A stretch of 64,000 bases of DNA from a virus (taxonomy: Duplodnaviria; Caudoviricetes): IMG/VR virus record IMGVR_UViG_3300022601_000013, one strand, 5' to 3'. Positions 1 to 64,000 of this stretch are shown here, one piece after another. Position 1 is the first letter of the stretch. Each line of letters begins with the position of its first letter. The notes below the pieces were generated by a model. The model had not been told where the DNA came from and ran no database searches. It worked only from the letters and a program-made list of their open reading frames with translations. The position numbers were made by a program, and so were the translations under genes.

Positions 1-28
1 ATAAAAGCAAAAATAGGGAGGTGTTTAT

Positions 29-1261
29 ATGGCAAGAGCAGCAGGCAGAGTGGCTAAGACAGCCCCAGAACCTAAATTTTTATGTCACTACTGTAATAAA
101 GAAAAGAAAAAATCTGAGTTTTACACCTCTACAGACACAAGAGTTTTAACTGGAATTACAAGATGTTGTAAAGAGTGTGCAAGAAAAATAGCATGTAATT
201 ATAATTCGTACACAAACGTATATGGTGCAGCCACAAAAGACAGTGTAATTGAAGCTTTGGAAGTTTTAGATAAACCATTTTTTCAAGATCTGTTTGATTC
301 AAGTTATTCTGAATGGTCTGACAGTTCAAGCCAAAAAACCTCAACATCTGTGTGGGACACGTACATAAAAAACGTAGCAATGCGACAATATCGTGGATTG
401 AGATTCAAAGATGGTGATATTTTTGAAAAGTTTGTAGAAGATGCAAAAAAAGCTGCCTGTTTAGAAATACAAAAACAAAATTCTGATTTTGTAACTAACA
501 GTCAAGAAACTGAAAACGAATTTGCAAAAAATAAAAAAGATTCTATTCGTTTATTAGGATATGATCCGTTTGCTAATGAGCCTATAGAAGACCAACCATT
601 GCTATATTCTCAGCTTATAGGATATTTAGATCTTGGTGGAGATGGTAATGAGGATATGATGAGAACATCATCGGCAATTACTATTGTTCGTGGCTTTTTA
701 CAGCAAGCGAAAATTGATGATAAAATTACAAAAGCTATGATGAATACAAACTCAAGTTCTGCAGAATTAAAACAATTGCTTGAATCAAAGCAAAAAATTA
801 GTTCTACTATATCTCAGCTTGCAGAACAAAGTTGTTTAAGTTTAAAACACAACAAGAACGCAAGCAAAGGTGAAAACACATGGACTGGAAAAATAAAAAA
901 AATTAAAGAACTTGATTTACGAGATGGTGAGGTTAATGGTTTTGATATAGGAACTTGTCGTGGAATGCAACAAGTGCTTGAAATTAGTGATGCATCTATT
1001 ATGAAACAGTTAAGACTTGATGAGTCTGAATGGTCTGATATGGTTGCAGAACAAAGAAGTATGATAGTAAATCTTCAAAAAGAAAGAGATATTTATAAAG
1101 AAATAAATAGGCTTATTTTAAGAGAAAATCTTGACTTAAGAGATACTCTTGACGAAAACGGGTTGATGGATTTAGAAAATTTAATAAACCTAAAAGAGTT
1201 GTTTTCCCCGTTTGGTGAAATTAATGTCATAAGCGAGGATGATGAAGATGGCAACGAGTAA
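29..1261 (+). CDS. putative terminase small subunit / packaging-associated protein with N-terminal Zn finger
   Basis: CxxC...CCKEC N-terminus; GGGAGG RBS; overlaps the TerL start; role inferred from position only. Confidence 0.5.
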   Translation: MARAAGRVAKTAPEPKFLCHYCNKEKKKSEFYTSTDTRVLTGITRCCKECARKIACNYNSYTNVYGAATKDSVIEALEVLDKPFFQDLFDSSYSEWSDSSSQKTSTSVWDTYIKNVAMRQYRGLRFKDGDIFEKFVEDAKKAACLEIQKQNSDFVTNSQETENEFAKNKKDSIRLLGYDPFANEPIEDQPLLYSQLIGYLDLGGDGNEDMMRTSSAITIVRGFLQQAKIDDKITKAMMNTNSSSAELKQLLESKQKISSTISQLAEQSCLSLKHNKNASKGENTWTGKIKKIKELDLRDGEVNGFDIGTCRGMQQVLEISDASIMKQLRLDESEWSDMVAEQRSMIVNLQKERDIYKEINRLILRENLDLRDTLDENGLMDLENLINLKELFSPFGEINVISEDDEDGNE

Positions 1262-1841
1262 TATTAGTTTTAAAATAATAGAATCTATCAACAATGATGA
1301 ACTGATGAGGTTTTTTGAAAATGATAATTTTGTATATGTAAAGCCTTGTGTATATTCAATGTCTAACAGAAAGTTAGATAGTTTGAAAAATATTGCGAGT
1401 ATTCAAAAATACTATCAGTGTAATCCAGTTAGATTTATTGAGGATTTTTTTAATATAACATTGCTTGATGCTCAAGCTTATGTTGTTTCAAGAGCGTGGA
1501 ACTGTCCAAACGTTCTTGTGTTGGCAAGCAGAGCTTTTGGTAAAAGTACTGTAATAGATTTAATGTTGATGGCAAAAGATATGTTGTTTTGTAATATATG
1601 GAGTTATATTGCAAGCGGCTCTGGTAGTCAGGCTGAACAAACATTTCTTACACTCGAAAAGCTTGCTAATGATAATATTGACGAAATGAGAAACTCAACT
1701 GGTTATATTTTTAAAAACGAAGTTGAAATTAATAATGCAGCTGGAGACGGATTTAGTCATGGCAATAATGGCTTCAAGTATAGTTTATACAATGGATCTT
1801 TTACGCAGACTTTGAACAGTAATATAGATAAAAAAAGAGGT
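1239..1841 (+). CDS. terL: terminase large subunit, exon 1
   Basis: Walker A-like ASRAFGKS; ends ...NSNIDKKRG at the predicted 5' splice site (U1841). Confidence 0.88.
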
Positions 1842-3138
1842 TGTTCTTGTGTTAACGTGTAGTTAACATTTTTTTATTATTCAATTATTTTTAAAGGAGA
1901 ACGAATAATGATTAAAAACAAAAGATACAGTTCAGAAGAACTGGAGTATATTAAAAGTAATTTTGCAAATATGACGTGTAAAGAAATTGGAGAGAAGTTA
2001 GGAAGAACGGAACAATCTGTTCGAGCAAAATGTTTTGATTTAAACTTGCATAAAAAAGAATCTCCATGGACAGAAGAAGAAATTGATTTTATTAAACAAA
2101 AGTATATGGAAATGAAAACATCTGATATATGCAAAATTCTACAAAGAAGCAAAAGTGCAATAGAACTTAAAGCATCAAGATTAGGATTAAAAAAATATCC
2201 TTATACGTGTGATTATAACTATTTTGACAATATTGATACAGAAGATAAGGCGTACTGGTTAGGCTTTTTATCTGCAGACGGATGGACAAGCAAAAATGAG
2301 AAATCAAATGCAGGAGCAACAGGAATTGATCTTCAGTATAGTGATATTAATCATTTGAAAAAATTTAACAAATGCATTAATGGTAATTACAAAATTACTG
2401 ACAAGTGGAGAGAGTGTAATATATCTACAAAAGATAAAACTAAAAAACATCATATTTGTAGTATTAGAATTTTTTCATTAACTATGCATGAATCCTTAGT
2501 AAACAAAGGGTTTACGAAAAACAAAAGTTATGAATTTAAAATACCTGAAATGGATAAAAGTTTAATTAGACATTATATTCGTGGGTATTTTGATGGAGAT
2601 GGATGCTTTACATTTACTAATAAAACATTCCATATTAGTTTCATAACTGCATCAAAGTTTTTGAATGATGATATTGTCAACATATTAAAATCACAAGGTT
2701 TAAATGTTGCTGAAGAAAGCTATGTTAATAGTTGTAATACAGTAATGTATAGACCTGTTATATATCGAATTGATGATAAAATTAAATTTCTTGATTGGAT
2801 ATATGAAGATTGTAAAACTTATTTGGATAGAAAATACAAAAAATATTTAAAAGTCAAAAATACATATAATACGCAGAGCCTCGCCGTTTAGAAATAAACG
2901 GAAAAAGAGTAAAGTGCTGAAGAAATCGGGAAAGCTGGAATGCCAATCCGAATGGAAGGCTGTGTTTAAAAGCACAGTCACATGCAGAGCATAGAGATTG
3001 AAACTGTTTATCAGAATATAATATCTCCACGAGTCAGCACCACCTAAACGCAAAGACGTAGGTGAAAAGGTATGCCGAGCTTACAAGAATGATAATTGTA
3101 AGAACTATTGGATAAAAAGCCAGTAGGTTAACATAATG
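1842..3138 (+). ncRNA. group I self-splicing intron in terL
   Basis: Exon ends in U and intron ends in G. IGS ACGCAGAGCCUC (2871-2882) pairs with 5' exon GAGGU and 3' exon UGCGU. P2 2884-2901; P3 GTGCTGA 2914-2920/TCAGCAC 3034-3040; P7 GCATA 2989-2993/TATGC 3071-3075. Splicing restores in-frame KRG|MRGNVIFDE. Confidence 0.9.
1908..2891 (+). CDS. intron-encoded LAGLIDADG homing endonuclease with two N-terminal HTH repeats
   Basis: Motifs YWLGFLSADG and YIRGYFDGDG; repeats YSSEELEYIK... and WTEEEIDFIK... Confidence 0.9.
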   Translation: MIKNKRYSSEELEYIKSNFANMTCKEIGEKLGRTEQSVRAKCFDLNLHKKESPWTEEEIDFIKQKYMEMKTSDICKILQRSKSAIELKASRLGLKKYPYTCDYNYFDNIDTEDKAYWLGFLSADGWTSKNEKSNAGATGIDLQYSDINHLKKFNKCINGNYKITDKWRECNISTKDKTKKHHICSIRIFSLTMHESLVNKGFTKNKSYEFKIPEMDKSLIRHYIRGYFDGDGCFTFTNKTFHISFITASKFLNDDIVNILKSQGLNVAEESYVNSCNTVMYRPVIYRIDDKIKFLDWIYEDCKTYLDRKYKKYLKVKNTYNTQSLAV

Positions 3139-4608
3139 ATGCGTGGAAACGTAATTTTTGATGAATGTGGATTTTTATCTGAAGAAATGCTTGAAGTTTA
3201 TGGTGCATTTGCGGCAGTAAACAAAGGGTTTGTGTCTGGTAAAGATCGTAATGGTAAGATGATTGATACTGTTAGACTTAGAACTTTTGCAACTAACATT
3301 CCAAACCAAAAATTTTATATTAGTTCTGCATCAAGTACTGATACTAAGTATTACAAATTGTACAGGGAATTTGCAAAAAAACAACTAATGGGAGATAGGG
3401 ATTATTGTGTTGTTCAGGTTAGTTGTGATATTGTTCTTAGACCTACAATTCATGGAGAAGTTGTAAATGCATTGTTAAAAAAGGGAGATATAGAAACAGC
3501 ACTGAAAACAAATCCAGAGAAGGCTCGTAGAGAATATTTTTGTGAATTTACAACAGACGCTGGTCTTCAATCAATCATTAGGCGTGGTGTTATAGCGAGA
3601 AACAGCGAAACAAGAGTGCCTTTATTATATAATGACACAAATGATAAAAAATTTGTATTATGCTATGACCCAGCTCGTAGCAGAGATAATAGTATAATTA
3701 CTGTTATGGAAATATATGAAGATGATGAAGATGGCTATAAAGGTAGAATTGTTAATTGTGTAAATATGATTGATATTAGTAATAAAAGAAAAGCCCCAAT
3801 GCAAACTCCAGACCAAGTAGATTACTTAAGACAAATGATTCTTGATTATAATGGTGATGCATTAGGGTACTCTAACATTGAAGCTATATACATAGATGCT
3901 GGTGCTGGTGGTTCTGGTAAGGTAATTGCCGACATGCTTATGCAAGATTGGACAGACTCGAAAGGAAAAACACATCGTGGTGTTATTGATAAAGAGACTG
4001 ACAAACAGCTCGGCACTGGATATTCCAGTAAATATCCAAACGCTGTTGACAAGGTTAGGCTTTTAGAGCCAACAAAATATAAATCTATAATATATGAATG
4101 TGCGATTGAAATGAGTAACAATAATTTGATTAGTTTTACTTCTGATTATGACAACAAAGGATACATAACATTGTTTGTTGATGATGACAAGGAAACATTA
4201 AAGTTGAAAAAATCTATAGAGGAAAGACTTAAAAAAGAAAAGATTTCCGATGATGAGCTTAAGATGAGAGTTGATGAAGAATTAAAAAAATCTTCTGTTG
4301 TTAAAACTAAAACTGTTAAATTAGACCCATATCAAGAAATTGCACTGGCTAACATAGATGCTCTTAAAGAAGAGCTTGTAAACATGAGAAGAATTAAAAG
4401 AGACTCTGGTAAAGATTCATTTGAATTAATTCCAGAAAAAGCAAATAAGTTACACGACGATAGAGCATATACTTTTTGTTTATGTGCTTTTCATTTGTCG
4501 GAAAAAAGAATGTCTAAAATTCGTAACAAAAAGAAGCCATCGTCTTCTAACTTAATTGACAAACTTCCAGTTACAGCTGGAAAACAACTAAATAAACTTT
4601 TTGGGTAA
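3139..4608 (+). CDS. terL: terminase large subunit, exon 2 (Walker B + nuclease domain)
   Basis: VIFDE Walker B, ISSA coupling motif, YDPA and HDDR nuclease acidic motifs. Confidence 0.9.
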   Translation: MRGNVIFDECGFLSEEMLEVYGAFAAVNKGFVSGKDRNGKMIDTVRLRTFATNIPNQKFYISSASSTDTKYYKLYREFAKKQLMGDRDYCVVQVSCDIVLRPTIHGEVVNALLKKGDIETALKTNPEKARREYFCEFTTDAGLQSIIRRGVIARNSETRVPLLYNDTNDKKFVLCYDPARSRDNSIITVMEIYEDDEDGYKGRIVNCVNMIDISNKRKAPMQTPDQVDYLRQMILDYNGDALGYSNIEAIYIDAGAGGSGKVIADMLMQDWTDSKGKTHRGVIDKETDKQLGTGYSSKYPNAVDKVRLLEPTKYKSIIYECAIEMSNNNLISFTSDYDNKGYITLFVDDDKETLKLKKSIEERLKKEKISDDELKMRVDEELKKSSVVKTKTVKLDPYQEIALANIDALKEELVNMRRIKRDSGKDSFELIPEKANKLHDDRAYTFCLCAFHLSEKRMSKIRNKKKPSSSNLIDKLPVTAGKQLNKLFG

Positions 4609-4622
4609 ATGGAGGTGAACGT

Positions 4623-6146
4623 ATGTCTAATAAAAAAAATCTTACAGAGAATGAAAGAATAGCTGTGCTATCAAGAGAAGAAAGAAACAGGGTTGCTTTT
4701 GCTTCTGTTGCAAACTCATTAGCATTAATTGATTTAACAAAAAACAAAAGCTTAACTTATAGCACTTTTTCACGAGATAATCTGAGAACCTATTTGAAAA
4801 ATCCTGCTTCTGAAACAAACCAAAAAAATCTAAGAAAATTAAGTAATTTTTTGTATAGCGTATCACACGTTTACCGAAGACTAATTAATTTTAAAGCATA
4901 TCAGGTGACTTGTAAATCTTGGACTGTTTATCCAGATATTCCGTTAGTTGAACAACCAGACCAAAATACTATATTGCAGAATTATGAAAAGGTAATTAGA
5001 TATGTTCGCAATATGGATTTAAAAAGTCAGATTTTAAAATGTATGTTGCAGCTTTGGAAAAATGATATTGTGTATGGCTTTTGTTATGGAGACCCAGAAA
5101 AAGATGGAGAGTTTTTTATTCATCTTTTAGACCCAGACTATTGTAAAATATCAAGCCAACAATATTATAGAGGTGTAATAAATTATGCATTTGATTTTAG
5201 CTTTTTCTCAGGGGACAATGCGTATTATTTAGATATATATGACCCTATCTTTAAACAAATGTATAACAAATATCAAAATGATAGTAGTCTTAGATGGCAA
5301 GAGCTTCCAGTTGAAAATACATTTTGTCTAAAAATAAATATTGATAATATGAGCTATCCAATACCACCTTTAAGTGGTTTGTTTGACTCGTTAATAAACC
5401 TTGCTGATTTGCAGGCAGTTCAGGACTTAAAAGATGAATTAGAAGCTTATAAGTTGGTTTGGGCCAAAATTGACAGTATATCTGGCACAAAGGATGTTAA
5501 TGATTTTGAAATTGACCTCGACCTTGCAAACGCATTTTATCAAAAACTTCAAAGTGTATTCCCAGACAATGTTGCAGTAGCAATGTCACCAATGGATCTT
5601 GAGACAATTGATTTTCAGGGTAATAATGCAAATGACGTTAATATATTATCTGAGGCATACGAAAATATTATTAATGCAAATGGTGGTATTGTTTTAAATC
5701 ATAATAAAATTACCAATAGTGCAAGTTTTAAACTGGCATTATTATTTGACTCTTTAGATGCTGTTGCACCTGTTGAACAAATTAACGCATGGATAAACTT
5801 GTGGATTAAAAACCATTTGGGAGATACTGGGATGGTAGTTGAATACAGTGATACATCACCATTTTTTATTGATGATAAAATTGATGAATTGTTAAAACTT
5901 TCACAGTATTCAATTCCAGTTAAAATGGAATTATCATCATTGGCTAATGCTAATCCAATTAAAGAACGTGGTATGTCATTCATTGAAAATGCTCTTGGTA
6001 TTACAACAACATCTTGGAATAAACCGCTTGTTTCAAGTAACGTTCAAAGTGGATTGACTGAAAATGGTGACGGTTCTGAGGGTGCTCCTACAAAAGACGA
6101 AGGAGATCTTAGTGACGAAGGTCAAAGCACAAGGGATAAAAAATAA
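4623..6146 (+). CDS. portal protein
   Basis: 507 aa directly after TerL; acidic C-terminal tail GAPTKDEGDLSDEG typical of SPbeta-like portals. Confidence 0.8.
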   Translation: MSNKKNLTENERIAVLSREERNRVAFASVANSLALIDLTKNKSLTYSTFSRDNLRTYLKNPASETNQKNLRKLSNFLYSVSHVYRRLINFKAYQVTCKSWTVYPDIPLVEQPDQNTILQNYEKVIRYVRNMDLKSQILKCMLQLWKNDIVYGFCYGDPEKDGEFFIHLLDPDYCKISSQQYYRGVINYAFDFSFFSGDNAYYLDIYDPIFKQMYNKYQNDSSLRWQELPVENTFCLKINIDNMSYPIPPLSGLFDSLINLADLQAVQDLKDELEAYKLVWAKIDSISGTKDVNDFEIDLDLANAFYQKLQSVFPDNVAVAMSPMDLETIDFQGNNANDVNILSEAYENIINANGGIVLNHNKITNSASFKLALLFDSLDAVAPVEQINAWINLWIKNHLGDTGMVVEYSDTSPFFIDDKIDELLKLSQYSIPVKMELSSLANANPIKERGMSFIENALGITTTSWNKPLVSSNVQSGLTENGDGSEGAPTKDEGDLSDEGQSTRDKK

Positions 6147-6160
6147 AAGGTGGTAGTGAT

Positions 6161-6346
6161 ATGGATTCAAAAAAATTTATTTTAGTGCAGGATAAAAATG
6201 CTGCAATGGCATTAACAAAAATGGGATTTAAGTCTATACCATCTGGAGATAATACTTTTGTTTTTATTAATGATGGAGAAATTAAAGTTAACTTTGATTT
6301 GATTGATAAGTCAAAAATTTATTACTCAAATAAAATTAACATATAA
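6161..6346 (+). CDS. small hypothetical protein
   Basis: AAGGTGG RBS; lies between portal and protease. Confidence 0.6.
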   Translation: MDSKKFILVQDKNAAMALTKMGFKSIPSGDNTFVFINDGEIKVNFDLIDKSKIYYSNKINI

Positions 6347-6401
6347 CCTCCTCTTTTTAGGAGTTTATATATATACCTTTAAAGAAAGGAGGACGACTTA
6401 A

Positions 6402-8000
6402 ATGTTTCGAAAGTTTTATACTGTTGACGATCTTTATAAATTTTGTAAAGAAAATAAATATGAGCATTTTAGCTCAATGAAACAAGGAGCACCATTAATT
6501 GTTCAGTCTATTGGTTCATTTGAAGCTACTGATAGTATATCTGACGGTTTAATGCCAGTAAAGCTTAAATCATGCCATACTGGAAAAAATCGCAATCAAT
6601 CTGGAATTTCTGATGAAACTATGAATTTATATAAAAATTCTTTTCAAGGTAGACCAATTCTTGGAGCAATTTATAAAACTGACACTGGTGAATATGAATT
6701 TCGTGGTCACGACATGGAGTTTGTAGAAGATGGTGATAATATAGATGTTAATTATATTGAACAACCAATAGGTGTAATTTCTCAAACCGTAGAACCATAT
6801 CTTGAGTTTGATGAGAATGAAAAGAAAAATTTTTTAATGGTTGAAGGCACTATCTTTACAGACTATTCTAAGGCCGCAGAAATTCTTAATAGGCGTAAAA
6901 CTTGTAAGTGTTCAGTAGAGATTGCTGTAGAGGAAATGAGTTACAATTGTGACGAAGATTATCTTTCTATTGACAAGTTCCATTTTATAGGTGTGACAAT
7001 ACTTGGATATCAACAAGATGGAGTTACAGAAATACAAGAGGGAATGGCTGGTAGTAAGATAACTATTGAGGATTTTAGTGCACAACATAATAGTATGTTT
7101 TCAGAAGCATACCAAGAAAAATTAATTGAAACATTAGATAAATTAAATACTACATTATCTAATTTAAGCACAGATACACAGAAAGGAGGAAGTGAAATGA
7201 ATAAGTTAGAAGAACTTATGGCGAAGTATAATATTACTGTAGAAGATATAACATTTGAAACCGAAGGTCTTTCTGATGAAGAACTTGAAGCAAAGTTTGC
7301 CGAAGTGTTTGGCGAACAATCTACAAGTGATGATGGTGCTGGTGAAAACCCTGATGGCGACGGCGGTGAGGGTAGCACTGGTGAATTAGAAGGCGAAGGA
7401 GAAGGCGAAAAGTTTAGTAAAACTTTTTCTGTTCAGATTTCTCACGAAGATATAGCTTACGCTTTATATAATTTGATTGCAAAATATGAAGAAGAAGATA
7501 ATGACTATTATTATATCAAGAATGTATATGACAATTATTTTTATATGCAAGGCTGGTACAATAATAAGATTTATAAAGTCGATTACTCTATTGACGGGCA
7601 GAATGTAGCTCTTAGTGGAGAAAGACAGGAGATGTTTGAGCTTATTGTTTCAGAAAGTGAAAAACTTTCTATTGAAAAAATGAGAGAGGAATACGACGCT
7701 CTTAAGGAATTTAAAGATAGTTATGATGCTGAACAACTTAATGCAGCCAAAGAAGCTGTATTAAATAGCGACGAGTACGCTGTTATTTCTGAAACTGAAG
7801 AGTTTAACGAACTTGTTTCTCAGGCTTGCAACTTCTCTGTTGACGAACTTAAGATTAAGGCAGATTTAATTTTTGCAGCAATTGCTAAAAAACAGTTTGT
7901 TGTTGGTGGCGAAAAGAAAAATCACTCTGTATCAATAAATCTTAATGCAGTTTCTTCTGATGATGATAATAAACCTTATGGTGACTTATTTGATTCTTAA
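6402..8000 (+). CDS. prohead protease/scaffold protein
   Basis: CHTGKNRN, RGHD and CSVEI protease-like N-domain; acidic coiled C-terminal half; position before capsid genes. Confidence 0.75.
   Translation: MFRKFYTVDDLYKFCKENKYEHFSSMKQGAPLIVQSIGSFEATDSISDGLMPVKLKSCHTGKNRNQSGISDETMNLYKNSFQGRPILGAIYKTDTGEYEFRGHDMEFVEDGDNIDVNYIEQPIGVISQTVEPYLEFDENEKKNFLMVEGTIFTDYSKAAEILNRRKTCKCSVEIAVEEMSYNCDEDYLSIDKFHFIGVTILGYQQDGVTEIQEGMAGSKITIEDFSAQHNSMFSEAYQEKLIETLDKLNTTLSNLSTDTQKGGSEMNKLEELMAKYNITVEDITFETEGLSDEELEAKFAEVFGEQSTSDDGAGENPDGDGGEGSTGELEGEGEGEKFSKTFSVQISHEDIAYALYNLIAKYEEEDNDYYYIKNVYDNYFYMQGWYNNKIYKVDYSIDGQNVALSGERQEMFELIVSESEKLSIEKMREEYDALKEFKDSYDAEQLNAAKEAVLNSDEYAVISETEEFNELVSQACNFSVDELKIKADLIFAAIAKKQFVVGGEKKNHSVSINLNAVSSDDDNKPYGDLFDS
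7197..8000 (+). CDS. nested in-frame scaffold protein (internal start)
   Basis: Strong internal RBS AAAGGAGG (7182-7189) ahead of in-frame ATG 7197 at the domain boundary. Confidence 0.55.
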   Translation: MNKLEELMAKYNITVEDITFETEGLSDEELEAKFAEVFGEQSTSDDGAGENPDGDGGEGSTGELEGEGEGEKFSKTFSVQISHEDIAYALYNLIAKYEEEDNDYYYIKNVYDNYFYMQGWYNNKIYKVDYSIDGQNVALSGERQEMFELIVSESEKLSIEKMREEYDALKEFKDSYDAEQLNAAKEAVLNSDEYAVISETEEFNELVSQACNFSVDELKIKADLIFAAIAKKQFVVGGEKKNHSVSINLNAVSSDDDNKPYGDLFDS

Positions 8001-8008
8001 TAATATTT

Positions 8009-8024
8009 ACAAAACAAAATTAAT
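8009..8024 (+). repeat. 16-bp dispersed repeat copy (ACAAAACAAAATTAAT)
   Basis: 15/16 match to ACAATACAAAATTAAT. Confidence 0.6.
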
Positions 8025-8092
8025 TTAACAAATTCAGTATTTAATTAATACTGTTTTAAAATTACTTAAAAAATAGAAAGGATGAAATTATT

Positions 8093-8620
8093 ATGGCAAA
8101 TGTTTTTGATAATATTCAAGCTCAGAAGCATGTTGTTTGCGAATCAAGTCTTCTCAAGGCTACAATCGCAGGTCACATGTATAATCTGAAGATGATTGGC
8201 GACACAGACAATGGTTCTATTGTTGCTCGTGGAGATTGGGATTCTTCTACTCCTGATGGACAGGTATTTAACGCAAAGGAATATGCAGAGGGTGACGCAC
8301 CACTTCTTGTACTTACTCCACCTATTGGGTATAACTCTGACAGAAAGTATTACACAGATGAACAGTATTTCTATAATGCCGCTGGTGAAATTGCAAGAGC
8401 ATATGAAATTTACGAAGGTGACATTTACACTGTATCAGAGAGTGCAATTACAAAGCTTGGAACAGAAATTGTTATTAACAATTATGTAACTGTAGAGGAT
8501 GGTCTTTACGCTGAAACTGACTCTAAGCCAGCTTCTGGTTTTGTTGGTCAGATTATTGACAAGGTTAATTATACAAACTCTGTTTCTTACAGAATTCTTG
8601 TAGTAAGCACAGGTGTTTAA
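8093..8620 (+). CDS. capsid decoration / head stabilising protein
   Basis: 175 aa between scaffold and MCP; highly biased codon usage. Confidence 0.6.
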   Translation: MANVFDNIQAQKHVVCESSLLKATIAGHMYNLKMIGDTDNGSIVARGDWDSSTPDGQVFNAKEYAEGDAPLLVLTPPIGYNSDRKYYTDEQYFYNAAGEIARAYEIYEGDIYTVSESAITKLGTEIVINNYVTVEDGLYAETDSKPASGFVGQIIDKVNYTNSVSYRILVVSTGV

Positions 8621-8638
8621 TTTTAGGAAAGGAGATGG

Positions 8639-9733
8639 ATGAATATGAATAAATTTATGAATTTTAGTGAAAATGTTAGAAAAGCATTTAATGATAGCGA
8701 AGATAATTATATGAATTTTAACAAGCTTATGCTTGATTACACTAAGGGCGAGCTTGAAGGCGTAACTGCTAAACAGGCTAACGATAAAATTGTTCAGAAA
8801 TTTAGAGCAGTTCTTGGTCTTGGTGAAAAGCCAACAAGACATGAAGTTCGTAAAGCACTTCGTAAACATCAGTTAGCTGTTTATGAACTCATTGAAGAGA
8901 CTATTGACGGCATTCTTGTTACAGGCTGGAATGAAAATCCTTTCTTTAACGAATGGGTTGATGTAAGAAATCTTGCCGCAGGCGATAAGAACGAATTCTA
9001 TGTATCAGATAGTTCTGTGCTTTCAGTTATGAAGATTTCTGGAAACCACCACGACATTATTCGTCAAAGAGTTGGTGCTGGTTCAACAGAATCAGTAGAT
9101 ACTTCATGGATTGGTCTTAAGGTATATGCAGAGTTCGAAAGACTTCTTATGAATCTTGAAACTTTTGCTGACCTTGTTGCAAAAATTCAGAAGGCAATTG
9201 ATGCATATGTAAATGAAACTATTTATGGTTCACTTATTACTATGGGTGCTACACTTGGTACACAGTGGTATAAAACAGGTGCTATCACTGATGCAACAAA
9301 GAAAGATTTTGATAAGCTTATTATGGACGTAGGTATTGCTTCAGATTCAGAAGTTGTTGTTATGGGTACAAGAGCAGCACTTGCATCTGTTTATGACCTT
9401 AATAACGTTGAATGGGCTTCAGAAGATGTTAAGAATGAAAAGTATCTTACTGGTAGATTTGGTTACTACAATGGTACTCGCATTGTAGAGCTTAAACAGG
9501 GCTTTAAGAAGAATGATACAACTCAGTATCTCATCAGCAATACTATGCTGTTCGTTATGCCTGTTGGTATTGAACCTATGATTAAGCTTGTATATGAGGG
9601 CGATACTCAGATGTATAACATTCAGGATGCTGGAACAAATATGGATATGACATACAGTTCAGAAGTTCAGACTAAACTTGGTGTTGGTGTTGTTACTAAC
9701 AGAAAGTTTGGTATGTGGGATACAACTATTTAA
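8639..9733 (+). CDS. major capsid protein
   Basis: 364 aa; position; strongly biased codons; beta-rich C-terminus compatible with HK97 fold. Confidence 0.85.
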   Translation: MNMNKFMNFSENVRKAFNDSEDNYMNFNKLMLDYTKGELEGVTAKQANDKIVQKFRAVLGLGEKPTRHEVRKALRKHQLAVYELIEETIDGILVTGWNENPFFNEWVDVRNLAAGDKNEFYVSDSSVLSVMKISGNHHDIIRQRVGAGSTESVDTSWIGLKVYAEFERLLMNLETFADLVAKIQKAIDAYVNETIYGSLITMGATLGTQWYKTGAITDATKKDFDKLIMDVGIASDSEVVVMGTRAALASVYDLNNVEWASEDVKNEKYLTGRFGYYNGTRIVELKQGFKKNDTTQYLISNTMLFVMPVGIEPMIKLVYEGDTQMYNIQDAGTNMDMTYSSEVQTKLGVGVVTNRKFGMWDTTI

Positions 9734-9768
9734 TTAAATAATAATTTGAGTAAAAGGAGATTTTAATT

Positions 9769-10320
9769 ATGGCAACTAAAAAGACAACTGCGAAGAAAGA
9801 AAATATTGAAGAAAATGTAACTGATATTACACCAGAAGTTACTCCAAACACACCTACTGTAAAAGAAAAGAGAAAGTTTGCTCTTGATGATATGATTATG
9901 TGTAGATCTGTATGTTATGGGGAACTTTTATATCCTGCAATCAAGTCAGGACTTGTGTATAGATTTGAGGGATATGGAGACAGAAGTGAAATTGAGTTCA
10001 GAGATCTACAGGCACTTAGATCGACAAGATCGGATTATTTATTTAGACCTTGTTTTATTATTGAGGATGAGGAATTGCTTGAACAATGGCCAGATTTAAA
10101 ACAGGTTACAGAAAAGGTTGCTGAAATTGATGGAGAGTCTTTATTTAACCTTCCAGCCAATCAGTTTAAAAAAGCATTAAAAGAGCTTCCTGTTGGCTTT
10201 AAGGCTACAGTTAGAAATATGGCTAACTCCAAGATTAATGATGGAACTCTTGATAGTTTGGCAAAGATTAAAATTCTTGATGAGGTGCTTGGTACTGATT
10301 TAAGACTTCTTATTGATTAA
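9769..10320 (+). CDS. head-associated hypothetical protein
   Basis: AAGGAG RBS; follows MCP. Confidence 0.6.
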   Translation: MATKKTTAKKENIEENVTDITPEVTPNTPTVKEKRKFALDDMIMCRSVCYGELLYPAIKSGLVYRFEGYGDRSEIEFRDLQALRSTRSDYLFRPCFIIEDEELLEQWPDLKQVTEKVAEIDGESLFNLPANQFKKALKELPVGFKATVRNMANSKINDGTLDSLAKIKILDEVLGTDLRLLID

Positions 10321-10337
10321 TATGGAGGTGAGCTTGT

Positions 10338-10760
10338 ATGGCTACTCCGTATAGTAAAATTTATGAAAGATTTTTAAATCGTATTACTGATTTTAATTTT
10401 GCGAATATAGATGAACAATCGTTAAAACAAATGTTTAAAAGTTGGTTGCACAGTGCGGCTGTAAATACCCGCACTTCAGCCGACTTGTCAATGTATGACG
10501 ATGAAAATGAAGTTTTCAATGTAGACTTATCTGATTTGGACATTGAACTTCTTTCTATGGGGATGACATTGGCTTGGCTTGACCAGTCACTCAATTCTAC
10601 TGAATTAACTTTAATGATGATTGGTGGAAAAGAGGAAAAGTGTTATAGTCAGGCTGGACATATAGCCGAACTTCGTAAGCTTCGTGATGACATTAAGCTT
10701 GAAATGAAACGTCTTCATAGTTATCATACATATACAAACAATTCTTATTTTAATAGCTAA
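10338..10760 (+). CDS. putative head-tail adaptor
   Basis: MATPYSKIYERFL start; size and position. Confidence 0.55.
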   Translation: MATPYSKIYERFLNRITDFNFANIDEQSLKQMFKSWLHSAAVNTRTSADLSMYDDENEVFNVDLSDLDIELLSMGMTLAWLDQSLNSTELTLMMIGGKEEKCYSQAGHIAELRKLRDDIKLEMKRLHSYHTYTNNSYFNS

Positions 10761-10773
10761 GGTGGTGTTTTAT

Positions 10774-11079
10774 ATGGTAATGTATAATAAAATTTCGCCA
10801 AAGCAAATAAATGATGAGAAAAAATATTTAACATCATCTATATTTAAATTGCTGCCATATAAGCAAGAGGGTTATGAATTTTTAGATAATTATTTTGAGT
10901 CTGTTCTTCAAAAGTTAATTGGGTTTAATGAAATTGTTGGTTGTCAAACCGAAATCATTACTGTTATTGCGTTAGTTCAATACGCACGTAAAGAAAACGA
11001 TTTTGCAAAATATCGCAAAGCCATTTTAGATGCTTGTTCAACAATGCAACTAATAAAGGTTGGTGGTTATAATGTTTGA
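10774..11079 (+). CDS. hypothetical protein (neck region)
   Basis: AAGGTGG RBS; overlaps next gene. Confidence 0.55.
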   Translation: MVMYNKISPKQINDEKKYLTSSIFKLLPYKQEGYEFLDNYFESVLQKLIGFNEIVGCQTEIITVIALVQYARKENDFAKYRKAILDACSTMQLIKVGGYNV

Positions 11080-12163
11080 CATTTATAACGCTCGGTTAAA
11101 AGCTCTTGGTGGATATGAAGGCAACGCAAAAAGAATTAACTCTCAAAAAATAATGGACGCATCTTGGAAAAGAGATACTGCCACACTTCCTGTTTATGCA
11201 AAATGGGTAGATAGTGGACTGCCTACAATTAATGATAATGATAAACCATTGTATGCAAAATATAATGTTAAAACGTATCATAATATAACAGGTGATGCTG
11301 TAGCATATTTGTTGCAGTTTAGATTAGAAGATATGAAGGAAAACCCAAATATCAAAGTTGGTTGTTATGTTAAAATCCCCAATGAAATTGGAGATTATGA
11401 ATGGTGGTTAATTGTTTATTATGATGATAGACCACAATTTAGACAGTTTTTTATTTTAAAATGTACTTGGGTTTATAAATGGGTAGCTACATCAAATGGT
11501 GTGCGTAGGGTTTATGAATGTCTTGGAGCACCAAGAAAACAAAACTCTTACAATAGTGGTGTTTGGTTGGATTATACAACACAAACTGTAGAAAACCAAG
11601 ATGTTGTGTGGCTTCCTACAAACTCTGATACTAAAACAATTTATTACGATTGTAAATTTTTAAAGTCAGAAACTGGTCGTGTGCCACCATTGGCATATAA
11701 GATTTCAAAAATCGAGGATACCGCTGTGCTTGGTATTACTAAGTTTACTATGACTCAAGAACAATTTGACCCATCTCGTGACAATGTTGATTTAATGATT
11801 GGTAATTATTATGATGGTTCAATTGAGCCTGAGCTTCCAACAACCGAGGAAAACCCAGTTCACAGCAATTTTGAGTTTGTCTATACTGGAGATCCAGCAG
11901 TTCGTGCTGGTGGTGGTTTTAAAAAATTTACAGTTAAACAAAATATTGACAATGAACTTGTTGATATATCTGGTATTAGCGAAAACGATTGGAGTATCGA
12001 ATTCCCAGATGGAGACAAATCAAAACTCGAATATGTTATTGAAAATAATATTATTCGTGTAAAATGCTTGGGCGAATATTCTTTAATTGGTAAAATATTT
12101 ACAATTACTGTTAAAATAGGTGATAATTCAAAATCGTTAAATGTGGAGGTGGCAAGTTTATAA
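11072..12163 (+). CDS. putative head closure/neck protein with C-terminal Ig-like domain
   Basis: Position in neck cluster; beta-rich C-terminus. Confidence 0.5.
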   Translation: MFDIYNARLKALGGYEGNAKRINSQKIMDASWKRDTATLPVYAKWVDSGLPTINDNDKPLYAKYNVKTYHNITGDAVAYLLQFRLEDMKENPNIKVGCYVKIPNEIGDYEWWLIVYYDDRPQFRQFFILKCTWVYKWVATSNGVRRVYECLGAPRKQNSYNSGVWLDYTTQTVENQDVVWLPTNSDTKTIYYDCKFLKSETGRVPPLAYKISKIEDTAVLGITKFTMTQEQFDPSRDNVDLMIGNYYDGSIEPELPTTEENPVHSNFEFVYTGDPAVRAGGGFKKFTVKQNIDNELVDISGISENDWSIEFPDGDKSKLEYVIENNIIRVKCLGEYSLIGKIFTITVKIGDNSKSLNVEVASL

Positions 12164-12687
12164 TGATTAGAGATATGCAAAACGTCAATGACGATGTTGT
12201 TCCAATGAAAAGAAAAATTAAACAAAAATTAATTGACGATAAAGATATTTTAGAAGCTCTGAATAACAAAACGCTTGACATCGACAGTGGTGATGATTTT
12301 TTGGATGTAAACATTTTTGGTTATATAAGAATACCAACAACTCAAGATGTGACTCGCAATTTTATTTGTTTTACAGTAGACGACATTCAAGGTCGTGATA
12401 GTGACTTTAGAAAAAATAGAGTAATGAAAAGACAAATAATTCAGTTTCATGTAATATGTCATCTTGATGATATGAAGACTGAGTATGGAATAGATAGGCA
12501 TGACCTATTAGGAATGCTTGTTAGAGATAGGTTTAACTGGACTAATATGTTTGGTTTGCAGTTTAGACTTGTTGACAATAAAGAAGGCCCAATAGATTCA
12601 GACTATTATGGCAGAACGCTTATTTTTGAGGGTAAAAAACCTAACTCTTTAAATAATGCAAGGACGGACAATTTGTATGATGAGTGA
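12163..12687 (+). CDS. putative tail terminator/completion protein
   Basis: TAATG coupling; size and position. Confidence 0.45.
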   Translation: MIRDMQNVNDDVVPMKRKIKQKLIDDKDILEALNNKTLDIDSGDDFLDVNIFGYIRIPTTQDVTRNFICFTVDDIQGRDSDFRKNRVMKRQIIQFHVICHLDDMKTEYGIDRHDLLGMLVRDRFNWTNMFGLQFRLVDNKEGPIDSDYYGRTLIFEGKKPNSLNNARTDNLYDE

Positions 12688-13423
12688 TAAGATGTTTGAT
12701 GTTGATGAGCTCCAATTGTATTTTGGAGACAAATATGTTATCAATGAACACATCTATATTACACAGCCAATAATTAATGATATAGTGTTGTACGGAGAAA
12801 GAGAATATTTTAGTATGGTTCATACATTGACTGCAATTCCAAGTGATGTAAAATCAATGCTATTTGACCAACTTGGACTGGATTGGAATGAGGTAGATGA
12901 TTTTCAGCTGTTTATGATAATGGTTCAAACATTATCTCAAGATAAAACTTCAATCTTGTTTGGCTCATTAGATTTGTCAAAACTAAAACCACATACAAAT
13001 AAACAAAATGGTGATATTGTTTTGGCAGATATTGAATCTGGAATTGTTGTTGACAAAATGATATATATGCGAATTGTTTCATATCTTCGTAAACTTCATA
13101 ATATTAAACCTAAAATTGAACGTGCTGCGAATAAGATGACAAAAAAGATATTGCTTGATGAAGATAGGGAAAGAATTAGGCTATCGAAAGATAAACCTTT
13201 TCAATCTTATTTATTACCTATGATATCGTCTATAAAAGTAAAACAAGGATATACAAAAGATTATGTGAGAAATATGGGGCTTAATGAATTTTTCACGGAA
13301 GTGTCAAGACTGCAAATAATTGACCAAGCCGATCATTTATTGAACGGTATGTATTGTGGTATGGCAGACCTAAGCAAGATACCACGCAAAAACTTTGATT
13401 GGATGAGACCAATAGAAAATTAA
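12677..13423 (+). CDS. hypothetical tail-region protein
   Basis: Overlaps upstream gene; lies before the major tail gene. Confidence 0.55.
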   Translation: MMSDKMFDVDELQLYFGDKYVINEHIYITQPIINDIVLYGEREYFSMVHTLTAIPSDVKSMLFDQLGLDWNEVDDFQLFMIMVQTLSQDKTSILFGSLDLSKLKPHTNKQNGDIVLADIESGIVVDKMIYMRIVSYLRKLHNIKPKIERAANKMTKKILLDEDRERIRLSKDKPFQSYLLPMISSIKVKQGYTKDYVRNMGLNEFFTEVSRLQIIDQADHLLNGMYCGMADLSKIPRKNFDWMRPIEN

Positions 13424-13494
13424 TAAATTGTTTAAAACTTCGATAGCAGTCGGAGTTTATATATTAAAAAATTATATTTTAGGAGGAAAAAATT

Positions 13495-14277
13495 ATGGCT
13501 TTTGATATTAATAACTTTGTAATTGATAGAGTAGTAAGAGGTGTTGCTCTTTCACAGAAAGATAGTAGCGTACTCTTCTCTATTAACCAGATTCAGAACC
13601 CTTCACTTAACTGTGCATCTGAATCAGCTGACGCTGTAGACGCTCTTGGTACACCAATTGCTACATTCTATCGTGCTAAGTCAGCAGAGTTTTCAGCAGA
13701 AAACGCACTTTTTGATATGAACCTTATGGCAACACAGCTTGGTACAACTAAGAAGGTTGCTTCTAATGTTTCTAAGGTTTTAACTCCTGCAATGGAAACA
13801 TTTACAGCAGGTACTGAGCCTTATACACTTAAACACACACCTAAGACTGCACCTACAGAGATTTATGCTCTTAATGGTGATAGTACATTTGGCACAAAGT
13901 ATGTTAAGGGTACTGGTGCATCTGCAACAGCTTTCGCATACTCAGAGGGTAAGATTACACTTCCTACTGATGTTGCAGCTGGTACTGAAATGTTCGTTAT
14001 GTACGAATACGAAACAGAAACTGCAGTAGAGATTGTTAACAGTGCAACACAGTTCCCTGTTGGTTGTAAGTTCGTTATGGAAATTCTTGGTTGTGACGTT
14101 TGTGACCAGACAAACTTAATTTTCGCATACCTTATCTTCCCTAACTTTAAGCTTTCACCTGACTTCGACTGGACTATTGCTACAGACTCTACTCACCCAT
14201 TCTCTGGTAAGGCACAGCAGGCATACTGTGATAAAGAGAAAAAGTTATTTTCCATAATTATACCAGGGGATGAGTAA
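13495..14277 (+). CDS. major tail tube protein
   Basis: 260 aa; strong AGGAGG RBS; highly biased codons; Thr/Ala-rich beta protein. Confidence 0.75.
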   Translation: MAFDINNFVIDRVVRGVALSQKDSSVLFSINQIQNPSLNCASESADAVDALGTPIATFYRAKSAEFSAENALFDMNLMATQLGTTKKVASNVSKVLTPAMETFTAGTEPYTLKHTPKTAPTEIYALNGDSTFGTKYVKGTGASATAFAYSEGKITLPTDVAAGTEMFVMYEYETETAVEIVNSATQFPVGCKFVMEILGCDVCDQTNLIFAYLIFPNFKLSPDFDWTIATDSTHPFSGKAQQAYCDKEKKLFSIIIPGDE

Positions 14278-14315
14278 TAATTTTTGTATATTATGACGAA
14301 TTTTGTAAATCACTA

Positions 14316-14344
14316 TTGACAGTACAAAATTAATATGTTATAAT
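14316..14344 (+). promoter_or_regulatory. sigma-A promoter for the HNH gene, overlapped by a 16-bp repeat copy
   Basis: TTGACA-N17-TATAAT perfect consensus with extended TG. Confidence 0.85.
14319..14334 (+). repeat. 16-bp dispersed repeat copy (ACAGTACAAAATTAAT)
   Basis: 15/16 match; overlaps the -35 box. Confidence 0.7.
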
Positions 14345-14349
14345 AATAA

Positions 14350-14451
14350 TATAAGATAGACAAAGAAGTCATGAACTTTGTTGATAAGGATAGGGCCTCC
14401 ACCCTATCCTTCTTATAGTATTTAAAATGGAGAAAACGTTATGGAGGTAAC
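14350..14451 (+). promoter_or_regulatory. structured 5' leader (three-way junction with anti-SD loop)
   Basis: TATAAGA/TCTTATA; ACAAAG/CTTTGT; AAGGATAGGG-CCTCCA-CCCTATCCTT, loop complementary to TGGAGG at 14442. Confidence 0.6.
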
Positions 14452-14456
14452 ATTAT

Positions 14457-15536
14457 ATGAAACATGAAAATCAATTTTCTGTAACAAAATCGTTTTATGA
14501 TTGGTGTGTTGAAAATAATAGAATGGATTTAAATGATAGATTTGATGAAGAAAAAAACAACTGTAGTACAAAAGAAGTTGGCTATAAAAGCAATTTAAAA
14601 TGGTGGTTTAAATGTCCAAGAGGATTACATAGTAGTGAACAATATTTTATGTATTTTGTAACTAACGATCCATGTAGAAATCTTGTGTGTAGAAAATGTA
14701 ATAGTGTAGCACAAACTGTTATAGACAAATTTGGTGAACGTTATTTTAATACACATTGGCACAAGGACAACACTTTAGATCCGTGGAAAATTTCTTTTGG
14801 TAGTATAAAACATTTAGTAAAAATTCAATGTTCTAATAAAGATTACCATGTGTATGAACAAGTGGTTTCTTCTTTTTCAAAAGGAGTTGGATGTCCTTAT
14901 TGTATTAATAGAAAAGTACATCCAAATGATAGTTTAGCAGCAATATATCCTGATATTGTAAATAGATGGTCTAACAAAAATAACAAAACCCCGTATGAAT
15001 ATTCTCCACATTCTGAGAAAAAAGTATGGTTCAAATGTCCATCTGGACAGCACGATGATTATTTACAAAAGGTTGCTAATGCGGCTAATTATGATTTTAG
15101 ATGTCCTAAGTGCTCATTAGAAGAAACAAGTAGTCGTATGCGTAATAACGGTTGTCATTTTTGGAAAGGTGGCATAAATGAAGTTAATGACACTCTTCGT
15201 CATCGTAAAGAGTACAAAGAATGGCGTAAATTGGTTTACGAGAGAGATGATTATACTTGCCAGTGTTGTGGATCTCGTGGGAAAAAACTTAACGCTCATC
15301 ATATAAATCAATTTGCTGACTATCCAGAGCTTAGATATGACGTTGATAATGGAATTACATTATGTACAAAATGCCACGATTTTACTGAATATGGCTCGTT
15401 TCATAATGTATATGGAACTCATAATACAACCTCTGAACAGCTTAAAGAATATATACTTTGTAAATCTAACAAAAACATATTTGAAATAAATCCTAAGTTG
15501 TTATATAATTTCAACAATACAAAATTAATTATATAA
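14457..15536 (+). CDS. free-standing HNH endonuclease with repeated Zn-ribbon domains
   Basis: Repeats WWFKCPRGLH / VWFKCPSGQH...CPKC; C-terminal RDDYTCQCC...AHH...NGITLCTKCH HNH motif. Confidence 0.88.
   Translation: MKHENQFSVTKSFYDWCVENNRMDLNDRFDEEKNNCSTKEVGYKSNLKWWFKCPRGLHSSEQYFMYFVTNDPCRNLVCRKCNSVAQTVIDKFGERYFNTHWHKDNTLDPWKISFGSIKHLVKIQCSNKDYHVYEQVVSSFSKGVGCPYCINRKVHPNDSLAAIYPDIVNRWSNKNNKTPYEYSPHSEKKVWFKCPSGQHDDYLQKVANAANYDFRCPKCSLEETSSRMRNNGCHFWKGGINEVNDTLRHRKEYKEWRKLVYERDDYTCQCCGSRGKKLNAHHINQFADYPELRYDVDNGITLCTKCHDFTEYGSFHNVYGTHNTTSEQLKEYILCKSNKNIFEINPKLLYNFNNTKLII
15514..15529 (+). repeat. 16-bp dispersed repeat copy (ACAATACAAAATTAAT)
   Basis: Exact consensus. Confidence 0.75.
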
Positions 15537-15548
15537 GGAGTGAACCTT

Positions 15549-15869
15549 ATGGCAAGGAAAAATAAAAAATGTGCGTGTTGCAATGAGCAGTACGAATATT
15601 GCCCTACTTGTGGTAACGGCAAATTACTTCCTGCTTGGATGACAGAGTTTTGTAGTGAGTCTTGTAAGGATTTATGGGAAACAGCTACTAAGTTTAATTT
15701 AAATATGATTACAAAAGAAGTTGCTCAGGCAAAACTTAATACACTTAACTTGAAGCCTGTAGAAACATATACAGAAATGCTTCAGAAAGATATTAATAAT
15801 ATTACAGCAAAGCCTGTAGATAATAAGCATGAAGTAGTTAGAGCAGAAAAATTTAATAAGGCACAGTAA
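15549..15869 (+). CDS. Cys-rich Zn-binding hypothetical protein
   Basis: CACC..YCPTC..FCSESC. Confidence 0.65.
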   Translation: MARKNKKCACCNEQYEYCPTCGNGKLLPAWMTEFCSESCKDLWETATKFNLNMITKEVAQAKLNTLNLKPVETYTEMLQKDINNITAKPVDNKHEVVRAEKFNKAQ

Positions 15870-15911
15870 CCTTCATGTAAAAAAATAAGGTTGTTGTGCC
15901 TTATTTTTTTT
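15855..15911 (+). terminator. long-stem intrinsic terminator
   Basis: AATAAGGCACA...TGTGCCTTATT followed by a T run. Confidence 0.7.
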
Positions 15912-15937
15912 AATTAAAAAAAAGGAGAAAAAACAAT

Positions 15938-16168
15938 ATGATAAAATTTTCTAAGCTGCTCAATACTTATTATGATTCTGATAAAGTTGTATATCTTACC
16001 AATATGTGTCAAGTGTATAAATATCTCAATACATCAGAAGATGTTGCGTCAGACCTTGTTGACATTTTATATAGCGGTACACGGAAAGATTGTTTAGTAT
16101 TTGTTTTTAATAAGTCGCAAACAATACAAGAACTTTATCAAAAATGGAAAGAGCATAAATTAGATTGA
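15938..16168 (+). CDS. hypothetical protein
   Basis: AAGGAG RBS; LVFVF...YQKW motif common in phage small proteins. Confidence 0.6.
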   Translation: MIKFSKLLNTYYDSDKVVYLTNMCQVYKYLNTSEDVASDLVDILYSGTRKDCLVFVFNKSQTIQELYQKWKEHKLD

Positions 16169-16202
16169 TAATATATGTATAAAATAAAAAGAAGGTGAAA
16201 TT

Positions 16203-16817
16203 ATGTCACAATGTATAGAAGCACAAGGACTTGAGTGCTCAGGTGGTAATTTGTATAAGTTTATTCCACCTATGGCGACTGAGGAAAAACTTGGTGGCAT
16301 TATTGCAAATGAAAGAAATGAAGAAAATAAAGAAGTTTTTATAGATAAAGAAACTGGCAAGTTATATGTAGATGGAACTGTTGATGAAGATGTAAATAAT
16401 TCCAGAGAAAGTGTTTTTACTGATAGATACCCATCATTATCTGAAAGACTTAATGCGGACTTTGATTATTTGTACAACCGTACAAAAACTCCAAGGGAAA
16501 CTATAAAGCTTGAAGGTAACGATATAGAGTTGCAGTTTGATAATATGAAGCCAACCAGCACAGAATACTGTTTTACTGACGGAACAGTTAAATCTATTGC
16601 TTTTGGAAATGTGGCAGACACTTTTGCGTCAGAACCTGAATACTGGGCGTTGTTCGTTTTCCCAAAATCAGAACTTGTGTCTGAAGTTAAAGATATAGTT
16701 TTAAATGAGGATATTAAGCTATTAAATCGTGATTTGGATATATCTGAGTATTCAGTTATTCATTTATTATTTACAAACGATGGTTTAAATATCTGCTGTC
16801 TTGTTACGGGGTATTAA
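16203..16817 (+). CDS. putative tail fibre-associated protein
   Basis: PMATEEKLGGI tail-fibre-type repeat motif. Confidence 0.45.
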   Translation: MSQCIEAQGLECSGGNLYKFIPPMATEEKLGGIIANERNEENKEVFIDKETGKLYVDGTVDEDVNNSRESVFTDRYPSLSERLNADFDYLYNRTKTPRETIKLEGNDIELQFDNMKPTSTEYCFTDGTVKSIAFGNVADTFASEPEYWALFVFPKSELVSEVKDIVLNEDIKLLNRDLDISEYSVIHLLFTNDGLNICCLVTGY

Positions 16818-16819
16818 TT

Positions 16820-17065
16820 ATGGATATTAGAGAAAAACAAATTCTTAAATATTATATGGCAAGTAATAATGCAATACCTTTTGAGTTCATTTTTGACGGA
16901 GAAGATAGTTTAAATTTAATTTTAAATTACGGAACAGAAAAAAAGGTTATTGTTCCTAAAAAACATGAGGGAGTGCCAGTCACAGAAATTAGCCCAACTT
17001 GTTTTATGGCTAATGATGACATTGAAAGAGTTGTGATTCAAAATGGCATTACAGCAATTTACTAA
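16820..17065 (+). CDS. BspA-type leucine-rich-repeat N-terminal fragment protein
   Basis: VIVPKKHEGVPVTEISPTCF...VVIQNGITAI matches LRR_5 N-cap and first repeat. Confidence 0.6.
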   Translation: MDIREKQILKYYMASNNAIPFEFIFDGEDSLNLILNYGTEKKVIVPKKHEGVPVTEISPTCFMANDDIERVVIQNGITAIY

Positions 17066-17080
17066 AGAGGTGATGAATAT

Positions 17081-18025
17081 ATGGCAAATGGTGTTTTAGT
17101 AGATGAAGCTACTTATTTTAATGATAATGAAACTTATACTGGAGATAGTGGTAGCGAAACTAATCGTTATGTTATAGAGGATGTTTACGATTTTGTGGCA
17201 ATTGGAACTACAACGACTTATAAACATTATCGACTTGTAAATGACATTGATATGAGGGATCATCCAGTCTACAAAAATGGTTTTGATAAAGCAAAAATGG
17301 TTCACGATGCATATGGTACTTTTGATGGTGACGGACACTTAATTAAGAATATTGTATTAAATAATTATACTGGTTCAAATATTTCCAATGTTGCATTTAT
17401 GTATTTTGGGGATATTTGTAATGTTGATTTCATTAATCTTGTTATGATTAATTGTGATGCAAACTGTCCACTTATTTGTGCTTGGGGTGGTGGCGATGGC
17501 TTAGGAAGACTTAGAAATTGTAATTTTGGTATATATGTTGCAAATTGCAGCGGAAAATCATTTCCTTTTACAAGTTCACAAACAGAAGATTGTTGTTTTA
17601 ATATTAAAGGAAGAGTAACTGACTCGCTATATTTTTCTGTAAATATTAAAAGAACTCATTTAAATTTAGACATAATAGAGTCTCATAGTTATGCTTTAAA
17701 TGGAAGCAATACTATAACATTTACAAACTGTTATATTACTGGAAAGATTAAAAATAGTGGAACGATAGGTACTAATAACGGAATATTTGTACCAAAATTT
17801 TCAAACTCTTACATAGCTGTAGAGTATGAAGGGGATTCACATTATAGTGGTATAAAAATCACTGGTACTGGTTTTATTGATAAAGAACTTTGGTGTAAGA
17901 ATGGTTTTACAGGATTGAGTGAAAGCCCTGGTTCAGGTTATGTAACTCCAATCACAACTGCCCAAGCACAAGACGCAGACTATCTTAATTCAATAGGTTT
18001 CGCAGTAATACCAACCAACATATAA
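17081..18025 (+). CDS. beta-helix adhesin-like virion protein
   Basis: GSETNRYVI, LVNDID, FDGDGHLIKN motifs; paralogous to next ORF. Confidence 0.55.
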   Translation: MANGVLVDEATYFNDNETYTGDSGSETNRYVIEDVYDFVAIGTTTTYKHYRLVNDIDMRDHPVYKNGFDKAKMVHDAYGTFDGDGHLIKNIVLNNYTGSNISNVAFMYFGDICNVDFINLVMINCDANCPLICAWGGGDGLGRLRNCNFGIYVANCSGKSFPFTSSQTEDCCFNIKGRVTDSLYFSVNIKRTHLNLDIIESHSYALNGSNTITFTNCYITGKIKNSGTIGTNNGIFVPKFSNSYIAVEYEGDSHYSGIKITGTGFIDKELWCKNGFTGLSESPGSGYVTPITTAQAQDADYLNSIGFAVIPTNI

Positions 18026-18082
18026 ACAAACAAATATTTATTTAATTTTTAATATTATATAAAACAATTAAGGAGGCATATT

Positions 18083-18925
18083 ATGACAGGAACAGGAACA
18101 CAAACAGATCCGTATATTGTATCTGAATATTCAGAGTTTATGTCGGCTATTGTTATGTCTGGTGCTTATATTAAATGTGCAGATAACACAGTATGGGATA
18201 TGAACGAGATAGACCCTACTGGAGAAATTTATCATAATACTAACAGAACTGTTAATTTCAAACAAATAGATGGCAATGGGGCTATAATAAAAAACTTTTA
18301 TTCAATGTTTAATGGTAGAATATTTGAAATAAAAACCAGCGGTGCGGTAATCAAAAATTTAAAATTCCACAATCTTTCATTATTAAACGACACCGAATTA
18401 TTTTTTTCATATTGTGATACATATACGGTACAAAACTGTGAATTTACAGGGATTGTTTCTAATCGTTCTGATGTTTTAAGTATTTTGGGTACTAATGGCA
18501 GTTATTGTACATTGAATAGCAAGCAAAATCTTTTTGTATTAGATATATTTAATGAAGGGCATGTAATAACAACTGGTAACAGTTATACATACATAAAATA
18601 TACCGATTGTGCTTTTATAATAGGTGGCAATTATACAACACACGGCAATTCATATTATACTACTATAACTAATTGTTATTTTGAAGGCATTTTGCCAATG
18701 AAGGTGTTTAGATGTGATGGTAATTACAATGTAATTAATGCTAATATACAGCAAGGTTGTAATTTGTCAAGCATGACAGCATTAACTGTTGTAAACACCG
18801 ATAAATGTGATGATATTGATAGTTTACAAGTGTCAAGTAAAATTATAAAAGCAACATCAAAAGAAATGAAAGACCCAGTTTTTCTTCGCAATAATGGGTT
18901 TCCAGTGCCAATTCCAACAAATTGA
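18083..18925 (+). CDS. beta-helix adhesin-like virion protein (paralogue)
   Basis: GTGTQTDPYIV, IDGNGAIIKN; C-terminal LRNNGFPV resembles LNSIGFAV of the previous ORF. Confidence 0.55.
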   Translation: MTGTGTQTDPYIVSEYSEFMSAIVMSGAYIKCADNTVWDMNEIDPTGEIYHNTNRTVNFKQIDGNGAIIKNFYSMFNGRIFEIKTSGAVIKNLKFHNLSLLNDTELFFSYCDTYTVQNCEFTGIVSNRSDVLSILGTNGSYCTLNSKQNLFVLDIFNEGHVITTGNSYTYIKYTDCAFIIGGNYTTHGNSYYTTITNCYFEGILPMKVFRCDGNYNVINANIQQGCNLSSMTALTVVNTDKCDDIDSLQVSSKIIKATSKEMKDPVFLRNNGFPVPIPTN

Positions 18926-18936
18926 GGTGATGACTA

Positions 18937-19962
18937 ATGTTACTTAATTTAACATCTGATGATTTTGAACAAGGCCATATTCAAGATATATGGAATGGTG
19001 CGAATTCTTATGAGGGTGACGGTACAGCCATTTCATTTCACAAATCTCGTATAAGAATGAAAGAACAAGTAAGATATAATGGCGATGGTTCGTCGTTATC
19101 ATTTATAGTTAATACAACTAATGACCCGTCAAGTTTATATATTAAAATATCAATTTATAACGAAGACGGAAGTTGGTATAATAACCAGTCAGTGAAACAA
19201 ATGACAAAATCAGATACTAATGTATTTGAATATACATTTTCTTCAAGCTTGCTTACCAGCACAGTTAGATTTTTCCGTGTAACGTTAACAACTACCAATG
19301 CATTATCACCAAAAGAAAGCGATTATATTACACCAGATATAATTAACACATTTCAGGCCTCATCTCAAGAATATTGGAAGATTGGCAAGTATGGGCCAGA
19401 ACCTACAATGGTTAATATAACACGAGAATCAATGGTTGAACCTTACCCTTTGGCACTATGGAGATGTACACCAAGTGATTATCAAGACAAGACATATTAC
19501 AATGATGATATGCCATATCATATGCTTTTAAATACTAATAGGTATGTAATTAAACTTGGTGACTACTGGATGAACGGATCTTATCCATTTATTTATGGTT
19601 TAGAACTTATACCTGTATTTGAAGACCCAAAACCTTTAGGATTGTTTTCAATAGATGATGGTTATCCATATTATGAAGGACGCAAGCTAATCAATGTATT
19701 AGAAGAGCCTGAGCCACTTGGAATATTTAGAATTAACAATTCTTATCCTTTCTTTAGAGGAATGAATCCTGTTAATATAGGAGCTTTCAGCAATGCTACT
19801 AATTTAAAAAGAGCAACAATACCAGAAAGTGTTAAATATATTGGAAGGTACGCTTTTACAAATACAAAGCTCAAAGAAGTAAATCTTGCAAATGATTGTG
19901 AATATTATAGTACAAGTTTTCCATATAATTGCGTAGTTACTGGTGGAATTATAAAAGAATAA
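18937..19962 (+). CDS. virion protein with internal repeats and C-terminal BspA-type LRR
   Basis: GAFSNATNLKRATIPESVKYIGRYAF; ~24-aa PLGxFxIxxxYP repeats. Confidence 0.65.
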   Translation: MLLNLTSDDFEQGHIQDIWNGANSYEGDGTAISFHKSRIRMKEQVRYNGDGSSLSFIVNTTNDPSSLYIKISIYNEDGSWYNNQSVKQMTKSDTNVFEYTFSSSLLTSTVRFFRVTLTTTNALSPKESDYITPDIINTFQASSQEYWKIGKYGPEPTMVNITRESMVEPYPLALWRCTPSDYQDKTYYNDDMPYHMLLNTNRYVIKLGDYWMNGSYPFIYGLELIPVFEDPKPLGLFSIDDGYPYYEGRKLINVLEEPEPLGIFRINNSYPFFRGMNPVNIGAFSNATNLKRATIPESVKYIGRYAFTNTKLKEVNLANDCEYYSTSFPYNCVVTGGIIKE

Positions 19963-20065
19963 ATAAAAATAAAATAAAACATAGAAACAAAAAAATATCA
20001 CTTTAGAAACAGTTCAAACAGAATATGAGTTACAATATGAATTGATTAATAGGGAGATGAAAAAA

Positions 20066-20527
20066 ATGAATGAGTTTTTAAAGTTGTTTGGTGACATTAC
20101 TGTAAGTAATATTGTCACTTTTTTAATTGCCTGTGCGTTTTTAATAGGGGTGTACATAAAAGTAAAAAAGTATCTTATTGATAAATATGAAATTGAAAAG
20201 TCAAAAGACGATAAAATAAAAGAAATATGCGAGGCTGTTAAAGAAATTCCAGAATTAAAAAAAATGCAACAAAATAATGCTGAACGACTTAATAAAATTG
20301 AAGAAGAAAACAGAGAAAGAGAGTGTAATAGGTTGAGAGATATTATCTTGCAAAACTATAGGCACTATACAAATGTAAATACAAATCCATCTCAGTCATG
20401 GACACAGATGGAACATGATAGTTTCTTTGCACTTATAAAAGACTATGAAAAATTAAATGGAAATGGGTTCGTGCATAGCATAGTAATTCCTGCTATGGAA
20501 AATTTAAGAATAGTAGAATTAGAATGA
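20066..20527 (+). CDS. membrane-anchored coiled-coil protein (holin-like/lysis accessory)
   Basis: One N-terminal TM helix; YEKLNGNG motif. Confidence 0.5.
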   Translation: MNEFLKLFGDITVSNIVTFLIACAFLIGVYIKVKKYLIDKYEIEKSKDDKIKEICEAVKEIPELKKMQQNNAERLNKIEEENRERECNRLRDIILQNYRHYTNVNTNPSQSWTQMEHDSFFALIKDYEKLNGNGFVHSIVIPAMENLRIVELE

Positions 20528-20550
20528 TTTAAAAGAAAGGAATGATATAT

Positions 20551-20781
20551 ATGGCATATTGGATAGATTTTAACGCAGAGAGTAAGGCTGAATGTAAGAG
20601 TTTCTATTGCGACTATTTAACGGACATAGATGATCTTCCTCGTTGTGGCGTTGAGGGAGTGCAGCAAGGCTGTGATATGGTATCTCATAAGCCTTGTTCT
20701 TATGGCAGTGACTGTCTCTGTCTTGAAGATTCAAGTGTGTGGATTTTAGGCAAAGCTACAAACGAATGGAAAAAAATTTAA
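20551..20781 (+). CDS. small hypothetical virion-associated protein
   Basis: DIDDLP...GSDCLCLE...WKKI; AAAGGA RBS. Confidence 0.55.
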   Translation: MAYWIDFNAESKAECKSFYCDYLTDIDDLPRCGVEGVQQGCDMVSHKPCSYGSDCLCLEDSSVWILGKATNEWKKI

Positions 20782-20793
20782 GGAGGGGTGTAA

Positions 20794-22422
20794 ATGGCTA
20801 TTGATAAAAAAGCTTATGCTACCTCAAAGGTGTACACTAATCAAGTAGCTCTCGGAATTAGTTCAATGAGAGTTGAGGGTAATACTGTATATTTTACTAT
20901 TATTGACACTGGCGAAGAAGTAGGTGTTACACTTCCTACGCCAGCTGATGGTGCATCTATTACTGAGGTAGATGTTGATGAGAATAATTATCTTATTTGT
21001 ACTCTTTCAAATGGTTCTACAGTAAAATCTACAAATCCTATTAATGTTGTAATTGAGGTAGTTTCTGATGGTGTGCAAGCTGATTTTGAGCAGACAGATA
21101 GTACTGCCGATGATTTTATTAAAAACAAACCTAAGTTTAAGGTTGTAACTGAAGATGATATTGATGAACTTGTAGGAGTTTCAGAAGGTGAAATAGAATT
21201 TGTTTTGCCAGAAGAGGTTGGTCAGTGGATGACTGAACATGAAGCTTATGCAGAAACTTTGAATGAAGCAATTCAGAAAAACGCCACTGATATTGCAAAC
21301 AATGCATCCAATATATCAGAGATAAATACAACGCTTAAAAATAAAGCAAATTCAGATGATGTATATAATAAAGAACAAGTATACAGTAAGGAACAAACAG
21401 ATAATGTAATCACAGCAAAGGTTGCTGAAATTGTCGCTGGTGCTCCAGAAGAGTTTAATACTCTTAAAGAAATGAGCGATTGGCTGACTGAACATGAGGA
21501 TAGTGCAGCCACAATGAACACTGCGATATTAAAGAATAAAGCGGATATTGCAGCCAATACTGAAGCGATTGAAGAGAATAAAAATGATATTTTAAGTGCT
21601 GAAAATGATATTGCGATTAATCGTATTACTTTGGGAACACAGAGTAAAAATTTATTGTCAGTAAATGACGGAACTGCTACGAGATTTATAGATAAAATCA
21701 TAAATCAGATAGAACCAGGGAAATATATAGTGTCTATCGGCGAACTGACATCGACAGATGTTGATAGCTCTATATGTTTGTGCCTTTTTACAGACGATTA
21801 TAATACCCCATTATCAAACAATATACATTTAAAAAGAGGTACTAATGTTAGTGCTACAGTAACCATTAATGAATCAGCTACCAAAATCAGAATATATGCA
21901 TCAAATGACTGGAATAATAGCGATGGCGATACAGTCACAGCATCAAATATTATGTTACGCCCAGCCGACATTACAGACAGCACCTATGAACCATACAAAC
22001 CCTCGGTAAATGAGCGTTTAGTAGAGGTTGAAGAATCCGTCTCAGAGTTAACCCCTCAGGTGGAGCAGAATAAAACGGATGTTTCAAACACCAGAGGATT
22101 TTTCTATTTGAAACAAAGTACCATAGCAGAAAAAACATTTACTTACAATCCAAATACTCTTCATGGTCATTCGAAAAATTTTACTGGTGCTCTGTTAGTC
22201 ACGCTATATGACTGGAGTTCAAATCTTGAACTGAAAGAAAATCTATACCTTGTTTCTTGGAATGGTGGCGTCAATTATATACGAGTGCAACCAATCTTAG
22301 CAAGCAATACAAGATTGTCATTAATATCAGTCACAAGCGAAAATAACATAATAACTTTTACAGCTAATACATCCAGTTATTCTATTACACCATTACACGC
22401 AGGAACTCTTGTTACACAATAA
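20794..22422 (+). CDS. tail fibre protein (coiled shaft + carbohydrate-binding-like domain)
   Basis: QADFEQTDSTADDFIKNKP, IVAGAPEEFNTLKE, SKNLL...TYEPY motifs. Confidence 0.7.
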   Translation: MAIDKKAYATSKVYTNQVALGISSMRVEGNTVYFTIIDTGEEVGVTLPTPADGASITEVDVDENNYLICTLSNGSTVKSTNPINVVIEVVSDGVQADFEQTDSTADDFIKNKPKFKVVTEDDIDELVGVSEGEIEFVLPEEVGQWMTEHEAYAETLNEAIQKNATDIANNASNISEINTTLKNKANSDDVYNKEQVYSKEQTDNVITAKVAEIVAGAPEEFNTLKEMSDWLTEHEDSAATMNTAILKNKADIAANTEAIEENKNDILSAENDIAINRITLGTQSKNLLSVNDGTATRFIDKIINQIEPGKYIVSIGELTSTDVDSSICLCLFTDDYNTPLSNNIHLKRGTNVSATVTINESATKIRIYASNDWNNSDGDTVTASNIMLRPADITDSTYEPYKPSVNERLVEVEESVSELTPQVEQNKTDVSNTRGFFYLKQSTIAEKTFTYNPNTLHGHSKNFTGALLVTLYDWSSNLELKENLYLVSWNGGVNYIRVQPILASNTRLSLISVTSENNIITFTANTSSYSITPLHAGTLVTQ

Positions 22423-22454
22423 AATAATGCTTTTAATTGAAAGGAGGATGAAAC

Positions 22455-24188
22455 ATGGCTCAAGAATATATAACACTTTCTGAAGATGCTCTTAGTAGAC
22501 TTTGCAGTTTAATTAAGGCTGGTGGTGGCGGTGTGGATATAATTGATGATAAAAATGTTGCCATAAATTCGGTTTATTCGTCCGCTAAAATAACAGAGCT
22601 ATTTGATAATATTAAAACAGCAGGTGGTACTGGTGGAAAAGGAATTAGTTCAATTGAGTTTGAATCTTCTTCTCTTGGCGGCGAAACTGCTGGTATTGCA
22701 GGAGCTACAGATACTTATACTATTACCTATTCAGATAATACAACAGACACTTTTAGTGTTTATAACGGTAAAAATGGTACAAATGGCGTTAGGTATTTAC
22801 CTATAACAACTTCCCCAACTGGAGGTAGTGGAACACTTGATGATGGAACAAGATATTATAATAAAATCAAACTTACAACAGCTTTAAATCAATCTCAAGT
22901 TGATGAGATATATACAACAGATATGTTGCTATATCAAGCAAAAATATATCCTGTTGTCGGCTTTGATGATACTTATGTATATCTTGGCAGCCCTACGACT
23001 ATTAAAGGGGATGCAGGTATATCTCCAACCATTGGCAATAATGGTAATTGGTATATAGGAAATGAAGATACGGGGGTTTCTGCTGGGGGAGCAACAGGGA
23101 CTATTAAAGTAAAGACAGGAAAACTTGCTGCCACTCATGGAAATCTTCAAGAAATTCCAGTACATTTATATAATTCTATTGATGGTAATTTTATTGATAA
23201 TGTTTTTTATGGTATCACTCGATATGCTTTTGTTGAAACAACTGTTAATGCTGACGGTATGACGATTAACTCAAAAGAAATTCAAATGTCACAACTTAGT
23301 AGTGGAGTGAATTGGAATGGCGAATTAATTAGTTTCATTGCAACTAAAATATCTGGAATAACTTATTTCTTTTTTATTCTAAAAGACACTTCTGGTTATG
23401 AAACTCTTTATGCTTATCAAAGCACAAGCGGAAGTATCATAGATGATTATGCGAATCAGGGCAATCTTAATATTCACCAAATTACAGATGTTACTAACGA
23501 GCCAAAATTTATGTTAATAAATGGTTATGTATATTTAGCTTATTACACAGAACTTCAGGATTATACAGTAATTATGACGAATGATCCTAAGTATAATAAG
23601 GCTAATGAACTTACACGGTTTATAGAAGTGTATCCAGAAGGAAATAGATTTATGGGAGATTGGCAAGTCTGGGGAAGTGCTGATTTTATATTCTTTAAAA
23701 ACTTTAATAATACTAATGAACCATTTAAAATTTGGAAGCCCAGCAATGATAAAATCCACTATCCTGTTGAAAGAAGTGATTACGGTGAAACAGAACCTTA
23801 TCATTTTTCTCATATGGTTTATTGTAAGAAAGCAAAGTGCTTTATTGCTTATGAAGATAGTGGACAATTCTATTATCGTCATTTTTCAGGATGTGAAAAC
23901 CTCTATCTTTCTAATTGGGACGAAGGTAATATTAGTGGTGACATAACGTATTCGCCTTACTGTATTATCGCAACAAACAATTATTTATTTGTATATAATT
24001 ATGAAGGTTTTGTAGATATGTATGACAAAGACTTCAATCTTTTAAATACAATAAACCGTTCTCGTTTTACGAATATCTTTGAAATTCCTACTGGTATTGT
24101 TTTTTGGTCTGATACTGGAGATACAGTCATTTACCTGTTTGAAACTGAAGAAATAACCATCGAAGAAGCTATTAATAGATTAGTTTAA
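22455..24188 (+). CDS. tail fibre / receptor-binding protein
   Basis: VYSSAKI, TDTYTITYSD..VYNGKNG, SPTIGNNGNWYIGNEDTGVSA motifs; aromatic beta-rich C-domain. Confidence 0.65.
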   Translation: MAQEYITLSEDALSRLCSLIKAGGGGVDIIDDKNVAINSVYSSAKITELFDNIKTAGGTGGKGISSIEFESSSLGGETAGIAGATDTYTITYSDNTTDTFSVYNGKNGTNGVRYLPITTSPTGGSGTLDDGTRYYNKIKLTTALNQSQVDEIYTTDMLLYQAKIYPVVGFDDTYVYLGSPTTIKGDAGISPTIGNNGNWYIGNEDTGVSAGGATGTIKVKTGKLAATHGNLQEIPVHLYNSIDGNFIDNVFYGITRYAFVETTVNADGMTINSKEIQMSQLSSGVNWNGELISFIATKISGITYFFFILKDTSGYETLYAYQSTSGSIIDDYANQGNLNIHQITDVTNEPKFMLINGYVYLAYYTELQDYTVIMTNDPKYNKANELTRFIEVYPEGNRFMGDWQVWGSADFIFFKNFNNTNEPFKIWKPSNDKIHYPVERSDYGETEPYHFSHMVYCKKAKCFIAYEDSGQFYYRHFSGCENLYLSNWDEGNISGDITYSPYCIIATNNYLFVYNYEGFVDMYDKDFNLLNTINRSRFTNIFEIPTGIVFWSDTGDTVIYLFETEEITIEEAINRLV

Positions 24189-24250
24189 TAATATGGCGGT
24201 GAGTATAAGCCGCCAAAAATAAAATAAACAAAAACAAAGAGGTGATCAAC

Positions 24251-24379
24251 ATGGATAATTTAGAAAAACTTACTGCCGAAAACGGCATTAATGAAAATAT
24301 TCAAAACGTAAACTCTTTTGAAGATTTACCAGAGTCTATGAAAGAAGAATTTGCAGATGGTAAGGGTGGTGAAGATTAA
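24251..24379 (+). CDS. 42-aa acidic peptide coupled to the endolysin start (not in ORF track)
   Basis: GAGGTG RBS; MDNLEKLT...ADGKGGED*; TAATG overlap. Confidence 0.6.
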   Translation: MDNLEKLTAENGINENIQNVNSFEDLPESMKEEFADGKGGED

Positions 24380-26349
24380 TGGGATTTACAAATAGCCCGC
24401 TTGTTTATAAAACAATGCTTTCTAATAAACATAATGATAGAAAATACCCTATTAGTAAAATTACAATTCATCATGCCGCTGGCGTAATGACATTTGACAG
24501 ATTGCTTGATTATGTGGCACATTGCAATAGAGATATGTCTGCCAACTATGTGCTTCGCCAAGGTAAACTTGGTCTTGTAGTAGAGGAAAAATATAGAGCG
24601 TGGACATCTTCAAATGCTGAGAATGACCATAGAGCCGTTACGATTGAGGTTGGTAATTCATCTTCTGGTGGCCAATGGCCTATTGCTCCAGAGGATTTAA
24701 ATATGCTTATTAAGTGGTGTGCGGATGTATGTATTCGTAATAATATTCCAAAACTATATTATGATGGCACTAAGAATGGAACACTTACACTTCACGAAAT
24801 GTTTGTTGCTACAGCTTGTTTGCCTGTTGATAGAACTGAAGTTTTGACACCTGATGGTTGGGTGTCTTTGAAAGACATTAATATTGGTGATACTATTGCG
24901 ACGGCACATATTGACGATTTACAGATTAAATTTAGCAAAGTGTTAGATAAAATTCCCGAAAAAATTCAAGATACGTATGTTATTAGAGATTTTGAAGGAA
25001 CATCTGATCACAGAGTGATATATTACAATCAAACTGGAAAACAGTATGTTGAACAGTATAAAGAACTTTTTGATAAAAAGGGCTCTTTATATATTCCTAA
25101 TGCAGGATATTTTGAAGGTCAGGGATTACCAATATCCAAATCTGATATGGAGTTTTTTGTTGCTGTACAAGCTGATGGCCATTATATGCATGATGGAAAT
25201 TGTTATTACGGAATTGAATTTCATTTTACAAAACAAAGAAAAATAGAAAAAATTAAAAATCTTTTAAATGATATGAAAATCGAATATAAGATTTGTGACC
25301 AATCTAACGGATCAACTAAAATACGTATATATGGAAAAAACATAGTTGAATTTTGCGAAGAGTATCTGAATAATAAAAAGTTTACATGGAATTGGTTAAA
25401 TATGTCTCATGCTCAGGCTTTAGACTTTCTCGACATGATAATGTTTTATGATGGTTGCGAAGCAAACAAGGGATATTCATCAAGCATTGTTGAAAATGTA
25501 AATATTGTTCAGGCTATAGCATCATTAAATGGTGTTGGGTCAAAAGTTTGCGACAATGGAACTCGCATATATTTAAAAAAAGAAATGCGTTCATTGGGGG
25601 ACAACAATAAAAAAAGAAAACTTCGTCAAACTGTAAGTTGTGTGACTGTTGAATCAGGATTTATACTTATTCGTCAGCATGGCAGAACAACCATTACTGG
25701 CAACTGCCCTGGCCCGTATATTAAGTCAAAATTAAATTATATTTGTCAAGAAGTAAATAAATTAATTGAAGCTAATAATAAAGGTGCTATTGCACCAACA
25801 CCAACTGTACAATCACAGCCAACCTATAAGGTTGTTACTGATGTATATGGTTATATGACAGCGGCTGATGCAGTGAACGATATCAAGCGTAAACGTACAG
25901 TTAAAGCTGGAACATATTATGTGTTTAATGAAACAAACACTGCGGTAAATGTAACTGCCAAATTAGGTGTGGCTGGTGCATGGATTTCTAAAGCAGCCAA
26001 CAAACAGCCTGTAAAAACTAACACGCCTACACTTCAATCTATTGCAAATGAAGTAATTAAAGGCGAATGGGGTAATGGTACTGAACGTACAAGCAGTCTT
26101 AATAAAGCTGGATATAATGCTGCAAATGTACAGCAAGCCGTAAACGCAATTCTTGCAAGAAAGCCAATTCCTAATATACCTCTGTATTTAAATAATAGCA
26201 AACCTACTGTTATTAAAAAGACAATAAATGAAATTGTAAATGAGGTACTTGCTGGAGAATGGGGTAACGGCACAGAAAGAAAAACACGTCTTACTAAAGC
26301 TGGATATGACTATGATGTTATCCAAAGAGAAGTAAATAAACGTTTTTAA
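24379..26349 (+). CDS. endolysin, N-acetylmuramoyl-L-alanine amidase (Amidase_2) with intein and two Cpl-7 (CW_7) repeats
   Basis: ITIHH, SANY, AWTS, TIEV, H...TA|CPG amidase motifs; EVxxGEWGNGTER twice. Confidence 0.92.
   Translation: MGFTNSPLVYKTMLSNKHNDRKYPISKITIHHAAGVMTFDRLLDYVAHCNRDMSANYVLRQGKLGLVVEEKYRAWTSSNAENDHRAVTIEVGNSSSGGQWPIAPEDLNMLIKWCADVCIRNNIPKLYYDGTKNGTLTLHEMFVATACLPVDRTEVLTPDGWVSLKDINIGDTIATAHIDDLQIKFSKVLDKIPEKIQDTYVIRDFEGTSDHRVIYYNQTGKQYVEQYKELFDKKGSLYIPNAGYFEGQGLPISKSDMEFFVAVQADGHYMHDGNCYYGIEFHFTKQRKIEKIKNLLNDMKIEYKICDQSNGSTKIRIYGKNIVEFCEEYLNNKKFTWNWLNMSHAQALDFLDMIMFYDGCEANKGYSSSIVENVNIVQAIASLNGVGSKVCDNGTRIYLKKEMRSLGDNNKKRKLRQTVSCVTVESGFILIRQHGRTTITGNCPGPYIKSKLNYICQEVNKLIEANNKGAIAPTPTVQSQPTYKVVTDVYGYMTAADAVNDIKRKRTVKAGTYYVFNETNTAVNVTAKLGVAGAWISKAANKQPVKTNTPTLQSIANEVIKGEWGNGTERTSSLNKAGYNAANVQQAVNAILARKPIPNIPLYLNNSKPTVIKKTINEIVNEVLAGEWGNGTERKTRLTKAGYDYDVIQREVNKRF
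24817..25704 (+). mobile_element. intein (296 aa) with LAGLIDADG endonuclease inside the endolysin
   Basis: Block A CLPVDRTEVLTPDGW; block B TSDHRV; VQADG and FYDG endonuclease motifs; block F/G VSCVTVESG...ITGN followed by Cys+1. Confidence 0.92.
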
Positions 26350-26364
26350 GCAAGGGTGATATAT

Positions 26365-26565
26365 ATGAGAGAAAAAATAGCTAAATTAATAGATGTAAAA
26401 AGCATTATTACATTTACATTAACAGGTGTATTTGCCTATTTATCATTGACTGAAAAAATTAGTGAAGATCAATTTATGTTGATATTTACAATGTGTATCT
26501 CATTCTTTTTCGGTAGAAAAACTGGCAAAGACGAAGCGAGAAGCGAAGGTAGTAAAGTTGAATAA
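26365..26565 (+). CDS. holin
   Basis: Two TM helices, KLIDVKSI...FFFG, charged C-terminus; follows endolysin. Confidence 0.75.
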   Translation: MREKIAKLIDVKSIITFTLTGVFAYLSLTEKISEDQFMLIFTMCISFFFGRKTGKDEARSEGSKVE

Positions 26566-26575
26566 TTTAATATAC

Positions 26576-26610
26576 TAAGGAGCTTCTTGAATGGAGCTCC
26601 TTATTTTTTT
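26576..26610 (+). terminator. intrinsic terminator
   Basis: TAAGGAGCTTC/GGAGCTCCTTA followed by T7. Confidence 0.8.
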
Positions 26611-26628
26611 ATAAAAGGAGATGGTGTT

Positions 26629-27132
26629 ATGACTGTAGCTGGAATTGATGCATCTACAACTGCAAGCGGAGTTTCTATAATGAGAGATGGTAAACTTGTA
26701 TTTTACACACTTATAAAATTAAAAGAAAAAGATACAATGAAACGTATAAGACTTATGCTTAAAGATATTTGTGAAATTTTAGATAAGTATGATATAGATG
26801 CAATTTGTATGGAAAAAGCTTTTTCAAAGCAAAATGTCGATACAACAATGAAGTTAGCAAACATCGCTGGGGGCATCATGTTATATTGTGCTTTAAACGA
26901 CATTGAGTTTGAGCATCCTATGCCTTCTTCTTGGAGAGCAAAAATAGGAATTAAACAAGGCGAAGGAAAGCATAAAGTAAAAAGAGAAACACTTAAAGAA
27001 ATGGCTATCAAACTTGTAAAACAAGAATATGGAATTGATGTTGGTGATGATATTGCCGAGTCATTGCTGATAGCTCGCAGTAAATTTGATTTACCAAAAC
27101 TTGAAATTTCCGAAGATGATCTTTGGAATTAA
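26629..27132 (+). CDS. ruvC: RuvC-like Holliday junction resolvase
   Basis: GIDASTTASG, ICME, PSSWR, DDIAESLLI catalytic motifs. Confidence 0.85.
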   Translation: MTVAGIDASTTASGVSIMRDGKLVFYTLIKLKEKDTMKRIRLMLKDICEILDKYDIDAICMEKAFSKQNVDTTMKLANIAGGIMLYCALNDIEFEHPMPSSWRAKIGIKQGEGKHKVKRETLKEMAIKLVKQEYGIDVGDDIAESLLIARSKFDLPKLEISEDDLWN

Positions 27133-27133
27133 A

Positions 27134-27170
27134 CTATGAAAACTATGCTACTATGGTATGGTTTTCATAG
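27134..27170 (+). other. ~16-bp-stem hairpin / imperfect inverted repeat
   Basis: ACTATGAAAACTATGC pairs with GTATGGTTTTCATAGT (G-T pairs allowed). Confidence 0.6.
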
Positions 27171-27215
27171 TAGCTTTATATATATTAAAAACTTAAACAA
27201 AAAGGAGAAATAATT

Positions 27216-27737
27216 ATGAGAGTGAATGATTTAATTAATAAAATGAATACAGAAGGTTTTAATCTTGCCGAGACTATTGAAGCTAAAACATATCTTCCTA
27301 TAGTTTTAAAAAAGGTAATTGCTCAGGAAATTGTGTATGATTGCACATCTGAAGATAATGGAGTAATCAAAGTAGATTCTTTTGAAAGATATATGTCTTA
27401 TGTTAGACATATGATTACAGAGCATACAAATCTTGAATATACAGATGATGATTATGACACTATTTGTTTAACAGAATATAATGGCGATTCATTACTTGGT
27501 GCAATCATTGGTTGTTTTGGAGAAGATGCCAAGGAGTGTTCAAGAGTTTTAGAAATGGTTATGGGAGACTATATGCAGGACACCACTCTTGAAAGTATAC
27601 TTGCTAAGACATTATATAATCTTGAAACAAAGCTTGGTAGCTTTATAGAAAAGATGGCAGACAATACAAAGAATATGATTCCAGAGGGTACGAATGTTGA
27701 AGGATTAAGTAAATTGATTGAAATATTAGGAAAATAA
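27216..27737 (+). CDS. hypothetical protein, possible tail assembly chaperone
   Basis: Acidic helical protein two genes before the TMP. Confidence 0.45.
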   Translation: MRVNDLINKMNTEGFNLAETIEAKTYLPIVLKKVIAQEIVYDCTSEDNGVIKVDSFERYMSYVRHMITEHTNLEYTDDDYDTICLTEYNGDSLLGAIIGCFGEDAKECSRVLEMVMGDYMQDTTLESILAKTLYNLETKLGSFIEKMADNTKNMIPEGTNVEGLSKLIEILGK

Positions 27738-27759
27738 TAAAAAAAGGTTGGTGTGTAGA

Positions 27760-28323
27760 ATGGGTCGTATCTTAGAAAAGGCAGAAAAAGAATTCTTAAA
27801 AAGATGTGCGTCTGCACGTAAGGCTGCGGCACAACAAGCTGCAAAAGAGATTCAAATAGATTTTAAGGAACAAGTTTTTGACCGAGCTGTATGGGATTAT
27901 TATGATGATTATAACAGTTCCAAGTACAAAAGAAGCGAAAGTTTATATGATACATTTAAAGTATATACACAGACAGATGGAAATAATATTGGAATTTCTT
28001 ATGATTGGGACTTTAACAGATTGCCACAATATGCAAGTAATTCTGCATATCATAAAAAAGGAAATGAGTGGATTGATTATTACAATCGAACTGATGACGA
28101 TGATAATGGTGTTCCCGAAAAAGGTTGGATATTTACTAATTTTATGGAAGGTATTCACCCAAGATTTTATTTGGATAAAAAACTTGATGTCATAATTGAT
28201 AATAGCTATCAATCAATTCCATCTTATATTCGTATTAAAAATTACAAAGAAGAGTACATCAGGAGTGGACAAATGAGAGATATTTTAATAAAAAATTTAA
28301 AAAAACAATGTAAAAATATATAA
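27760..28323 (+). CDS. hypothetical tail-associated protein
   Basis: YYDDY..SKYKRSESL motif; directly before the TMP. Confidence 0.5.
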   Translation: MGRILEKAEKEFLKRCASARKAAAQQAAKEIQIDFKEQVFDRAVWDYYDDYNSSKYKRSESLYDTFKVYTQTDGNNIGISYDWDFNRLPQYASNSAYHKKGNEWIDYYNRTDDDDNGVPEKGWIFTNFMEGIHPRFYLDKKLDVIIDNSYQSIPSYIRIKNYKEEYIRSGQMRDILIKNLKKQCKNI

Positions 28324-28339
28324 TTAGGAGGCGACGTTT

Positions 28340-31300
28340 ATGGGAAAATATGATGATGCTATTGGTGGCGGTAAAATAATTCTTAGCGTAGAAGAAATAT
28401 TAAACGAAGAGTCTGCAAAAGCGGTTGACAATAGTATTAAAAAGCAAAAAGCAGAAATAGAAAAACCCGTAACAATAAACATTAGCACACTGCAGGCTCG
28501 CAAGGAGCTTGCAAAGCTCGAAAAATATATTGAACGTATTAAGCATTCTCCAAGACATACTGTTAATACTGATGAGTTTGTAAATATTGCAAAAACACTT
28601 AAGGGTAGCGGAAAGTTTACAAAGGAACTTGAGCATTTAACTAAAGATATTAGTGTAAAAATTAATGGTGCTGTTGTCAATGGCATCGACGATATGATTG
28701 CAGCTTATGAGAAAGGTGCGACAAAGATTGGTAAAATTAAGTTTACTCCTCCAGCCCCAACTTTCTCACAAGAGTACATTGATAAAGCTGAAAAAGATTA
28801 TAAAGGTCATATGATAAAACTTGTTGGCATTTCAAGAAAATTAAATAAAGCAATGTCTGAAAATGCCAGCTTTAATGAAATTGCAGATTTAAAAAACATA
28901 GCTGAAGCCGAAAAAGAATCTATGCAGGAATTAGCTGTTGTTCTTAAAAATAATAACGATTTAATAACAGAAGGAGCAAAGGCTGTAAAGCAATACAGAG
29001 ATGCTGTAAAGCAACTTGACGATATGAAGGTTGGTGATCAGGTTGTAAGTGAGCCCAAAAGTGTAACTGCTACTAAAGAACAGATTAAAGCATTAACACA
29101 ACTTAAAAAGGAAGCTGCAGCCACAAGTAAAGCTTTTTACGAAGCCGACAGCAAGCTTCATGATGTTATCGAACAAGAAAGAAAATTAAAAAATACTTAT
29201 GGTGAAATTACAGATTATATTGAAAAAGTTAATGAAATAAGTACAAAAAGACAGAATGTAAGTCTTGAAGATTTACCTGCTGCGAAGCTGAAAAAACAGC
29301 ATAAAGAATATGTTGATGTTATAGGAAACATACTTAAAGAGGTTATTGCTGCGGGTGGTTCAGGTTATAGAACAAAGCCAACAGAATATAGTGCATACAG
29401 ACATTACCTTGAAAGTGTTGATGATTACAATAAACATACAAATCAAGAATTAAATGACATGCTATCCAGAGTTATGTCTGAAATTCGCAAGGTATACACA
29501 GATACAATAACTGCTTTAACAAATGCTGATAAAAATCAAACAGGACTTGAAAGAGAAGCTGTTTTAAAAAAAAGAGCACTTGCAAAACAACATGCGGATG
29601 CTACTTTGGACTACAACACATCTGCTGACAAATCAAGCGAAGCGACACGTAAACTTTATGATTACGAAAAAGAACTTGAAGAACTTGGTATTAATGTTAA
29701 AGCATTAAGCGAGCAGATAGAGAAGAGTTTAGTTGAAGCGAAAAAGCCTAATAAAAAAATAGAGAAAAAAGACAACGAAGAAGCTATAATTAAGCGTTTC
29801 AATAAACTTATGACTGATATTGGAGCAACAGGCTCAAGAATCGACAAGGAAAATAAAATTAACTCTTCGTGGAATGTTCGTGATATGGTTGCTGAGGCTG
29901 AGGCACAACACAAGTTAAGATATAGTTTATCTCCGTCTGCACTTGGTATTACAGACAAAGATGAGTTAAAAACTTTTAATTCTGAGAAAGGGAAAATTGA
30001 AAGATTTATTAAAGCTTTTGAACCTCTTATTAGTCAATTGACAACAACAGAAAATCATAATTCCAAATATGATAACACTACTGAAGTTAACCAAAAAAAA
30101 CAATTAGATACTATTATACAAAAAAACTCTGCTACAAAAGAAAATGTAGAGGCCATAAAGCAAGAGACAGAAGCTCATAAGGCGAACACTAAAGCAGTTG
30201 AAGCTGAAAAGAATACAAAAGAAAGTATAACTGACAACAAGACTGCAACTGCAAATCTTTCAGATGATAAGAATAAAATAGATGTTACGCCAGTCAGAAA
30301 TGTATCAGAAATCCAAAAAGATATTGATGACACTAAAAATGTTTTAAAAATACAACAGGGATGGATAGACATTTTTGGAAAATATCTTGAAGAAGACTAT
30401 ATGAAATCTTCTGGCAAAAAAGAAGCCACTGAAAAATTAAGAAATGCGGTTAAGCGTTTGATAACATATAGAAGTGATCCTCGTCAATATGAATGGCAAG
30501 CATACGCACAAGAAAAATATGAACTGAATGCTGCAATTGCATACAAACAGGCTGAAAAAATTGGTGTTTCAGACAAAACTTTAACAACATACAGAACTGA
30601 CGCAATAGACCCATATACTTTCAACAAGAATATGGACACAGTTAAACGTGTGGTTGATGAGCATCTTGATATTATAAGCAAGCAGACACAAAAACTTGAG
30701 CAGCTTCAGGCTGAATTAATCTCTGTAAAAGAAAAAGAAATTAAAACAACCGATCAGCCTACTAAATCAAAAATTAAATATTACGAAATAGACGAAAATG
30801 CCGCAAGAATATCAAAACAAATGCGTAGCTTTGATGATTACAAAGAAGGCTCTGCTACAGCTTCATACAAAGCGGCAATTGACAAGATAGCAAAAGTTGT
30901 AGAAGACAAGAAGACTCAATTTCCAGAAAAATCTGAACAGCTTGACAAACTATTCGACAGATATGCTAAGAATTTAGCAACATATATAAACAAGGATAAT
31001 CAAATTGGAGCACGATATCCAAGCGTTATGATTTCTGGTGCAGGAAACTATAATGTAAAGAAACATGACAAACAACTTGCCAGCTGGGGTAAAAATTATC
31101 AGTTTTATGAAGATAAAGTTCTTGCTCTTGAAAATCAAATTAGAACTTTAGGTGGCGGGGCAGAGGTTATTCGTGGGGACGAAGAAAATGCTCTTGAAAA
31201 ACTTGAAGCGAAAGTTGAATATTTGAAGTATTGGCATCAGGTTATGGTTGATGTAAACAAGTATTATAGAAAAAACAAATCATTAGAAGGTTTTGATGGA

Positions 31301-34300
31301 GCAGATACAGACGAGCTTGAAAGAATACAAAAAGATCTTGCCGATATGCAAAAGTTTGGAAGACTTGATGTTCCGTATCCTCAGTTTACACTTGCTAACG
31401 ACAACCAAAACATTAAACGTCTTGAGGGTAGAATAGCTGAACTTAAAAAACTTAAATCAGAGAATAGCTCAAGTAATAATTTACAAGAAGAAAATGATAT
31501 CTATAAGCTGTGGGTTGATAAACAGGATATGCGAATCCGTATATCTTTTGAAATAGGCAAGCCAGAACAAGAAATTATTGACATGCTTAAAGGTAAGGCA
31601 TTTAAATGGTCTCCAAAAAATCAAGCATGGCAAAGACAATTAACTAACAATGCCGTTTATGATACTAAGCAATTAAAAACATCATTAAATGAGTTTTATG
31701 GTATTGAAACACAAGCACAACCTAACACTACTGTAGCAGAAGTTCAGCCAAAAGCACAAGATGAATTGGTAAAAAAAGAAAAAGAACACACTACCGCACT
31801 AATGGAACGCACAAATGCGGCCAATGAGTTTGCACAAATAAATAAAGAAATAATACTTCAGCATCAGAAATCAGAGCCTTTTATGCAAAGATATGGCGAA
31901 ATTACTCAAGATATATTGAATGGTAATGTTGCATTAGAAGAAGCTAACAAACAACTAAACAGTTTTGTGTCAACACTTTCAGAAGTGCCTGAAGAAAAGC
32001 TTAAGTTAATTGCAAATCCAAAAAACAATCAAGAGAAAATTTACAATGCGTTGATTTCTGGCAATGAGTTAGAGCAAAGCAAAAAAGGAATTGTTAACGG
32101 ATATAGTGCCGAAGATAGAACATTAATTGCAAAAGCTATTACAGAAGGTCTTCAGCAAGGTTTAAAGGAAATTAATATTAAATTAGGCAATGGTGGGGAA
32201 TTAGCTATTCCAAGCAATGCAGAAATCGCAAGTACAATTCTTAGCAAATTAGGTTTTACTACTAAAACAGATCCGCTGACAGATTTTGTACAAAAACAAT
32301 TTAAGAAATCTAATATAGTTGGCGTTGCAAGTTCTGGTGACGACCATTATGTTTCGGATAGTAGCAAGTTTTATAAAGTGCCTCGTAGTATAAACAAATC
32401 CGATTTAAACAATGATGACGTACAAATTAGAACTCTTGAATCAATACTTAATTATGTAAATATGTTTTCTGAGGCTACCGAGAAACTTCCAGCAAATGTA
32501 AAAGAGTTTAGATACAAAATTGGATCTGGAACAAAAGCAAAGTCAAAATCTATGTATTTGTTTAAAACAGAAGATGGAAAATATATAGCATTAGATAAAT
32601 CAAGTTTTGATGATGTTAAAAAAGTATCATCTGATATTATGTATAATCCTAAGTTGTTTGACAAAAATGGTACATATACTGGAGCTGTTTATGGTGTAAA
32701 TAATGATAGAGCGTTAACATCTGGACTTTTACCAATAAGTTCAAAAAATGCTGAAGATAATTATAAAAAAGGTATTCCAGTTTCAAAGAGCGTGACTGAA
32801 ACGAACAAAAAGCCGTTAGATTTACTTTCAATTCCTGTAAAAGCAATTGAAGCCGAAAATAAAGCTCTTGATAAGCAAGCTGAGAAAACCGAAAATATTA
32901 TTGAGAACAATAAGAAACTTACATCTTCATACGAAGGACTTGTTGAAGCAGTTGAGCAGTATGTAAATACAAGTAAAAAGCTTTGGGATGCATATGATAA
33001 CAAAAAAGAAACTAACGAACTTACTAAAGAAAGAAACACAGCAATTGATAAAATTAAAACATTTTTCCCAGTTGATAATACCAACGGTATAAGTGCAAAT
33101 CTTACTCAATCTGGATATGAAATGAACTTGCAAGATGGCAATGTTTCAAGGGAATTTGCAAACAAAGGTGCTGAATTTACATTGCAACACATTGAGTCAA
33201 GCATTAAAGCATCTGAAATAGAACTTGAACAATTAAAAGAAAAAACAGAAGCTGAAGAAAAGCTTGCTCAAAACATAGAAAAAACAACAGAAGCAAAAAA
33301 GAAACAACAAAAGGTAATTAAAGAAACTCCTGTGGTGAACGAAGCACCAAAAGAGCAAACTAATGTTGTCAAAGAAAGTGTAAAGATAGCTGAAAAAGAA
33401 CTTGAAACAAAAAAAGAACAACTTAAGGTTGAAAAAGAGATTACTGCTGAAGAAACAAAAAGAGTAAAAACAAAAAAAACAACTAAAACTAAAACGCAAA
33501 TTAACCTTGATGAAGAGGGTAATAACGAAGATGAAAGAGTTGACATCATACAACAAACTGTAGATAAAGCACTTGAACGACTTAGAAACGCAGAAAACAA
33601 TATTGTTCCAAAACTAAACATTGATTTATCTAAAGTAGAAACTCAAGGCGATTTGCAATATCAGATTGGAAATCTTGTGCAATCATCATTAAATGCCGAT
33701 TTGTCTGTTGGTTCTGTTAATATTGATCACGATATAGCTAAAATTTCTTTGTATAATAAAGAACTTGGTTTAGTAACACAACAAATGTGGCAATTAAAAC
33801 AAGTTGAAGATTCGTTACAGTTAGAATTTCTTGATGCAAGTAAGTTAAATGTAAACTTTGAGCAAGCTGAAAAATACGCAATAGCTCAACAAAAAGCAAT
33901 TGATAGTGCTGAAAATTGGCTTATAAATGCTAACAAGAGATTAAATACTCAAAAAAGAAATTACCAGAAATCTCAAAAAAAGATAGCTGGTTCGACAGAA
34001 TTGATAGATGTCGATGCTACAACATTAGAGGCTCAGGCAGACAAAACAATTGATAGTTTGGTAGCTCATATTCAAGATCGTATAAATAGCAACATGGGCA
34101 AAACTGTTTCAGAGGGACTTAAAAATCAAATTGTAAAAGATTTAAATGCACTTGAGAATGAAATTAAAATACGACAATTAGAACAATATACAAGTACTAC
34201 AATGAGTGCATCTGAAGCAGAGTCTGCAAGACAGGTTATCATTAACACAATAGACTCTATAGCCGCAAACGCAAAACGAAAGAATGTGTTTGACCAAATT

Positions 34301-37300
34301 AAAGAAAGTTATGAAAGTTTGCGTTCACGTTTAACAGACAGTTCAATCGAAGGATACATTAGCACTAACTTTACTGATGCTATTAATGAAATGAGAGTTC
34401 TCAGAGCAGATTTATCTAAAAATTCTGCCGAAGAACAAAATCTTAAAAATCTTATTGCCCTTCAAGAAAAATTATATGAAGCAAAAAAGAAGGCAGCAGT
34501 ATTTGATATAAGCGGAGAGTCTAATACTTCTGGTGGAATGAAAGCTCACAGAATTGTTGAAGAATTACAACAACAATATAATGAGTCTGTTAAAGTTTTA
34601 AAAATAGAAGAGCAACGTAATACTATTACTGCACGTCAACAAAAATTACAAGAAGAGTTAAACAAATTTAACTCTGAGCAACGTTCAAAACAACAAGAGA
34701 CAAAAGATAAAGAGCAAGAAACTGCAAACAAAGCAAAACAAGAGCAACCAATAATGCAAACATATGCTTCGTTATTTGATATTACTAAAAACATAAACTC
34801 TATTAATGAGCAAATTATGAAGTATCAAGATAAAAATGATGGTTCGCAAATGTTTGCAAACTATATTTCAAACTTAAAGCTGCAAAGACAAGAGCTTGAA
34901 GTTGAACTTAATACTATAGTTAATGACTTAAGTAATTTTTATGCCAATGGTTATATACAAGGTAATCAAAAAATTAATCCAATTCCTTCAAAGCTTATAG
35001 ACGGAGAAAGCTATAATTCAATTAGTTCGTTTTTAAATGACATTAAAACACAAGCAGTTTTAAGCGAAAAAGAAATTAATGACTTATTAAATAGCTTTCA
35101 AAAAATGAAAGATATGGATATATCTGGTGGAAATAAGATAGCTGATATAATTAAACCTGTATTTGAAACATCTAATAGACTTGATGGTATTCAAGGATTA
35201 AAGCCAGAAAAAACAGCACCATTAGCTGGAATATCAGATACTATAAAAGCGTATGTTGGCAAAATTAAATCAGGAGAAATGTCATGGGATTCTGATGAAA
35301 TACCATATCTTAAACAGCTTATTGAAATGTATGTTAAATATGGCAATACGCTTGCAGATACAGCTGAAAAAGAACAGAAGTATTTTGCTAACAAACAAAA
35401 ATACACTTCTGGAATGAAACTGTCAGATGTTACTAATGTAAATACAGAAAACGAAAAAGCGTATAGTGATATGAGAAAGAAACTTGAAGATACAGCACGT
35501 AAGATGGCTGAAGAGTCTGGCAAGGGTCAGATTTTTACAACAGGTTTCTCTCAGGGTGCTGACGGCATTGCAAAACTTGATTTCTCTGTGTTTGACTCTG
35601 CTACAAAGTCGTTACAAAACTTTAGGCTTGAGATGGGTAATGTAACTAACAATATGTCTGTTACAGAAACAACTGTATCTAAATCGTTGCGTAATATTAA
35701 CGCAGCACGAAAACAACTTGAATCATCATCAAACTTACTTGGTATTTTAAGTAGTTCGGGTGTAAATGTTGGTGATGGTGCAACAAAATCAGTTTCTAAA
35801 CTTGTTACTCAAATTAGTTTGTTAGATACTGAAATGAGCAAAGGGGATAAGGCAGATCAAAGTAAAATTGCAATGTATACAAAGCAGCTTGGAATTATGT
35901 CTTCTGAAATTGATAAAGCATATAAACAAATGCTTAAGATGGAAGATGGTATTAGCAGCGGAACATTAAAAAACAGAGGTGTTATAGATACAAATAGCAA
36001 TGTGTATACCCAAGCAAAACAACAAATTGAATCTTATGCACAGACTATCCCAAACGCAACAGTAAGTATAGGTGCTTTTAATGAACAGACTGGCAAAATA
36101 CCATTTACTATAAATGTAGCCAATCAAGAAATAAGAAAATGCGAAGCCCAAATAAACTCTTTAAATGGACAAATGACAATTCAAGAAAAGAGCGTTAATC
36201 AGCTTAAAACTAATATTACTCAAGCGGCTGGAGCGTATGACAGGTTTAAGGGTTCATTAGCATCTGTTGGCAAACAGTTGGTTACTGCTGTTATTGGTTA
36301 TAATGCTTTTTATAAAGTTATTAGTATGTTTAGAACTGGTGTAGGCTATGTCAAAGAAATTGATTTAGCAATGACTGAGCTTAAAAAAGTAACTAATGAA
36401 ACATCAGAAACATATGATAAGTTTTTAAACAATGCATACAAATCTGCTGGTCAAGTAGGTGCTACAATATCTGACTTTGTACAGGCAAGTGCTAACTTCG
36501 CAAGACTTGGTTATGACCTTGATCAGACATCAGATATGGCACAAACAGCTATTGTGTATAAAAATGTAGCAGACGGCTTAAACAGTATTGACGATGCTAC
36601 TGAAAGTATTGTTTCTACTATGAAAGCATTTAATGTAGAAGCTGATGCTACAATGACTATAGCTGACAAATTCAACGAAGTTGGTAACTCATACGCTATA
36701 ACTTCAGCAGGCATAGGCGAAGCTTTAAAGCGTTCAGCATCATCATTGGCTGCTGCTGGAAACACATTAGATGAGTCAATTGCTCTTGTAACTGGAGCTA
36801 ATGCAGTAGTTCAAAATCCAGAAGTTGTTGGTACAGCATTAAAAACACTTTCGCTCAGAATCAGAGGTGTTAAGACCGAATTAGAAGAAGCTGGTCTTGA
36901 TGCTGAAAACATGGCTGAAACTACGGCAACATTGCATGAAAAATTATTAGCACTTAGCCACGGAAAAGTTGATATATTAAAAAATGCAGACGAGTTTGAA
37001 TCTACAACTGAAATTTTAAGACAACTTGCGTCAGCATGGGAAGATATGACTGATATGGAACAGGCTGCAGCAATTGAGCTCGTAGCTGGTAAACGTCAGG
37101 CAAACGTTGTGTCATCACTTATGACAAACTTTGATATAGTAGAAGATGCAATACAAACATCAATGAAGTCAGAAGGTTCTGCACTTAAAGAAAATCAAAA
37201 ATATCTTAATTCAATACAAGGTAAAACAGAAGCTCTCACAAGATCAACACAAGAGCTTTGGAATGAATTAATAAGTTCAGAAGTAATTAAATATTTTATT

Positions 37301-40300
37301 GATGTAACACAAGGTGTTGTTGATTTTGCTAACGCATTTGGTCCATTAAAAACAACATTGGCTGCAGTATTGACATATTTTATGGCGTTCAAAAAAGTAA
37401 ATCCATTGTTAACAATTCAAGGATTTATAAATCAAATGTCGGCTTATGGAAATGCTTCTACATCGTTGTCAAGCCTTACTGGTTCAATAGGTGTAAGTAA
37501 CTTAGGAACAGCAGAAATAGCTACATACGCAGCAGCTGTACAAAATTTAACGTACCAAAAACAAGCGGCTATACTTGCTACAAACGGTTTAAATCAAGCA
37601 ACTATAAAAGAGATATTACTTGAGAATAAAGCAACAGAAGCTGATATACAATCGGCAATGACACAATCAATTGTTACCAGACAAAAACAAGCTGATACAG
37701 CTGTCAATACAGCTTTAACTATAAGCACAGAAATGGCAAGTAATGCAAAATTAAGCGAGGCTGCAAGCAATTTTCTTTTAGCAAATACTGGGAAAGAGCT
37801 TACAAATCAAATGCTTGCCGAGGCTGTTGGTCGTGGTGCAATTACTAAAGCAACAAAAACAGAAATTGCAGCTAAATTTGGACTTATTGGTGTAAATACT
37901 GGTGTTGCAACATCAATTAAAGGTATTGGAACTGCAATAAGACTCGCCATTAGCTCAAATCCTATAGGGTTTATACTTGCAGTTGTTAGTACTATTGCTA
38001 TGGCTATTCCACTTTTTGATAGATTTAGTCAATCGGCTGAAGAACTTGCACAAGAAATGGAACAGGTTAAAGATGCATACAAACAAGTGTCTGATGAAAT
38101 TAACAGTAATATATCTAAAATCACTGACGTTGAAGACGAATTTAATCGTCTTTCAAAAGGTGTAAGTGACTTAGGCGAAAATATTTCATTATCGGCAGAC
38201 GATTATGCAAGATATCAAGAAATAGTTCAAGAACTTGTTGGTATATCTCCAAGCCTCATTTCTGGATACGACAAGGAAGGTAAAGCTATTGCGAACAAAA
38301 ATAGTTTAATTGAACGTTCAATTGAGCTTATGGAAAGAGAACAACAACTTGAGGCAAAAAAACTTACTACTGGAGATACAGGCAAAAATGTATTAAAAGA
38401 TATTAAAGACAGATACAATAAAACTGCTGGCAAAAAAAGTAGCGAAACACATGATTTTACAATAAATTACAGTGCAAGCCTTAATGATGAAGTGTGGAAG
38501 CATGTGGGTAAAAATGGTTTTGGCACACCAACAATTATTGAAGAAATTATCGGAGAAGATACATATGGCGGTGACGTAGTAGCGTTCGCAAGAGCGGAAT
38601 ACGAGAAGGTCATAGATGATTTAAGAAATGAAAATAGTGTTATTGAAAAATATCTTGGCACAGAATATGCAAACACCTTAAGAGAACGTGTTGCGGAATA
38701 CGAAGATTCTATGAAAATTTTTGATGCCGAATTAAGTAAAATCAAAAGTGAATACAACGAACAACTTTCTAATACCCTATTAGGTTCAGACGAATACTGG
38801 GATCTTAATAGTGATATGAGAGGTTATGCTCAAAGTTACGTTTTAAATCTTGATGTTAATACTGAAAATATAAATGAAAAAGAAAAGGAAGTAGAAGAAT
38901 TTGTTAAGTTCTTGTCTGAACATCAGGATGATTTTTCAGATACTTTTGAAAAAGGATATGATGCAATATCAAAAACAGACGAAAAAGGTATAGCTATATC
39001 GTACAAAAAGTATATTAAAAATGTTGAAGATTTTAAGAAAGAACTTCAAGATAATACAGTTTATAATGACGAGCAAAAGAACTGGATTCTTTCAACACTT
39101 GGTTTTGATACTATAGATGAAGACTTAGAAAAAAAGGTTGATAAAATAAGAAATACATTAATAACAGACATTGCTGGGCCTACGCATAAAAGCGTTGTTG
39201 GACCGTCAAATGACACTGTAGATAAACAAATTGAAATAGGAAACTTTATTAACAGCCTTTCTACTCAAGATCTTGAAATATTTTACACAATTAGTGCAAG
39301 TCCAAACAGTATGACATTTGATGAAATTATTGCCGCAATACAAAAAGTAAAAGATTCAACTGGTGTAGGCGTTATTGGTATTGAAACACAAAGCTCAATT
39401 GTTGAACAGTTTGAAAAACATAAGGAAATTTTAACTCAAACTCAAGAAATCTTTATGGACAATGTTGCTGTAACAGAAGAGTATAAAACAGCATTAACTG
39501 AACTTGGTATTTCTGCAACAGAATTAAATGAATGTTTCTATGAAGCAAATCCGCTTGTTGTAAAAAATGCTGAAAAACTTAAAGAACTTATAAAGAACAC
39601 AAAAAACAATACAGCAAACAATACAAAATTAGCAAAAAGCCAAGCAATGCTTAAGTACACAAAATTGCAGAAGCAAACTCAAGATTTAGCAAAAAGATAT
39701 AAAACTTTAACATCCGCTGAAAAATCACAGTTAAAGGCAATGTATGAAGAAATGTCAGTTTTGCAGAAAAACATTGCTAAATATTCATTACTTGAACACC
39801 AACTTCTTGGAACAGCTAATGCATATGAAGAGTTTGCGAATGCTCAGGAAATAGACAGTAGCAATACTTATACAGAACAAGCTCAAGATATGGCTAATGC
39901 ACTTGCAGAAGCTTTTAATTCAGCAAAGCTTGGTACAGAAAGTGCTCAAGCCGCAATTAAAGGTCTTGTGCCAGAGAGTGTATATAAGGATATTGACATT
40001 CTTGATGATAAAATGCAAGCTATATACGACTATTTCAACGGTGGCACACTTTCAAAATATATCACAATAGAATACAATGATGATGATCATAGTATTGAAA
40101 GAGTCGAAATAACAATGGAGAATATGAAAAAATTCTTCGAAGATGGCAAAACTAATGGTGTGTTTACTGGAACGTGGGATGAGTTTGATTTAGACCCAAC
40201 AATTAATAGTTTAGACCAGCTTGCCGAAAAGATGAATGTTACAAAAGAAGTGGCATTCGCAGTAATGCAAGAAATGGAAAAATATGATATTAATTGGCTT

Positions 40301-43300
40301 GGTGGCGATTTTACTACATTACTTGACAGACTTTCTCCAGATTTTAATAGCCTTGAAAATGAGATTTACAAAACATCTACTGCGATGGCTGAACTTGAAC
40401 AGGAATTCATTAATGGCACTGTCTCGGAAGAAGAGTATGGCGAACAAGTTCAAAAGTTATCTGTTCAAATGAGTGACTTAAACGAAGCGGCAAAAGAAAA
40501 AGCTTTGTCATATATAGAACTTAATAAAGAGATTACTGATGTAACTACAGAATTACAAAATGCACGAAAAGAATTAAACAAAGATCCAGAGAATGAAGAG
40601 GCTTTAAATACTGTTAAAGAGCTATCAGAAAAATACAAAGAGCTTGCAATACGCAAAGCCGAATTGGGCAATTTATCTGAACTTGAAATGGCACAGGCAC
40701 TTGAGGCGGCGAGTATAAATGCAGATAACTTAAATGACTCGTTAAGAGAAGTTGATGGCAATATAGAAACTACAATTGAAGGCTTAGAAAAAACTTATGG
40801 AATTATTGCTAATATAAACTCTGATGGTGGTATTGAACTTTCTATGTCAGGCTCTATGAGCACAGAATTACAAGAACAATTAAAAGGTATAGGAGCTCTT
40901 AAAGATGATGGAACTATTGATATATCTCTGTTCTATAATACTTTAAATGACGAGCAAAAGAAGCAATTTGATTCACTTAATGAGCTTACTGGTAAAAAGA
41001 ACTTAATCGAATATGCAATGAGCATGGATGGTGAAGACGCAGTGCAAGAGGCTCTTGATGGTATTCTTCAAGTATTAACTAATATCTTTGAGCAACTTCA
41101 ACAGCACCCATCTCTTACTATAAATACTTCTTCAGCAAAAACAAATGTAGATAGTGTTTTAACCTCATTAAAAGACATTGTAAATGGCACATGGGATAAA
41201 TCTGTAACTATTACAAGAACTATAAAAGACCGTGTATCAAGTATATTTGGTTCTGGTCAAGCTAACGGTAATGCAAATGTTAAAGGAAATGCGTATGTTA
41301 ATGGTAAGTTTGGAGCACCAAAAACAGAGGAATCACTTGTTGGCGAACTTGGCCCAGAAATGCGTGTGCGTGGAAACAGATGGGAATTACTTGGAGAAAA
41401 TGGTGCAGAGTTTACAGAAGTTAAAAAAGATGACATAATCTTTAACCATAAACAAACAAAACAACTCCTTGAAAATGGTCATATAAATTCTCGTGGAAAG
41501 GCATATGCTTCTGGAACAGCGTATGCTGGTATTAACACATGGGTAAGTGGCTATCACGATACAAGTGGTAGCGGCAATGGAGATAGTTCATCTTCAGATG
41601 ACGCTAAAGACGAATTCAAAGAAGTCTTCGATTGGTTTGAAGTTAAACTTGAAGAAATCAATGAGTTACTTGATTTATGGGCTGCTCAACTTGAAAATAT
41701 AGTTGATATTTCTGGCAAGGGTGCAAAGATAGATAGTATTATTGACCAAAACAAATATAAGCTTGATATACTTGCACAAGGTCTTAAGCTTTATGAAAAT
41801 TATACAAATCAATTATTAACTGATATTCCTGCACAGTATAGAGAGGCTGCCAAGAACGGAAAAATTGCAATAGAAACATTTGCTGGCGATGCTGGTGAAA
41901 AGACTCTTGAAGCAATAAACAATTATAGAGACTGGGCTCAAAAGGTTGCTGATGTTAAACAGCAAATGGAAGAACTTACTCAGACAATTGCTGATTTAGC
42001 TAAACAGAAATTTGATATTATTGATGAAGGATATGGTAATAAAATAACTCTTATGGAGCTTCAGATTGACAGGTTGAAAGATTCTGTTCAGTTGATAGAA
42101 GATAAGGGTAATATTGCTGCTTCTCAATATTATGATGCAATGACTAATATAACAAATGATAGAATTAGCAAATTACAAGAAGAACATAAGCTGTTACAGA
42201 AGTCGTTAGACGAATCTGTTGAGGCTGGAGATATTGCTAAATATTCTGATAGATGGTATGAAATGGTTGAAGCAATATATACTGTTGACCAAGAAATCAT
42301 GGAATGCACATCAGACCTTGAAGAATTCCAAAATGCAATCAATGAAATTCATTGGAATAATTTTGATGAGTTAGTTAACAGACTTGAGTACTTACAATCA
42401 GAAACTGATAGCTTAATTGACTTAATGGAGCAAACTGGTGAAATTATTGATTATCCAAAAGATAATGAATACTGGGGAGCAAAGGATGTTGCGTGGAGCA
42501 AAGAGGGCATTACATCTTTAGGATTGTATGCTCAAAAAATGGAAATTGCTGAATACACATCTGAACAATATGCTAAGGCAATTGATAATCTTAATAAAGA
42601 TTATAAGGCTGGTAAGTATAGTGTTAGTGAATATCAGGAGAAACTTGATGAATTAAAACAAGCTCAGTATGACTCAATTAAAACCTACTATGATGCTCAA
42701 GATGCAATTGTAGACCTTAATAAAACCAGAGTTGATGCAATAAAAGATGGCATTAATAAGGAAATAGAAGCATACGAAAAACTTATAAACAAAAAGAAAG
42801 AAGAGCTTAGTGTCGAAAAGGATATGTATGACTTCCAGAAAGATATAGCTGAGAAACAAAAAGATATAAGTGCAATTGAAAGAAAAATATCAGCATTATC
42901 TATGGACAATTCCGCTTCAGCAGTAGCACAAAGAAAGAAACTTGAAGCAGAACTTGCAGAAGCTAAAAACACTCTTGATGAAACATATTACGACAGAAGC
43001 ATCACAGACCAACAAAACGCCCTTGATAAGGAACTTGAAAGCTTTAAAGAACAAAAAGATGCTGAAATAGAAAAGTGGGAAGAATATTTAGAAGATGTTC
43101 AAAAAGTTGTAGCAGATAGTCTTGGTATTGTGCAGACAAATGCTATTGGTGTTTATGACACATTATCTGAAAAGGCTTCTGAATATAATTTAACATTGTC
43201 AAATTCCATAACAACTCCTTGGAAGGACGGTATGAATGCCGTTAGTTCATATCAAGAAACATTTAATACTGCTTCAAGCTCTACATATGAACAGCTTGGT

Positions 43301-44050
43301 AATATTAAGCAACAGTGGCAAGATATTATTGATTTAATGGTTAAAGCTGCTAATGTTGATATTAGTAATCAAAAAGTTGACAATCAAACTCATGTTGCCG
43401 CTGAAAAGAAACAGCAACCTACAAAACAAACTACTACTACACAACAATCACAATCAACTTCTGCAAAATCTGCTCAACCAAGCACATCTGCAGGAAGTAC
43501 AATTACAGTAAAATCTACAGCAACACATTTTGCTACAGGTCAGCGTATGGCAAGTTTTGTTCCTGGCGGTAGTTATACCGTATATCAGGATAATGGTGAC
43601 AGAGTTCTGATTGGTAGAAATGGTGCTTATACTGGCTGGATTTACAAAAAAGATATTCAAGGATATGCGTCAGGCACAACTGGTGTAAAGAATAATCAAC
43701 TTGCATTGATTGATGAACTCGGTGAGGAGTTAGTTATGCATGCAGATGGAAATGGAAAGCTTACTTTCTTGTCAAAAGGAAGCTCGGTAATTCCACATGA
43801 CATTTCTGAAAACTTAATGAAGATTGGCTCAATTGACCCTCAAGAAGTTTTAGACAGAAATAGAGCATCTATCAGCATTGCACCAAGTGTTGCAAACAAT
43901 AATGTAAATATAAACATTAGTTATGGAGATATTTTACATATTGATAAGTTTGATGGAAACAATCCTGAAGACATAGCTAAACTCGTTGAGGCACGATTTA
44001 ATGAACACACTAAGAGCTTAAACAACTCGTTGAAAAAGTATGTAAGATAA
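28340..44050 (+). CDS. giant tape measure protein (5236 aa) with N-terminal cargo domains and C-terminal SH3-like domain
   Basis: TMP core at ~36340-37260 (EIDLAMTELKKV, FARLG, VGTALKTLSLRIRG, AGKRQAN); LVGELGPE and GYASGT...DELGEEL motifs; long coiled coils. Confidence 0.9.
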   Translation: MGKYDDAIGGGKIILSVEEILNEESAKAVDNSIKKQKAEIEKPVTINISTLQARKELAKLEKYIERIKHSPRHTVNTDEFVNIAKTLKGSGKFTKELEHLTKDISVKINGAVVNGIDDMIAAYEKGATKIGKIKFTPPAPTFSQEYIDKAEKDYKGHMIKLVGISRKLNKAMSENASFNEIADLKNIAEAEKESMQELAVVLKNNNDLITEGAKAVKQYRDAVKQLDDMKVGDQVVSEPKSVTATKEQIKALTQLKKEAAATSKAFYEADSKLHDVIEQERKLKNTYGEITDYIEKVNEISTKRQNVSLEDLPAAKLKKQHKEYVDVIGNILKEVIAAGGSGYRTKPTEYSAYRHYLESVDDYNKHTNQELNDMLSRVMSEIRKVYTDTITALTNADKNQTGLEREAVLKKRALAKQHADATLDYNTSADKSSEATRKLYDYEKELEELGINVKALSEQIEKSLVEAKKPNKKIEKKDNEEAIIKRFNKLMTDIGATGSRIDKENKINSSWNVRDMVAEAEAQHKLRYSLSPSALGITDKDELKTFNSEKGKIERFIKAFEPLISQLTTTENHNSKYDNTTEVNQKKQLDTIIQKNSATKENVEAIKQETEAHKANTKAVEAEKNTKESITDNKTATANLSDDKNKIDVTPVRNVSEIQKDIDDTKNVLKIQQGWIDIFGKYLEEDYMKSSGKKEATEKLRNAVKRLITYRSDPRQYEWQAYAQEKYELNAAIAYKQAEKIGVSDKTLTTYRTDAIDPYTFNKNMDTVKRVVDEHLDIISKQTQKLEQLQAELISVKEKEIKTTDQPTKSKIKYYEIDENAARISKQMRSFDDYKEGSATASYKAAIDKIAKVVEDKKTQFPEKSEQLDKLFDRYAKNLATYINKDNQIGARYPSVMISGAGNYNVKKHDKQLASWGKNYQFYEDKVLALENQIRTLGGGAEVIRGDEENALEKLEAKVEYLKYWHQVMVDVNKYYRKNKSLEGFDGADTDELERIQKDLADMQKFGRLDVPYPQFTLANDNQNIKRLEGRIAELKKLKSENSSSNNLQEENDIYKLWVDKQDMRIRISFEIGKPEQEIIDMLKGKAFKWSPKNQAWQRQLTNNAVYDTKQLKTSLNEFYGIETQAQPNTTVAEVQPKAQDELVKKEKEHTTALMERTNAANEFAQINKEIILQHQKSEPFMQRYGEITQDILNGNVALEEANKQLNSFVSTLSEVPEEKLKLIANPKNNQEKIYNALISGNELEQSKKGIVNGYSAEDRTLIAKAITEGLQQGLKEINIKLGNGGELAIPSNAEIASTILSKLGFTTKTDPLTDFVQKQFKKSNIVGVASSGDDHYVSDSSKFYKVPRSINKSDLNNDDVQIRTLESILNYVNMFSEATEKLPANVKEFRYKIGSGTKAKSKSMYLFKTEDGKYIALDKSSFDDVKKVSSDIMYNPKLFDKNGTYTGAVYGVNNDRALTSGLLPISSKNAEDNYKKGIPVSKSVTETNKKPLDLLSIPVKAIEAENKALDKQAEKTENIIENNKKLTSSYEGLVEAVEQYVNTSKKLWDAYDNKKETNELTKERNTAIDKIKTFFPVDNTNGISANLTQSGYEMNLQDGNVSREFANKGAEFTLQHIESSIKASEIELEQLKEKTEAEEKLAQNIEKTTEAKKKQQKVIKETPVVNEAPKEQTNVVKESVKIAEKELETKKEQLKVEKEITAEETKRVKTKKTTKTKTQINLDEEGNNEDERVDIIQQTVDKALERLRNAENNIVPKLNIDLSKVETQGDLQYQIGNLVQSSLNADLSVGSVNIDHDIAKISLYNKELGLVTQQMWQLKQVEDSLQLEFLDASKLNVNFEQAEKYAIAQQKAIDSAENWLINANKRLNTQKRNYQKSQKKIAGSTELIDVDATTLEAQADKTIDSLVAHIQDRINSNMGKTVSEGLKNQIVKDLNALENEIKIRQLEQYTSTTMSASEAESARQVIINTIDSIAANAKRKNVFDQIKESYESLRSRLTDSSIEGYISTNFTDAINEMRVLRADLSKNSAEEQNLKNLIALQEKLYEAKKKAAVFDISGESNTSGGMKAHRIVEELQQQYNESVKVLKIEEQRNTITARQQKLQEELNKFNSEQRSKQQETKDKEQETANKAKQEQPIMQTYASLFDITKNINSINEQIMKYQDKNDGSQMFANYISNLKLQRQELEVELNTIVNDLSNFYANGYIQGNQKINPIPSKLIDGESYNSISSFLNDIKTQAVLSEKEINDLLNSFQKMKDMDISGGNKIADIIKPVFETSNRLDGIQGLKPEKTAPLAGISDTIKAYVGKIKSGEMSWDSDEIPYLKQLIEMYVKYGNTLADTAEKEQKYFANKQKYTSGMKLSDVTNVNTENEKAYSDMRKKLEDTARKMAEESGKGQIFTTGFSQGADGIAKLDFSVFDSATKSLQNFRLEMGNVTNNMSVTETTVSKSLRNINAARKQLESSSNLLGILSSSGVNVGDGATKSVSKLVTQISLLDTEMSKGDKADQSKIAMYTKQLGIMSSEIDKAYKQMLKMEDGISSGTLKNRGVIDTNSNVYTQAKQQIESYAQTIPNATVSIGAFNEQTGKIPFTINVANQEIRKCEAQINSLNGQMTIQEKSVNQLKTNITQAAGAYDRFKGSLASVGKQLVTAVIGYNAFYKVISMFRTGVGYVKEIDLAMTELKKVTNETSETYDKFLNNAYKSAGQVGATISDFVQASANFARLGYDLDQTSDMAQTAIVYKNVADGLNSIDDATESIVSTMKAFNVEADATMTIADKFNEVGNSYAITSAGIGEALKRSASSLAAAGNTLDESIALVTGANAVVQNPEVVGTALKTLSLRIRGVKTELEEAGLDAENMAETTATLHEKLLALSHGKVDILKNADEFESTTEILRQLASAWEDMTDMEQAAAIELVAGKRQANVVSSLMTNFDIVEDAIQTSMKSEGSALKENQKYLNSIQGKTEALTRSTQELWNELISSEVIKYFIDVTQGVVDFANAFGPLKTTLAAVLTYFMAFKKVNPLLTIQGFINQMSAYGNASTSLSSLTGSIGVSNLGTAEIATYAAAVQNLTYQKQAAILATNGLNQATIKEILLENKATEADIQSAMTQSIVTRQKQADTAVNTALTISTEMASNAKLSEAASNFLLANTGKELTNQMLAEAVGRGAITKATKTEIAAKFGLIGVNTGVATSIKGIGTAIRLAISSNPIGFILAVVSTIAMAIPLFDRFSQSAEELAQEMEQVKDAYKQVSDEINSNISKITDVEDEFNRLSKGVSDLGENISLSADDYARYQEIVQELVGISPSLISGYDKEGKAIANKNSLIERSIELMEREQQLEAKKLTTGDTGKNVLKDIKDRYNKTAGKKSSETHDFTINYSASLNDEVWKHVGKNGFGTPTIIEEIIGEDTYGGDVVAFARAEYEKVIDDLRNENSVIEKYLGTEYANTLRERVAEYEDSMKIFDAELSKIKSEYNEQLSNTLLGSDEYWDLNSDMRGYAQSYVLNLDVNTENINEKEKEVEEFVKFLSEHQDDFSDTFEKGYDAISKTDEKGIAISYKKYIKNVEDFKKELQDNTVYNDEQKNWILSTLGFDTIDEDLEKKVDKIRNTLITDIAGPTHKSVVGPSNDTVDKQIEIGNFINSLSTQDLEIFYTISASPNSMTFDEIIAAIQKVKDSTGVGVIGIETQSSIVEQFEKHKEILTQTQEIFMDNVAVTEEYKTALTELGISATELNECFYEANPLVVKNAEKLKELIKNTKNNTANNTKLAKSQAMLKYTKLQKQTQDLAKRYKTLTSAEKSQLKAMYEEMSVLQKNIAKYSLLEHQLLGTANAYEEFANAQEIDSSNTYTEQAQDMANALAEAFNSAKLGTESAQAAIKGLVPESVYKDIDILDDKMQAIYDYFNGGTLSKYITIEYNDDDHSIERVEITMENMKKFFEDGKTNGVFTGTWDEFDLDPTINSLDQLAEKMNVTKEVAFAVMQEMEKYDINWLGGDFTTLLDRLSPDFNSLENEIYKTSTAMAELEQEFINGTVSEEEYGEQVQKLSVQMSDLNEAAKEKALSYIELNKEITDVTTELQNARKELNKDPENEEALNTVKELSEKYKELAIRKAELGNLSELEMAQALEAASINADNLNDSLREVDGNIETTIEGLEKTYGIIANINSDGGIELSMSGSMSTELQEQLKGIGALKDDGTIDISLFYNTLNDEQKKQFDSLNELTGKKNLIEYAMSMDGEDAVQEALDGILQVLTNIFEQLQQHPSLTINTSSAKTNVDSVLTSLKDIVNGTWDKSVTITRTIKDRVSSIFGSGQANGNANVKGNAYVNGKFGAPKTEESLVGELGPEMRVRGNRWELLGENGAEFTEVKKDDIIFNHKQTKQLLENGHINSRGKAYASGTAYAGINTWVSGYHDTSGSGNGDSSSSDDAKDEFKEVFDWFEVKLEEINELLDLWAAQLENIVDISGKGAKIDSIIDQNKYKLDILAQGLKLYENYTNQLLTDIPAQYREAAKNGKIAIETFAGDAGEKTLEAINNYRDWAQKVADVKQQMEELTQTIADLAKQKFDIIDEGYGNKITLMELQIDRLKDSVQLIEDKGNIAASQYYDAMTNITNDRISKLQEEHKLLQKSLDESVEAGDIAKYSDRWYEMVEAIYTVDQEIMECTSDLEEFQNAINEIHWNNFDELVNRLEYLQSETDSLIDLMEQTGEIIDYPKDNEYWGAKDVAWSKEGITSLGLYAQKMEIAEYTSEQYAKAIDNLNKDYKAGKYSVSEYQEKLDELKQAQYDSIKTYYDAQDAIVDLNKTRVDAIKDGINKEIEAYEKLINKKKEELSVEKDMYDFQKDIAEKQKDISAIERKISALSMDNSASAVAQRKKLEAELAEAKNTLDETYYDRSITDQQNALDKELESFKEQKDAEIEKWEEYLEDVQKVVADSLGIVQTNAIGVYDTLSEKASEYNLTLSNSITTPWKDGMNAVSSYQETFNTASSSTYEQLGNIKQQWQDIIDLMVKAANVDISNQKVDNQTHVAAEKKQQPTKQTTTTQQSQSTSAKSAQPSTSAGSTITVKSTATHFATGQRMASFVPGGSYTVYQDNGDRVLIGRNGAYTGWIYKKDIQGYASGTTGVKNNQLALIDELGEELVMHADGNGKLTFLSKGSSVIPHDISENLMKIGSIDPQEVLDRNRASISIAPSVANNNVNINISYGDILHIDKFDGNNPEDIAKLVEARFNEHTKSLNNSLKKYVR

Positions 44051-44058
44051 ATTTATAT

Positions 44059-44094
44059 TATTAAGAGGGGAAATCTCCCCTCTTAATAGTTTTT
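44059..44094 (+). terminator. intrinsic terminator after TMP
   Basis: TATTAAGAGGGGA/TCCCCTCTTAATA followed by GTTTTT. Confidence 0.75.
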
Positions 44095-44114
44095 ATAGAA
44101 AGGTGTGATATTTT

Positions 44115-45077
44115 ATGAGCAGCTACCACTCAAGTTTTACTTATCTTGGGAAAAATTCTATGGAAGATTACGGCTTGATTATAACGCATTTAGATAATTA
44201 TGATAATGGCGAAGTAGATAGTTTTTTATCATTAGACCCAGTTTATCGTGATTCTTATAGGGGAACAAAAAGAACATTATATGGAACAAAATACAACAGT
44301 GTAATTTTATTAAACATTACAGTTATAAATATGGACAAAAGCGAATTTACACCAGAACAAACTCGTTCTGTTAATAGATGGCTAACTGGCTCGCAGCAAT
44401 ATACGTGGATGGATTTATATCAAGGTGAAGAAGCACAATATAGATTGCATTGCTATGTAAAAGATGTTAAGCCGTACAAAATGGATTCTCGTATTATAGG
44501 ATTTAATATTTATATAGAATCAAGCTCTCCGTGGTGTTATAGTCAGCCACAAAAAGAAACAATTCAGATTGCTGGTACAACAACATTTGAATTACAATGT
44601 GAAACTGATGATGTTTATAGTTATGTCCCTTTGAGAGCTATATTTAAAAAAAGCACAGCTGCAACTGTATCTGGCAATGGTGACGTGGTAACTGTTAACT
44701 CTGCGTCATTGGTGTATGATGAACCTCAAGATGTTGTTAAGCTTACAGATGGAGAGGTTATATACAATCCAAGTACTGGATATATAACTATAGAAAATAA
44801 TGCATTAAAAATTATAAACAAATCAATAAGCAACGAAACTACAATTGTAAACAATTTATTAGGCGGTGAGATTGTTACTTTAACAGAAAATATGACAATA
44901 CAATCTGATAATAATAATCGTATTTTTGGAGATGATTTCAATTATACATGGCCAAGAATGAGACACGGTGTAAATGAATTTGAAGTGTCAGGAGATGGAG
45001 ATTTAACATTTGAGTATATCGTTCCAATTAAAGTTGTGGATTGTGTTGATAAATATGTTGATAACAATTGCGAATAA
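44115..45077 (+). CDS. distal tail protein (Dit)
   Basis: FTYLGKNSMEDYGL, RWLTG, SSPW, WPRM..GVNEF; follows TMP. Confidence 0.75.
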   Translation: MSSYHSSFTYLGKNSMEDYGLIITHLDNYDNGEVDSFLSLDPVYRDSYRGTKRTLYGTKYNSVILLNITVINMDKSEFTPEQTRSVNRWLTGSQQYTWMDLYQGEEAQYRLHCYVKDVKPYKMDSRIIGFNIYIESSSPWCYSQPQKETIQIAGTTTFELQCETDDVYSYVPLRAIFKKSTAATVSGNGDVVTVNSASLVYDEPQDVVKLTDGEVIYNPSTGYITIENNALKIINKSISNETTIVNNLLGGEIVTLTENMTIQSDNNNRIFGDDFNYTWPRMRHGVNEFEVSGDGDLTFEYIVPIKVVDCVDKYVDNNCE

Positions 45078-45119
45078 ACAATTAATAACAAATTAATATT
45101 TTAGTTAGGAGGGTGTTAA

Positions 45120-48100
45120 ATGAAACTACCTCGTGATTTATTATCTGGGAAATATATAGCTCCCAGATTTTTTTTATGCGAAACAGATAAAACAAAAATA
45201 TGTCAGTTAGACGTATATAATGCTAACGGCACATTCAAATTTAATTCTTTGTCAGAAATTTCATTTAAAGTTGATAGAACATATAATGATTTTTTGGAAG
45301 GACAAAATAAAGTAAATCCATTTTATAACAAAATAGAAGCACTAAGATTAATTTTTGTAGAGGGTTTTGGGTATTTTGAAATACAAGGGCCAAAAGTATC
45401 GAGTGACGGTATACAAGAAACAAAAGAAATTACAGCATATTCATTAGAGTATACGTTGTCGCAAAAATATCTGTCAAACTTTTATATAAATACTGGAGAA
45501 ATCGGATCTGTTGAAGTAACTTATTCAGAGGAGCATAATACTGGTATAATTCCAGTTACATTATATAATCCTACAATGCCTCAATTAAGTTTGTTAAATT
45601 TAATTTTAGAAAAAGTATACGGTTGGTCAATAGGTCATGTTGATGAGCAATTGAAAACACTTGGTAGAACATTTGAGGTGGATAGGCAATCCATATATGA
45701 TTTTATTATGAATGAAATATGCAGCAAGTTTAACTGCTATGTTGTATTTGATACTATAAATAATACAATAAATTTTTACGCAGAATCTTCTGTTGCCAAA
45801 TTTATTGGAGATGGAGATACAAATACTTTTATTATTTCTCCTCCATTCTATGATGTAGATACTGTTTCTATAGATGGATATAAAACAACGCAATGGAGCT
45901 ACAATGCATCAACTGGTGCTATAACATTTATAAATACTCCATCAGAAGGCTCGCATATTGAAGTTGTAGATAAATCTTTAAAACCTTGGGAAACAGATGT
46001 ATGTGTATCATTTGAAAATCTTTCGGACACGATAGACATATCTTATGACGCAGATGATATAAAAACTGTATTAACAGTAACATATGGAGAAGATAATGAT
46101 ATACGAGAAGCAAATCTTGGTCTGCCATATTTAACTGATATTTCTTATTATTATACAGTTGATTGGATGGGGCAAGAGTTATATGATGCCTATACATTGT
46201 ATTTACAAAAAAGTAACGCTGCTCAATTAACATACACAAAAAACTCAGAAATGATGCAAGACCTTGCAGGATATATTGATTTTGAACAACACAGATTGTC
46301 TTTAGGTTATGCAATTTCTCAAGTTAGTAGTACAACAGTAGGAACGTATTATGTTAAAGGTGGTATTGAGCCACAATATTATTATACAGAAGTATCTTTA
46401 CCATCAGATTATAATGCTAATTTAGAATATTATAGAATTGACACGGCAAATCTTTCAGAAACAAAAGTATCAGATTTATATAATGTTTTTAAAGAATATT
46501 TTTCTGCAGGAACAAACACTGAACTTGAGAAAAAATGGTTAGATGACTATAACGCACTTGCTAATGATTTTAAATTTATGGAAAGTAATTTTGAAGCATT
46601 AAAAGGTGCATTAGTATCTGTACTTCCTAATAACAGAACAAATAATAGAACGGTAGAAGCAGCTATGTCATCATTTTTAAACATAATGTGGAATGAGGTT
46701 GGGAAAGAACCATTAAAATCTTTATACTATGAAACATACAAAAAGGTTCAGGTAACAAACTTGGATGCTGGATGGTCGAATCAAACCAATGAAAACTATC
46801 CTAATTATTATCCAGTTACAATTATGTTAAAGTCAATAGAAAAAGCAATACAGGATAGAGATTTATTAATATCAGAATACCAAAACCAATATAATGATGT
46901 TCAACAAGAAAATATTGAAATATCAAACAGTTTATTATTAAGCAACAACTTTACAGAAAAACAATTAGTAAGATTGAACTCTTTTTTAAGAGAGGACGAA
47001 TTAAAGGTTGAAGATATTGTTGAAACAGAATTAGACAACATATTAGATACATTTAAAAATAAACAACACGCAATGGAAGCTGGTAGAATAGAATTACAAA
47101 AAATATCAGAACCAAAACTGAGCTTTTCTATGACAATGGCAAACATTTATGCTATTCCAGAGTTTGAACCAATTATACATCAGTTCCAGCTTGGAAATGT
47201 TGTAAAGGTTAAACTAAGAGATGATTATATAAAACAATCAAGATTATTACAAGTTGATATTAATTTTGATAATTTGGATGATTTTTCTGCAACTTTTGGA
47301 GACCTTACAAATCTTAGAACACAATCTGATATACACGCAGACTTATTAGCAAGTGCTATAAATGCTGGTAAACAAGTCGCTACCAACTCATCTTACTGGA
47401 CTAAAGGTACAGATAAGGCAAATTCGATTGACTTAAGGTTACAACAAGGCTTGTTAGATACTGTTGAAGCTCTTAAGGCAACAGACGGAACACAAAACTC
47501 TTATATAGATAAATATGGATTGCACTTAGAGTCAGTAGACCCATCAACTGGAGAAGTTAGTCCTAAAAAAGTATGGATGGTAAATGATAAGATTGTTTTT
47601 ACTGATGATGATTTTAGAACATCAAAATCAGTTCTTGGCGAGTATACGATTGATGGAGAAAGCCGTTGGGGACTTATAACTGAATATGTAAATGCTGGTC
47701 TTGTAGAAGGCTCAAAAATGATTGGCGGTACTATTAAAATTGGCGAACAGGCTGATGGCTCGTTTGCTTTTGAGGTACATGAAGATGGTTCTGTTACTAT
47801 GGGAGCAGGAGATCTCGATGGGTATGTTACACAGGATGAGTTTAATTCTGTAGCCGAATTCGAAAAGAGTCTTGGTCAGTATTTAAAATTTGATCCAACG
47901 ACTGGATTAAAAATAGGACAAGATGATGAAAAGTTTTATGTGCTTATAACCGCTGGTGAAATGGGGTTTTACGACAATAGTAATTCAACAAAGCCAAACG
48001 ATAAGGTTGTATCTATTGGTAGTAATTCTGCTACTATTAAAGATCTAAAAGTAGAAGATGAAGCTTCTTTTAATTGCCCTACGTCGTTTGGAGATGAAAT

Positions 48101-48170
48101 AAAACTTTTTGGAAATTTTGTTTTAAAAAAAGAAGATGACGGTGGTATGTCATTAATTATTGCTAAATAA
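45120..48170 (+). CDS. tail-associated (Tal/baseplate hub) protein
   Basis: Follows Dit; SEISF, WSIGHVD, FQLGNVV motifs of phage tail endopeptidase-like hubs. Confidence 0.75.
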   Translation: MKLPRDLLSGKYIAPRFFLCETDKTKICQLDVYNANGTFKFNSLSEISFKVDRTYNDFLEGQNKVNPFYNKIEALRLIFVEGFGYFEIQGPKVSSDGIQETKEITAYSLEYTLSQKYLSNFYINTGEIGSVEVTYSEEHNTGIIPVTLYNPTMPQLSLLNLILEKVYGWSIGHVDEQLKTLGRTFEVDRQSIYDFIMNEICSKFNCYVVFDTINNTINFYAESSVAKFIGDGDTNTFIISPPFYDVDTVSIDGYKTTQWSYNASTGAITFINTPSEGSHIEVVDKSLKPWETDVCVSFENLSDTIDISYDADDIKTVLTVTYGEDNDIREANLGLPYLTDISYYYTVDWMGQELYDAYTLYLQKSNAAQLTYTKNSEMMQDLAGYIDFEQHRLSLGYAISQVSSTTVGTYYVKGGIEPQYYYTEVSLPSDYNANLEYYRIDTANLSETKVSDLYNVFKEYFSAGTNTELEKKWLDDYNALANDFKFMESNFEALKGALVSVLPNNRTNNRTVEAAMSSFLNIMWNEVGKEPLKSLYYETYKKVQVTNLDAGWSNQTNENYPNYYPVTIMLKSIEKAIQDRDLLISEYQNQYNDVQQENIEISNSLLLSNNFTEKQLVRLNSFLREDELKVEDIVETELDNILDTFKNKQHAMEAGRIELQKISEPKLSFSMTMANIYAIPEFEPIIHQFQLGNVVKVKLRDDYIKQSRLLQVDINFDNLDDFSATFGDLTNLRTQSDIHADLLASAINAGKQVATNSSYWTKGTDKANSIDLRLQQGLLDTVEALKATDGTQNSYIDKYGLHLESVDPSTGEVSPKKVWMVNDKIVFTDDDFRTSKSVLGEYTIDGESRWGLITEYVNAGLVEGSKMIGGTIKIGEQADGSFAFEVHEDGSVTMGAGDLDGYVTQDEFNSVAEFEKSLGQYLKFDPTTGLKIGQDDEKFYVLITAGEMGFYDNSNSTKPNDKVVSIGSNSATIKDLKVEDEASFNCPTSFGDEIKLFGNFVLKKEDDGGMSLIIAK

Positions 48171-48186
48171 AAAAGGGGGTAAATAT

Positions 48187-50286
48187 ATGGCATTAAGCGG
48201 AACGTTTTCTAATAAATGGAAAGGATATACATATCAAATTAGTTGGTCTGCAACGCAAAGTGCTGCCAATAATACCAGTACAATTACGTGTGTACACAGA
48301 TTAATTTGTGATTCTACATGGGCATTATATATTGATGGAAGAACTATAACTTGTACTGTTAACTCTGTAAGTAAAACTGTTTCAGCAAGTGCTGTTAGTA
48401 CAGGTGGTGGTTCTACCATAAATCTGGGAACTACTACACATACAGTAACTCATGCATCAAATGGTACTGGTAGTTTTTCTTTAAGCAGTGTGTACCCAAT
48501 ACAGGCAACAATACAGGGTACATATCAAGCGAGCATTTCTGTATCTGGTAGTGCAACACTTAATACGATACCACGAAGCTCAAGTATGACTTTTCCTGAG
48601 TTTACAATGGGGTCTGCGAGCACTATGACAATTAGCGGAGTATCAGGTTTTACTCATACAATTACATATGCTTTTGGAAACAAATCTGGCACTATTGTTA
48701 CCAAAACTTCTAATACAAGTGTAAGCTGGACTCCTCCATTAAATGACTTAGCAGGACAGATTCCAAATAGTACGAGAGGGGCTGGTACATTAACTTTAAT
48801 CACATATTCTGGAAATACAGAAATTGGTAGAAGAAACTATACATTTTATTGTAATGTGCCAAGTAGTGTTGTTCCAACAGTAGGGACAATTACATTAACT
48901 CCAGACACTATTAATGGCAATAAAATATTAGTACAAAATAAAAATAAACTAACTATTAGTGTTGCAGGATCTTCTGCTGGTACAGGTAGTACTATAAAAT
49001 CATATACGTTTACTGGTGCTGGAATATCTACAACTACAACAAGCTCAACCGCAGTTATAAATTCAGTATCAAGTAGTGGAACTTTGACATATACAGTAAA
49101 TGTAACAGATTCAAGAGGCAGAACGGCATCTAAAACATCAACAGTAACATGTTATGGATATAATGTACCATCTTTTAGTACTTTTGAAATTAGTAGAGAT
49201 AGTAGTAATAATATTAAATGTAATTACAAAGTATCATACTCATCTGTTAACAACACTAATAAGATTACAGTAAAATTTTATTATAAAAAAGCATCAAGTA
49301 GTAGTTGGACTGCAGTCACAACTACTTTAGCTGACGCTGAAAAAACTGGATATACAATATTGTCAAATGCAAGCGACGAAGTTTACAATGCATATGCCAC
49401 AGTAACTGATTCTTATGGTGCATCTATTTCTTCAAGCACACAAACTGTTTTTGGTAGTGCAAGAATTATTAATGTCCCTCAAGGTGGTAATGGCGTTTCC
49501 ATTGGAAGAAAGTCAACAATAACAAGCACCACTGCAGCAGGAAAGTTTGAGGTAGGTTGGGATGCAACTTTTGATAAAGATGTTAATATAGGCGAGAATG
49601 CAACTGTCAATGGTAACGCTACTATTAAAGGAACTGCAGCAATTACTGGCAACGTAACAATGAGTGGTATATTAACAACCACTGGTGCAGTTAATATAAA
49701 AAATAATATTAATATGGGTGGTCTTAACGGGCAGACAGGAGAACTACAAATAAAATTTTCTAATCCAGAAACATCTACAAACCCACACAACTCATATTTA
49801 TATGGTGGAAATCCTAAGAGTACAACTGCAATTGGATGTTATGATGGTAAATATGGTAGAACTATTTGGAGCTATAATGACACAAACAATACAATATCTT
49901 TTGGTAATGGTAGTACTAAAATATATTTTAATGGCAATGGTCTTTCAAATTTAATAATCGAAGATGGCTCGCAGGGAGATTGGCAGTATAGAAAATGGTC
50001 TAATGGTAGAGCAGAATGTTGGCGTGTTGTTAGCGTAAATCCAACAAATTTAAATAATGGTGTAAATACTATATCTATGGATCTTCCATTTACATTTGCT
50101 GGTTCGGATTATAGTATTCAAATTACTCCAGCTAAAACTGGACATTATATAAGTGGTGTAGGTGATTGTAACGCAAGTGGAAGTGTTACACATTCAAATA
50201 CTTCTTTTACGATTTGCTACAGATACAATTATAGTACTGCATATACTGTAAGTTTTAATATTACTATTAATGGCAGGTGGAAATAA
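48187..50286 (+). CDS. DUF859-like siphovirus minor tail / receptor-binding protein
   Basis: WSATQSAANNTS, LNTIPRSS, VTDSRGRT, WQYRKWSNGRAECW. Confidence 0.8.
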   Translation: MALSGTFSNKWKGYTYQISWSATQSAANNTSTITCVHRLICDSTWALYIDGRTITCTVNSVSKTVSASAVSTGGGSTINLGTTTHTVTHASNGTGSFSLSSVYPIQATIQGTYQASISVSGSATLNTIPRSSSMTFPEFTMGSASTMTISGVSGFTHTITYAFGNKSGTIVTKTSNTSVSWTPPLNDLAGQIPNSTRGAGTLTLITYSGNTEIGRRNYTFYCNVPSSVVPTVGTITLTPDTINGNKILVQNKNKLTISVAGSSAGTGSTIKSYTFTGAGISTTTTSSTAVINSVSSSGTLTYTVNVTDSRGRTASKTSTVTCYGYNVPSFSTFEISRDSSNNIKCNYKVSYSSVNNTNKITVKFYYKKASSSSWTAVTTTLADAEKTGYTILSNASDEVYNAYATVTDSYGASISSSTQTVFGSARIINVPQGGNGVSIGRKSTITSTTAAGKFEVGWDATFDKDVNIGENATVNGNATIKGTAAITGNVTMSGILTTTGAVNIKNNINMGGLNGQTGELQIKFSNPETSTNPHNSYLYGGNPKSTTAIGCYDGKYGRTIWSYNDTNNTISFGNGSTKIYFNGNGLSNLIIEDGSQGDWQYRKWSNGRAECWRVVSVNPTNLNNGVNTISMDLPFTFAGSDYSIQITPAKTGHYISGVGDCNASGSVTHSNTSFTICYRYNYSTAYTVSFNITINGRWK

Positions 50287-50289
50287 CTA

Positions 50290-50324
50290 AAGGGTTACGT
50301 TTGTTCGTAACCCTTATTTTTTTT
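50290..50324. terminator. terminator ending the late operon (likely bidirectional)
   Basis: AAGGGTTACG/CGTAACCCTT followed by a T run. Confidence 0.8.
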
Positions 50325-50457
50325 CAATATATTCCATTAGTATTTTGTTAACCAAACTATTGACTGTCCTGCCATCTTTTGTCGCCGCTATTTGTAATTG
50401 CAAATGCAAAGATATTGGAACTCTAATTGTCATTGTTTGTGTTGGCTCTTTTTTCAT
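50314..50457 (-). CDS. Arc/RHH-family DNA-binding protein (47 aa; not in ORF track)
   Basis: MKKEPTQTMTIRVPISLHLQLQIAATKDGRTVNSLVNKILMEYIEKK; GAGGTG RBS; own promoter. Confidence 0.8.
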   Translation of the reverse strand: MKKEPTQTMTIRVPISLHLQLQIAATKDGRTVNSLVNKILMEYIEKK

Positions 50458-50474
50458 AATATCACCTCTGCTTT

Positions 50475-50503
50475 ATTATAATATAAAAATTTTCTTTAGT
50501 CAA
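50475..50503 (-). promoter_or_regulatory. sigma-A promoter for the RHH gene
   Basis: TTGACT-N17-TATAAT on the minus strand. Confidence 0.75.
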
Positions 50504-50508
50504 AAGTG

Positions 50509-50537
50509 TTGACATTGAACACAAATGATATTATGAT
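50509..50537 (+). promoter_or_regulatory. sigma-A promoter for tubR-tubZ
   Basis: TTGACA-N17-TATGAT; back-to-back with the RHH promoter. Confidence 0.75.
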
Positions 50538-50575
50538 TATAATAGAAAACGAACACAAACGAATGCAATTGAAAG
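50516..50575 (+). repeat. 10-bp direct repeats (yGAAcacAA), candidate tubC/TubR operator
   Basis: TGAACACAAA 50516, CGAACACAAA 50550, CGAATGCAAT 50560. Confidence 0.4.
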
Positions 50576-50591
50576 AAGGGGAGTGGTCATA

Positions 50592-50843
50592 ATGACACTT
50601 AATAGAACTCATATAGTTTTATTGTCAATTTTAGGAAAACTGCAAGCAACTTCTGCTGCTACTGCAATTACAACGGAAGAAATTGAAAAATTTTGTCCTT
50701 TAGGGAAAAGCTATACTACCCTACATAGAGCTATACGTGGTTTATGTTTAAATGGATATATAGCACAAGGAATAAAAGACGGAAAGTTTCAAACGCATTA
50801 TATTACAAAAGATGGATTAAAATTATTAGAGGAGGTAAAATAA
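50592..50843 (+). CDS. winged-HTH protein, TubR-like centromere-binding adaptor
   Basis: wHTH with GYIAQGIKDGK...YITKDG wing; directly upstream of tubZ. Confidence 0.7.
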   Translation: MTLNRTHIVLLSILGKLQATSAATAITTEEIEKFCPLGKSYTTLHRAIRGLCLNGYIAQGIKDGKFQTHYITKDGLKLLEEVK

Positions 50844-50844
50844 T

Positions 50845-51861
50845 ATGAAAGAACAATTTGGAGTAATAGGTTTGGGTCAAGCTGGAGGTAATATTGCTAA
50901 TATATTTGAAGGTAAGGGTTATAACACTATATATGTAAATACAAGTTTAGAAGATTTAAACACCATTAAAGGTGTACACAAACTGCACGTAACTGGAGCT
51001 GATGGAGCTGCCAAGGATCGTAAAAAAGTATTGCAACTTGTAATGGAATCATTTGGCGATATAATTCAAAAAATAGAAAATGTAATTACACAAAAATATA
51101 TTATTGTTGTTTACAGCTCTTCTGGTGGTACTGGAAGTGGACTGTCTACTCCAATGCTGAAATACCTTACTCAGATTGGCAAGATATGCATTCCTGTAGT
51201 AATATTACCTGATGATACAGTCGAGTCTGCAAAAGCCTGTGAGAACGCATATAACGCATGTGTAGAATTAATGTCTATTCAAGGACTTGGTGCTACTTTT
51301 TTATTAGATAATTCACGAAACGATAAGTTTACTATCAATAACAAATTTGTATGTGAACTTGATTCTTTTATAAATATAAAAAATTCAAGTGTATATGGTA
51401 ATATAGATATGGCAGAACGCAAACAAATGTTATCTTGCCCAAACGTAGCTGTACTTAGTAAACTAAGCAAAACAAAAAGTACAGCCCCAGAAATTATAGA
51501 ATCATTATATAATGGAATTTATGCAGAGGTAGAAAGCAAAACTGCTTATTATTTAGGGATAAGTACATCTAACAAATCTCTTGATATTAATAGTGTAGTG
51601 TCTGCTATAGGTGGAGTTTATGATACATTTTCTGGTATATCAGAAGCTACAACTGTATCAATAATAACTGGGCTACAATTTCCACAAAAAAGAATTTTAA
51701 AATTTAAGAATAAATTTGAAGCAACTGTCAAGAATATAAATGGTAGCAACTTCATTCAAGACTTGACACCGTTAGAGCCACTAAAGGGGTTATCATTTAC
51801 AAGAGAGCAAGCTACGCCTACTAACCCAAGGGACTTGCTGATGATGTTATTAAATGGATAA
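50845..51861 (+). CDS. tubZ: tubulin/FtsZ-family GTPase, TubZ (type III partition)
   Basis: GLGQAGGNI and SGGTGSG tubulin signature. Confidence 0.88.
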   Translation: MKEQFGVIGLGQAGGNIANIFEGKGYNTIYVNTSLEDLNTIKGVHKLHVTGADGAAKDRKKVLQLVMESFGDIIQKIENVITQKYIIVVYSSSGGTGSGLSTPMLKYLTQIGKICIPVVILPDDTVESAKACENAYNACVELMSIQGLGATFLLDNSRNDKFTINNKFVCELDSFINIKNSSVYGNIDMAERKQMLSCPNVAVLSKLSKTKSTAPEIIESLYNGIYAEVESKTAYYLGISTSNKSLDINSVVSAIGGVYDTFSGISEATTVSIITGLQFPQKRILKFKNKFEATVKNINGSNFIQDLTPLEPLKGLSFTREQATPTNPRDLLMMLLNG

Positions 51862-51899
51862 AAATAAGGACTATCAATTACGATAGTCCTTATTTTTTT
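51861..51899 (+). terminator. intrinsic terminator
   Basis: AAAATAAGGACTATC/GATAGTCCTTATTTT. Confidence 0.8.
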
Positions 51900-51947
51900 A
51901 GCTATAATTACTCGCAATAATTATAGTATGCGTAAATAAAAAATACA

Positions 51948-51993
51948 TGAATATTTTTCATATATATGATATCATATTTTATTTTATAATTCA
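51948..51993. other. candidate recombinase attachment site (attP-like)
   Basis: 14-bp palindrome ATATGATATCATAT plus outer TGAAT/ATTCA about the same centre; next to the recombinase 3' end. Confidence 0.35.
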
Positions 51994-52002
51994 ACAAAAA
52001 TA

Positions 52003-52022
52003 AAAGAGCCAAAAGGCTCTTT
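52003..52022 (-). terminator. terminator of the recombinase gene
   Basis: AAAGAGCC/GGCTCTTT with a T run on the minus strand. Confidence 0.65.
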
Positions 52023-53996
52023 CTAATACTTTTTATATTTAGGTTTTATATCCTTATACCATTTGCATATTTTGTGCAAGAATTGGATAGTCACACTAAG
52101 TTCAACAACCCTTCTGGAGTATGATAGAACCGTGTTATTTTCTACTGCTTGTTTTAAGTTATCAGCATTTACAACAATACAACCTTTACGAGAAGCTATT
52201 TGTTGCAGATACCCAGCAGTTATCATATTGTCGTACAATTTAGAAAATATATGTGTGTCAAATCTAACTCCTTGTGCCCTTATATATGCTTCACACTTCT
52301 TTTTTACGATGGTTTGGTTTGCATGTAATTCTAAATATTGTATCATTTTTTTTACAATCGCTTCTTTGTTTGCATTTTTAAATTGAATGTAATTTGTACA
52401 CAGTTCGTGCAAGTCGCCCTTTAAAAATATGTCCATTCCCTCATCTTCGTGAACAATAATTTTTTCTACTATAGTTTCAATATGTCTACGTTTTAATGTT
52501 TTGTTTGCTATAATTTCATCAAAGATTTGTAATACTGATGTAAGTTCTTTTTTTAAATCAATATCTTGTATAACTTCTTCTTCAATATCGTTTAATCTTG
52601 TTAAAATTGATTGTAATTCGGTATATTTGTCGTTTATCATCTTTAAATATGTTTTATCCATAAATTCTTTCATTGCACGATCTGACATACTTTCGTGCAT
52701 CCTTTGTTCTATTAACATTTCAATTTCTTTTTCTATTCTATTTTTATCTTTGTGTAATATTTCAAAATTATTTTTTTGGTAGTCTTTCATTTTATTTTTT
52801 GATTCAAGCTTTAAATCTGTAATAGCTTCTGATAAATTATTTCTACAATGCTCTAAAAAGTAAATTAAGGCAGTTGTAAGATGCTCATCGTTTGTTGAGT
52901 GACTTGTACAATAGTCCGTGCCCATCATATGATATTTGCGACATACATATCTTTGAGTTTTAGCACTTCTACTTGGTGTTAACCTTGTTCCACAATCTGC
53001 ACAAAATAATTTGCCAGCGAATACAGTTGGTCCTTTTTCTGAGCTTCGATAATTTGAATGAGTTCTTTCTGCTAAAATTTCTTGAGCAAGTTTAAATGTT
53101 TGTTTATCAATAATCGGCTCGTGGACATCTTCGAATCTTATTAAATCTTCTTCTTTTTGTTTTATAACTTTCCCATTTATTGTTCTTCTTTTACTTTTCC
53201 CCAGAGTAAGAACACCTATGTAAAAATCATTTCTGAGTATTTTTAATATAATAGCTTGACTCCAAATGGTATTAGATACATCTTTTTTATAAACACGCCC
53301 AAGCCTCTCCATTTTTAATTTTAAATTTTGAGTGCAAGTTGGGACTTGACGTTCAGTTAATATCCTTGCTATTGCTTTTGCTCCATAGCCGTTTAAATAC
53401 ATATCAAATATTTCTTGAACATAAATTGCACAAGTTTTGTCTACATAATACTTTCCTTTTACAAAAGGATCTAATTCATATCCATATGGAACTTGAGAGA
53501 TATATCTTCCCTCTTTTTGCATTCTTTCAATTGCAGCTCTTATATTTTTACTTGTATCTCTAATATATTTTTCATTTACCCAAGTATTAATACCAACCAT
53601 ATCATGGGTACGCTCGTCGAAAGTATCATAACCATCACTAATTGTTATTACTCTATTTCCATCTTCTTGAATGTTTTCTAAAAATAAATTAACTTTAGAG
53701 CCCCTTCTTCCTATACGTGATAAATGTTTTGCAATAATAACTTTAACCTTGCCGTTATTTAAGTCATTTTTTAATTCGTTAAAACCAGGTCTGTCCATAG
53801 AATATCCGCTATATCCATCATCTATATACCAATTTGTAATTACAAACCCGTTTTTAGATGCCCAATCATCTATAATAGCTCTTTGATTTGTTATCGAAGT
53901 ACTTTCATCTTCTCCATCGTCTTTTGATAAACGCAAGTATCCAACCGCATCTATTAATTCTTGTTGTAATAGTTGTTCTATTTTTTTATTTTTCAT
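52023..53996 (-). CDS. large serine recombinase (integrase)
   Basis: YLRLS catalytic Ser, DDGYSG, RPGF, SRIGR; PYGY recombinase domain; CADCG...YVC Zn ribbon; coiled coil. Confidence 0.93.
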   Translation of the reverse strand: MKNKKIEQLLQQELIDAVGYLRLSKDDGEDESTSITNQRAIIDDWASKNGFVITNWYIDDGYSGYSMDRPGFNELKNDLNNGKVKVIIAKHLSRIGRRGSKVNLFLENIQEDGNRVITISDGYDTFDERTHDMVGINTWVNEKYIRDTSKNIRAAIERMQKEGRYISQVPYGYELDPFVKGKYYVDKTCAIYVQEIFDMYLNGYGAKAIARILTERQVPTCTQNLKLKMERLGRVYKKDVSNTIWSQAIILKILRNDFYIGVLTLGKSKRRTINGKVIKQKEEDLIRFEDVHEPIIDKQTFKLAQEILAERTHSNYRSSEKGPTVFAGKLFCADCGTRLTPSRSAKTQRYVCRKYHMMGTDYCTSHSTNDEHLTTALIYFLEHCRNNLSEAITDLKLESKNKMKDYQKNNFEILHKDKNRIEKEIEMLIEQRMHESMSDRAMKEFMDKTYLKMINDKYTELQSILTRLNDIEEEVIQDIDLKKELTSVLQIFDEIIANKTLKRRHIETIVEKIIVHEDEGMDIFLKGDLHELCTNYIQFKNANKEAIVKKMIQYLELHANQTIVKKKCEAYIRAQGVRFDTHIFSKLYDNMITAGYLQQIASRKGCIVVNADNLKQAVENNTVLSYSRRVVELSVTIQFLHKICKWYKDIKPKYKKY

Positions 53997-54033
53997 ATCG
54001 TATACACCTCATTGTTATTTTTCTATATACCTT

Positions 54034-54062
54034 ATTGTAACATGATATATATGACTAATCAA
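54034..54062 (-). promoter_or_regulatory. sigma-A promoter for the recombinase
   Basis: TTGATT-N17-TACAAT with extended TG. Confidence 0.6.
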
Positions 54063-54219
54063 CATTTATAAGTTCTTCTAAACAATTTAATATCTTTCCT
54101 TTACCAGATATTATTAAAATCAGAGAAATATCTTTAGAATTAAATTCACTTCTTATTTTTTTTAAATCTTCTTGAGTTGTGTCGTTTGGTAAATATTTTA
54201 TAATTGCATCTTTTGTCAT
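54055..54219 (-). CDS. 54-aa protein, candidate recombination directionality factor (not in ORF track)
   Basis: GGAGGT RBS; MTKDAIIKYLPNDTT...LEELINVD; directly upstream of the recombinase; function inferred. Confidence 0.55.
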   Translation of the reverse strand: MTKDAIIKYLPNDTTQEDLKKIRSEFNSKDISLILIISGKGKILNCLEELINVD

Positions 54220-54228
54220 AATACCTCC

Positions 54229-54276
54229 AAAAAAAATAAAGACCCTATAAGAAAATTACTCCCATAAGGTCTTTAT
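54229..54276 (-). terminator. terminator after dut
   Basis: ATAAAGACC/GGTCTTTAT with a T run on the minus strand. Confidence 0.6.
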
Positions 54277-54286
54277 ATAGTTTTAA

Positions 54287-54302
54287 ATTAATTTTGTATT
54301 GT
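54287..54302 (-). repeat. 16-bp dispersed repeat copy
   Basis: Exact consensus on the minus strand, immediately after the dut stop. Confidence 0.75.
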
Positions 54303-54755
54303 TTATTTTACACCAGTTGAGCCGAAACCGCCAAGTCTTTCTGCTGTTGTGTTATCATCATCAGTAGTAAGATAATTGATAAACATGCCCTGTGCAATTC
54401 TGTCTCCTTTTTCAATAATATATGGAGTGTTGCCAAGGTTAAGAAGATTAATTCCGATATTGCCGTCATTATCTGGATTAGAGTAATAATCGCTCTCAAC
54501 CCAACCCTGTGTGTTGGCAAGCATAATAGGTTGTTTGCCCATTGAACTTCTTACGTTAATTAACAAAGCTTCGTTATCGTTAAATTTTGCTTTAACGTCG
54601 GTCCAAATTAACGCAGACTGCATAGGCTTAATTGTAACGTCTGTTGATGAGTAAAAATCATACGCAATAGATGATTTTGTTGCTCTTGTTGGAAGTTTTA
54701 TTTCACCTTTAGTTTTTCTGTAATCATCAGAAACTACTTCAAAATATCTATTCAT
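54303..54755 (-). CDS. dut: trimeric dUTPase
   Basis: LPTRAT, RSS, ESDYY, GDRIAQG, RLGGFGSTG. Confidence 0.95.
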   Translation of the reverse strand: MNRYFEVVSDDYRKTKGEIKLPTRATKSSIAYDFYSSTDVTIKPMQSALIWTDVKAKFNDNEALLINVRSSMGKQPIMLANTQGWVESDYYSNPDNDGNIGINLLNLGNTPYIIEKGDRIAQGMFINYLTTDDDNTTAERLGGFGSTGVK

Positions 54756-54776
54756 TTGTTTATACCTCCTGATATG

Positions 54777-55130
54777 TTAATTACAAAAGAAACAATTAAG
54801 CAAGTCAAGACCATCTTCGTCTTCATCAAACAGATTGATTGCATCAATCCAAGGACAATCTAATTCAGTTGAGAAAGTATCATAGTCATTTAGGTACTTT
54901 TCAAGAAGATCAATTGTCTTATCAATTTGTTCGTTTGTGGCAATAATTGCATCTTCAAGCTCTTTTGTGCGAGCTTCCTGTTCAGACTTCTTTTTTAATT
55001 CTGCAGCCTTAGCTGCATCTTCTTTCTGTTTAGCTACACAATTAGCTTCACACTTACTTCTGTCTACGATTGTGTCATATGTCTTTCCGCAAATGCCGCA
55101 CTTATACATTTTGTTTTCATTAGTTGTCAT
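54777..55130 (-). CDS. hypothetical protein with Zn-finger-like N-terminus
   Basis: YKCGICGKTY...CEANC. Confidence 0.65.
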   Translation of the reverse strand: MTTNENKMYKCGICGKTYDTIVDRSKCEANCVAKQKEDAAKAAELKKKSEQEARTKELEDAIIATNEQIDKTIDLLEKYLNDYDTFSTELDCPWIDAINLFDEDEDGLDLLNCFFCN

Positions 55131-55187
55131 AAAAATCTCTCCTTTAATGCTTGTTTATTTTTATTTTATATTTTTAATATAAAATAA

Positions 55188-55883
55188 TTATCTTTTTAAC
55201 CAATTACTATACTCTGTTAAGAGTTTTGTATACATTTCAGTCTCATTAACCTTTTCAATATCTGCAAATTTTACAAATCCTGTATTATCAATAGGCCTAT
55301 CATCAAAAACATCGAGTGTTTCAAGATATGAAAAATTATCTCTTCCAATACCAACAAACATTATAAAACAATTATCTGTTGACATAGCACGTACAATCTT
55401 GTCAGTTTCTGTCTTATCAAAGTTATCTCCATCTGTAATAAAAATAATAAACTCTGGTATATCGTTAGTAACCTTTGAATGAATTGCATTAAGCACACCA
55501 GCGTAACTTGTGCCACCCATACAGAAAGAACTTCTCATAACGTTTCTACTAATATAATCCTCGTAATTTGATTTCTTGCATGGTTTAATCTCTTTGTAAT
55601 AATCGCTAAATAAATAACATTCCATTTCACCATCGTCATCAAACTTTAACGCAAAAGGGAACAACTTGTTAATTACTTCCTGCATTGTGCCATTTGAATA
55701 TCTGCCTGACATCGAACCAGAATAATCAAGTACAAGTTTAACTTTTGATTTTAAATTTGTAAAATCAACGTTTGTTTCTTTAGTTAAACTTACAGCAACC
55801 TTATCTAACGAAACAATATAATCATCAAGATTTGCTGACTTCTGTTCAGTTTTTGTACTTCTAAATAAATTCATAATACCCAT
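55188..55883 (-). CDS. vWA domain protein (TerF-associated vWA type)
   Basis: LDYSGSM MIDAS, FDDDG, GGTSY, FITDG, FVGIG, DNTGF. Confidence 0.85.
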   Translation of the reverse strand: MGIMNLFRSTKTEQKSANLDDYIVSLDKVAVSLTKETNVDFTNLKSKVKLVLDYSGSMSGRYSNGTMQEVINKLFPFALKFDDDGEMECYLFSDYYKEIKPCKKSNYEDYISRNVMRSSFCMGGTSYAGVLNAIHSKVTNDIPEFIIFITDGDNFDKTETDKIVRAMSTDNCFIMFVGIGRDNFSYLETLDVFDDRPIDNTGFVKFADIEKVNETEMYTKLLTEYSNWLKR

Positions 55884-55902
55884 TGCCTTTTTACTCCTTA
55901 TT

Positions 55903-56133
55903 TTATATAATATCACACACACCTATTTCAAGTGTGTTATCTATAATTACTTTATATCCTCTGAATGTATTATCAGATGTATACATTGCTCTGTGATTTA
56001 TTTTGTCGTTGTTGTGTAGCAACATAAGCGATGTTTCGCTGCATTTAATCACTGGAGTTTTTCCAGTTTGTACAATAAATATTTCGCAATGCCTTGTAAT
56101 CCATTCAGGATCTATGTTAACAAATTTTATCAT
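55903..56133 (-). CDS. hypothetical protein
   Basis: ORF packed in operon. Confidence 0.55.
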   Translation of the reverse strand: MIKFVNIDPEWITRHCEIFIVQTGKTPVIKCSETSLMLLHNNDKINHRAMYTSDNTFRGYKVIIDNTLEIGVCDII

Positions 56134-56408
56134 AATATATTTCTCCACCAACTATATATACCGTTCTGCTCTATTAATACAGTACCCTCAAATACATCTA
56201 CTGTATCGTTAAATTCTGGAGAGTACTCATCAACAAGGAAAATTCCTTTATTAAAAATATCATCATAACACTTTACGTTATATTTTGTTTTATTTGACAC
56301 TTTGTTTTTAAAATGTAAAATACAACACTTGTATCTTTTAGAACCAATTGGGTCTGCACTTACTGGTAAAATAGATGGATGAAACATTGTTGTTTTGTTC
56401 TCTATCAT
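56130..56408 (-). CDS. hypothetical protein
   Basis: AAGGAG RBS. Confidence 0.6.
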   Translation of the reverse strand: MIENKTTMFHPSILPVSADPIGSKRYKCCILHFKNKVSNKTKYNVKCYDDIFNKGIFLVDEYSPEFNDTVDVFEGTVLIEQNGIYSWWRNIL

Positions 56409-56411
56409 TTG

Positions 56412-56612
56412 TTACTCCTTTATATACTTGTTTAAGTCTAACGGATTTTCTGCTTTATGTTTAGTTTTTTTAGGTTTATTATTTGTAACTTTATAAAGAT
56501 AATATTCGGTACGGAACATATTTGATGTAATAATGTATATTAATATACCATTAATATCTTTATATTGTAACCATAATATTTCTTCTTTAGGAATGTTTAT
56601 TGTAGTATTCAT
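56412..56612 (-). CDS. hypothetical protein
   Basis: AAGGAG RBS. Confidence 0.6.
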   Translation of the reverse strand: MNTTINIPKEEILWLQYKDINGILIYIITSNMFRTEYYLYKVTNNKPKKTKHKAENPLDLNKYIKE

Positions 56613-56614
56613 TA

Positions 56615-56815
56615 TTACTCCTTAACAACACAGTAAAGAGAGCAATGACAATAACCTTCTTCGCCACGTTCAACTTGATCTCTGAACTCCTTACACATAC
56701 ATTTTGTATCAGGTGTTTTTTGAAGTCTACAAGGACAATAGTGGTTATTATCTTCTACTGCTTTGCGTATTCTTTCATATTCTTCTATATCTGGGTTTTT
56801 AATTATCCTTAACAT
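56615..56815 (-). CDS. ferredoxin-thioredoxin reductase catalytic-subunit-like protein
   Basis: CPC...CMC...CHC triad of FTR beta chains. Confidence 0.8.
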   Translation of the reverse strand: MLRIIKNPDIEEYERIRKAVEDNNHYCPCRLQKTPDTKCMCKEFRDQVERGEEGYCHCSLYCVVKE

Positions 56816-57294
56816 ATTTCTCGCCTCCATATATGTTGGTTTGTACTTGCAAGCACAACACCTTCTTCTATATGATTTGATGCTACAAGTTTTTCCTTAT
56901 ATTTGCCGTATTTAATGTAATTTACAGATGTATTATTCATTAAATACTGTACATAATCAGAATCCTTATCGTGTCCAGTATACACAATTGTTAACAGGTT
57001 GTTTTCGTGTGCAGCTTTAATTGCAAGTATAAGCTCTTCTAATTGTAAGCTCCATTCTAATCCAGCAAAAATAATACCTTTATGAAATGGGTTGTTTTTA
57101 GCAATATCTATTAACCCTTGAATTGTTATTTGTTTTGTAGGCATTTTTTTTACATGCTGATTAAAACAATTTTTACAATTAAAATTACAATCACAAGCAG
57201 AGATGAGAACCCCTATAAAAGGGGCATCTCCCATTCTCTCTGTTTCAATATATTTATAATTAATCTTTTTCTGGTTCAAGCTGTTTTCTTTCAT
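56809..57294 (-). CDS. nrdG: anaerobic RNR activating radical-SAM enzyme
   Basis: CNFNCKNC motif, GLEW, YTG, STNQ; overlaps nrdD. Confidence 0.85.
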   Translation of the reverse strand: MKENSLNQKKINYKYIETERMGDAPFIGVLISACDCNFNCKNCFNQHVKKMPTKQITIQGLIDIAKNNPFHKGIIFAGLEWSLQLEELILAIKAAHENNLLTIVYTGHDKDSDYVQYLMNNTSVNYIKYGKYKEKLVASNHIEEGVVLASTNQHIWRREIC

Positions 57295-59032
57295 AGAATT
57301 CCTCTGTCTTTCCATCATTATAATCATCAACACATCTAAGATAGCCTGTAATACGCTGATACATTTTTAACTTTGCCTTACATATTGGACATACATCAAC
57401 CTTATCTGCAATATATCTGTGTTCAGGACAATATCTATTAAGAGGTGAAATACTTACATATGGAACTTCATACTCCGTGCATACTGTACGCACAATCTCT
57501 TTTGCTGTTTCACCACTAATAGCTCCATTACAGAATATGTGAATTACAGTACCACCAGTAAACATTATCTGTAAATCTTCTTGATGGTCGAAAGTTTCTT
57601 TAATACTGTTAATTTTACCTACAGGAATATGACAACTGTTTGTATAATAAGGAGATTTCTTTGTACCTCTTGTTATAATATCTGGGAAGGTTTCTTTGTC
57701 TTTTTTTGCGAGTCTGTAACAGGTTGACTCTGCTGGTGTTGCTTCAAAGTTATAAAGGTTTCCTGTCTCTTCCTGAAACTCTAAAAGCTTTTCTCTGATA
57801 TGATTTCCTACGTCTAACGCAAATTCTTTACCTACATCAGTAAGAATATCAATTCCTTCTCCAAAGAAGTTTTCACACATTTCATTCATTCCAACAATAC
57901 CTATTGTACTAAAATGATTTTTCATTGTGCCTACATAAGTATTAAACGCAGGGATAATATTTGTGCTAATAACATTTTCCTGTAACCATTCACGTTTAAT
58001 TTCAAGGCTTTCCTTAGCAACATTTAAAATTCTATCAAGTTCGGCATAAAACCCTTCTTTGTTGTTCTTATTATTATAAGCAACTCTCGGCAGATTAATT
58101 GTTACAACACCAATAGAACCTGTGCTATCACCACTACCAAAAAGACCACCGTTTCTTTTCTGAAGCTGTGTTAAGTCTAACCTTAAACGACAACACATAC
58201 TTCTTGCATCTTCAGGCTTCATATCGCTATTAAGGAAATTTGCAAAATAAGGATATCCATATTTTCCTGCCATCTCCCAAAGCAACTTGTTGTTAGGATT
58301 GTCCCAGTCAAATCTTTCGTGAATGTTGTATGTTGGGATAGGATAAGCAAAAGGTCTGCCATTACTATCACCCTTAATCATAAGTTCGCAAAAAGCCTTA
58401 TTAAACATATCCATTTCTGCCTGACATTCACCGTATGTAAAGTCTGCTAACTCACCACCAACAAGTGCACATTCTTCGAGCAAATCATTAGGTGGTGTTA
58501 AATCTAATGTAATATTAGAAAATGCAGGTTCTGCACCGCCACGACTATTAGAATTTATACTAAAAATAAAATTCTGTAATGACTGCTTAACTTCTGAATA
58601 CTTTAAGTTGTCAATCTTAATAAAAGGTGCAAGTAATGTGTCAACAGAACTGAACGCAACTGCACCCATTATTTCGTTCTGATATACAGTAATAAGGTTT
58701 GCCATCTGATTAAGGATAGAATCAAAGTGGTTTGCTGGTGCAGATGTTGGAATATTCTGAACACCGTGAACACCTTCCTGTATAAGCTTTCTTAATGAAT
58801 ATCCACAGCAATAAAGGGTAAGTCCTCCAAGGTCGTGAATGTGCATTAAGCCATCAAGATATTCCTTTGATATATAATCAGGATATACCTCTCTAAGCCA
58901 ATAGTCTTTTGAAACTTCTGCAATAATATGTTTACCAAGCCCACCATAAGAGTACGGAGAATTTGAATTCTCTTTTACTCTCCAGTCCTGCTGTTTAAGA
59001 TATCCTTCTACAATACTTTTACTACTCTTCAT
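57260..59032 (-). CDS. nrdD: class III (anaerobic) ribonucleotide reductase
   Basis: HIHDL, YCCG, SMCCRL finger loop, EATPAES, CPEH..CPIC, RITGY glycyl-radical motif. Confidence 0.95.
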   Translation of the reverse strand: MKSSKSIVEGYLKQQDWRVKENSNSPYSYGGLGKHIIAEVSKDYWLREVYPDYISKEYLDGLMHIHDLGGLTLYCCGYSLRKLIQEGVHGVQNIPTSAPANHFDSILNQMANLITVYQNEIMGAVAFSSVDTLLAPFIKIDNLKYSEVKQSLQNFIFSINSNSRGGAEPAFSNITLDLTPPNDLLEECALVGGELADFTYGECQAEMDMFNKAFCELMIKGDSNGRPFAYPIPTYNIHERFDWDNPNNKLLWEMAGKYGYPYFANFLNSDMKPEDARSMCCRLRLDLTQLQKRNGGLFGSGDSTGSIGVVTINLPRVAYNNKNNKEGFYAELDRILNVAKESLEIKREWLQENVISTNIIPAFNTYVGTMKNHFSTIGIVGMNEMCENFFGEGIDILTDVGKEFALDVGNHIREKLLEFQEETGNLYNFEATPAESTCYRLAKKDKETFPDIITRGTKKSPYYTNSCHIPVGKINSIKETFDHQEDLQIMFTGGTVIHIFCNGAISGETAKEIVRTVCTEYEVPYVSISPLNRYCPEHRYIADKVDVCPICKAKLKMYQRITGYLRCVDDYNDGKTEEFYERKQLEPEKD

Positions 59033-59238
59033 ATTTTACATCCTCCCTTAATCCATTTAACTGCTTCCATATAATTCATAATTTTATCATCAACTTTAAG
59101 CATAGGCATTGTAGTAAATCCCATTTCAACCATTTTATCAACATCATCAAAGATTTCATAAGAAATACCTAATTTGATTAATTCTTTGTTTAATGTATCG
59201 CACTTCGGACAATGCGATGTAAATAATGTTACATTCAT
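59029..59238 (-). CDS. glutaredoxin/NrdH-like redoxin
   Basis: CPKC active site, TMPML cis-Pro motif. Confidence 0.85.
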   Translation of the reverse strand: MNVTLFTSHCPKCDTLNKELIKLGISYEIFDDVDKMVEMGFTTMPMLKVDDKIMNYMEAVKWIKGGCKI

Positions 59239-59462
59239 TGTTCTGTCACCCCAAACTCATAAAAAATATTTTTAGCAAGCTCACCATCATTGTTTTCAAA
59301 AATTATATCTATAGGATTACTAAGATTAAGACTGAGTAATCCAAGTAGCGATTTGCCGTCTACTTTGTATTTTCCTGAAACAGCATCAATATTGTTTTGT
59401 GACTTGTTTGCCATAGTGCAAAATTTTTGCACTTTTGGAATTGTATCAAGTAATACTTTCAT
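59235..59462 (-). CDS. HPr-family protein lacking His15
   Basis: VDGKSLLGLLSL regulatory-Ser motif; no His in the protein. Confidence 0.8.
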   Translation of the reverse strand: MKVLLDTIPKVQKFCTMANKSQNNIDAVSGKYKVDGKSLLGLLSLNLSNPIDIIFENNDGELAKNIFYEFGVTEQ

Positions 59463-60045
59463 ATGATTCCTCCCCTGTTTTGTTATTATTTATATAATCA
59501 GCAATCTGTTTGACTACTTGATCTATATCTTTGTTAGCATCTATTACTATCATTTTAATATCTCTATCTTCGTTGTTCTTATAATGCCATACTGTTTTGT
59601 TAAGTTTATCTCTCCAACTAAAAGCTTCATCTGTATATAGTCTTGACACTATTGCACTATCAGGTGAATGTCTGTTTCTCATTCTATCTATTCGTGTACA
59701 TATAGATGTATCGAAATAAATAACAACTATCTTCCTGTCTGTTTCATAGCGTTTTAACAACTCATCAATTCCATCTGGGTCAATAGTATAAATATCTGCC
59801 AAATCTATTTGATATTTTGTAGCCGCATATTCATATCCATTATATTTAGTATATGCCATTATTTCTTCAAGCTTAGAAAACTGCTCTTCATTAACAAATA
59901 TATGTGTTGTTTCATCTTCGCTACGCTTAGGTCTTGTTGTGTAACTTATTACAGATGAATATCCACCCACGCTTGTTAATACATTTTCAACAGTTGACTT
60001 TCCACTTGCACTGCGACCACAAAATAAATACAAAGGCTTACTCAT
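59446..60045 (-). CDS. gmk: guanylate kinase-like nucleotide kinase
   Basis: GRSASGKS P-loop, SYTTRPKR, HIFV, YNGYEY. Confidence 0.85.
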   Translation of the reverse strand: MSKPLYLFCGRSASGKSTVENVLTSVGGYSSVISYTTRPKRSEDETTHIFVNEEQFSKLEEIMAYTKYNGYEYAATKYQIDLADIYTIDPDGIDELLKRYETDRKIVVIYFDTSICTRIDRMRNRHSPDSAIVSRLYTDEAFSWRDKLNKTVWHYKNNEDRDIKMIVIDANKDIDQVVKQIADYINNNKTGEESYESIT

Positions 60046-60763
60046 ACCATTCACCTCCAGAAGGTTGTCTTTCCTGTGCTTTAATATAAGCCTTGTAAAC
60101 ATCTGAAAGTTTGGGTGCTAACCCACAACTCTTATATTCTGTACAAAACGGATATCCTAAACACTTCTGACACTTCGGAACTAAAAAACTTGAAAACTTT
60201 TTGCATTCATCGTTATAGCCAGCCACACACGCTTTCATTTTTTTAGCAAGCTTTCTAATTTCCCACTGGGCTCTCGTACAAAGACGCTCGTTACAAAAAT
60301 GAATAAGCTCTCTACCATTCATTTTCACCTCAATAACAGTTTCACAAGCGTTAGGTAAAAGATATCTCGCATCTTCTGCAGGAATACCATATGTATCTGT
60401 TAATGTCTTGTATGCAAGCTGTATATGAGTTATTACATCATTATAAATACTTAATGCCTTATCATCATTGTTTTTTATTGTGTCTGGAATAACATATTTA
60501 AATCCATCCTCTACACAGTACCTCTGTGATCTCTGTGCGTAGCTTGCATGTCTGTGTCTTACTAATTGATGTGTAAGTGCTCTACTTATGCCACTAATGT
60601 GAAATGTAAAATCTGCAAACTCAAGAACGCTATGATGACCACTGTTATAACAATTATTCATAATCTTACCGTTGTCATCTGGTGAGCTATCGTAGCAGTT
60701 AGCGGCAGCTCTTTCAATGCTTTTAACTGGATTTACAGTACATTCTGTTAAAATAACTTCCAT
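60038..60763 (-). CDS. thyX: flavin-dependent thymidylate synthase
   Basis: HHSVLE, RHRHASYAQRSQRY, EDARYLLP, AQWEIR. Confidence 0.95.
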   Translation of the reverse strand: MEVILTECTVNPVKSIERAAANCYDSSPDDNGKIMNNCYNSGHHSVLEFADFTFHISGISRALTHQLVRHRHASYAQRSQRYCVEDGFKYVIPDTIKNNDDKALSIYNDVITHIQLAYKTLTDTYGIPAEDARYLLPNACETVIEVKMNGRELIHFCNERLCTRAQWEIRKLAKKMKACVAGYNDECKKFSSFLVPKCQKCLGYPFCTEYKSCGLAPKLSDVYKAYIKAQERQPSGGEWYE

Positions 60764-60780
60764 TAACTTTCCTCCATTAA

Positions 60781-60796
60781 ATTAATTTTGTGCTGT
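60781..60796 (-). repeat. 16-bp dispersed repeat copy (ACAGCACAAAATTAAT)
   Basis: 14/16 match; gene end upstream of thyX. Confidence 0.55.
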
Positions 60797-61051
60797 TTCA
60801 TCAACAGGTGTTGTAGTCCCATCTGGGTTTACTTTACGAGATACACCAGTCACACAGAAGCCTCTAATGTCCTTGATAAGTCTTTTCATATCATTGGCAG
60901 TAGGCTTTTCTTTTTTGTATAACTGCGTGATCTTGTTTAAGATTACTGTACAAGCAGCCTGAGCACCTATTAACATGCCTTTATTAAACTCACGCTCAAG
61001 ATGCTGTTTTACCATTGCTTCAAGCTCTTCGTTTTTTACTTTATCATTCAT
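60782..61051 (-). CDS. hypothetical protein
   Basis: GAGGAGG RBS; first gene after promoter. Confidence 0.65.
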   Translation of the reverse strand: MNDKVKNEELEAMVKQHLEREFNKGMLIGAQAACTVILNKITQLYKKEKPTANDMKRLIKDIRGFCVTGVSRKVNPDGTTTPVDETAQN

Positions 61052-61083
61052 GTTTTTACACCTCCTCTAAATGAACTATATAT

Positions 61084-61112
61084 ATTATACCACATTAATT
61101 TTGTATTGTCAA
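61084..61112 (-). promoter_or_regulatory. sigma-A promoter of the nucleotide-metabolism operon, overlapped by a 16-bp repeat copy
   Basis: TTGACA-N17-TATAAT with extended TG. Confidence 0.85.
61094..61109 (-). repeat. 16-bp dispersed repeat copy
   Basis: Exact consensus; overlaps the -35 box. Confidence 0.75.
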
Positions 61113-61152
61113 GAGGTTGAGTCAACTTTTTTGCCCAACCTCTTTTATTTTT

Positions 61153-64000
61153 TTATTTTAACTTTTTAAGCTGATATTTTTTCTTTAATTTAATTAACCA
61201 ATCCTTATATGGTTTCATTTTATCAACAATCATTTTGTCTTCTCCGTCTTTCTTTCCAAGAATTACAACTTGCTTACCTTTAGAAATTAAATCTTGAAAC
61301 TTCTTTAAAGCATCTGGCCATATAGTAACTTCAATTATGCCGTCACCAGAATAAATATTAGCAAACGCAAACTGCTGTCCTTTCTTGGTTTTCTTTTTCT
61401 GAATTTTAGATACAACACCTGCGATAACGCATTTATCGCCAACATCATAATACGAGAAATCTTCAAGAAACTGGTATGCTTCTGCAAATGGATTTTCTTC
61501 TGTTACAAATATCTGTAACGTTTCAAACTCCCAAAACTTTTCGTCTTGCAAATATTTTTCTTCACATTGTTTAATATACTGTTGATATTTTTCTTGTTCT
61601 TGTCTGTTAAAATCAACTCTGCGTTTGTTATTATATATTTCTAATATTTTTTCTTTGTCCATTTTTCTTTTATTAATCATATATTTAGATGTATCAATAT
61701 CCCATTCTAAAAGCAGTTTTGTTTTTGATGGTAATGTTTTTACATTTTCATATTCTTTAATAGTATATTGTGATTTAAAGTAGTTAATTAAAAATGTTTT
61801 TTTGTTTTTAACTGGTATAGCTCCAGACTTAACAAGGTTAATGATTTGTACTTTTGTAGGCTGTATACGCTGTACAAAGTTATCAAATCCTTCAAACTTG
61901 CCGTTAACATTACGTTCATTGATAATAGAATATGATACTGTTTCTCCTATTCCAGTCACCGCAGATAAGCCAAAAAGAATTTTATCATCTACAACAGAGA
62001 AATTTATTCTTGAATTATTAATGCTTGGTGGAAGAACTGTTACGTCAAATTGTTTTGCATCTAAAATATGTTTATTAATCATACCAGGCTTGCTCTTATT
62101 CATATTAAACAAAGCATTAAAAAAGTGAGTTGTGTAATGCTTTTTTAAGTATGCTGTTTGTAAACAAAGAACTGCGTAGCTATATGAATGTGAGGCATTA
62201 AATAGATATCCACCTTTAGTTGCAAGCTCGTCACTAATTTGTCTTGCCAACTCTTCACTATATCCATTGTCAATTATTTCTTGGTATAATTTAGCAGACT
62301 CTTGTTTTACAAGTTCTACATTCTTTTTACCAATAGCCTTACGAAATAAGTCAGCACCACCATAACTTCTGCCACCAAATTTTCGCACAATATCCAAAAG
62401 TTGTTCTTGATATATCATACAGCCAAATGTACCACCTAATATAGACTCCATATCTGGATGTATATATTTAACTTTTTCTGGATGTTTTGAGCACTCTATA
62501 TATTCCTCAAGTGCCCCCATTGAGTCTGGTCTATATAGAGCAAGTACAGCAGAAATCTGAGACAAGTCTTTAGGCTGTAATCTTAATAATAAGTCTTTCA
62601 TCCCTGCACTTTCTACCTGAAATACTCCGTTGGTCATAGCACTACTTAGCAATTCATACGACTCTTCATCAAATTCAAATTTGTCATTATTAATGTCAAT
62701 TTCCCAATCAGATATATTTGCTCCATTCTGAGTTTCCTGAACAAGACCTAACGAAGCTACACCTAAGATGTCAAATTTTACAATAGATATTTCTTCTACT
62801 ATACGCTTATCTACTTGTATAACGTGCTCTCCCTCTGGGCCAAGCTTCATTGGCATAAAATCTGTAACCTTTCCGTCAACAATACCAACACCACCTGCGT
62901 GGATTGATGTTGTTTTTACACGTCCAGAAAGATGACTTGCGATGTCAAGTAGATCTTTGTACTTAGGGTTGCTTGCAATCTCTGGATTGTTTTCAAGACA
63001 TTCTTCAAATGTAGGATAAACAAAAGTCTTACTTATTTTGTCCATTTCTTTATACGGAAAACCTAATACTTTTCCAACATCTTTTAAGGCTACAACAGGT
63101 GTAATAAATGAAAAATTAATAATCTGACATACTCTATCTTCTCCATATTTTTCTGTAAGATAATTAATTACTGCACTTCTATCATATACGTCTGTGTCAG
63201 TATCAGGCATACTAATTCTTTCTGGGTTTAAAAATCTTTCAAAAATTAGTCCGTATTTAATAGGATTTATATTCGTAATTTCAATTGTAAAACAAATTAA
63301 ACTTCCTGCACAGCTTCCTCTTCCTGCTCCTACTTTATTGCCATTTTCCTTGCACCATTTTACAAAGTCTGCAACGATAAGAAAGTATCCGTCAAATCCC
63401 ATCTGATGAATTACATCTAACTCGTAATCAATACGTGTACGATACTCTTTCTGCTCTTCCTCACTAAGCTTATCAAACTTACGTTTTTTCCAGCCCTCTT
63501 TTATAAGATGTTGAAGATATTCGTAGTTATCACTAAATCCTTCTGGTAAAGGAAATGTAGGCAGTTTAGGAGACTGAAACGGCATATCTACCACGTCACA
63601 CATATCCGCAATCTCATTAGTGTTATTAAGTCCGATATTAACTGCCTCTACTCCGATTTGAGCATCGAGAATGTTATGTATTTCATCTTCTGACATTAGA
63701 TAACAATCATTATAACTTTCTGACATTGTTTCTGTATCATGTGCAACTTGCACTAAACGACCTTGATAGTATAAGTCACTCTTAGTTGCAGCGTGTGAGT
63801 CGGTAGTTATAATCCACTTTGTATTGGTTTCTTTAGCCAGTTTAAGAATTTTATTGTTGTATTCTTCTTGGTCTTGATTGTTGCCGTGTGCCTGTAGTTC
63901 TAAATAAAAGTTAGGAAACAAGCTTTTATACTCTCTTACATATTCTATACATTTATCATAGTCTTTTTCTCGTGAAAGCTTGGAAGCCAAACAAGCAGAT
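61153..64000 (-). CDS. dnaE: DNA polymerase III alpha subunit (5' end beyond window)
   Basis: PHP TTDSH, GRGSCAGS, FERFLNPER, PDTDTD, HAGG, GVFQ, FNASH, OB fold. Confidence 0.95.
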   Translation of the reverse strand, partial: SACLASKLSREKDYDKCIEYVREYKSLFPNFYLELQAHGNNQDQEEYNNKILKLAKETNTKWIITTDSHAATKSDLYYQGRLVQVAHDTETMSESYNDCYLMSEDEIHNILDAQIGVEAVNIGLNNTNEIADMCDVVDMPFQSPKLPTFPLPEGFSDNYEYLQHLIKEGWKKRKFDKLSEEEQKEYRTRIDYELDVIHQMGFDGYFLIVADFVKWCKENGNKVGAGRGSCAGSLICFTIEITNINPIKYGLIFERFLNPERISMPDTDTDVYDRSAVINYLTEKYGEDRVCQIINFSFITPVVALKDVGKVLGFPYKEMDKISKTFVYPTFEECLENNPEIASNPKYKDLLDIASHLSGRVKTTSIHAGGVGIVDGKVTDFMPMKLGPEGEHVIQVDKRIVEEISIVKFDILGVASLGLVQETQNGANISDWEIDINNDKFEFDEESYELLSSAMTNGVFQVESAGMKDLLLRLQPKDLSQISAVLALYRPDSMGALEEYIECSKHPEKVKYIHPDMESILGGTFGCMIYQEQLLDIVRKFGGRSYGGADLFRKAIGKKNVELVKQESAKLYQEIIDNGYSEELARQISDELATKGGYLFNASHSYSYAVLCLQTAYLKKHYTTHFFNALFNMNKSKPGMINKHILDAKQFDVTVLPPSINNSRINFSVVDDKILFGLSAVTGIGETVSYSIINERNVNGKFEGFDNFVQRIQPTKVQIINLVKSGAIPVKNKKTFLINYFKSQYTIKEYENVKTLPSKTKLLLEWDIDTSKYMINKRKMDKEKILEIYNNKRRVDFNRQEQEKYQQYIKQCEEKYLQDEKFWEFETLQIFVTEENPFAEAYQFLEDFSYYDVGDKCVIAGVVSKIQKKKTKKGQQFAFANIYSGDGIIEVTIWPDALKKFQDLISKGKQVVILGKKDGEDKMIVDKMKPYKDWLIKLKKKYQLKKLK

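Follow-up and report, generated by a model that had tools for sequence, protein, structure and literature searches.

The lysin gene lies on the forward strand at positions 24379-26349 of the window, by which we mean the whole 64,000-nt stretch of viral DNA analysed, and encodes a precursor of 656 amino acids with a calculated mass of 73.9 kDa. Its parts are an Amidase_2 domain, an insert of 296 aa (24817-25704) and a pair of CW_7 wall-binding repeats. Immediately upstream, a 42-aa ORF recognised from its translation (24251..24379, +) ends in a stop codon that overlaps the lysin start codon (TAATG); this ORF is also kept upstream of intein-less lysins, and nucleotide similarity to the related contigs L003, L005 and L013 begins at 24250. 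On the 3' side of the lysin, a 69-aa ORF (26356..26565, +) appears holin-like, judging from its charged C-terminal tail and from two hydrophobic segments at residues 17-31 and 39-53; its PHROG matches are limited to families of unknown function. Neither a second copy of the intein nor any tRNA gene was found in the window, and a megablast search of window positions 20000-30000 against deposited phages returned no match. The carrier of the lysin is a large, uncultured, gut-type phage.

The N-extein (residues 1-146; 24379..24816, +) holds the Amidase_2 catalytic domain, of the T7-lysozyme/PGRP type of zinc N-acetylmuramoyl-L-alanine amidase, recognised by Pfam and by alignment with T7 lysozyme, and ends in H-E-M-F-V-A-T-A. 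On the precursor, the Pfam Amidase_2 match spans residues 23-127 and profile positions 3-114 of 131 at 40 bits (cut-off 26); an intein-less allele, described below, matches positions 3-131 of 131, the full length of the profile, at 44.8 bits (cut-off 26). The C-extein (25705..26349, +), 214 amino acids followed by the stop codon, begins with the C-P-G-P-Y that completes Amidase_2 and continues through a linker into the CW_7 repeats at about 26032-26154 and 26227-26340 on the same strand (Pfam CW_7, E 3.6e-34), homologous repeats being matched in the PDB by the Cpl-7 wall-binding module 5i8l. The protein matches the PHROG endolysin family phrog_7698 (E 1e-72), an NCBIfam search of the precursor returned no family, and the lysin is without a signal or SAR sequence. 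AF2 modelled the intein-less allele poorly (pLDDT 65.5), and Foldseek matched it only weakly to LytA and PlyP100 (probability 0.6-0.7). A sequence-only reading of this locus had anticipated the conversion of a precursor of about 74 kDa into a lysin of about 40 kDa, in agreement with the masses calculated for the precursor, the spliced lysin (39.9 kDa) and the intein (34.0 kDa).

The insertion point falls exactly between H-x7 and C-P-G. That a 296-aa intein separates H-E-M-F-V-A-T-A from C-P-G, as first read from the letters, was confirmed by the ORF translation, by alignments with intein-less lysins and by the contiguity of the flanking DNA in relatives. The intein-less phage lysins Javan422 (HEWFANTN-CPGPY) and Koji (HGEFYATA-CPGPD) align with no other gap across the junction, and the H-x7-C-P-G of the PDB amidases 7f5i and 6su5 aligns with the lysin motif. 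At the DNA level, related viral contigs carry window positions 24250-24814 and 25704-26088 side by side (5872-6436 and 6438-6825 of L003), and the intervening ~890 nt are therefore a clean insertion, this empty site being that of related 77-126-kb phage contigs only 75-84% identical at the protein level. His31 (24469-24471, +) and His139 (24793-24795, +) are predicted zinc ligands by alignment with T7 lysozyme; together with Cys147 (spliced numbering) they occupy invariant columns shared with T7 lysozyme positions 17, 122 and 130, the established zinc ligands of that enzyme. The intein is thus predicted to adjoin the zinc-ligand Cys of the endolysin, the counterpart of T7 lysozyme Cys130. This residue is the Cys of C-P-G (precursor residue 443) and, as originally proposed, the +1 residue of the intein, so that Cys+1 would double as splicing nucleophile and third zinc ligand.

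The intein itself (24817..25704, +; precursor residues 147-442; 296 aa, 34.0 kDa) begins with C-L-P-V-D, ends in T-G-N and comprises a HINT splicing domain into which a LAGLIDADG endonuclease domain is inserted. Its splicing motifs were located by conservation across 107 family representatives. Cys1 of block A, the N-terminal splicing nucleophile (24817..24819, +), is invariant (107/107). In block B, T62-S-D64-H65-R66 (25000..25014, +), which supplies Thr B:7, His B:10 and Arg B:11, the T, D and H never vary and only one representative lacks Arg66 (present in 106/107). Block F, V273-S-C275-V-T-V-E-S-G-F-I-L-I-R286-Q287 (25633..25677, +), has an invariant Cys at F:4 and invariant R286 and Q287, and is without a His at F:13. 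Block G, R-T291-T-I-T-G295-N296, runs into Cys+1 at 25705-25707 (25684..25707 in all, +), and G295, N296 and Cys+1 are invariant in the family.

The AF2 model of the intein scored a pLDDT of 96.3 and a pTM of 0.92, and its best Foldseek matches in the PDB were TliVMA/PhoVMA (E 1e-11 to 1e-10), PI-PfuI, PI-SceI and the Tko intein, with a probability of 1.00 for the HINT-type matches TliVMA, PhoVMA, PI-PfuI and PI-SceI. The Pfam intein model scores under its cut-off on the precursor. A phmmer search returned 2534 relatives at E<=1e-3, 106 of them at E<=1e-30, and with the Foldseek E value of 1e-11 these place the resemblance to inteins far beyond chance. We conclude that this is a genuine intein of the class 1 type, carrying a LAGLIDADG homing endonuclease, the intein's capacity to splice being predicted from residue conservation and the modelled fold. 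Assignment to class 3, which is defined by the lack of a position-1 nucleophile and by a Trp(B:12)-Cys(F:4)-Thr(G:5) triad (PMC7664689, PMC5050341), is ruled out by the invariant Cys1 and by the absence of Trp at B:12. That position is Val67 here and Val, Met or Ile in the family; G:5 is Thr in this copy and Thr, Val or Ile in 50, 42 and 15 of the 107 representatives, leaving Cys F:4 as the sole invariant member of the triad. With class 3 inteins of the WCT type, such as those of mycobacteriophage Bethlehem DnaB and MchDnaB1, the lysin intein shares the F:4 Cys and the association with phages, but it differs in its Cys1, its B:12 residue and its variable G:5. A cleavage-only domain of the BIL or Hedgehog type was likewise rejected; against it stand the terminal Asn and the nucleophilic, enzyme-required +1 Cys, both invariant.

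The penultimate residue, G:6, is Gly295 rather than the canonical His, as had been pointed out from the sequence, and the Gly-Asn ending proved invariant across the whole family. About 5% of functional inteins lack a His at G:6 (PMC4031507). In the gp51 intein of mycobacteriophage Bethlehem, which also has a penultimate Gly, splicing is complete, while the G-to-H mutant is slow (PMC5050341). Because the ending is invariant family-wide and a Gly-penultimate mycobacteriophage intein splices completely (PMC5050341), Gly-Asn is best regarded, by analogy, as a known splicing-competent phage variant and not as the mark of an impaired intein or a special switch. In Ssp DnaE, Asn cyclisation is aided by Arg B:11 (PMC4031507). 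The part of the missing His is probably taken in the lysin intein by Arg66 (B:11) together with the invariant Arg286/Gln287.

The conserved residues suggest a model in which the gene, interrupted between the eighth residue after His139 and the zinc-ligand Cys of H-x7-C-P-G, would be translated as the full-length precursor and matured by the four-step pathway. Cys1, assisted by Thr62 and His65, would convert the Ala146-Cys1 peptide bond to a thioester; attack by Cys+1 on this thioester would then yield a branched intermediate, from which cyclisation of Asn296 would free the 34-kDa intein. A final S-to-N shift would produce the 39.9-kDa amidase with its H-x7-C-P-G zinc site restored. The enzyme is probably inactive before splicing, which in the cytoplasm is expected to be constitutive and to finish before the holin fires.

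The endonuclease domain occupies about intein residues 100-262 (25114..25602, +), delimited by the AF2 secondary structure and by Foldseek. It contains two LAGLIDADG motifs, F-F-V-A-V-Q-A-D-G with Asp120 (25153-25179, +) and L-D-M-I-M-F-Y-D-G with Asp212 (25429-25455, +), each ending in an acidic residue and Gly (Q-A-D120-G, F-Y-D212-G); Lys142 is also present. Among 95 full-length representatives, D120 is conserved in 90, D212 in 91 and K142 in 94. Foldseek aligns this part with I-DmoI (E 4e-6, TM by target 0.6) and with PI-SceI, and the Pfam LAGLIDADG_3 score is 18.2 bits, under its cut-off of 22.5. In 12 representatives the intein is a 223-aa version from which the endonuclease has been deleted while the splicing blocks are intact, fitting a homing cycle.

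The distribution of the intein bears on its mobility. The same intein, always ending in Gly-Asn, occupies the same site in more than 100 amidase clusters (50% identity), and its relatives are found at other Amidase_2 sites and in Amidase_5. The search for intein-less alleles that had been suggested was successful: P0276 lacks the intein and is identical to the exteins at 358/360 residues. A further relative, P0005, is 98-99% identical. The closest viral-contig relatives are all intein-free, and the intein-bearing protein itself recurs unchanged on 21 contigs, which reach 145 kb. Scanning GTDB genomes with the single protein gave no match, and with a profile three MAGs only; the relatives that a metagenome scan with the intein-less allele brought up did not exceed 65% identity. 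Intein identity exceeded amidase-domain identity in 97/106 comparisons, a figure biased towards similar inteins by the ranking of the hits partly on the intein itself. In the case of P0008, the intein is 79% and the amidase domain 39% identical, and the C-terminal domains are unrelated. The closest intein-bearing relative, P0004, shows a vertical pattern, with exteins 92% and inteins 86% identical. In G+C content the intein does not stand apart from the genome (31.8% vs 32.5% for the window), contrary to what a compositional island or a recent arrival recognisable by composition would show.

The pattern of a conserved endonuclease and of inteins usually more alike than their host domains is, at the level of sequence, that of a homing selfish element. 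The predicted target of the endonuclease would be intein-free lysin alleles at ...ACA-GGC|TGC-CCA..., encountered in mixed infection or in phage-prophage contact, and repair after the cut would copy the intein in; the empty site of contigs L003-L007 is a candidate target. Such homing would explain the spread of the intein across many diverged Amidase_2 lysins. Most probably, then, a class-1-type intein that is selfish, still mobile and equipped with an intact LAGLIDADG endonuclease has invaded the endolysin gene of a large phage. Of the interpretation first offered from the sequence, the intein, the zinc-ligand Cys, the Gly, the unusual host gene and the selfish element all stand, the last favoured by the nearly identical intein-free allele, the conserved endonuclease residues and the identity comparisons; the suggestion that conditional splicing gates the timing of lysis found no support in the data gathered.

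It could be proposed that the endonuclease serves mainly as a competition weapon, which cleaves the lysin gene of intein-free relatives during co-infection, so that marker exclusion favours the carrier's lysis cassette and the element is kept for that advantage. The conserved active-site residues and the co-occurrence in metagenomes of intein-bearing and intein-free versions of one lysin are compatible with this, and the principle is known from T-even intron endonucleases (Goodrich-Blair and Shub 1996, as cited in PMC6293099). Sequence data cannot separate such a role from plain homing, however, and it would be a consequence of the selfish-element reading rather than an alternative to it; as an explanation of its own we consider it improbable. 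Lysin inteins occur at Cys and His ligand positions of Amidase_2, at one site in Amidase_5 and possibly at one in Peptidase_M15. It seems quite improbable that they form a distinct, widespread lineage whose speciality is the metal ligands of phage cell-wall hydrolases, and that in at least some phages a three-Cys active site beside the zinc site could make lysin maturation sensitive to zinc or redox state; were this so, it would add a post-translational checkpoint to lysis.

A related proposal makes the intein a lysis switch. Zinc coordinated by His139 and the three invariant Cys (Cys1, Cys275 and Cys+1), or a disulfide formed among these Cys, might keep the precursor unspliced, which we regard as very doubtful. 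Equally doubtful to us is that maturation proceeds only in a particular redox, metal or temperature state, with the intein co-determining the availability of active lysin. The insertion lies at a zinc ligand, and with Cys1, Cys275 (F:4) and Cys+1 invariant, metal or redox effects beside the zinc site are conceivable; inhibition by zinc and by redox state is documented for other inteins (PMC7360933, PMC6195587, and references given in PMC4031507), and disulfide-bonded precursor conformers occur in a mutant of the Gly-penultimate phage intein (PMC5050341). Against a switch, the near-identical lysin works in nature without the intein, as do all of the closest viral-contig relatives, and a sporadic distribution coupled with a conserved endonuclease is typical of a parasite. 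The canonical model of lysis has timing set by the holin and not by lysin activity; here, with a holin-like gene next in line and neither a signal nor a SAR sequence on the lysin, the holin would be expected to set the timing. A degenerate, non-splicing insertion, leaving the lysin dead or functional as an unspliced fusion in a phage that uses another lysin, is barely credible: the Pfam intein and LAGLIDADG scores lie under their cut-offs, but all residues for the four steps are invariant in 107 diverged representatives, the exteins retain the zinc triad, the Gly-penultimate phage intein splices fully and the predicted model is very confident and intein-like.

Among inteins of known structure, the lysin intein resembles TliVMA/PhoVMA (7qsu, 7qss, 7qst), PI-PfuI (1dq3) and PI-SceI (1vde, 1ef0), which likewise combine HINT with a two-motif LAGLIDADG domain and also have Cys1, a block B T-x-x-H, a C-terminal Asn and Cys+1 (Foldseek E 1e-11 to 1e-8), although sequence identity is only 8-14%. 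The lysin intein is smaller, at 296 aa, and has none of the additional DNA-recognition regions found in PI-SceI and PI-PfuI. It differs from these class 1 inteins in having Gly instead of His at G:6 and Cys instead of Asp at F:4, in lacking the F:13 His, and in its host, a cell-wall amidase where theirs are an ATPase, polymerase or RNR. The Bethlehem gp51 (RDF) intein of Kelley et al. 2016 is likewise a phage class 1 intein with a penultimate Gly, and its endonuclease is toxic and hence active, but its host is a metallophosphoesterase-like RDF and not a lysin; no lysin is named among the mycobacteriophage intein hosts in that study (PMC5050341). Among matches listed from 50,697 deposited phage records, the nearest relatives, which align over the full length, reside in RNR, primase/helicase, PhoH, RtcB and DNA polymerase genes, for example Staphylococcus Silviavirus RNR alpha and the 'intein-containing topoisomerase primase' of mycobacteriophage Turj99. 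Their identity to the lysin intein is only 21-28% and their hosts are all nucleic-acid or nucleotide enzymes. In line with the original view of a lysin as an unusual intein host, none of the 60 matches listed from these records is in a lysin.

Inteins have been described as almost confined to replication, repair, nucleotide-metabolism and packaging proteins. Group I introns are known to interrupt phage lysin genes, as in lysK of Staphylococcus phage K; these too are mobile and self-splicing, but at the RNA level, whereas the lysin intein is translated and acts at the protein level. The 224 mycobacteriophage Lysin A genes surveyed have been reported as intein-free (PMC3314691), and the literature searched yielded no account of an intein-bearing endolysin, an absence within that search and not a proof. 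The lysin intein would widen the host range of inteins to secreted-type cell-wall enzymes and offers a compact Gly-Asn intein in the +1 context C-P-G, while the intein-plus and intein-minus alleles (358/360 residues identical) form a natural pair for homing studies in gut phages. The finding also bears on annotation, intein-bearing lysin genes being labelled 'hypothetical' or plain amidase, and on lysin mining, where inactive 74-kDa precursors would be expected should splicing fail after transfer to a foreign host.

The lysin gene (24379..26349, + strand) encodes a 656-aa precursor, P0001, in which Pfam places an Amidase_2 domain at residues 23-127, covering profile positions 3-114 of 131 only, and a C-terminal pair of CW_7 repeats. 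Between the two lies an insert of 296 residues (residues 147-442; 24817-25704, + strand) that starts with C-L-P-V-D-R, finishes with T-I-T-G-N and is followed by C-P-G-P-Y. The computed masses are 73.9 kDa for the precursor, 39.9 kDa for the ligated exteins and 34.0 kDa for the insert; coordinates, junction residues, length and masses had all been given correctly in the sequence-only reading.

The insert is an intein that includes a homing endonuclease domain. An alignment of inserts from 107 cluster representatives revealed invariance of Cys1, of Thr62, Asp64 and His65 (block B T-x-x-H), of Val273, Cys275 and Val278 in block F, where the Cys occupies F:4, and of Arg286, Gln287, Thr291, Gly295, Asn296 and the +1 Cys, while 106 of them have Arg66 (B:11). 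An AlphaFold2 model of the intein built from 57 sequences was very confident (pLDDT 96.3, pTM 0.92), and its best PDB matches were inteins that carry an endonuclease: TliVMA and PhoVMA (E 1e-11 to 1e-10), along with PI-PfuI, PI-SceI and the Thermococcus Pol intein. The central domain matches I-DmoI and contains Lys142 and two LAGLIDADG-type helices that terminate in Q-A-D120-G and F-Y-D212-G; among 95 full-length representatives D120 is kept in 90, D212 in 91 and Lys142 in 94. Judged by its residues, the endonuclease of the window copy looks intact. The Pfam LAGLIDADG_3 and Intein_splicing models score under their cut-offs on P0001, which is why source databases label proteins of this type "hypothetical" or simply amidase. 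On one 139-kb contig the lysin is called as two genes, P0272 (lysin residues 1-289) and P0271 (299-656); the break falls inside the endonuclease domain, and a frameshift, a misassembly or a precursor that is split in nature could each account for it.

Class 3 inteins are defined by a W-C-T triad and the lack of a position-1 nucleophile (PMC7664689, PMC5050341). Despite the invariant Cys at F:4, membership of this class was rejected because Cys1 is present and B:12 is occupied by Val67 rather than Trp. The penultimate Gly, seen earlier in place of the canonical His, is a property of all 107 representatives. A residue other than His occurs at G:6 in about 5% of functional inteins, and in Ssp DnaE Asn cyclisation is helped by Arg B:11 (PMC4031507). 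The mycobacteriophage Bethlehem gp51 intein, with a penultimate Gly, splices to completion, while its Gly-to-His mutant takes >5 h to reach half-completion (PMC5050341). The Gly of the lysin intein is accordingly not counted as a defect. In this family Gly295 never varies and Arg66 hardly does; Arg66, possibly aided by Arg286 and Gln287, would replace the missing His.

To place the insertion point within the enzyme, an intein-less allele and its relatives were aligned with the lysozyme of the T7 record. Just three catalytic-type columns were invariant, His31, His139 and Cys147 (spliced numbering), which correspond to residues 17, 122 and 130 of mature T7 lysozyme, its established zinc ligands (Cheng et al. 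1994). The H-x7-C spacing is identical in the two enzymes. A profile of the intein-less domain gave weak but consistent matches to solved Amidase_2 enzymes, 7f5i and 6su5 aligning their own H-x7-C-P-G onto the motif of this lysin, and in the intein-less allele the Pfam Amidase_2 match reaches the profile end (3-131). The model of the spliced enzyme was poor (pLDDT 65.5), and a fold search with it gave weak matches to LytA and PlyP100 (probability 0.6-0.7). The intein is thus predicted from alignment to be inserted at the zinc-ligand cysteine, as originally claimed, the +1 Cys aligning with T7 residue 130.

Comparison with intein-less lysins shows the insertion to be clean. Two annotated ones, from Streptococcus phage Javan422 (H-E-W-F-A-N-T-N-C-P-G) and Microbacterium phage Koji (H-G-E-F-Y-A-T-A-C-P-G), can be aligned to the exteins, the insert being the only gap at the junction. 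Five IMG/VR viral contigs, 77-126 kb long, encode lysins that share 75-84% identity with the P0001 exteins and have the site uninterrupted (...GCA-ACA-GGC/TGC-CCA-GGA..., the slash marking the insertion point). In blastn comparisons window 24250-24814 and 25704-26088 match adjoining contig positions (in L003, 5872-6436 and 6438-6825), and the sole disruption is the ~890 nt between 24814 and 25704. P0005 (360 aa) is 98-99% identical to the exteins, and its cluster-mate P0276 differs from them at 2 of 360 residues, by N50D and by an Ala-to-Gly change at −1. The exact intein-bearing protein is carried by 21 contigs, the longest 145 kb; both alleles therefore circulate, and the intein is dispensable, given its intein-free twin.

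The −1 codon in the window is GCT, Ala (24814-24816, + strand). Among 193 intein-bearing alleles the −1 residue is Ala in 103, Ser in 41 and Gly in 2. Of 11 close intein-free alleles, which are mutually non-independent, 9 have Gly there; the empty sites of L003-L006 have GGC. Possible readings of this association are a mark of co-conversion, a preference or constraint in splicing, or a target that resists cleavage.

A word-indexed search returned 639 matches, and nearly all of the best 120 were Amidase_2 proteins with an insert identical in kind and place, all ending G-N/C-P-G, on lysins with different wall-binding domains (CW_7, PG_binding_1/3, SH3, choline-binding, glucosaminidase, SPOR, Phage_lysozyme2). 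Exhaustive phmmer over 1.84 billion representatives gave 2534 matches at E<=1e-3, of which 106 reached E<=1e-30. Among the best 150, the flanking sequences place the H-x7/C site in several Amidase_2 subfamilies (...H-Y-D-V-T-G-K-x/C-P; K-H-Q-D-W-S-G-K-Y/C-P-H-R; H-R-W-F-A-N-K-x/C-P-G-D). In 97 of 106 comparisons the intein was more similar to P0001 than the amidase domain was; in P0008 the values are 79% and 39%, and the C-terminal half is unrelated. An endonuclease-deleted 223-aa intein, lacking about residues 122-196 and 209-216 and keeping all splicing blocks, occurs in 12 representatives (clusters; among P0107-P0119), for some of which the contig is about 249 kb long. Together, the intein-free twin, the excess of intein over amidase similarity and the 223-aa versions read as a classic homing cycle of invasion, spread, endonuclease decay and loss.

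Intein relatives also occupy two further Amidase_2 sites (P0123, P0129, P0179, P0187, P0246), one after the I-x-I-H motif of the first zinc-ligand His and the other after A-W-H; P0123 (983 aa) and P0129 (1037 aa) seemingly hold two inteins within one amidase. The same Gly-Asn clade is found in Amidase_5 phage peptidoglycan hydrolases (P0208, P0211; ..G-H/C...G-N/T-G) and in family A DNA polymerases (P0260, DNA_pol_A; ..P-N/C...G-N/C-Q-N-I-P), and an Atlas structural neighbour suggests Peptidase_M15_3 as a candidate additional host.

Among 50,697 deposited phage records, intein relatives are at most 28% identical. Sixty rows sampled across the 214 records with such relatives gave RNR, primase/helicase, PhoH, RtcB, RecD, thymidylate synthase and DNA polymerase genes, the rest being hypothetical or unannotated, and no lysin; with whole P0001 as query, no deposited phage record reached 80% coverage. 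In GTDB, a family member occurs in only 3 of about 185,000 species genomes, and these three are MAGs from gut or rumen. The full-text literature searched contained no report of an endolysin intein. Payne and Hatfull state that introns and inteins are absent from all 224 mycobacteriophage Lysin A genes (PMC3314691), and Kelley et al. give no lysin among intein hosts (PMC5050341). The element itself is of a known kind; its host-protein class is unreported in that literature, and the interest for intein and phage-lysis specialists lies mainly at the family level.

Anatomy, family, empty sites and conservation are established by the data; the precursor would be inactive until processed by four-step splicing chemistry, and the endonuclease would mediate homing. 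The lysin has no signal sequence, and the 69-aa ORF after it is holin-like, having a charged tail as well as two hydrophobic stretches. Canonically, lysin builds up in the cytoplasm until a moment determined by the holin, so the intein need only complete splicing earlier. Because the twin allele shows dispensability and a holin is expected to time lysis, the element is probably a selfish mobile intein, one of the two interpretations first offered, which in mixed infections would likely cause marker exclusion as a side effect. The other, a genuine conditional-splicing switch for lysis timing, is highly improbable. What speaks for it is chemistry rather than evidence: three invariant cysteines (Cys1, Cys275, Cys+1) adjoin the zinc site, and zinc and redox inhibition are known in other inteins. 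Against it, the twin allele does without the intein and the holin would set the timing.

Nucleotide similarity to the intein-less relatives starts at the start of a 42-aa acidic ORF (24251-24379, + strand), which is therefore a conserved partner of the lysin gene; its stop overlaps the lysin ATG (TAATG). Directly after the lysis genes lies a RuvC-type Holliday junction resolvase (26587-27132, + strand; Pfam RuvC E 1.6e-12), which could serve the recombination needed for homing, and just downstream of these genes is a single ORF of 5236 aa (28340-44050, + strand).

Follow-up and report, generated by a model that had tools for sequence, protein, structure and literature searches.

A giant phage tape measure protein with an array of exchangeable modules and a possible second role in protein delivery

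The 64,000-nt stretch of viral DNA analyzed here (IMG/VR record IMGVR_UViG_3300022601_000013; in the following, the window) encodes a tape measure protein (TMP) of 5,236 aa in which a zone of shuffled modules, including a folded domain of the DUF3560 type that elsewhere accompanies established polyvalent-protein domains, lies between a conserved N-terminal anchor and the TMP proper. Taking phage and protein together, we somewhat favor the explanation that a large SPbeta-like siphophage of gut Clostridia employs its TMP also as a protein-delivery vehicle, with the exchangeable modules being inserted into the TMP, ejected with it and acting in the host.

Results

The TMP gene is preceded by an AGGAGG motif 7 nt 5' of its ATG (Table 1), and only one in-frame internal combination of Shine-Dalgarno sequence and start codon is present, at aa 5133. 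Another contig carries a copy with 99.9% identity, and there are seven relatives of full or nearly full length (3,161-5,684 aa). Judged from its sequence, the protein is a TMP, as the core-domain models TIGR01760 (aa 2665-3003, E = 2.5e-26, 92.5 bits versus a cut-off of 28.8) and PF10145 (aa 2702-2913, E = 3.2e-20, 73.3 bits versus a cut-off of 33.2) both score above their curated cut-offs, and this places the core where the original prediction had expected it, near aa 2670. Furthermore, phrog_4211 matches aa 2607-3866 (E = 5e-110). Also typical of TMPs, aa 1-2340 are mainly alpha-helical in AF2 models, except for three regions, and hydrophobic segments follow the core (mean hydropathy of +0.49 to +0.81 in 60-aa windows over aa 3001-3240). 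The C-terminal part is 45-52% identical in P0005, P0006, P0008 and P0009.

Among the neighboring genes, those downstream fit the position of a TMP gene before Dit/Tal. A DUF6558 protein (PF20195 and PF20753 at E = 2.6e-14), putatively Dit-like, is followed by a minor tail protein (phrog_6211, E = 1.4e-27) that weakly resembles PF24049 YOMG_N (E = 0.0027, below the model's cut-off) and is probably Tal-like; SPbeta-type yomH/yomG-like tail genes come after the TMP. For the two upstream ORFs, neither a PHROG or Pfam match nor a frameshift signal was established.

Table 1. Position of the TMP gene, its parts and adjacent tail genes in the window.
Feature	Position (nt)	Strand	Remarks
Two small ORFs directly upstream	27216..28323	+	of 173 and 191 aa; putative tail assembly chaperones, by position only
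Whole tape measure gene	28340..44050	+	single ORF, 5,236 aa; from ORF list and translation
Conserved N-terminal anchor	28340..28651	+	aa 1-104; MGKYDDAIGGGKII... motif
Helical region A	28652..30289	+	aa 105-650; includes block 1 of the original prediction
Block 2, helical module	30302..30748	+	aa ~655-803; helical only in AF2
Block 3, folded DUF3560-type polyvalent-protein module (predicted)	30770..31714	+	aa 811-1125
Block 4, lineage-restricted, not rod-like	31802..32839	+	aa ~1155-1500
Module 5, helical	32852..33205	+	aa ~1505-1622; pLDDT about 70-75 over aa 1531-1570
K/E/T-rich low-complexity linker	33206..33532	+	aa 1623-1731; low-confidence helix in AF2
Conserved helical pre-core	33533..36319	+	aa 1732-2660
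Tape measure core domain	36332..37348	+	aa 2665-3003; TIGR01760 and PF10145; many columns invariant across relatives
Hydrophobic, membrane-like segments 3' of core	37337..38059	+	aa ~3000-3240
Conserved C-terminal ~990 aa of TMP, tip-proximal end	41087..44047	+	
Downstream tail genes	44115..48170	+	DUF6558 protein, then minor tail protein

Within the N-terminal half, the anchor shows 32-62% identity to P0005, P0009, P0131, P0132, P0134, P0140 and P0143, with differing sequences following it, and the anchor HMM matches these seven proteins as well as P0008 at E-values of 1e-33 to 1e-49. Region A, modeled as helices of 20-65 aa without strands (pLDDT 35-84), has counterparts only in the two closest relatives (P0003 and P0004) and, over a short stretch, in P0143. 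Block 2 is variably present among TMPs. It is missing in P0003, a protein otherwise about 86-96% identical over aligned stretches, and is located elsewhere in P0007 (aa 411), P0009 (aa 292), P0139 (aa 360), L006, L013 and L110. Two stretches in this part, aa 477-564 (nt ~29770-30030) and aa 664-787 (nt ~30330-30700), had been described as globular, but both are modeled as plain helices with low to moderate confidence. For a third stretch (nt ~32290-32790), located in block 4, this description turned out to be partly right: aa ~1273-1520 are non-rod-like in AF2 and strands are seen at aa 1387-1463, but at a pLDDT of 25-50 a globular fold is not obtained. Block 4 is common only to P0005, P0135, P0137, P0170 and P0279 (38-49% identity) and has no usable neighbor in the Atlas. 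Module 5 recurs with 40-56% identity, but at different positions, in P0008 (aa 553), P0130 (aa 641), P0135 (aa 1801), P0140 (aa 1161) and P0170 (aa 1540) and thus moves independently among TMPs. The expected K/E/T linkers are evident at aa ~566-654 and ~1623-1731, with an entropy of 3.2 bits, 50-55% charged residues and pLDDT values below 50. The pre-core, finally, is 31-54% identical in P0005-P0009 and most N-terminal fragments. Apart from a small four-stranded sheet at aa 1789-1833, it consists of long helices in the model, with pLDDT values of mostly 65-90 over aa 1840-2340. Due to this conservation in all giant relatives and its helical model, aa 1732-2660 looks like TMP proper and not like cargo. 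Hence, the ~2600 aa of cargo-like domains proposed initially are an overestimate, and the variable, module-bearing zone is limited to aa ~105-1731.

The assumption of a globular structure was correct for nt 30779-31700, corresponding to block 3, which AF2 predicts at a pLDDT of 90-98 to be a bundle of helices with a small sheet at aa 1055-1100, that is, a compact folded alpha+beta domain and not a rod. The AlphaFold check suggested previously returned one high-confidence folded domain, but otherwise mostly long helices over aa 1-2340, which weakly resemble other TMP models. Block 3 is matched end to end by phrog_19458 (E = 1.7e-67), and its family comprises 4,031 cluster representatives of all lengths at E <= 1e-3. 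Stand-alone homologues are represented by 887 phage and plasmid proteins of about 300 aa, and in Clostridium phage Maintenon the gene for one of 307 aa lies in the non-structural region. The family also occurs in 288 plasmids, 155 of which are conjugative, with members annotated as DUF3560, ArdC or DUF4316 proteins. In 36 multidomain carriers, partners are ArdC-N (16), YodL (14), LPD25 (14), DUF4316 (12), MPTase-PolyVal (8) and ArdA (7), in addition to LPD26/16/34/15/29 and MuF_C. As it is embedded elsewhere with the first six of these domains, block 3 can be considered, by its sequence relationships, a genuine polyvalent-protein module.

Kinship to DUF3560-annotated proteins is clear from phmmer, tblastn and Foldseek, and the Atlas clusters for block 3 are named DUF3560. 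The PF12083 (DUF3560) model did not match the window's block 3 even at E <= 5, and homologues of the latter gave 22.6-25.8 bits (cut-off 27.2) over the C-terminal third only. A solved relative was not found for block 3, and we know of no function of DUF3560-type domains. Assignment as DNA primase was rejected, as Pfam/NCBIfam scans of the domain and four homologues gave no primase family; the term is phrog_19458's own label, and the Maintenon homologue was so named by HHpred against PHROGs. Among the giant TMPs, block 3 is 64-77% identical versus 46-50% for the TMP core, which argues for selection on block 3 itself. In the phylogenetic tree, 18 of the 19 TMP-borne copies fall into one clade (support 0.98), while the copy of P0160 nests among non-TMP polyvalent proteins, indicating at least two captures of block 3 by TMPs.

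Giant TMP relatives and N-terminal fragments with both anchor and pre-core number about 25, and the modules between the two are exchanged among them. The position of block 3 varies from aa 186 to 1214, and even relatives sharing about 84-87% identity along most of the sequence differ in the blocks that they contain. Thus, the alignment of related TMPs bears out the anticipated independent gain, loss and movement of blocks. In its module zone, the giant TMP P0009 carries PBECR5, and an ART-PolyVal-like module of P0160 recurs with 58-75% identity in P0133, P0140, P0141, P0170 and P0280, the ART-PolyVal matches (28.8 bits) staying below the Pfam gathering score of 31.2. The 19 large block 3 carriers, 12 of them with PF10145, include ddrB-ParB (E = 5.7e-34) and Methyltransf_23, both counted across all 19 and not assigned to individual carriers, as well as Zeta_toxin, the carrier of which is probably P0144, a protein not established as TMP. 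Enzymes of the PBECR5, ART, ddrB-ParB, methyltransferase and toxin types have cytoplasmic substrates.

In the window's TMP, only the TMP core and the one DUF3560-type module were recognized, whereas an enzymatic or known anti-defence domain was not detected with Pfam, NCBIfam, PADLOC and PDB sequences, nor was an MPTase or other peptidase family found in aa 1-5236 at E <= 0.01. The effector or anti-defence domains of the original prediction are encountered as PBECR5 and ART-like modules in relatives, but not in the protein itself. Likewise, its polyvalent likeness holds for the protein lineage, given the partners of block 3, the shuffling and the modules of the relatives, but does not extend to the whole N-terminal 2,600 aa as cargo.

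Discussion

According to the delivery explanation, the TMP would have been lengthened by insertions between the anchor (aa 1-104) and the pre-core/core (aa 1732 onward), and the inserted zone (aa ~105-1731) would represent an array of independently exchangeable modules that are separated by linkers and packaged in the virion. At infection, the TMP would exit the tail first, with its tip-proximal C-terminus in front, and its hydrophobic part would help to build a channel. The N-terminal module array, adjoining the leading DNA end, would then pass this channel in an extended state and enter the cytoplasm, where the modules might regain their fold and contribute early to anti-restriction or to host take-over, as is thought for polyvalent proteins, which phages and conjugative elements deliver to a new host along with their DNA. 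A folded domain of 35 kDa, which would be present threefold in a trimeric TMP, is expected to be too large for the ~4-nm tail lumen. To our knowledge, it is not generally established that any part of a siphophage TMP enters the cytoplasm. The module types found in the TMP and its relatives are ones acting on cytoplasmic targets. A description of TMPs as polyvalent chassis was not found in the searchable literature.

An array acting undelivered, in the producing cell or in assembly, appears rather improbable. Such an array might assist the very long TMP as an integral chaperone or scaffold, or represent a late host-manipulating polyprotein cleaved off before tail completion. Processing of the latter kind would have a precedent in lambda gpH, which is proteolytically processed in assembly, but a peptidase domain or recognizable cleavage module was not found here, and a conserved anchor ahead of the array would hardly be expected if the entire N-region were discarded. 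Known tube dimensions, with which the folded domains appear too large for the tail lumen, and the two upstream ORFs without recognizable chaperone family would be in line with such an undelivered array, whereas the block 3 partners ArdC-N, ArdA and MuF_C stem from proteins thought to be active in the newly entered cell (PMC5512222).

It is similarly unlikely that all 5,236 residues simply measure a tail of about 0.8 micrometre, with the modules as functionless, length-adding stuffer. The compact fold of block 3, which is no rod and better conserved than the TMP core, does not agree with such a pure ruler, although most of aa 1-2340 is modeled as long helices and the modules lie between N-terminal anchor and core, the site of ruler-length addition. 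In IMG/VR, the lengths of TMPs of the same core family vary continuously between about 1,900 and 4,240 aa, their N-extensions of 300-1,580 aa being free of Pfam matches, and 500-nm tails are found in Gordonia phages with 9-kb TMP genes (PMC4919401), both compatible with length addition; the repeatedly acquired modules, however, are of conflict type and not random (DUF3560-type twice, PBECR5, ART-like, ddrB-ParB and methyltransferase). Despite the metagenomic source of the window and a frame broken across the equivalent region in the public relative MT835469, an assembly chimera or a sequencing error joining two genes can practically be dismissed, as a 15.7-kb open frame in DNA of 33% G+C is not attainable by chance, the same architecture (4,729-5,684 aa) recurs on six or more independent contigs of other samples, and more than 15 N-terminal fragments run continuously from the anchor via the modules into the TMP core.

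Returning to delivery by the TMP, the closest comparison is with the polyvalent proteins of phages and conjugative elements described by Iyer, Burroughs, Anand, de Souza and Aravind in 2017 (PMC5512222). Like these, the window's TMP is very large, is encoded among virion genes, has linker-separated modules shuffled between relatives and contains a domain recurring with established polyvalent domains, and its relatives carry PBECR5 and ART-PolyVal-like modules. In contrast, the described anchors are MuF/portal head domains or relaxase/T4SS contexts, and tape measure or minor tail proteins are never mentioned in the main text (PMC5512222), whereas the module array is here fused to a TMP, a virion protein ejected at infection. 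A further difference is the lack of a recognized enzymatic domain and of an MPTase; MPTases or other domain-releasing peptidases are frequent, but not universal, in polyvalent proteins.

TMPs with embedded cell-wall motifs are known from mycobacteriophage TM4 (Rpf-like motif) and SPbeta (lytic transglycosylase of YomI). The window's protein resembles these in being a siphophage TMP with an extra element ejected at infection, and its core and downstream genes are SPbeta-like. However, the extra elements of TM4 and YomI, which are small or C-terminal, have peptidoglycan outside the membrane as their target, whereas about 1,600 aa of modules of cytoplasmic-target types are present here near the N-terminus.

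According to Nagakubo et al. 2026 (PMC13277306), effectors of the Sle1 type from actinobacterial contractile injection systems are likewise TMP-related modular proteins in a tail-like tube lumen, serving as a reconfigurable platform for variable domains. In contrast to the window's TMP, Sle1 is part of an intracellular contractile nanomachine of Actinobacteria and not of an infectious siphophage, bears its variable domain C-terminally and is devoid of a DUF3560 or other polyvalent module and of a 5,000-aa ruler. With respect to size, the TMP genes of Gordonia phages Katyusha and Benczkowski14, considered "among the largest" (PMC4919401), are also extremely long, but the window's gene is about 1.7 times longer and its product, unlike theirs, holds a folded non-TMP domain.

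Tape measure gene and architecture of the encoded protein

The tail tape measure protein (TMP) gene is one open frame with an even G+C content of 31-36%, and AGGAGG lies seven bases upstream of its ATG. An internal translation start giving a shorter ruler was not found before aa 5133. The identity of the product is established by TIGR01760 and PF10145, both matched with scores far over the cut-offs, so that the recognizable core begins where the original prediction had placed it, near aa 2670; phrog_4211 of the PHROG collection matches as well. The C-terminal ~990 aa show 45-52% identity in all full-length relatives.

Coordinates of the TMP, its predicted structural elements (AlphaFold2) and neighbouring genes.
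Feature	Position	Description	Model confidence (pLDDT)
Endolysin gene	24379-26349	656 aa	
RuvC-like resolvase gene	26587-27132	phrog_159, E 6e-19	
Two small ORFs	directly before TMP gene	without assigned family	
TMP gene	28340-44050 (+)	5,236 codons, 15.7 kb	
Anchor	aa 1-104	N-terminal	
N-terminal helices	aa 1-810	helices only, 20-65 residues each	35-84
Block 2	aa 655-803		
Block 3	aa 811-1125	helical bundle plus small sheet at aa 1055-1100	90-98
Block 4	aa ~1155-1500		
Irregular region	aa 1273-1520	not rod-like; strands at aa 1387-1463	25-50
Helix	aa 1501-1573		confident
Module 5	aa ~1505-1622		
Helix	aa 1600-1711	within K/E/T-rich linker	low confidence
Small sheet	aa 1789-1833	four strands	
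Long helices	aa 1840-2340		mostly 65-90
phrog_4211 match	aa 2607-3866		
TIGR01760 match	aa 2665-3003	TMP core	
PF10145 match	aa 2702-2913	TMP core	
Hydrophobic segments	aa 3001-3240	after TMP core	
Downstream genes	after TMP gene	DUF6558 tail protein; minor tail protein, weakly YomG_N-like (YOMG_N under its cut-off); another tail protein	
Tubulin gene and convergent ORF	50845-53996	TubZ/PhuZ-like tubulin (phrog_17961, phrog_4733); 657-aa ORF on the minus strand	

For the N-terminal half, AlphaFold2 models of aa 1-1200 and aa 1141-2340 were built from alignments of relatives. As these contain regions other than plain helix, aa 1-2340 are not predicted as a continuous coiled coil, one of the outcomes that would have spoken against the original prediction. 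Of the four globular-looking blocks proposed there, one (block 3) is clearly globular, while two turned out to be simply helical and one is modelled at a pLDDT of only 25-50. Scans of aa 1-2700 against Pfam, NCBIfam, PADLOC and PDB sequences gave nothing credible, weak coiled-coil-type matches to SMC, LmuB and L24 being rejected as compositional noise, and the sole credible family match in this range is phrog_19458, aligned end to end at aa 813-1116 (E 1.7e-67). Foldseek comparison of both 1,200-aa models with the PDB returned no match at E ≤ 1e-3, and VIA-align wide, with block 3 covered only as part of a longer model, gave just generic helical-hairpin matches on aa 130-313. Atlas neighbours of block 4 had unusable scores of 0.81, and a search with aa 1150-1625 for relatives that are shorter or stand alone yielded just three fragments of giant TMPs.

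The folded domain is of the DUF3560 type

At a threshold of E ≤ 1e-3, exhaustive phmmer with aa 794-1134 as query retrieved 4,031 cluster representatives. These comprise large proteins of 1,650-3,250 aa with 46-77% identity, which are N-terminal parts of further giant TMPs, stand-alone proteins some 300 aa long (887 in a word-indexed search) and multidomain proteins of 400-3,000 aa bearing the domain at any position. Clostridium phage Maintenon encodes a 307-aa stand-alone homologue in a non-structural region; its "primase" label comes solely from HHpred against PHROGs, and reading phrog_19458 as a primase was rejected. Pfam partners in 36 multidomain carriers are ArdC-N (16), YodL (14), LPD25 (14), DUF4316 (12), MPTase-PolyVal (8), ArdA (7) and LPD26 (4), besides LPD16, MuF_C, LPD34, LPD15, LPD29 and ART-PolyVal. 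Such partners are signature domains of polyvalent proteins, the large multidomain proteins of phages and conjugative elements (Iyer et al., 2017; PMC5512222), and block 3 is, judged by sequence, a polyvalent-protein module.

The domain also occurs in 288 plasmid records, 155 of them conjugative, where the underlying genes are annotated as DUF3560, ArdC or DUF4316 proteins, and both BFVD and Atlas name its relatives DUF3560. Since block 3 of the window does not reach PF12083 and its homologues fall just under the cut-off of this family, the domain is termed DUF3560-type and not assigned as a member. No fold match to a solved structure was obtained when block 3 was compared as part of a 1,200-aa model, which is a weak test, and a profile of the family found no match among PDB sequences. 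To our knowledge, no function is known for DUF3560-type domains, a family that is very large and occurs on conjugative plasmids and in phages.

Among giant TMPs, block 3 is conserved at 64-77% identity versus 46-50% for the TMP core. A tree of 177 copies places 18 of the 19 found in TMPs in a single clade (support 0.98), whereas that of P0160, another TMP, groups among non-TMP polyvalent proteins; the domain thus entered TMPs at least twice.

A further carrier, P0145 (3,121 aa), has two full DUF3560-type copies (aa 1322-1632 and 1943-2252) plus partial ones. Neither a Pfam family at E ≤ 1e-4 nor similarity to TMPs was detected in it, and it may represent giant modular proteins of another kind.

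Modules vary between a conserved anchor and the ruler

The comparison, by BLASTP maps and an HMM covering residues 1-115, drew on seven near-full-length relatives (3,161-5,684 aa) and more than 15 N-terminal fragments. Kept in these relatives are the anchor (MGKYDDAIGGGKII...) and the pre-core from about aa 1722-2130 on, while the zone between them varies in content and length. Block 3 begins at aa 186 of P0134, 316 of P0130, 672 of P0005, 795 of the TMP of the window and 1214 of P0007, and is missing in P0008 and P0009. Block 2 is missing in P0003, a protein with about 86-96% identity over the other, aligned stretches, and is found at other positions in P0007, P0009 and P0139 as well as in the contigs L006, L013 and L110. 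P0004 has a different sequence in place of aa 1818-2064, block 4 is present in five relatives only, and module 5 moves independently. These differences show the independent gain and loss of blocks for which the original prediction had proposed to look.

Searching IMG/VR with a single core sequence gave no close relatives, and a profile query with the core gave 374, all distant, of which just L006, L013 and L110 share an N-terminal block. The IMG/VR contigs L003-L012 (100-158 kb) encode TMPs of the same core family that reach 3,960-4,240 aa on phage contigs some 150 kb long, and very long tape measures seem to be common in this gut phage group. In seven scanned N-extensions of IMG/VR TMPs (1,300-1,580 aa in L003-L012), no Pfam domain was found. 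A TMP-like match over 15.7 kb was also observed in L001 (MT835469.1, a 176-kb "Bacteriophage sp." from human faeces, UNVERIFIED record), where the frame is interrupted, leaving a 2,722-aa ORF with several shorter ORFs upstream, and reflects either sequencing errors or a naturally split giant TMP.

Other giant TMPs and large carriers bear further modules. In P0009 (5,326 aa), PF18814 occurs together with PF10145 and PF01471; PF18814 corresponds to PBECR5, a family that was defined in the polyvalent-protein study (PMC5512222) and is predicted to be an RNase. P0160 combines block 3 (aa 569-859) with an ART-PolyVal-like module (aa 952-1104) and a TMP core from aa 2162, and copies of this ART-like module with 58-75% identity are found at different positions in P0133, P0140, P0141, P0170 and P0280, all ART-PolyVal matches lying just under the Pfam gathering score. 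PF10145 is present in 12 of 19 large block-3 carriers, and the pooled tally of these 19, in which ddrB-ParB and methyltransferase are not tied to individual proteins, comprises ddrB-ParB (E 5.7e-34), Methyltransf_23 (2), Zeta_toxin (E 1.3e-11) and ART-PolyVal (2). The likely zeta-kinase carrier is P0144, whose status as a TMP is not shown. PDB sequence searches with P0160 and P0144 gave no match for the ART and zeta assignments. In the TMP of the window, none of the PBECR5, ART-like, ddrB-ParB, methyltransferase or zeta modules is found.

Possible delivery of modules by the tape measure

TMPs are regarded as rulers and channel formers; inside the tail they occupy the lumen, their C-terminus being at the tip, and at infection they come out first and help to form the DNA channel. 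On balance, we favour the variable zone being cargo: threaded along the tail and the channel while extended, the module array would reach the cell, refold there and act early; being inserted near the head-proximal end, the modules would exit last, beside the leading end of the DNA. Modules of this TMP lineage have cytoplasmic substrates and elsewhere accompany proteins thought to enter the new host with the DNA. The main difficulty of the cargo reading is steric, as a 35-kDa domain in its folded state should be too large for a lumen of ~4 nm. Pfam reveals no releasing peptidase in the TMP of the window, and it has no internal start before aa 5133. That the protein is a pure ruler with modules as stuffer is considered unlikely. 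It is similarly improbable that the modules act only in the producing cell or in assembly and are removed before completion. The anatomy of the modular TMP is well supported, and an artefact is hardly credible.

If the variable zone is indeed cargo, the siphophage TMP might, more tentatively, represent a hitherto undescribed vehicle for polyvalent effectors, a third one next to MuF/portal head proteins and conjugative relaxase/T4SS substrates. A lineage of large gut-Clostridia phages might in this way hold as many as ~1,600 aa of exchangeable modules (DUF3560-type, ART-like, PBECR RNase, ddrB-ParB nuclease, methyltransferase) between TMP anchor and ruler and thread them unfolded along the tail and a channel made by the TMP, so that they reach the cytoplasm immediately before the DNA. 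The phage anchors described for polyvalent proteins are MuF and portal, in contrast to the tape measure proposed here, and tape measure proteins are not mentioned in the main text of that study (PMC5512222). Full-text literature searches combining tape measure with polyvalent, ADP-ribosyltransferase, MuF/polymorphic toxin, anti-defence or DUF3560 retrieved no account of polyvalent modules on TMPs. TMPs in which peptidoglycan-active motifs are embedded form a known class, and we know of no TMP extras so far other than small peptidoglycan- or cell-wall-active motifs. TMP-related, reconfigurable effectors have recently been described for actinobacterial contractile injection systems (PMC13277306). 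TMP genes of Gordonia phages, termed among the largest, measure 9 kb (PMC4919401), compared with 15.7 kb here.

Cytoplasm-directed modules on TMPs would provide siphophages with a protein-injection route without head packaging and explain some of the extreme length of TMPs in gut phages; the rule of 0.15 nm per residue would be unreliable for module-bearing TMPs. DUF3560-type domains would gain a testable role during entry of the DNA and, because the same chassis bears different modules, the TMP lineage offers natural swap experiments.

Gene neighbourhood

The TMP gene is part of a rightward late operon, preceded by genes for terminase, portal and other structural proteins and then by those for an endolysin and a RuvC-like resolvase. 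Together with the downstream genes, it is arranged like yomI-yomH-yomG in SPbeta-like phages, and tblastn with its C-terminal half matches, among others, TMPs of the SPbeta group. Relatives of the core domain are found on phage contigs binned mainly with gut Clostridia and in some cases with other phyla, and near-identical DNA was not found in 50,697 phage records.

The location of the gene for the Holliday junction resolvase within the structural module, between endolysin and tail genes, is unusual. In the endolysin, aa 4-147 and aa 478-655 have PHROG matches to lysins and flank a middle part (aa 147-324) matching the unrelated family phrog_32482, a layout compatible with a putative insertion such as an intein. 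The tubulin gene, convergent with a 657-aa ORF on the minus strand, lies at a strand switch visible in the GC skew at about 52000 and suggests an SPbeta-like phage whose lifestyle is plasmid-like or dual.
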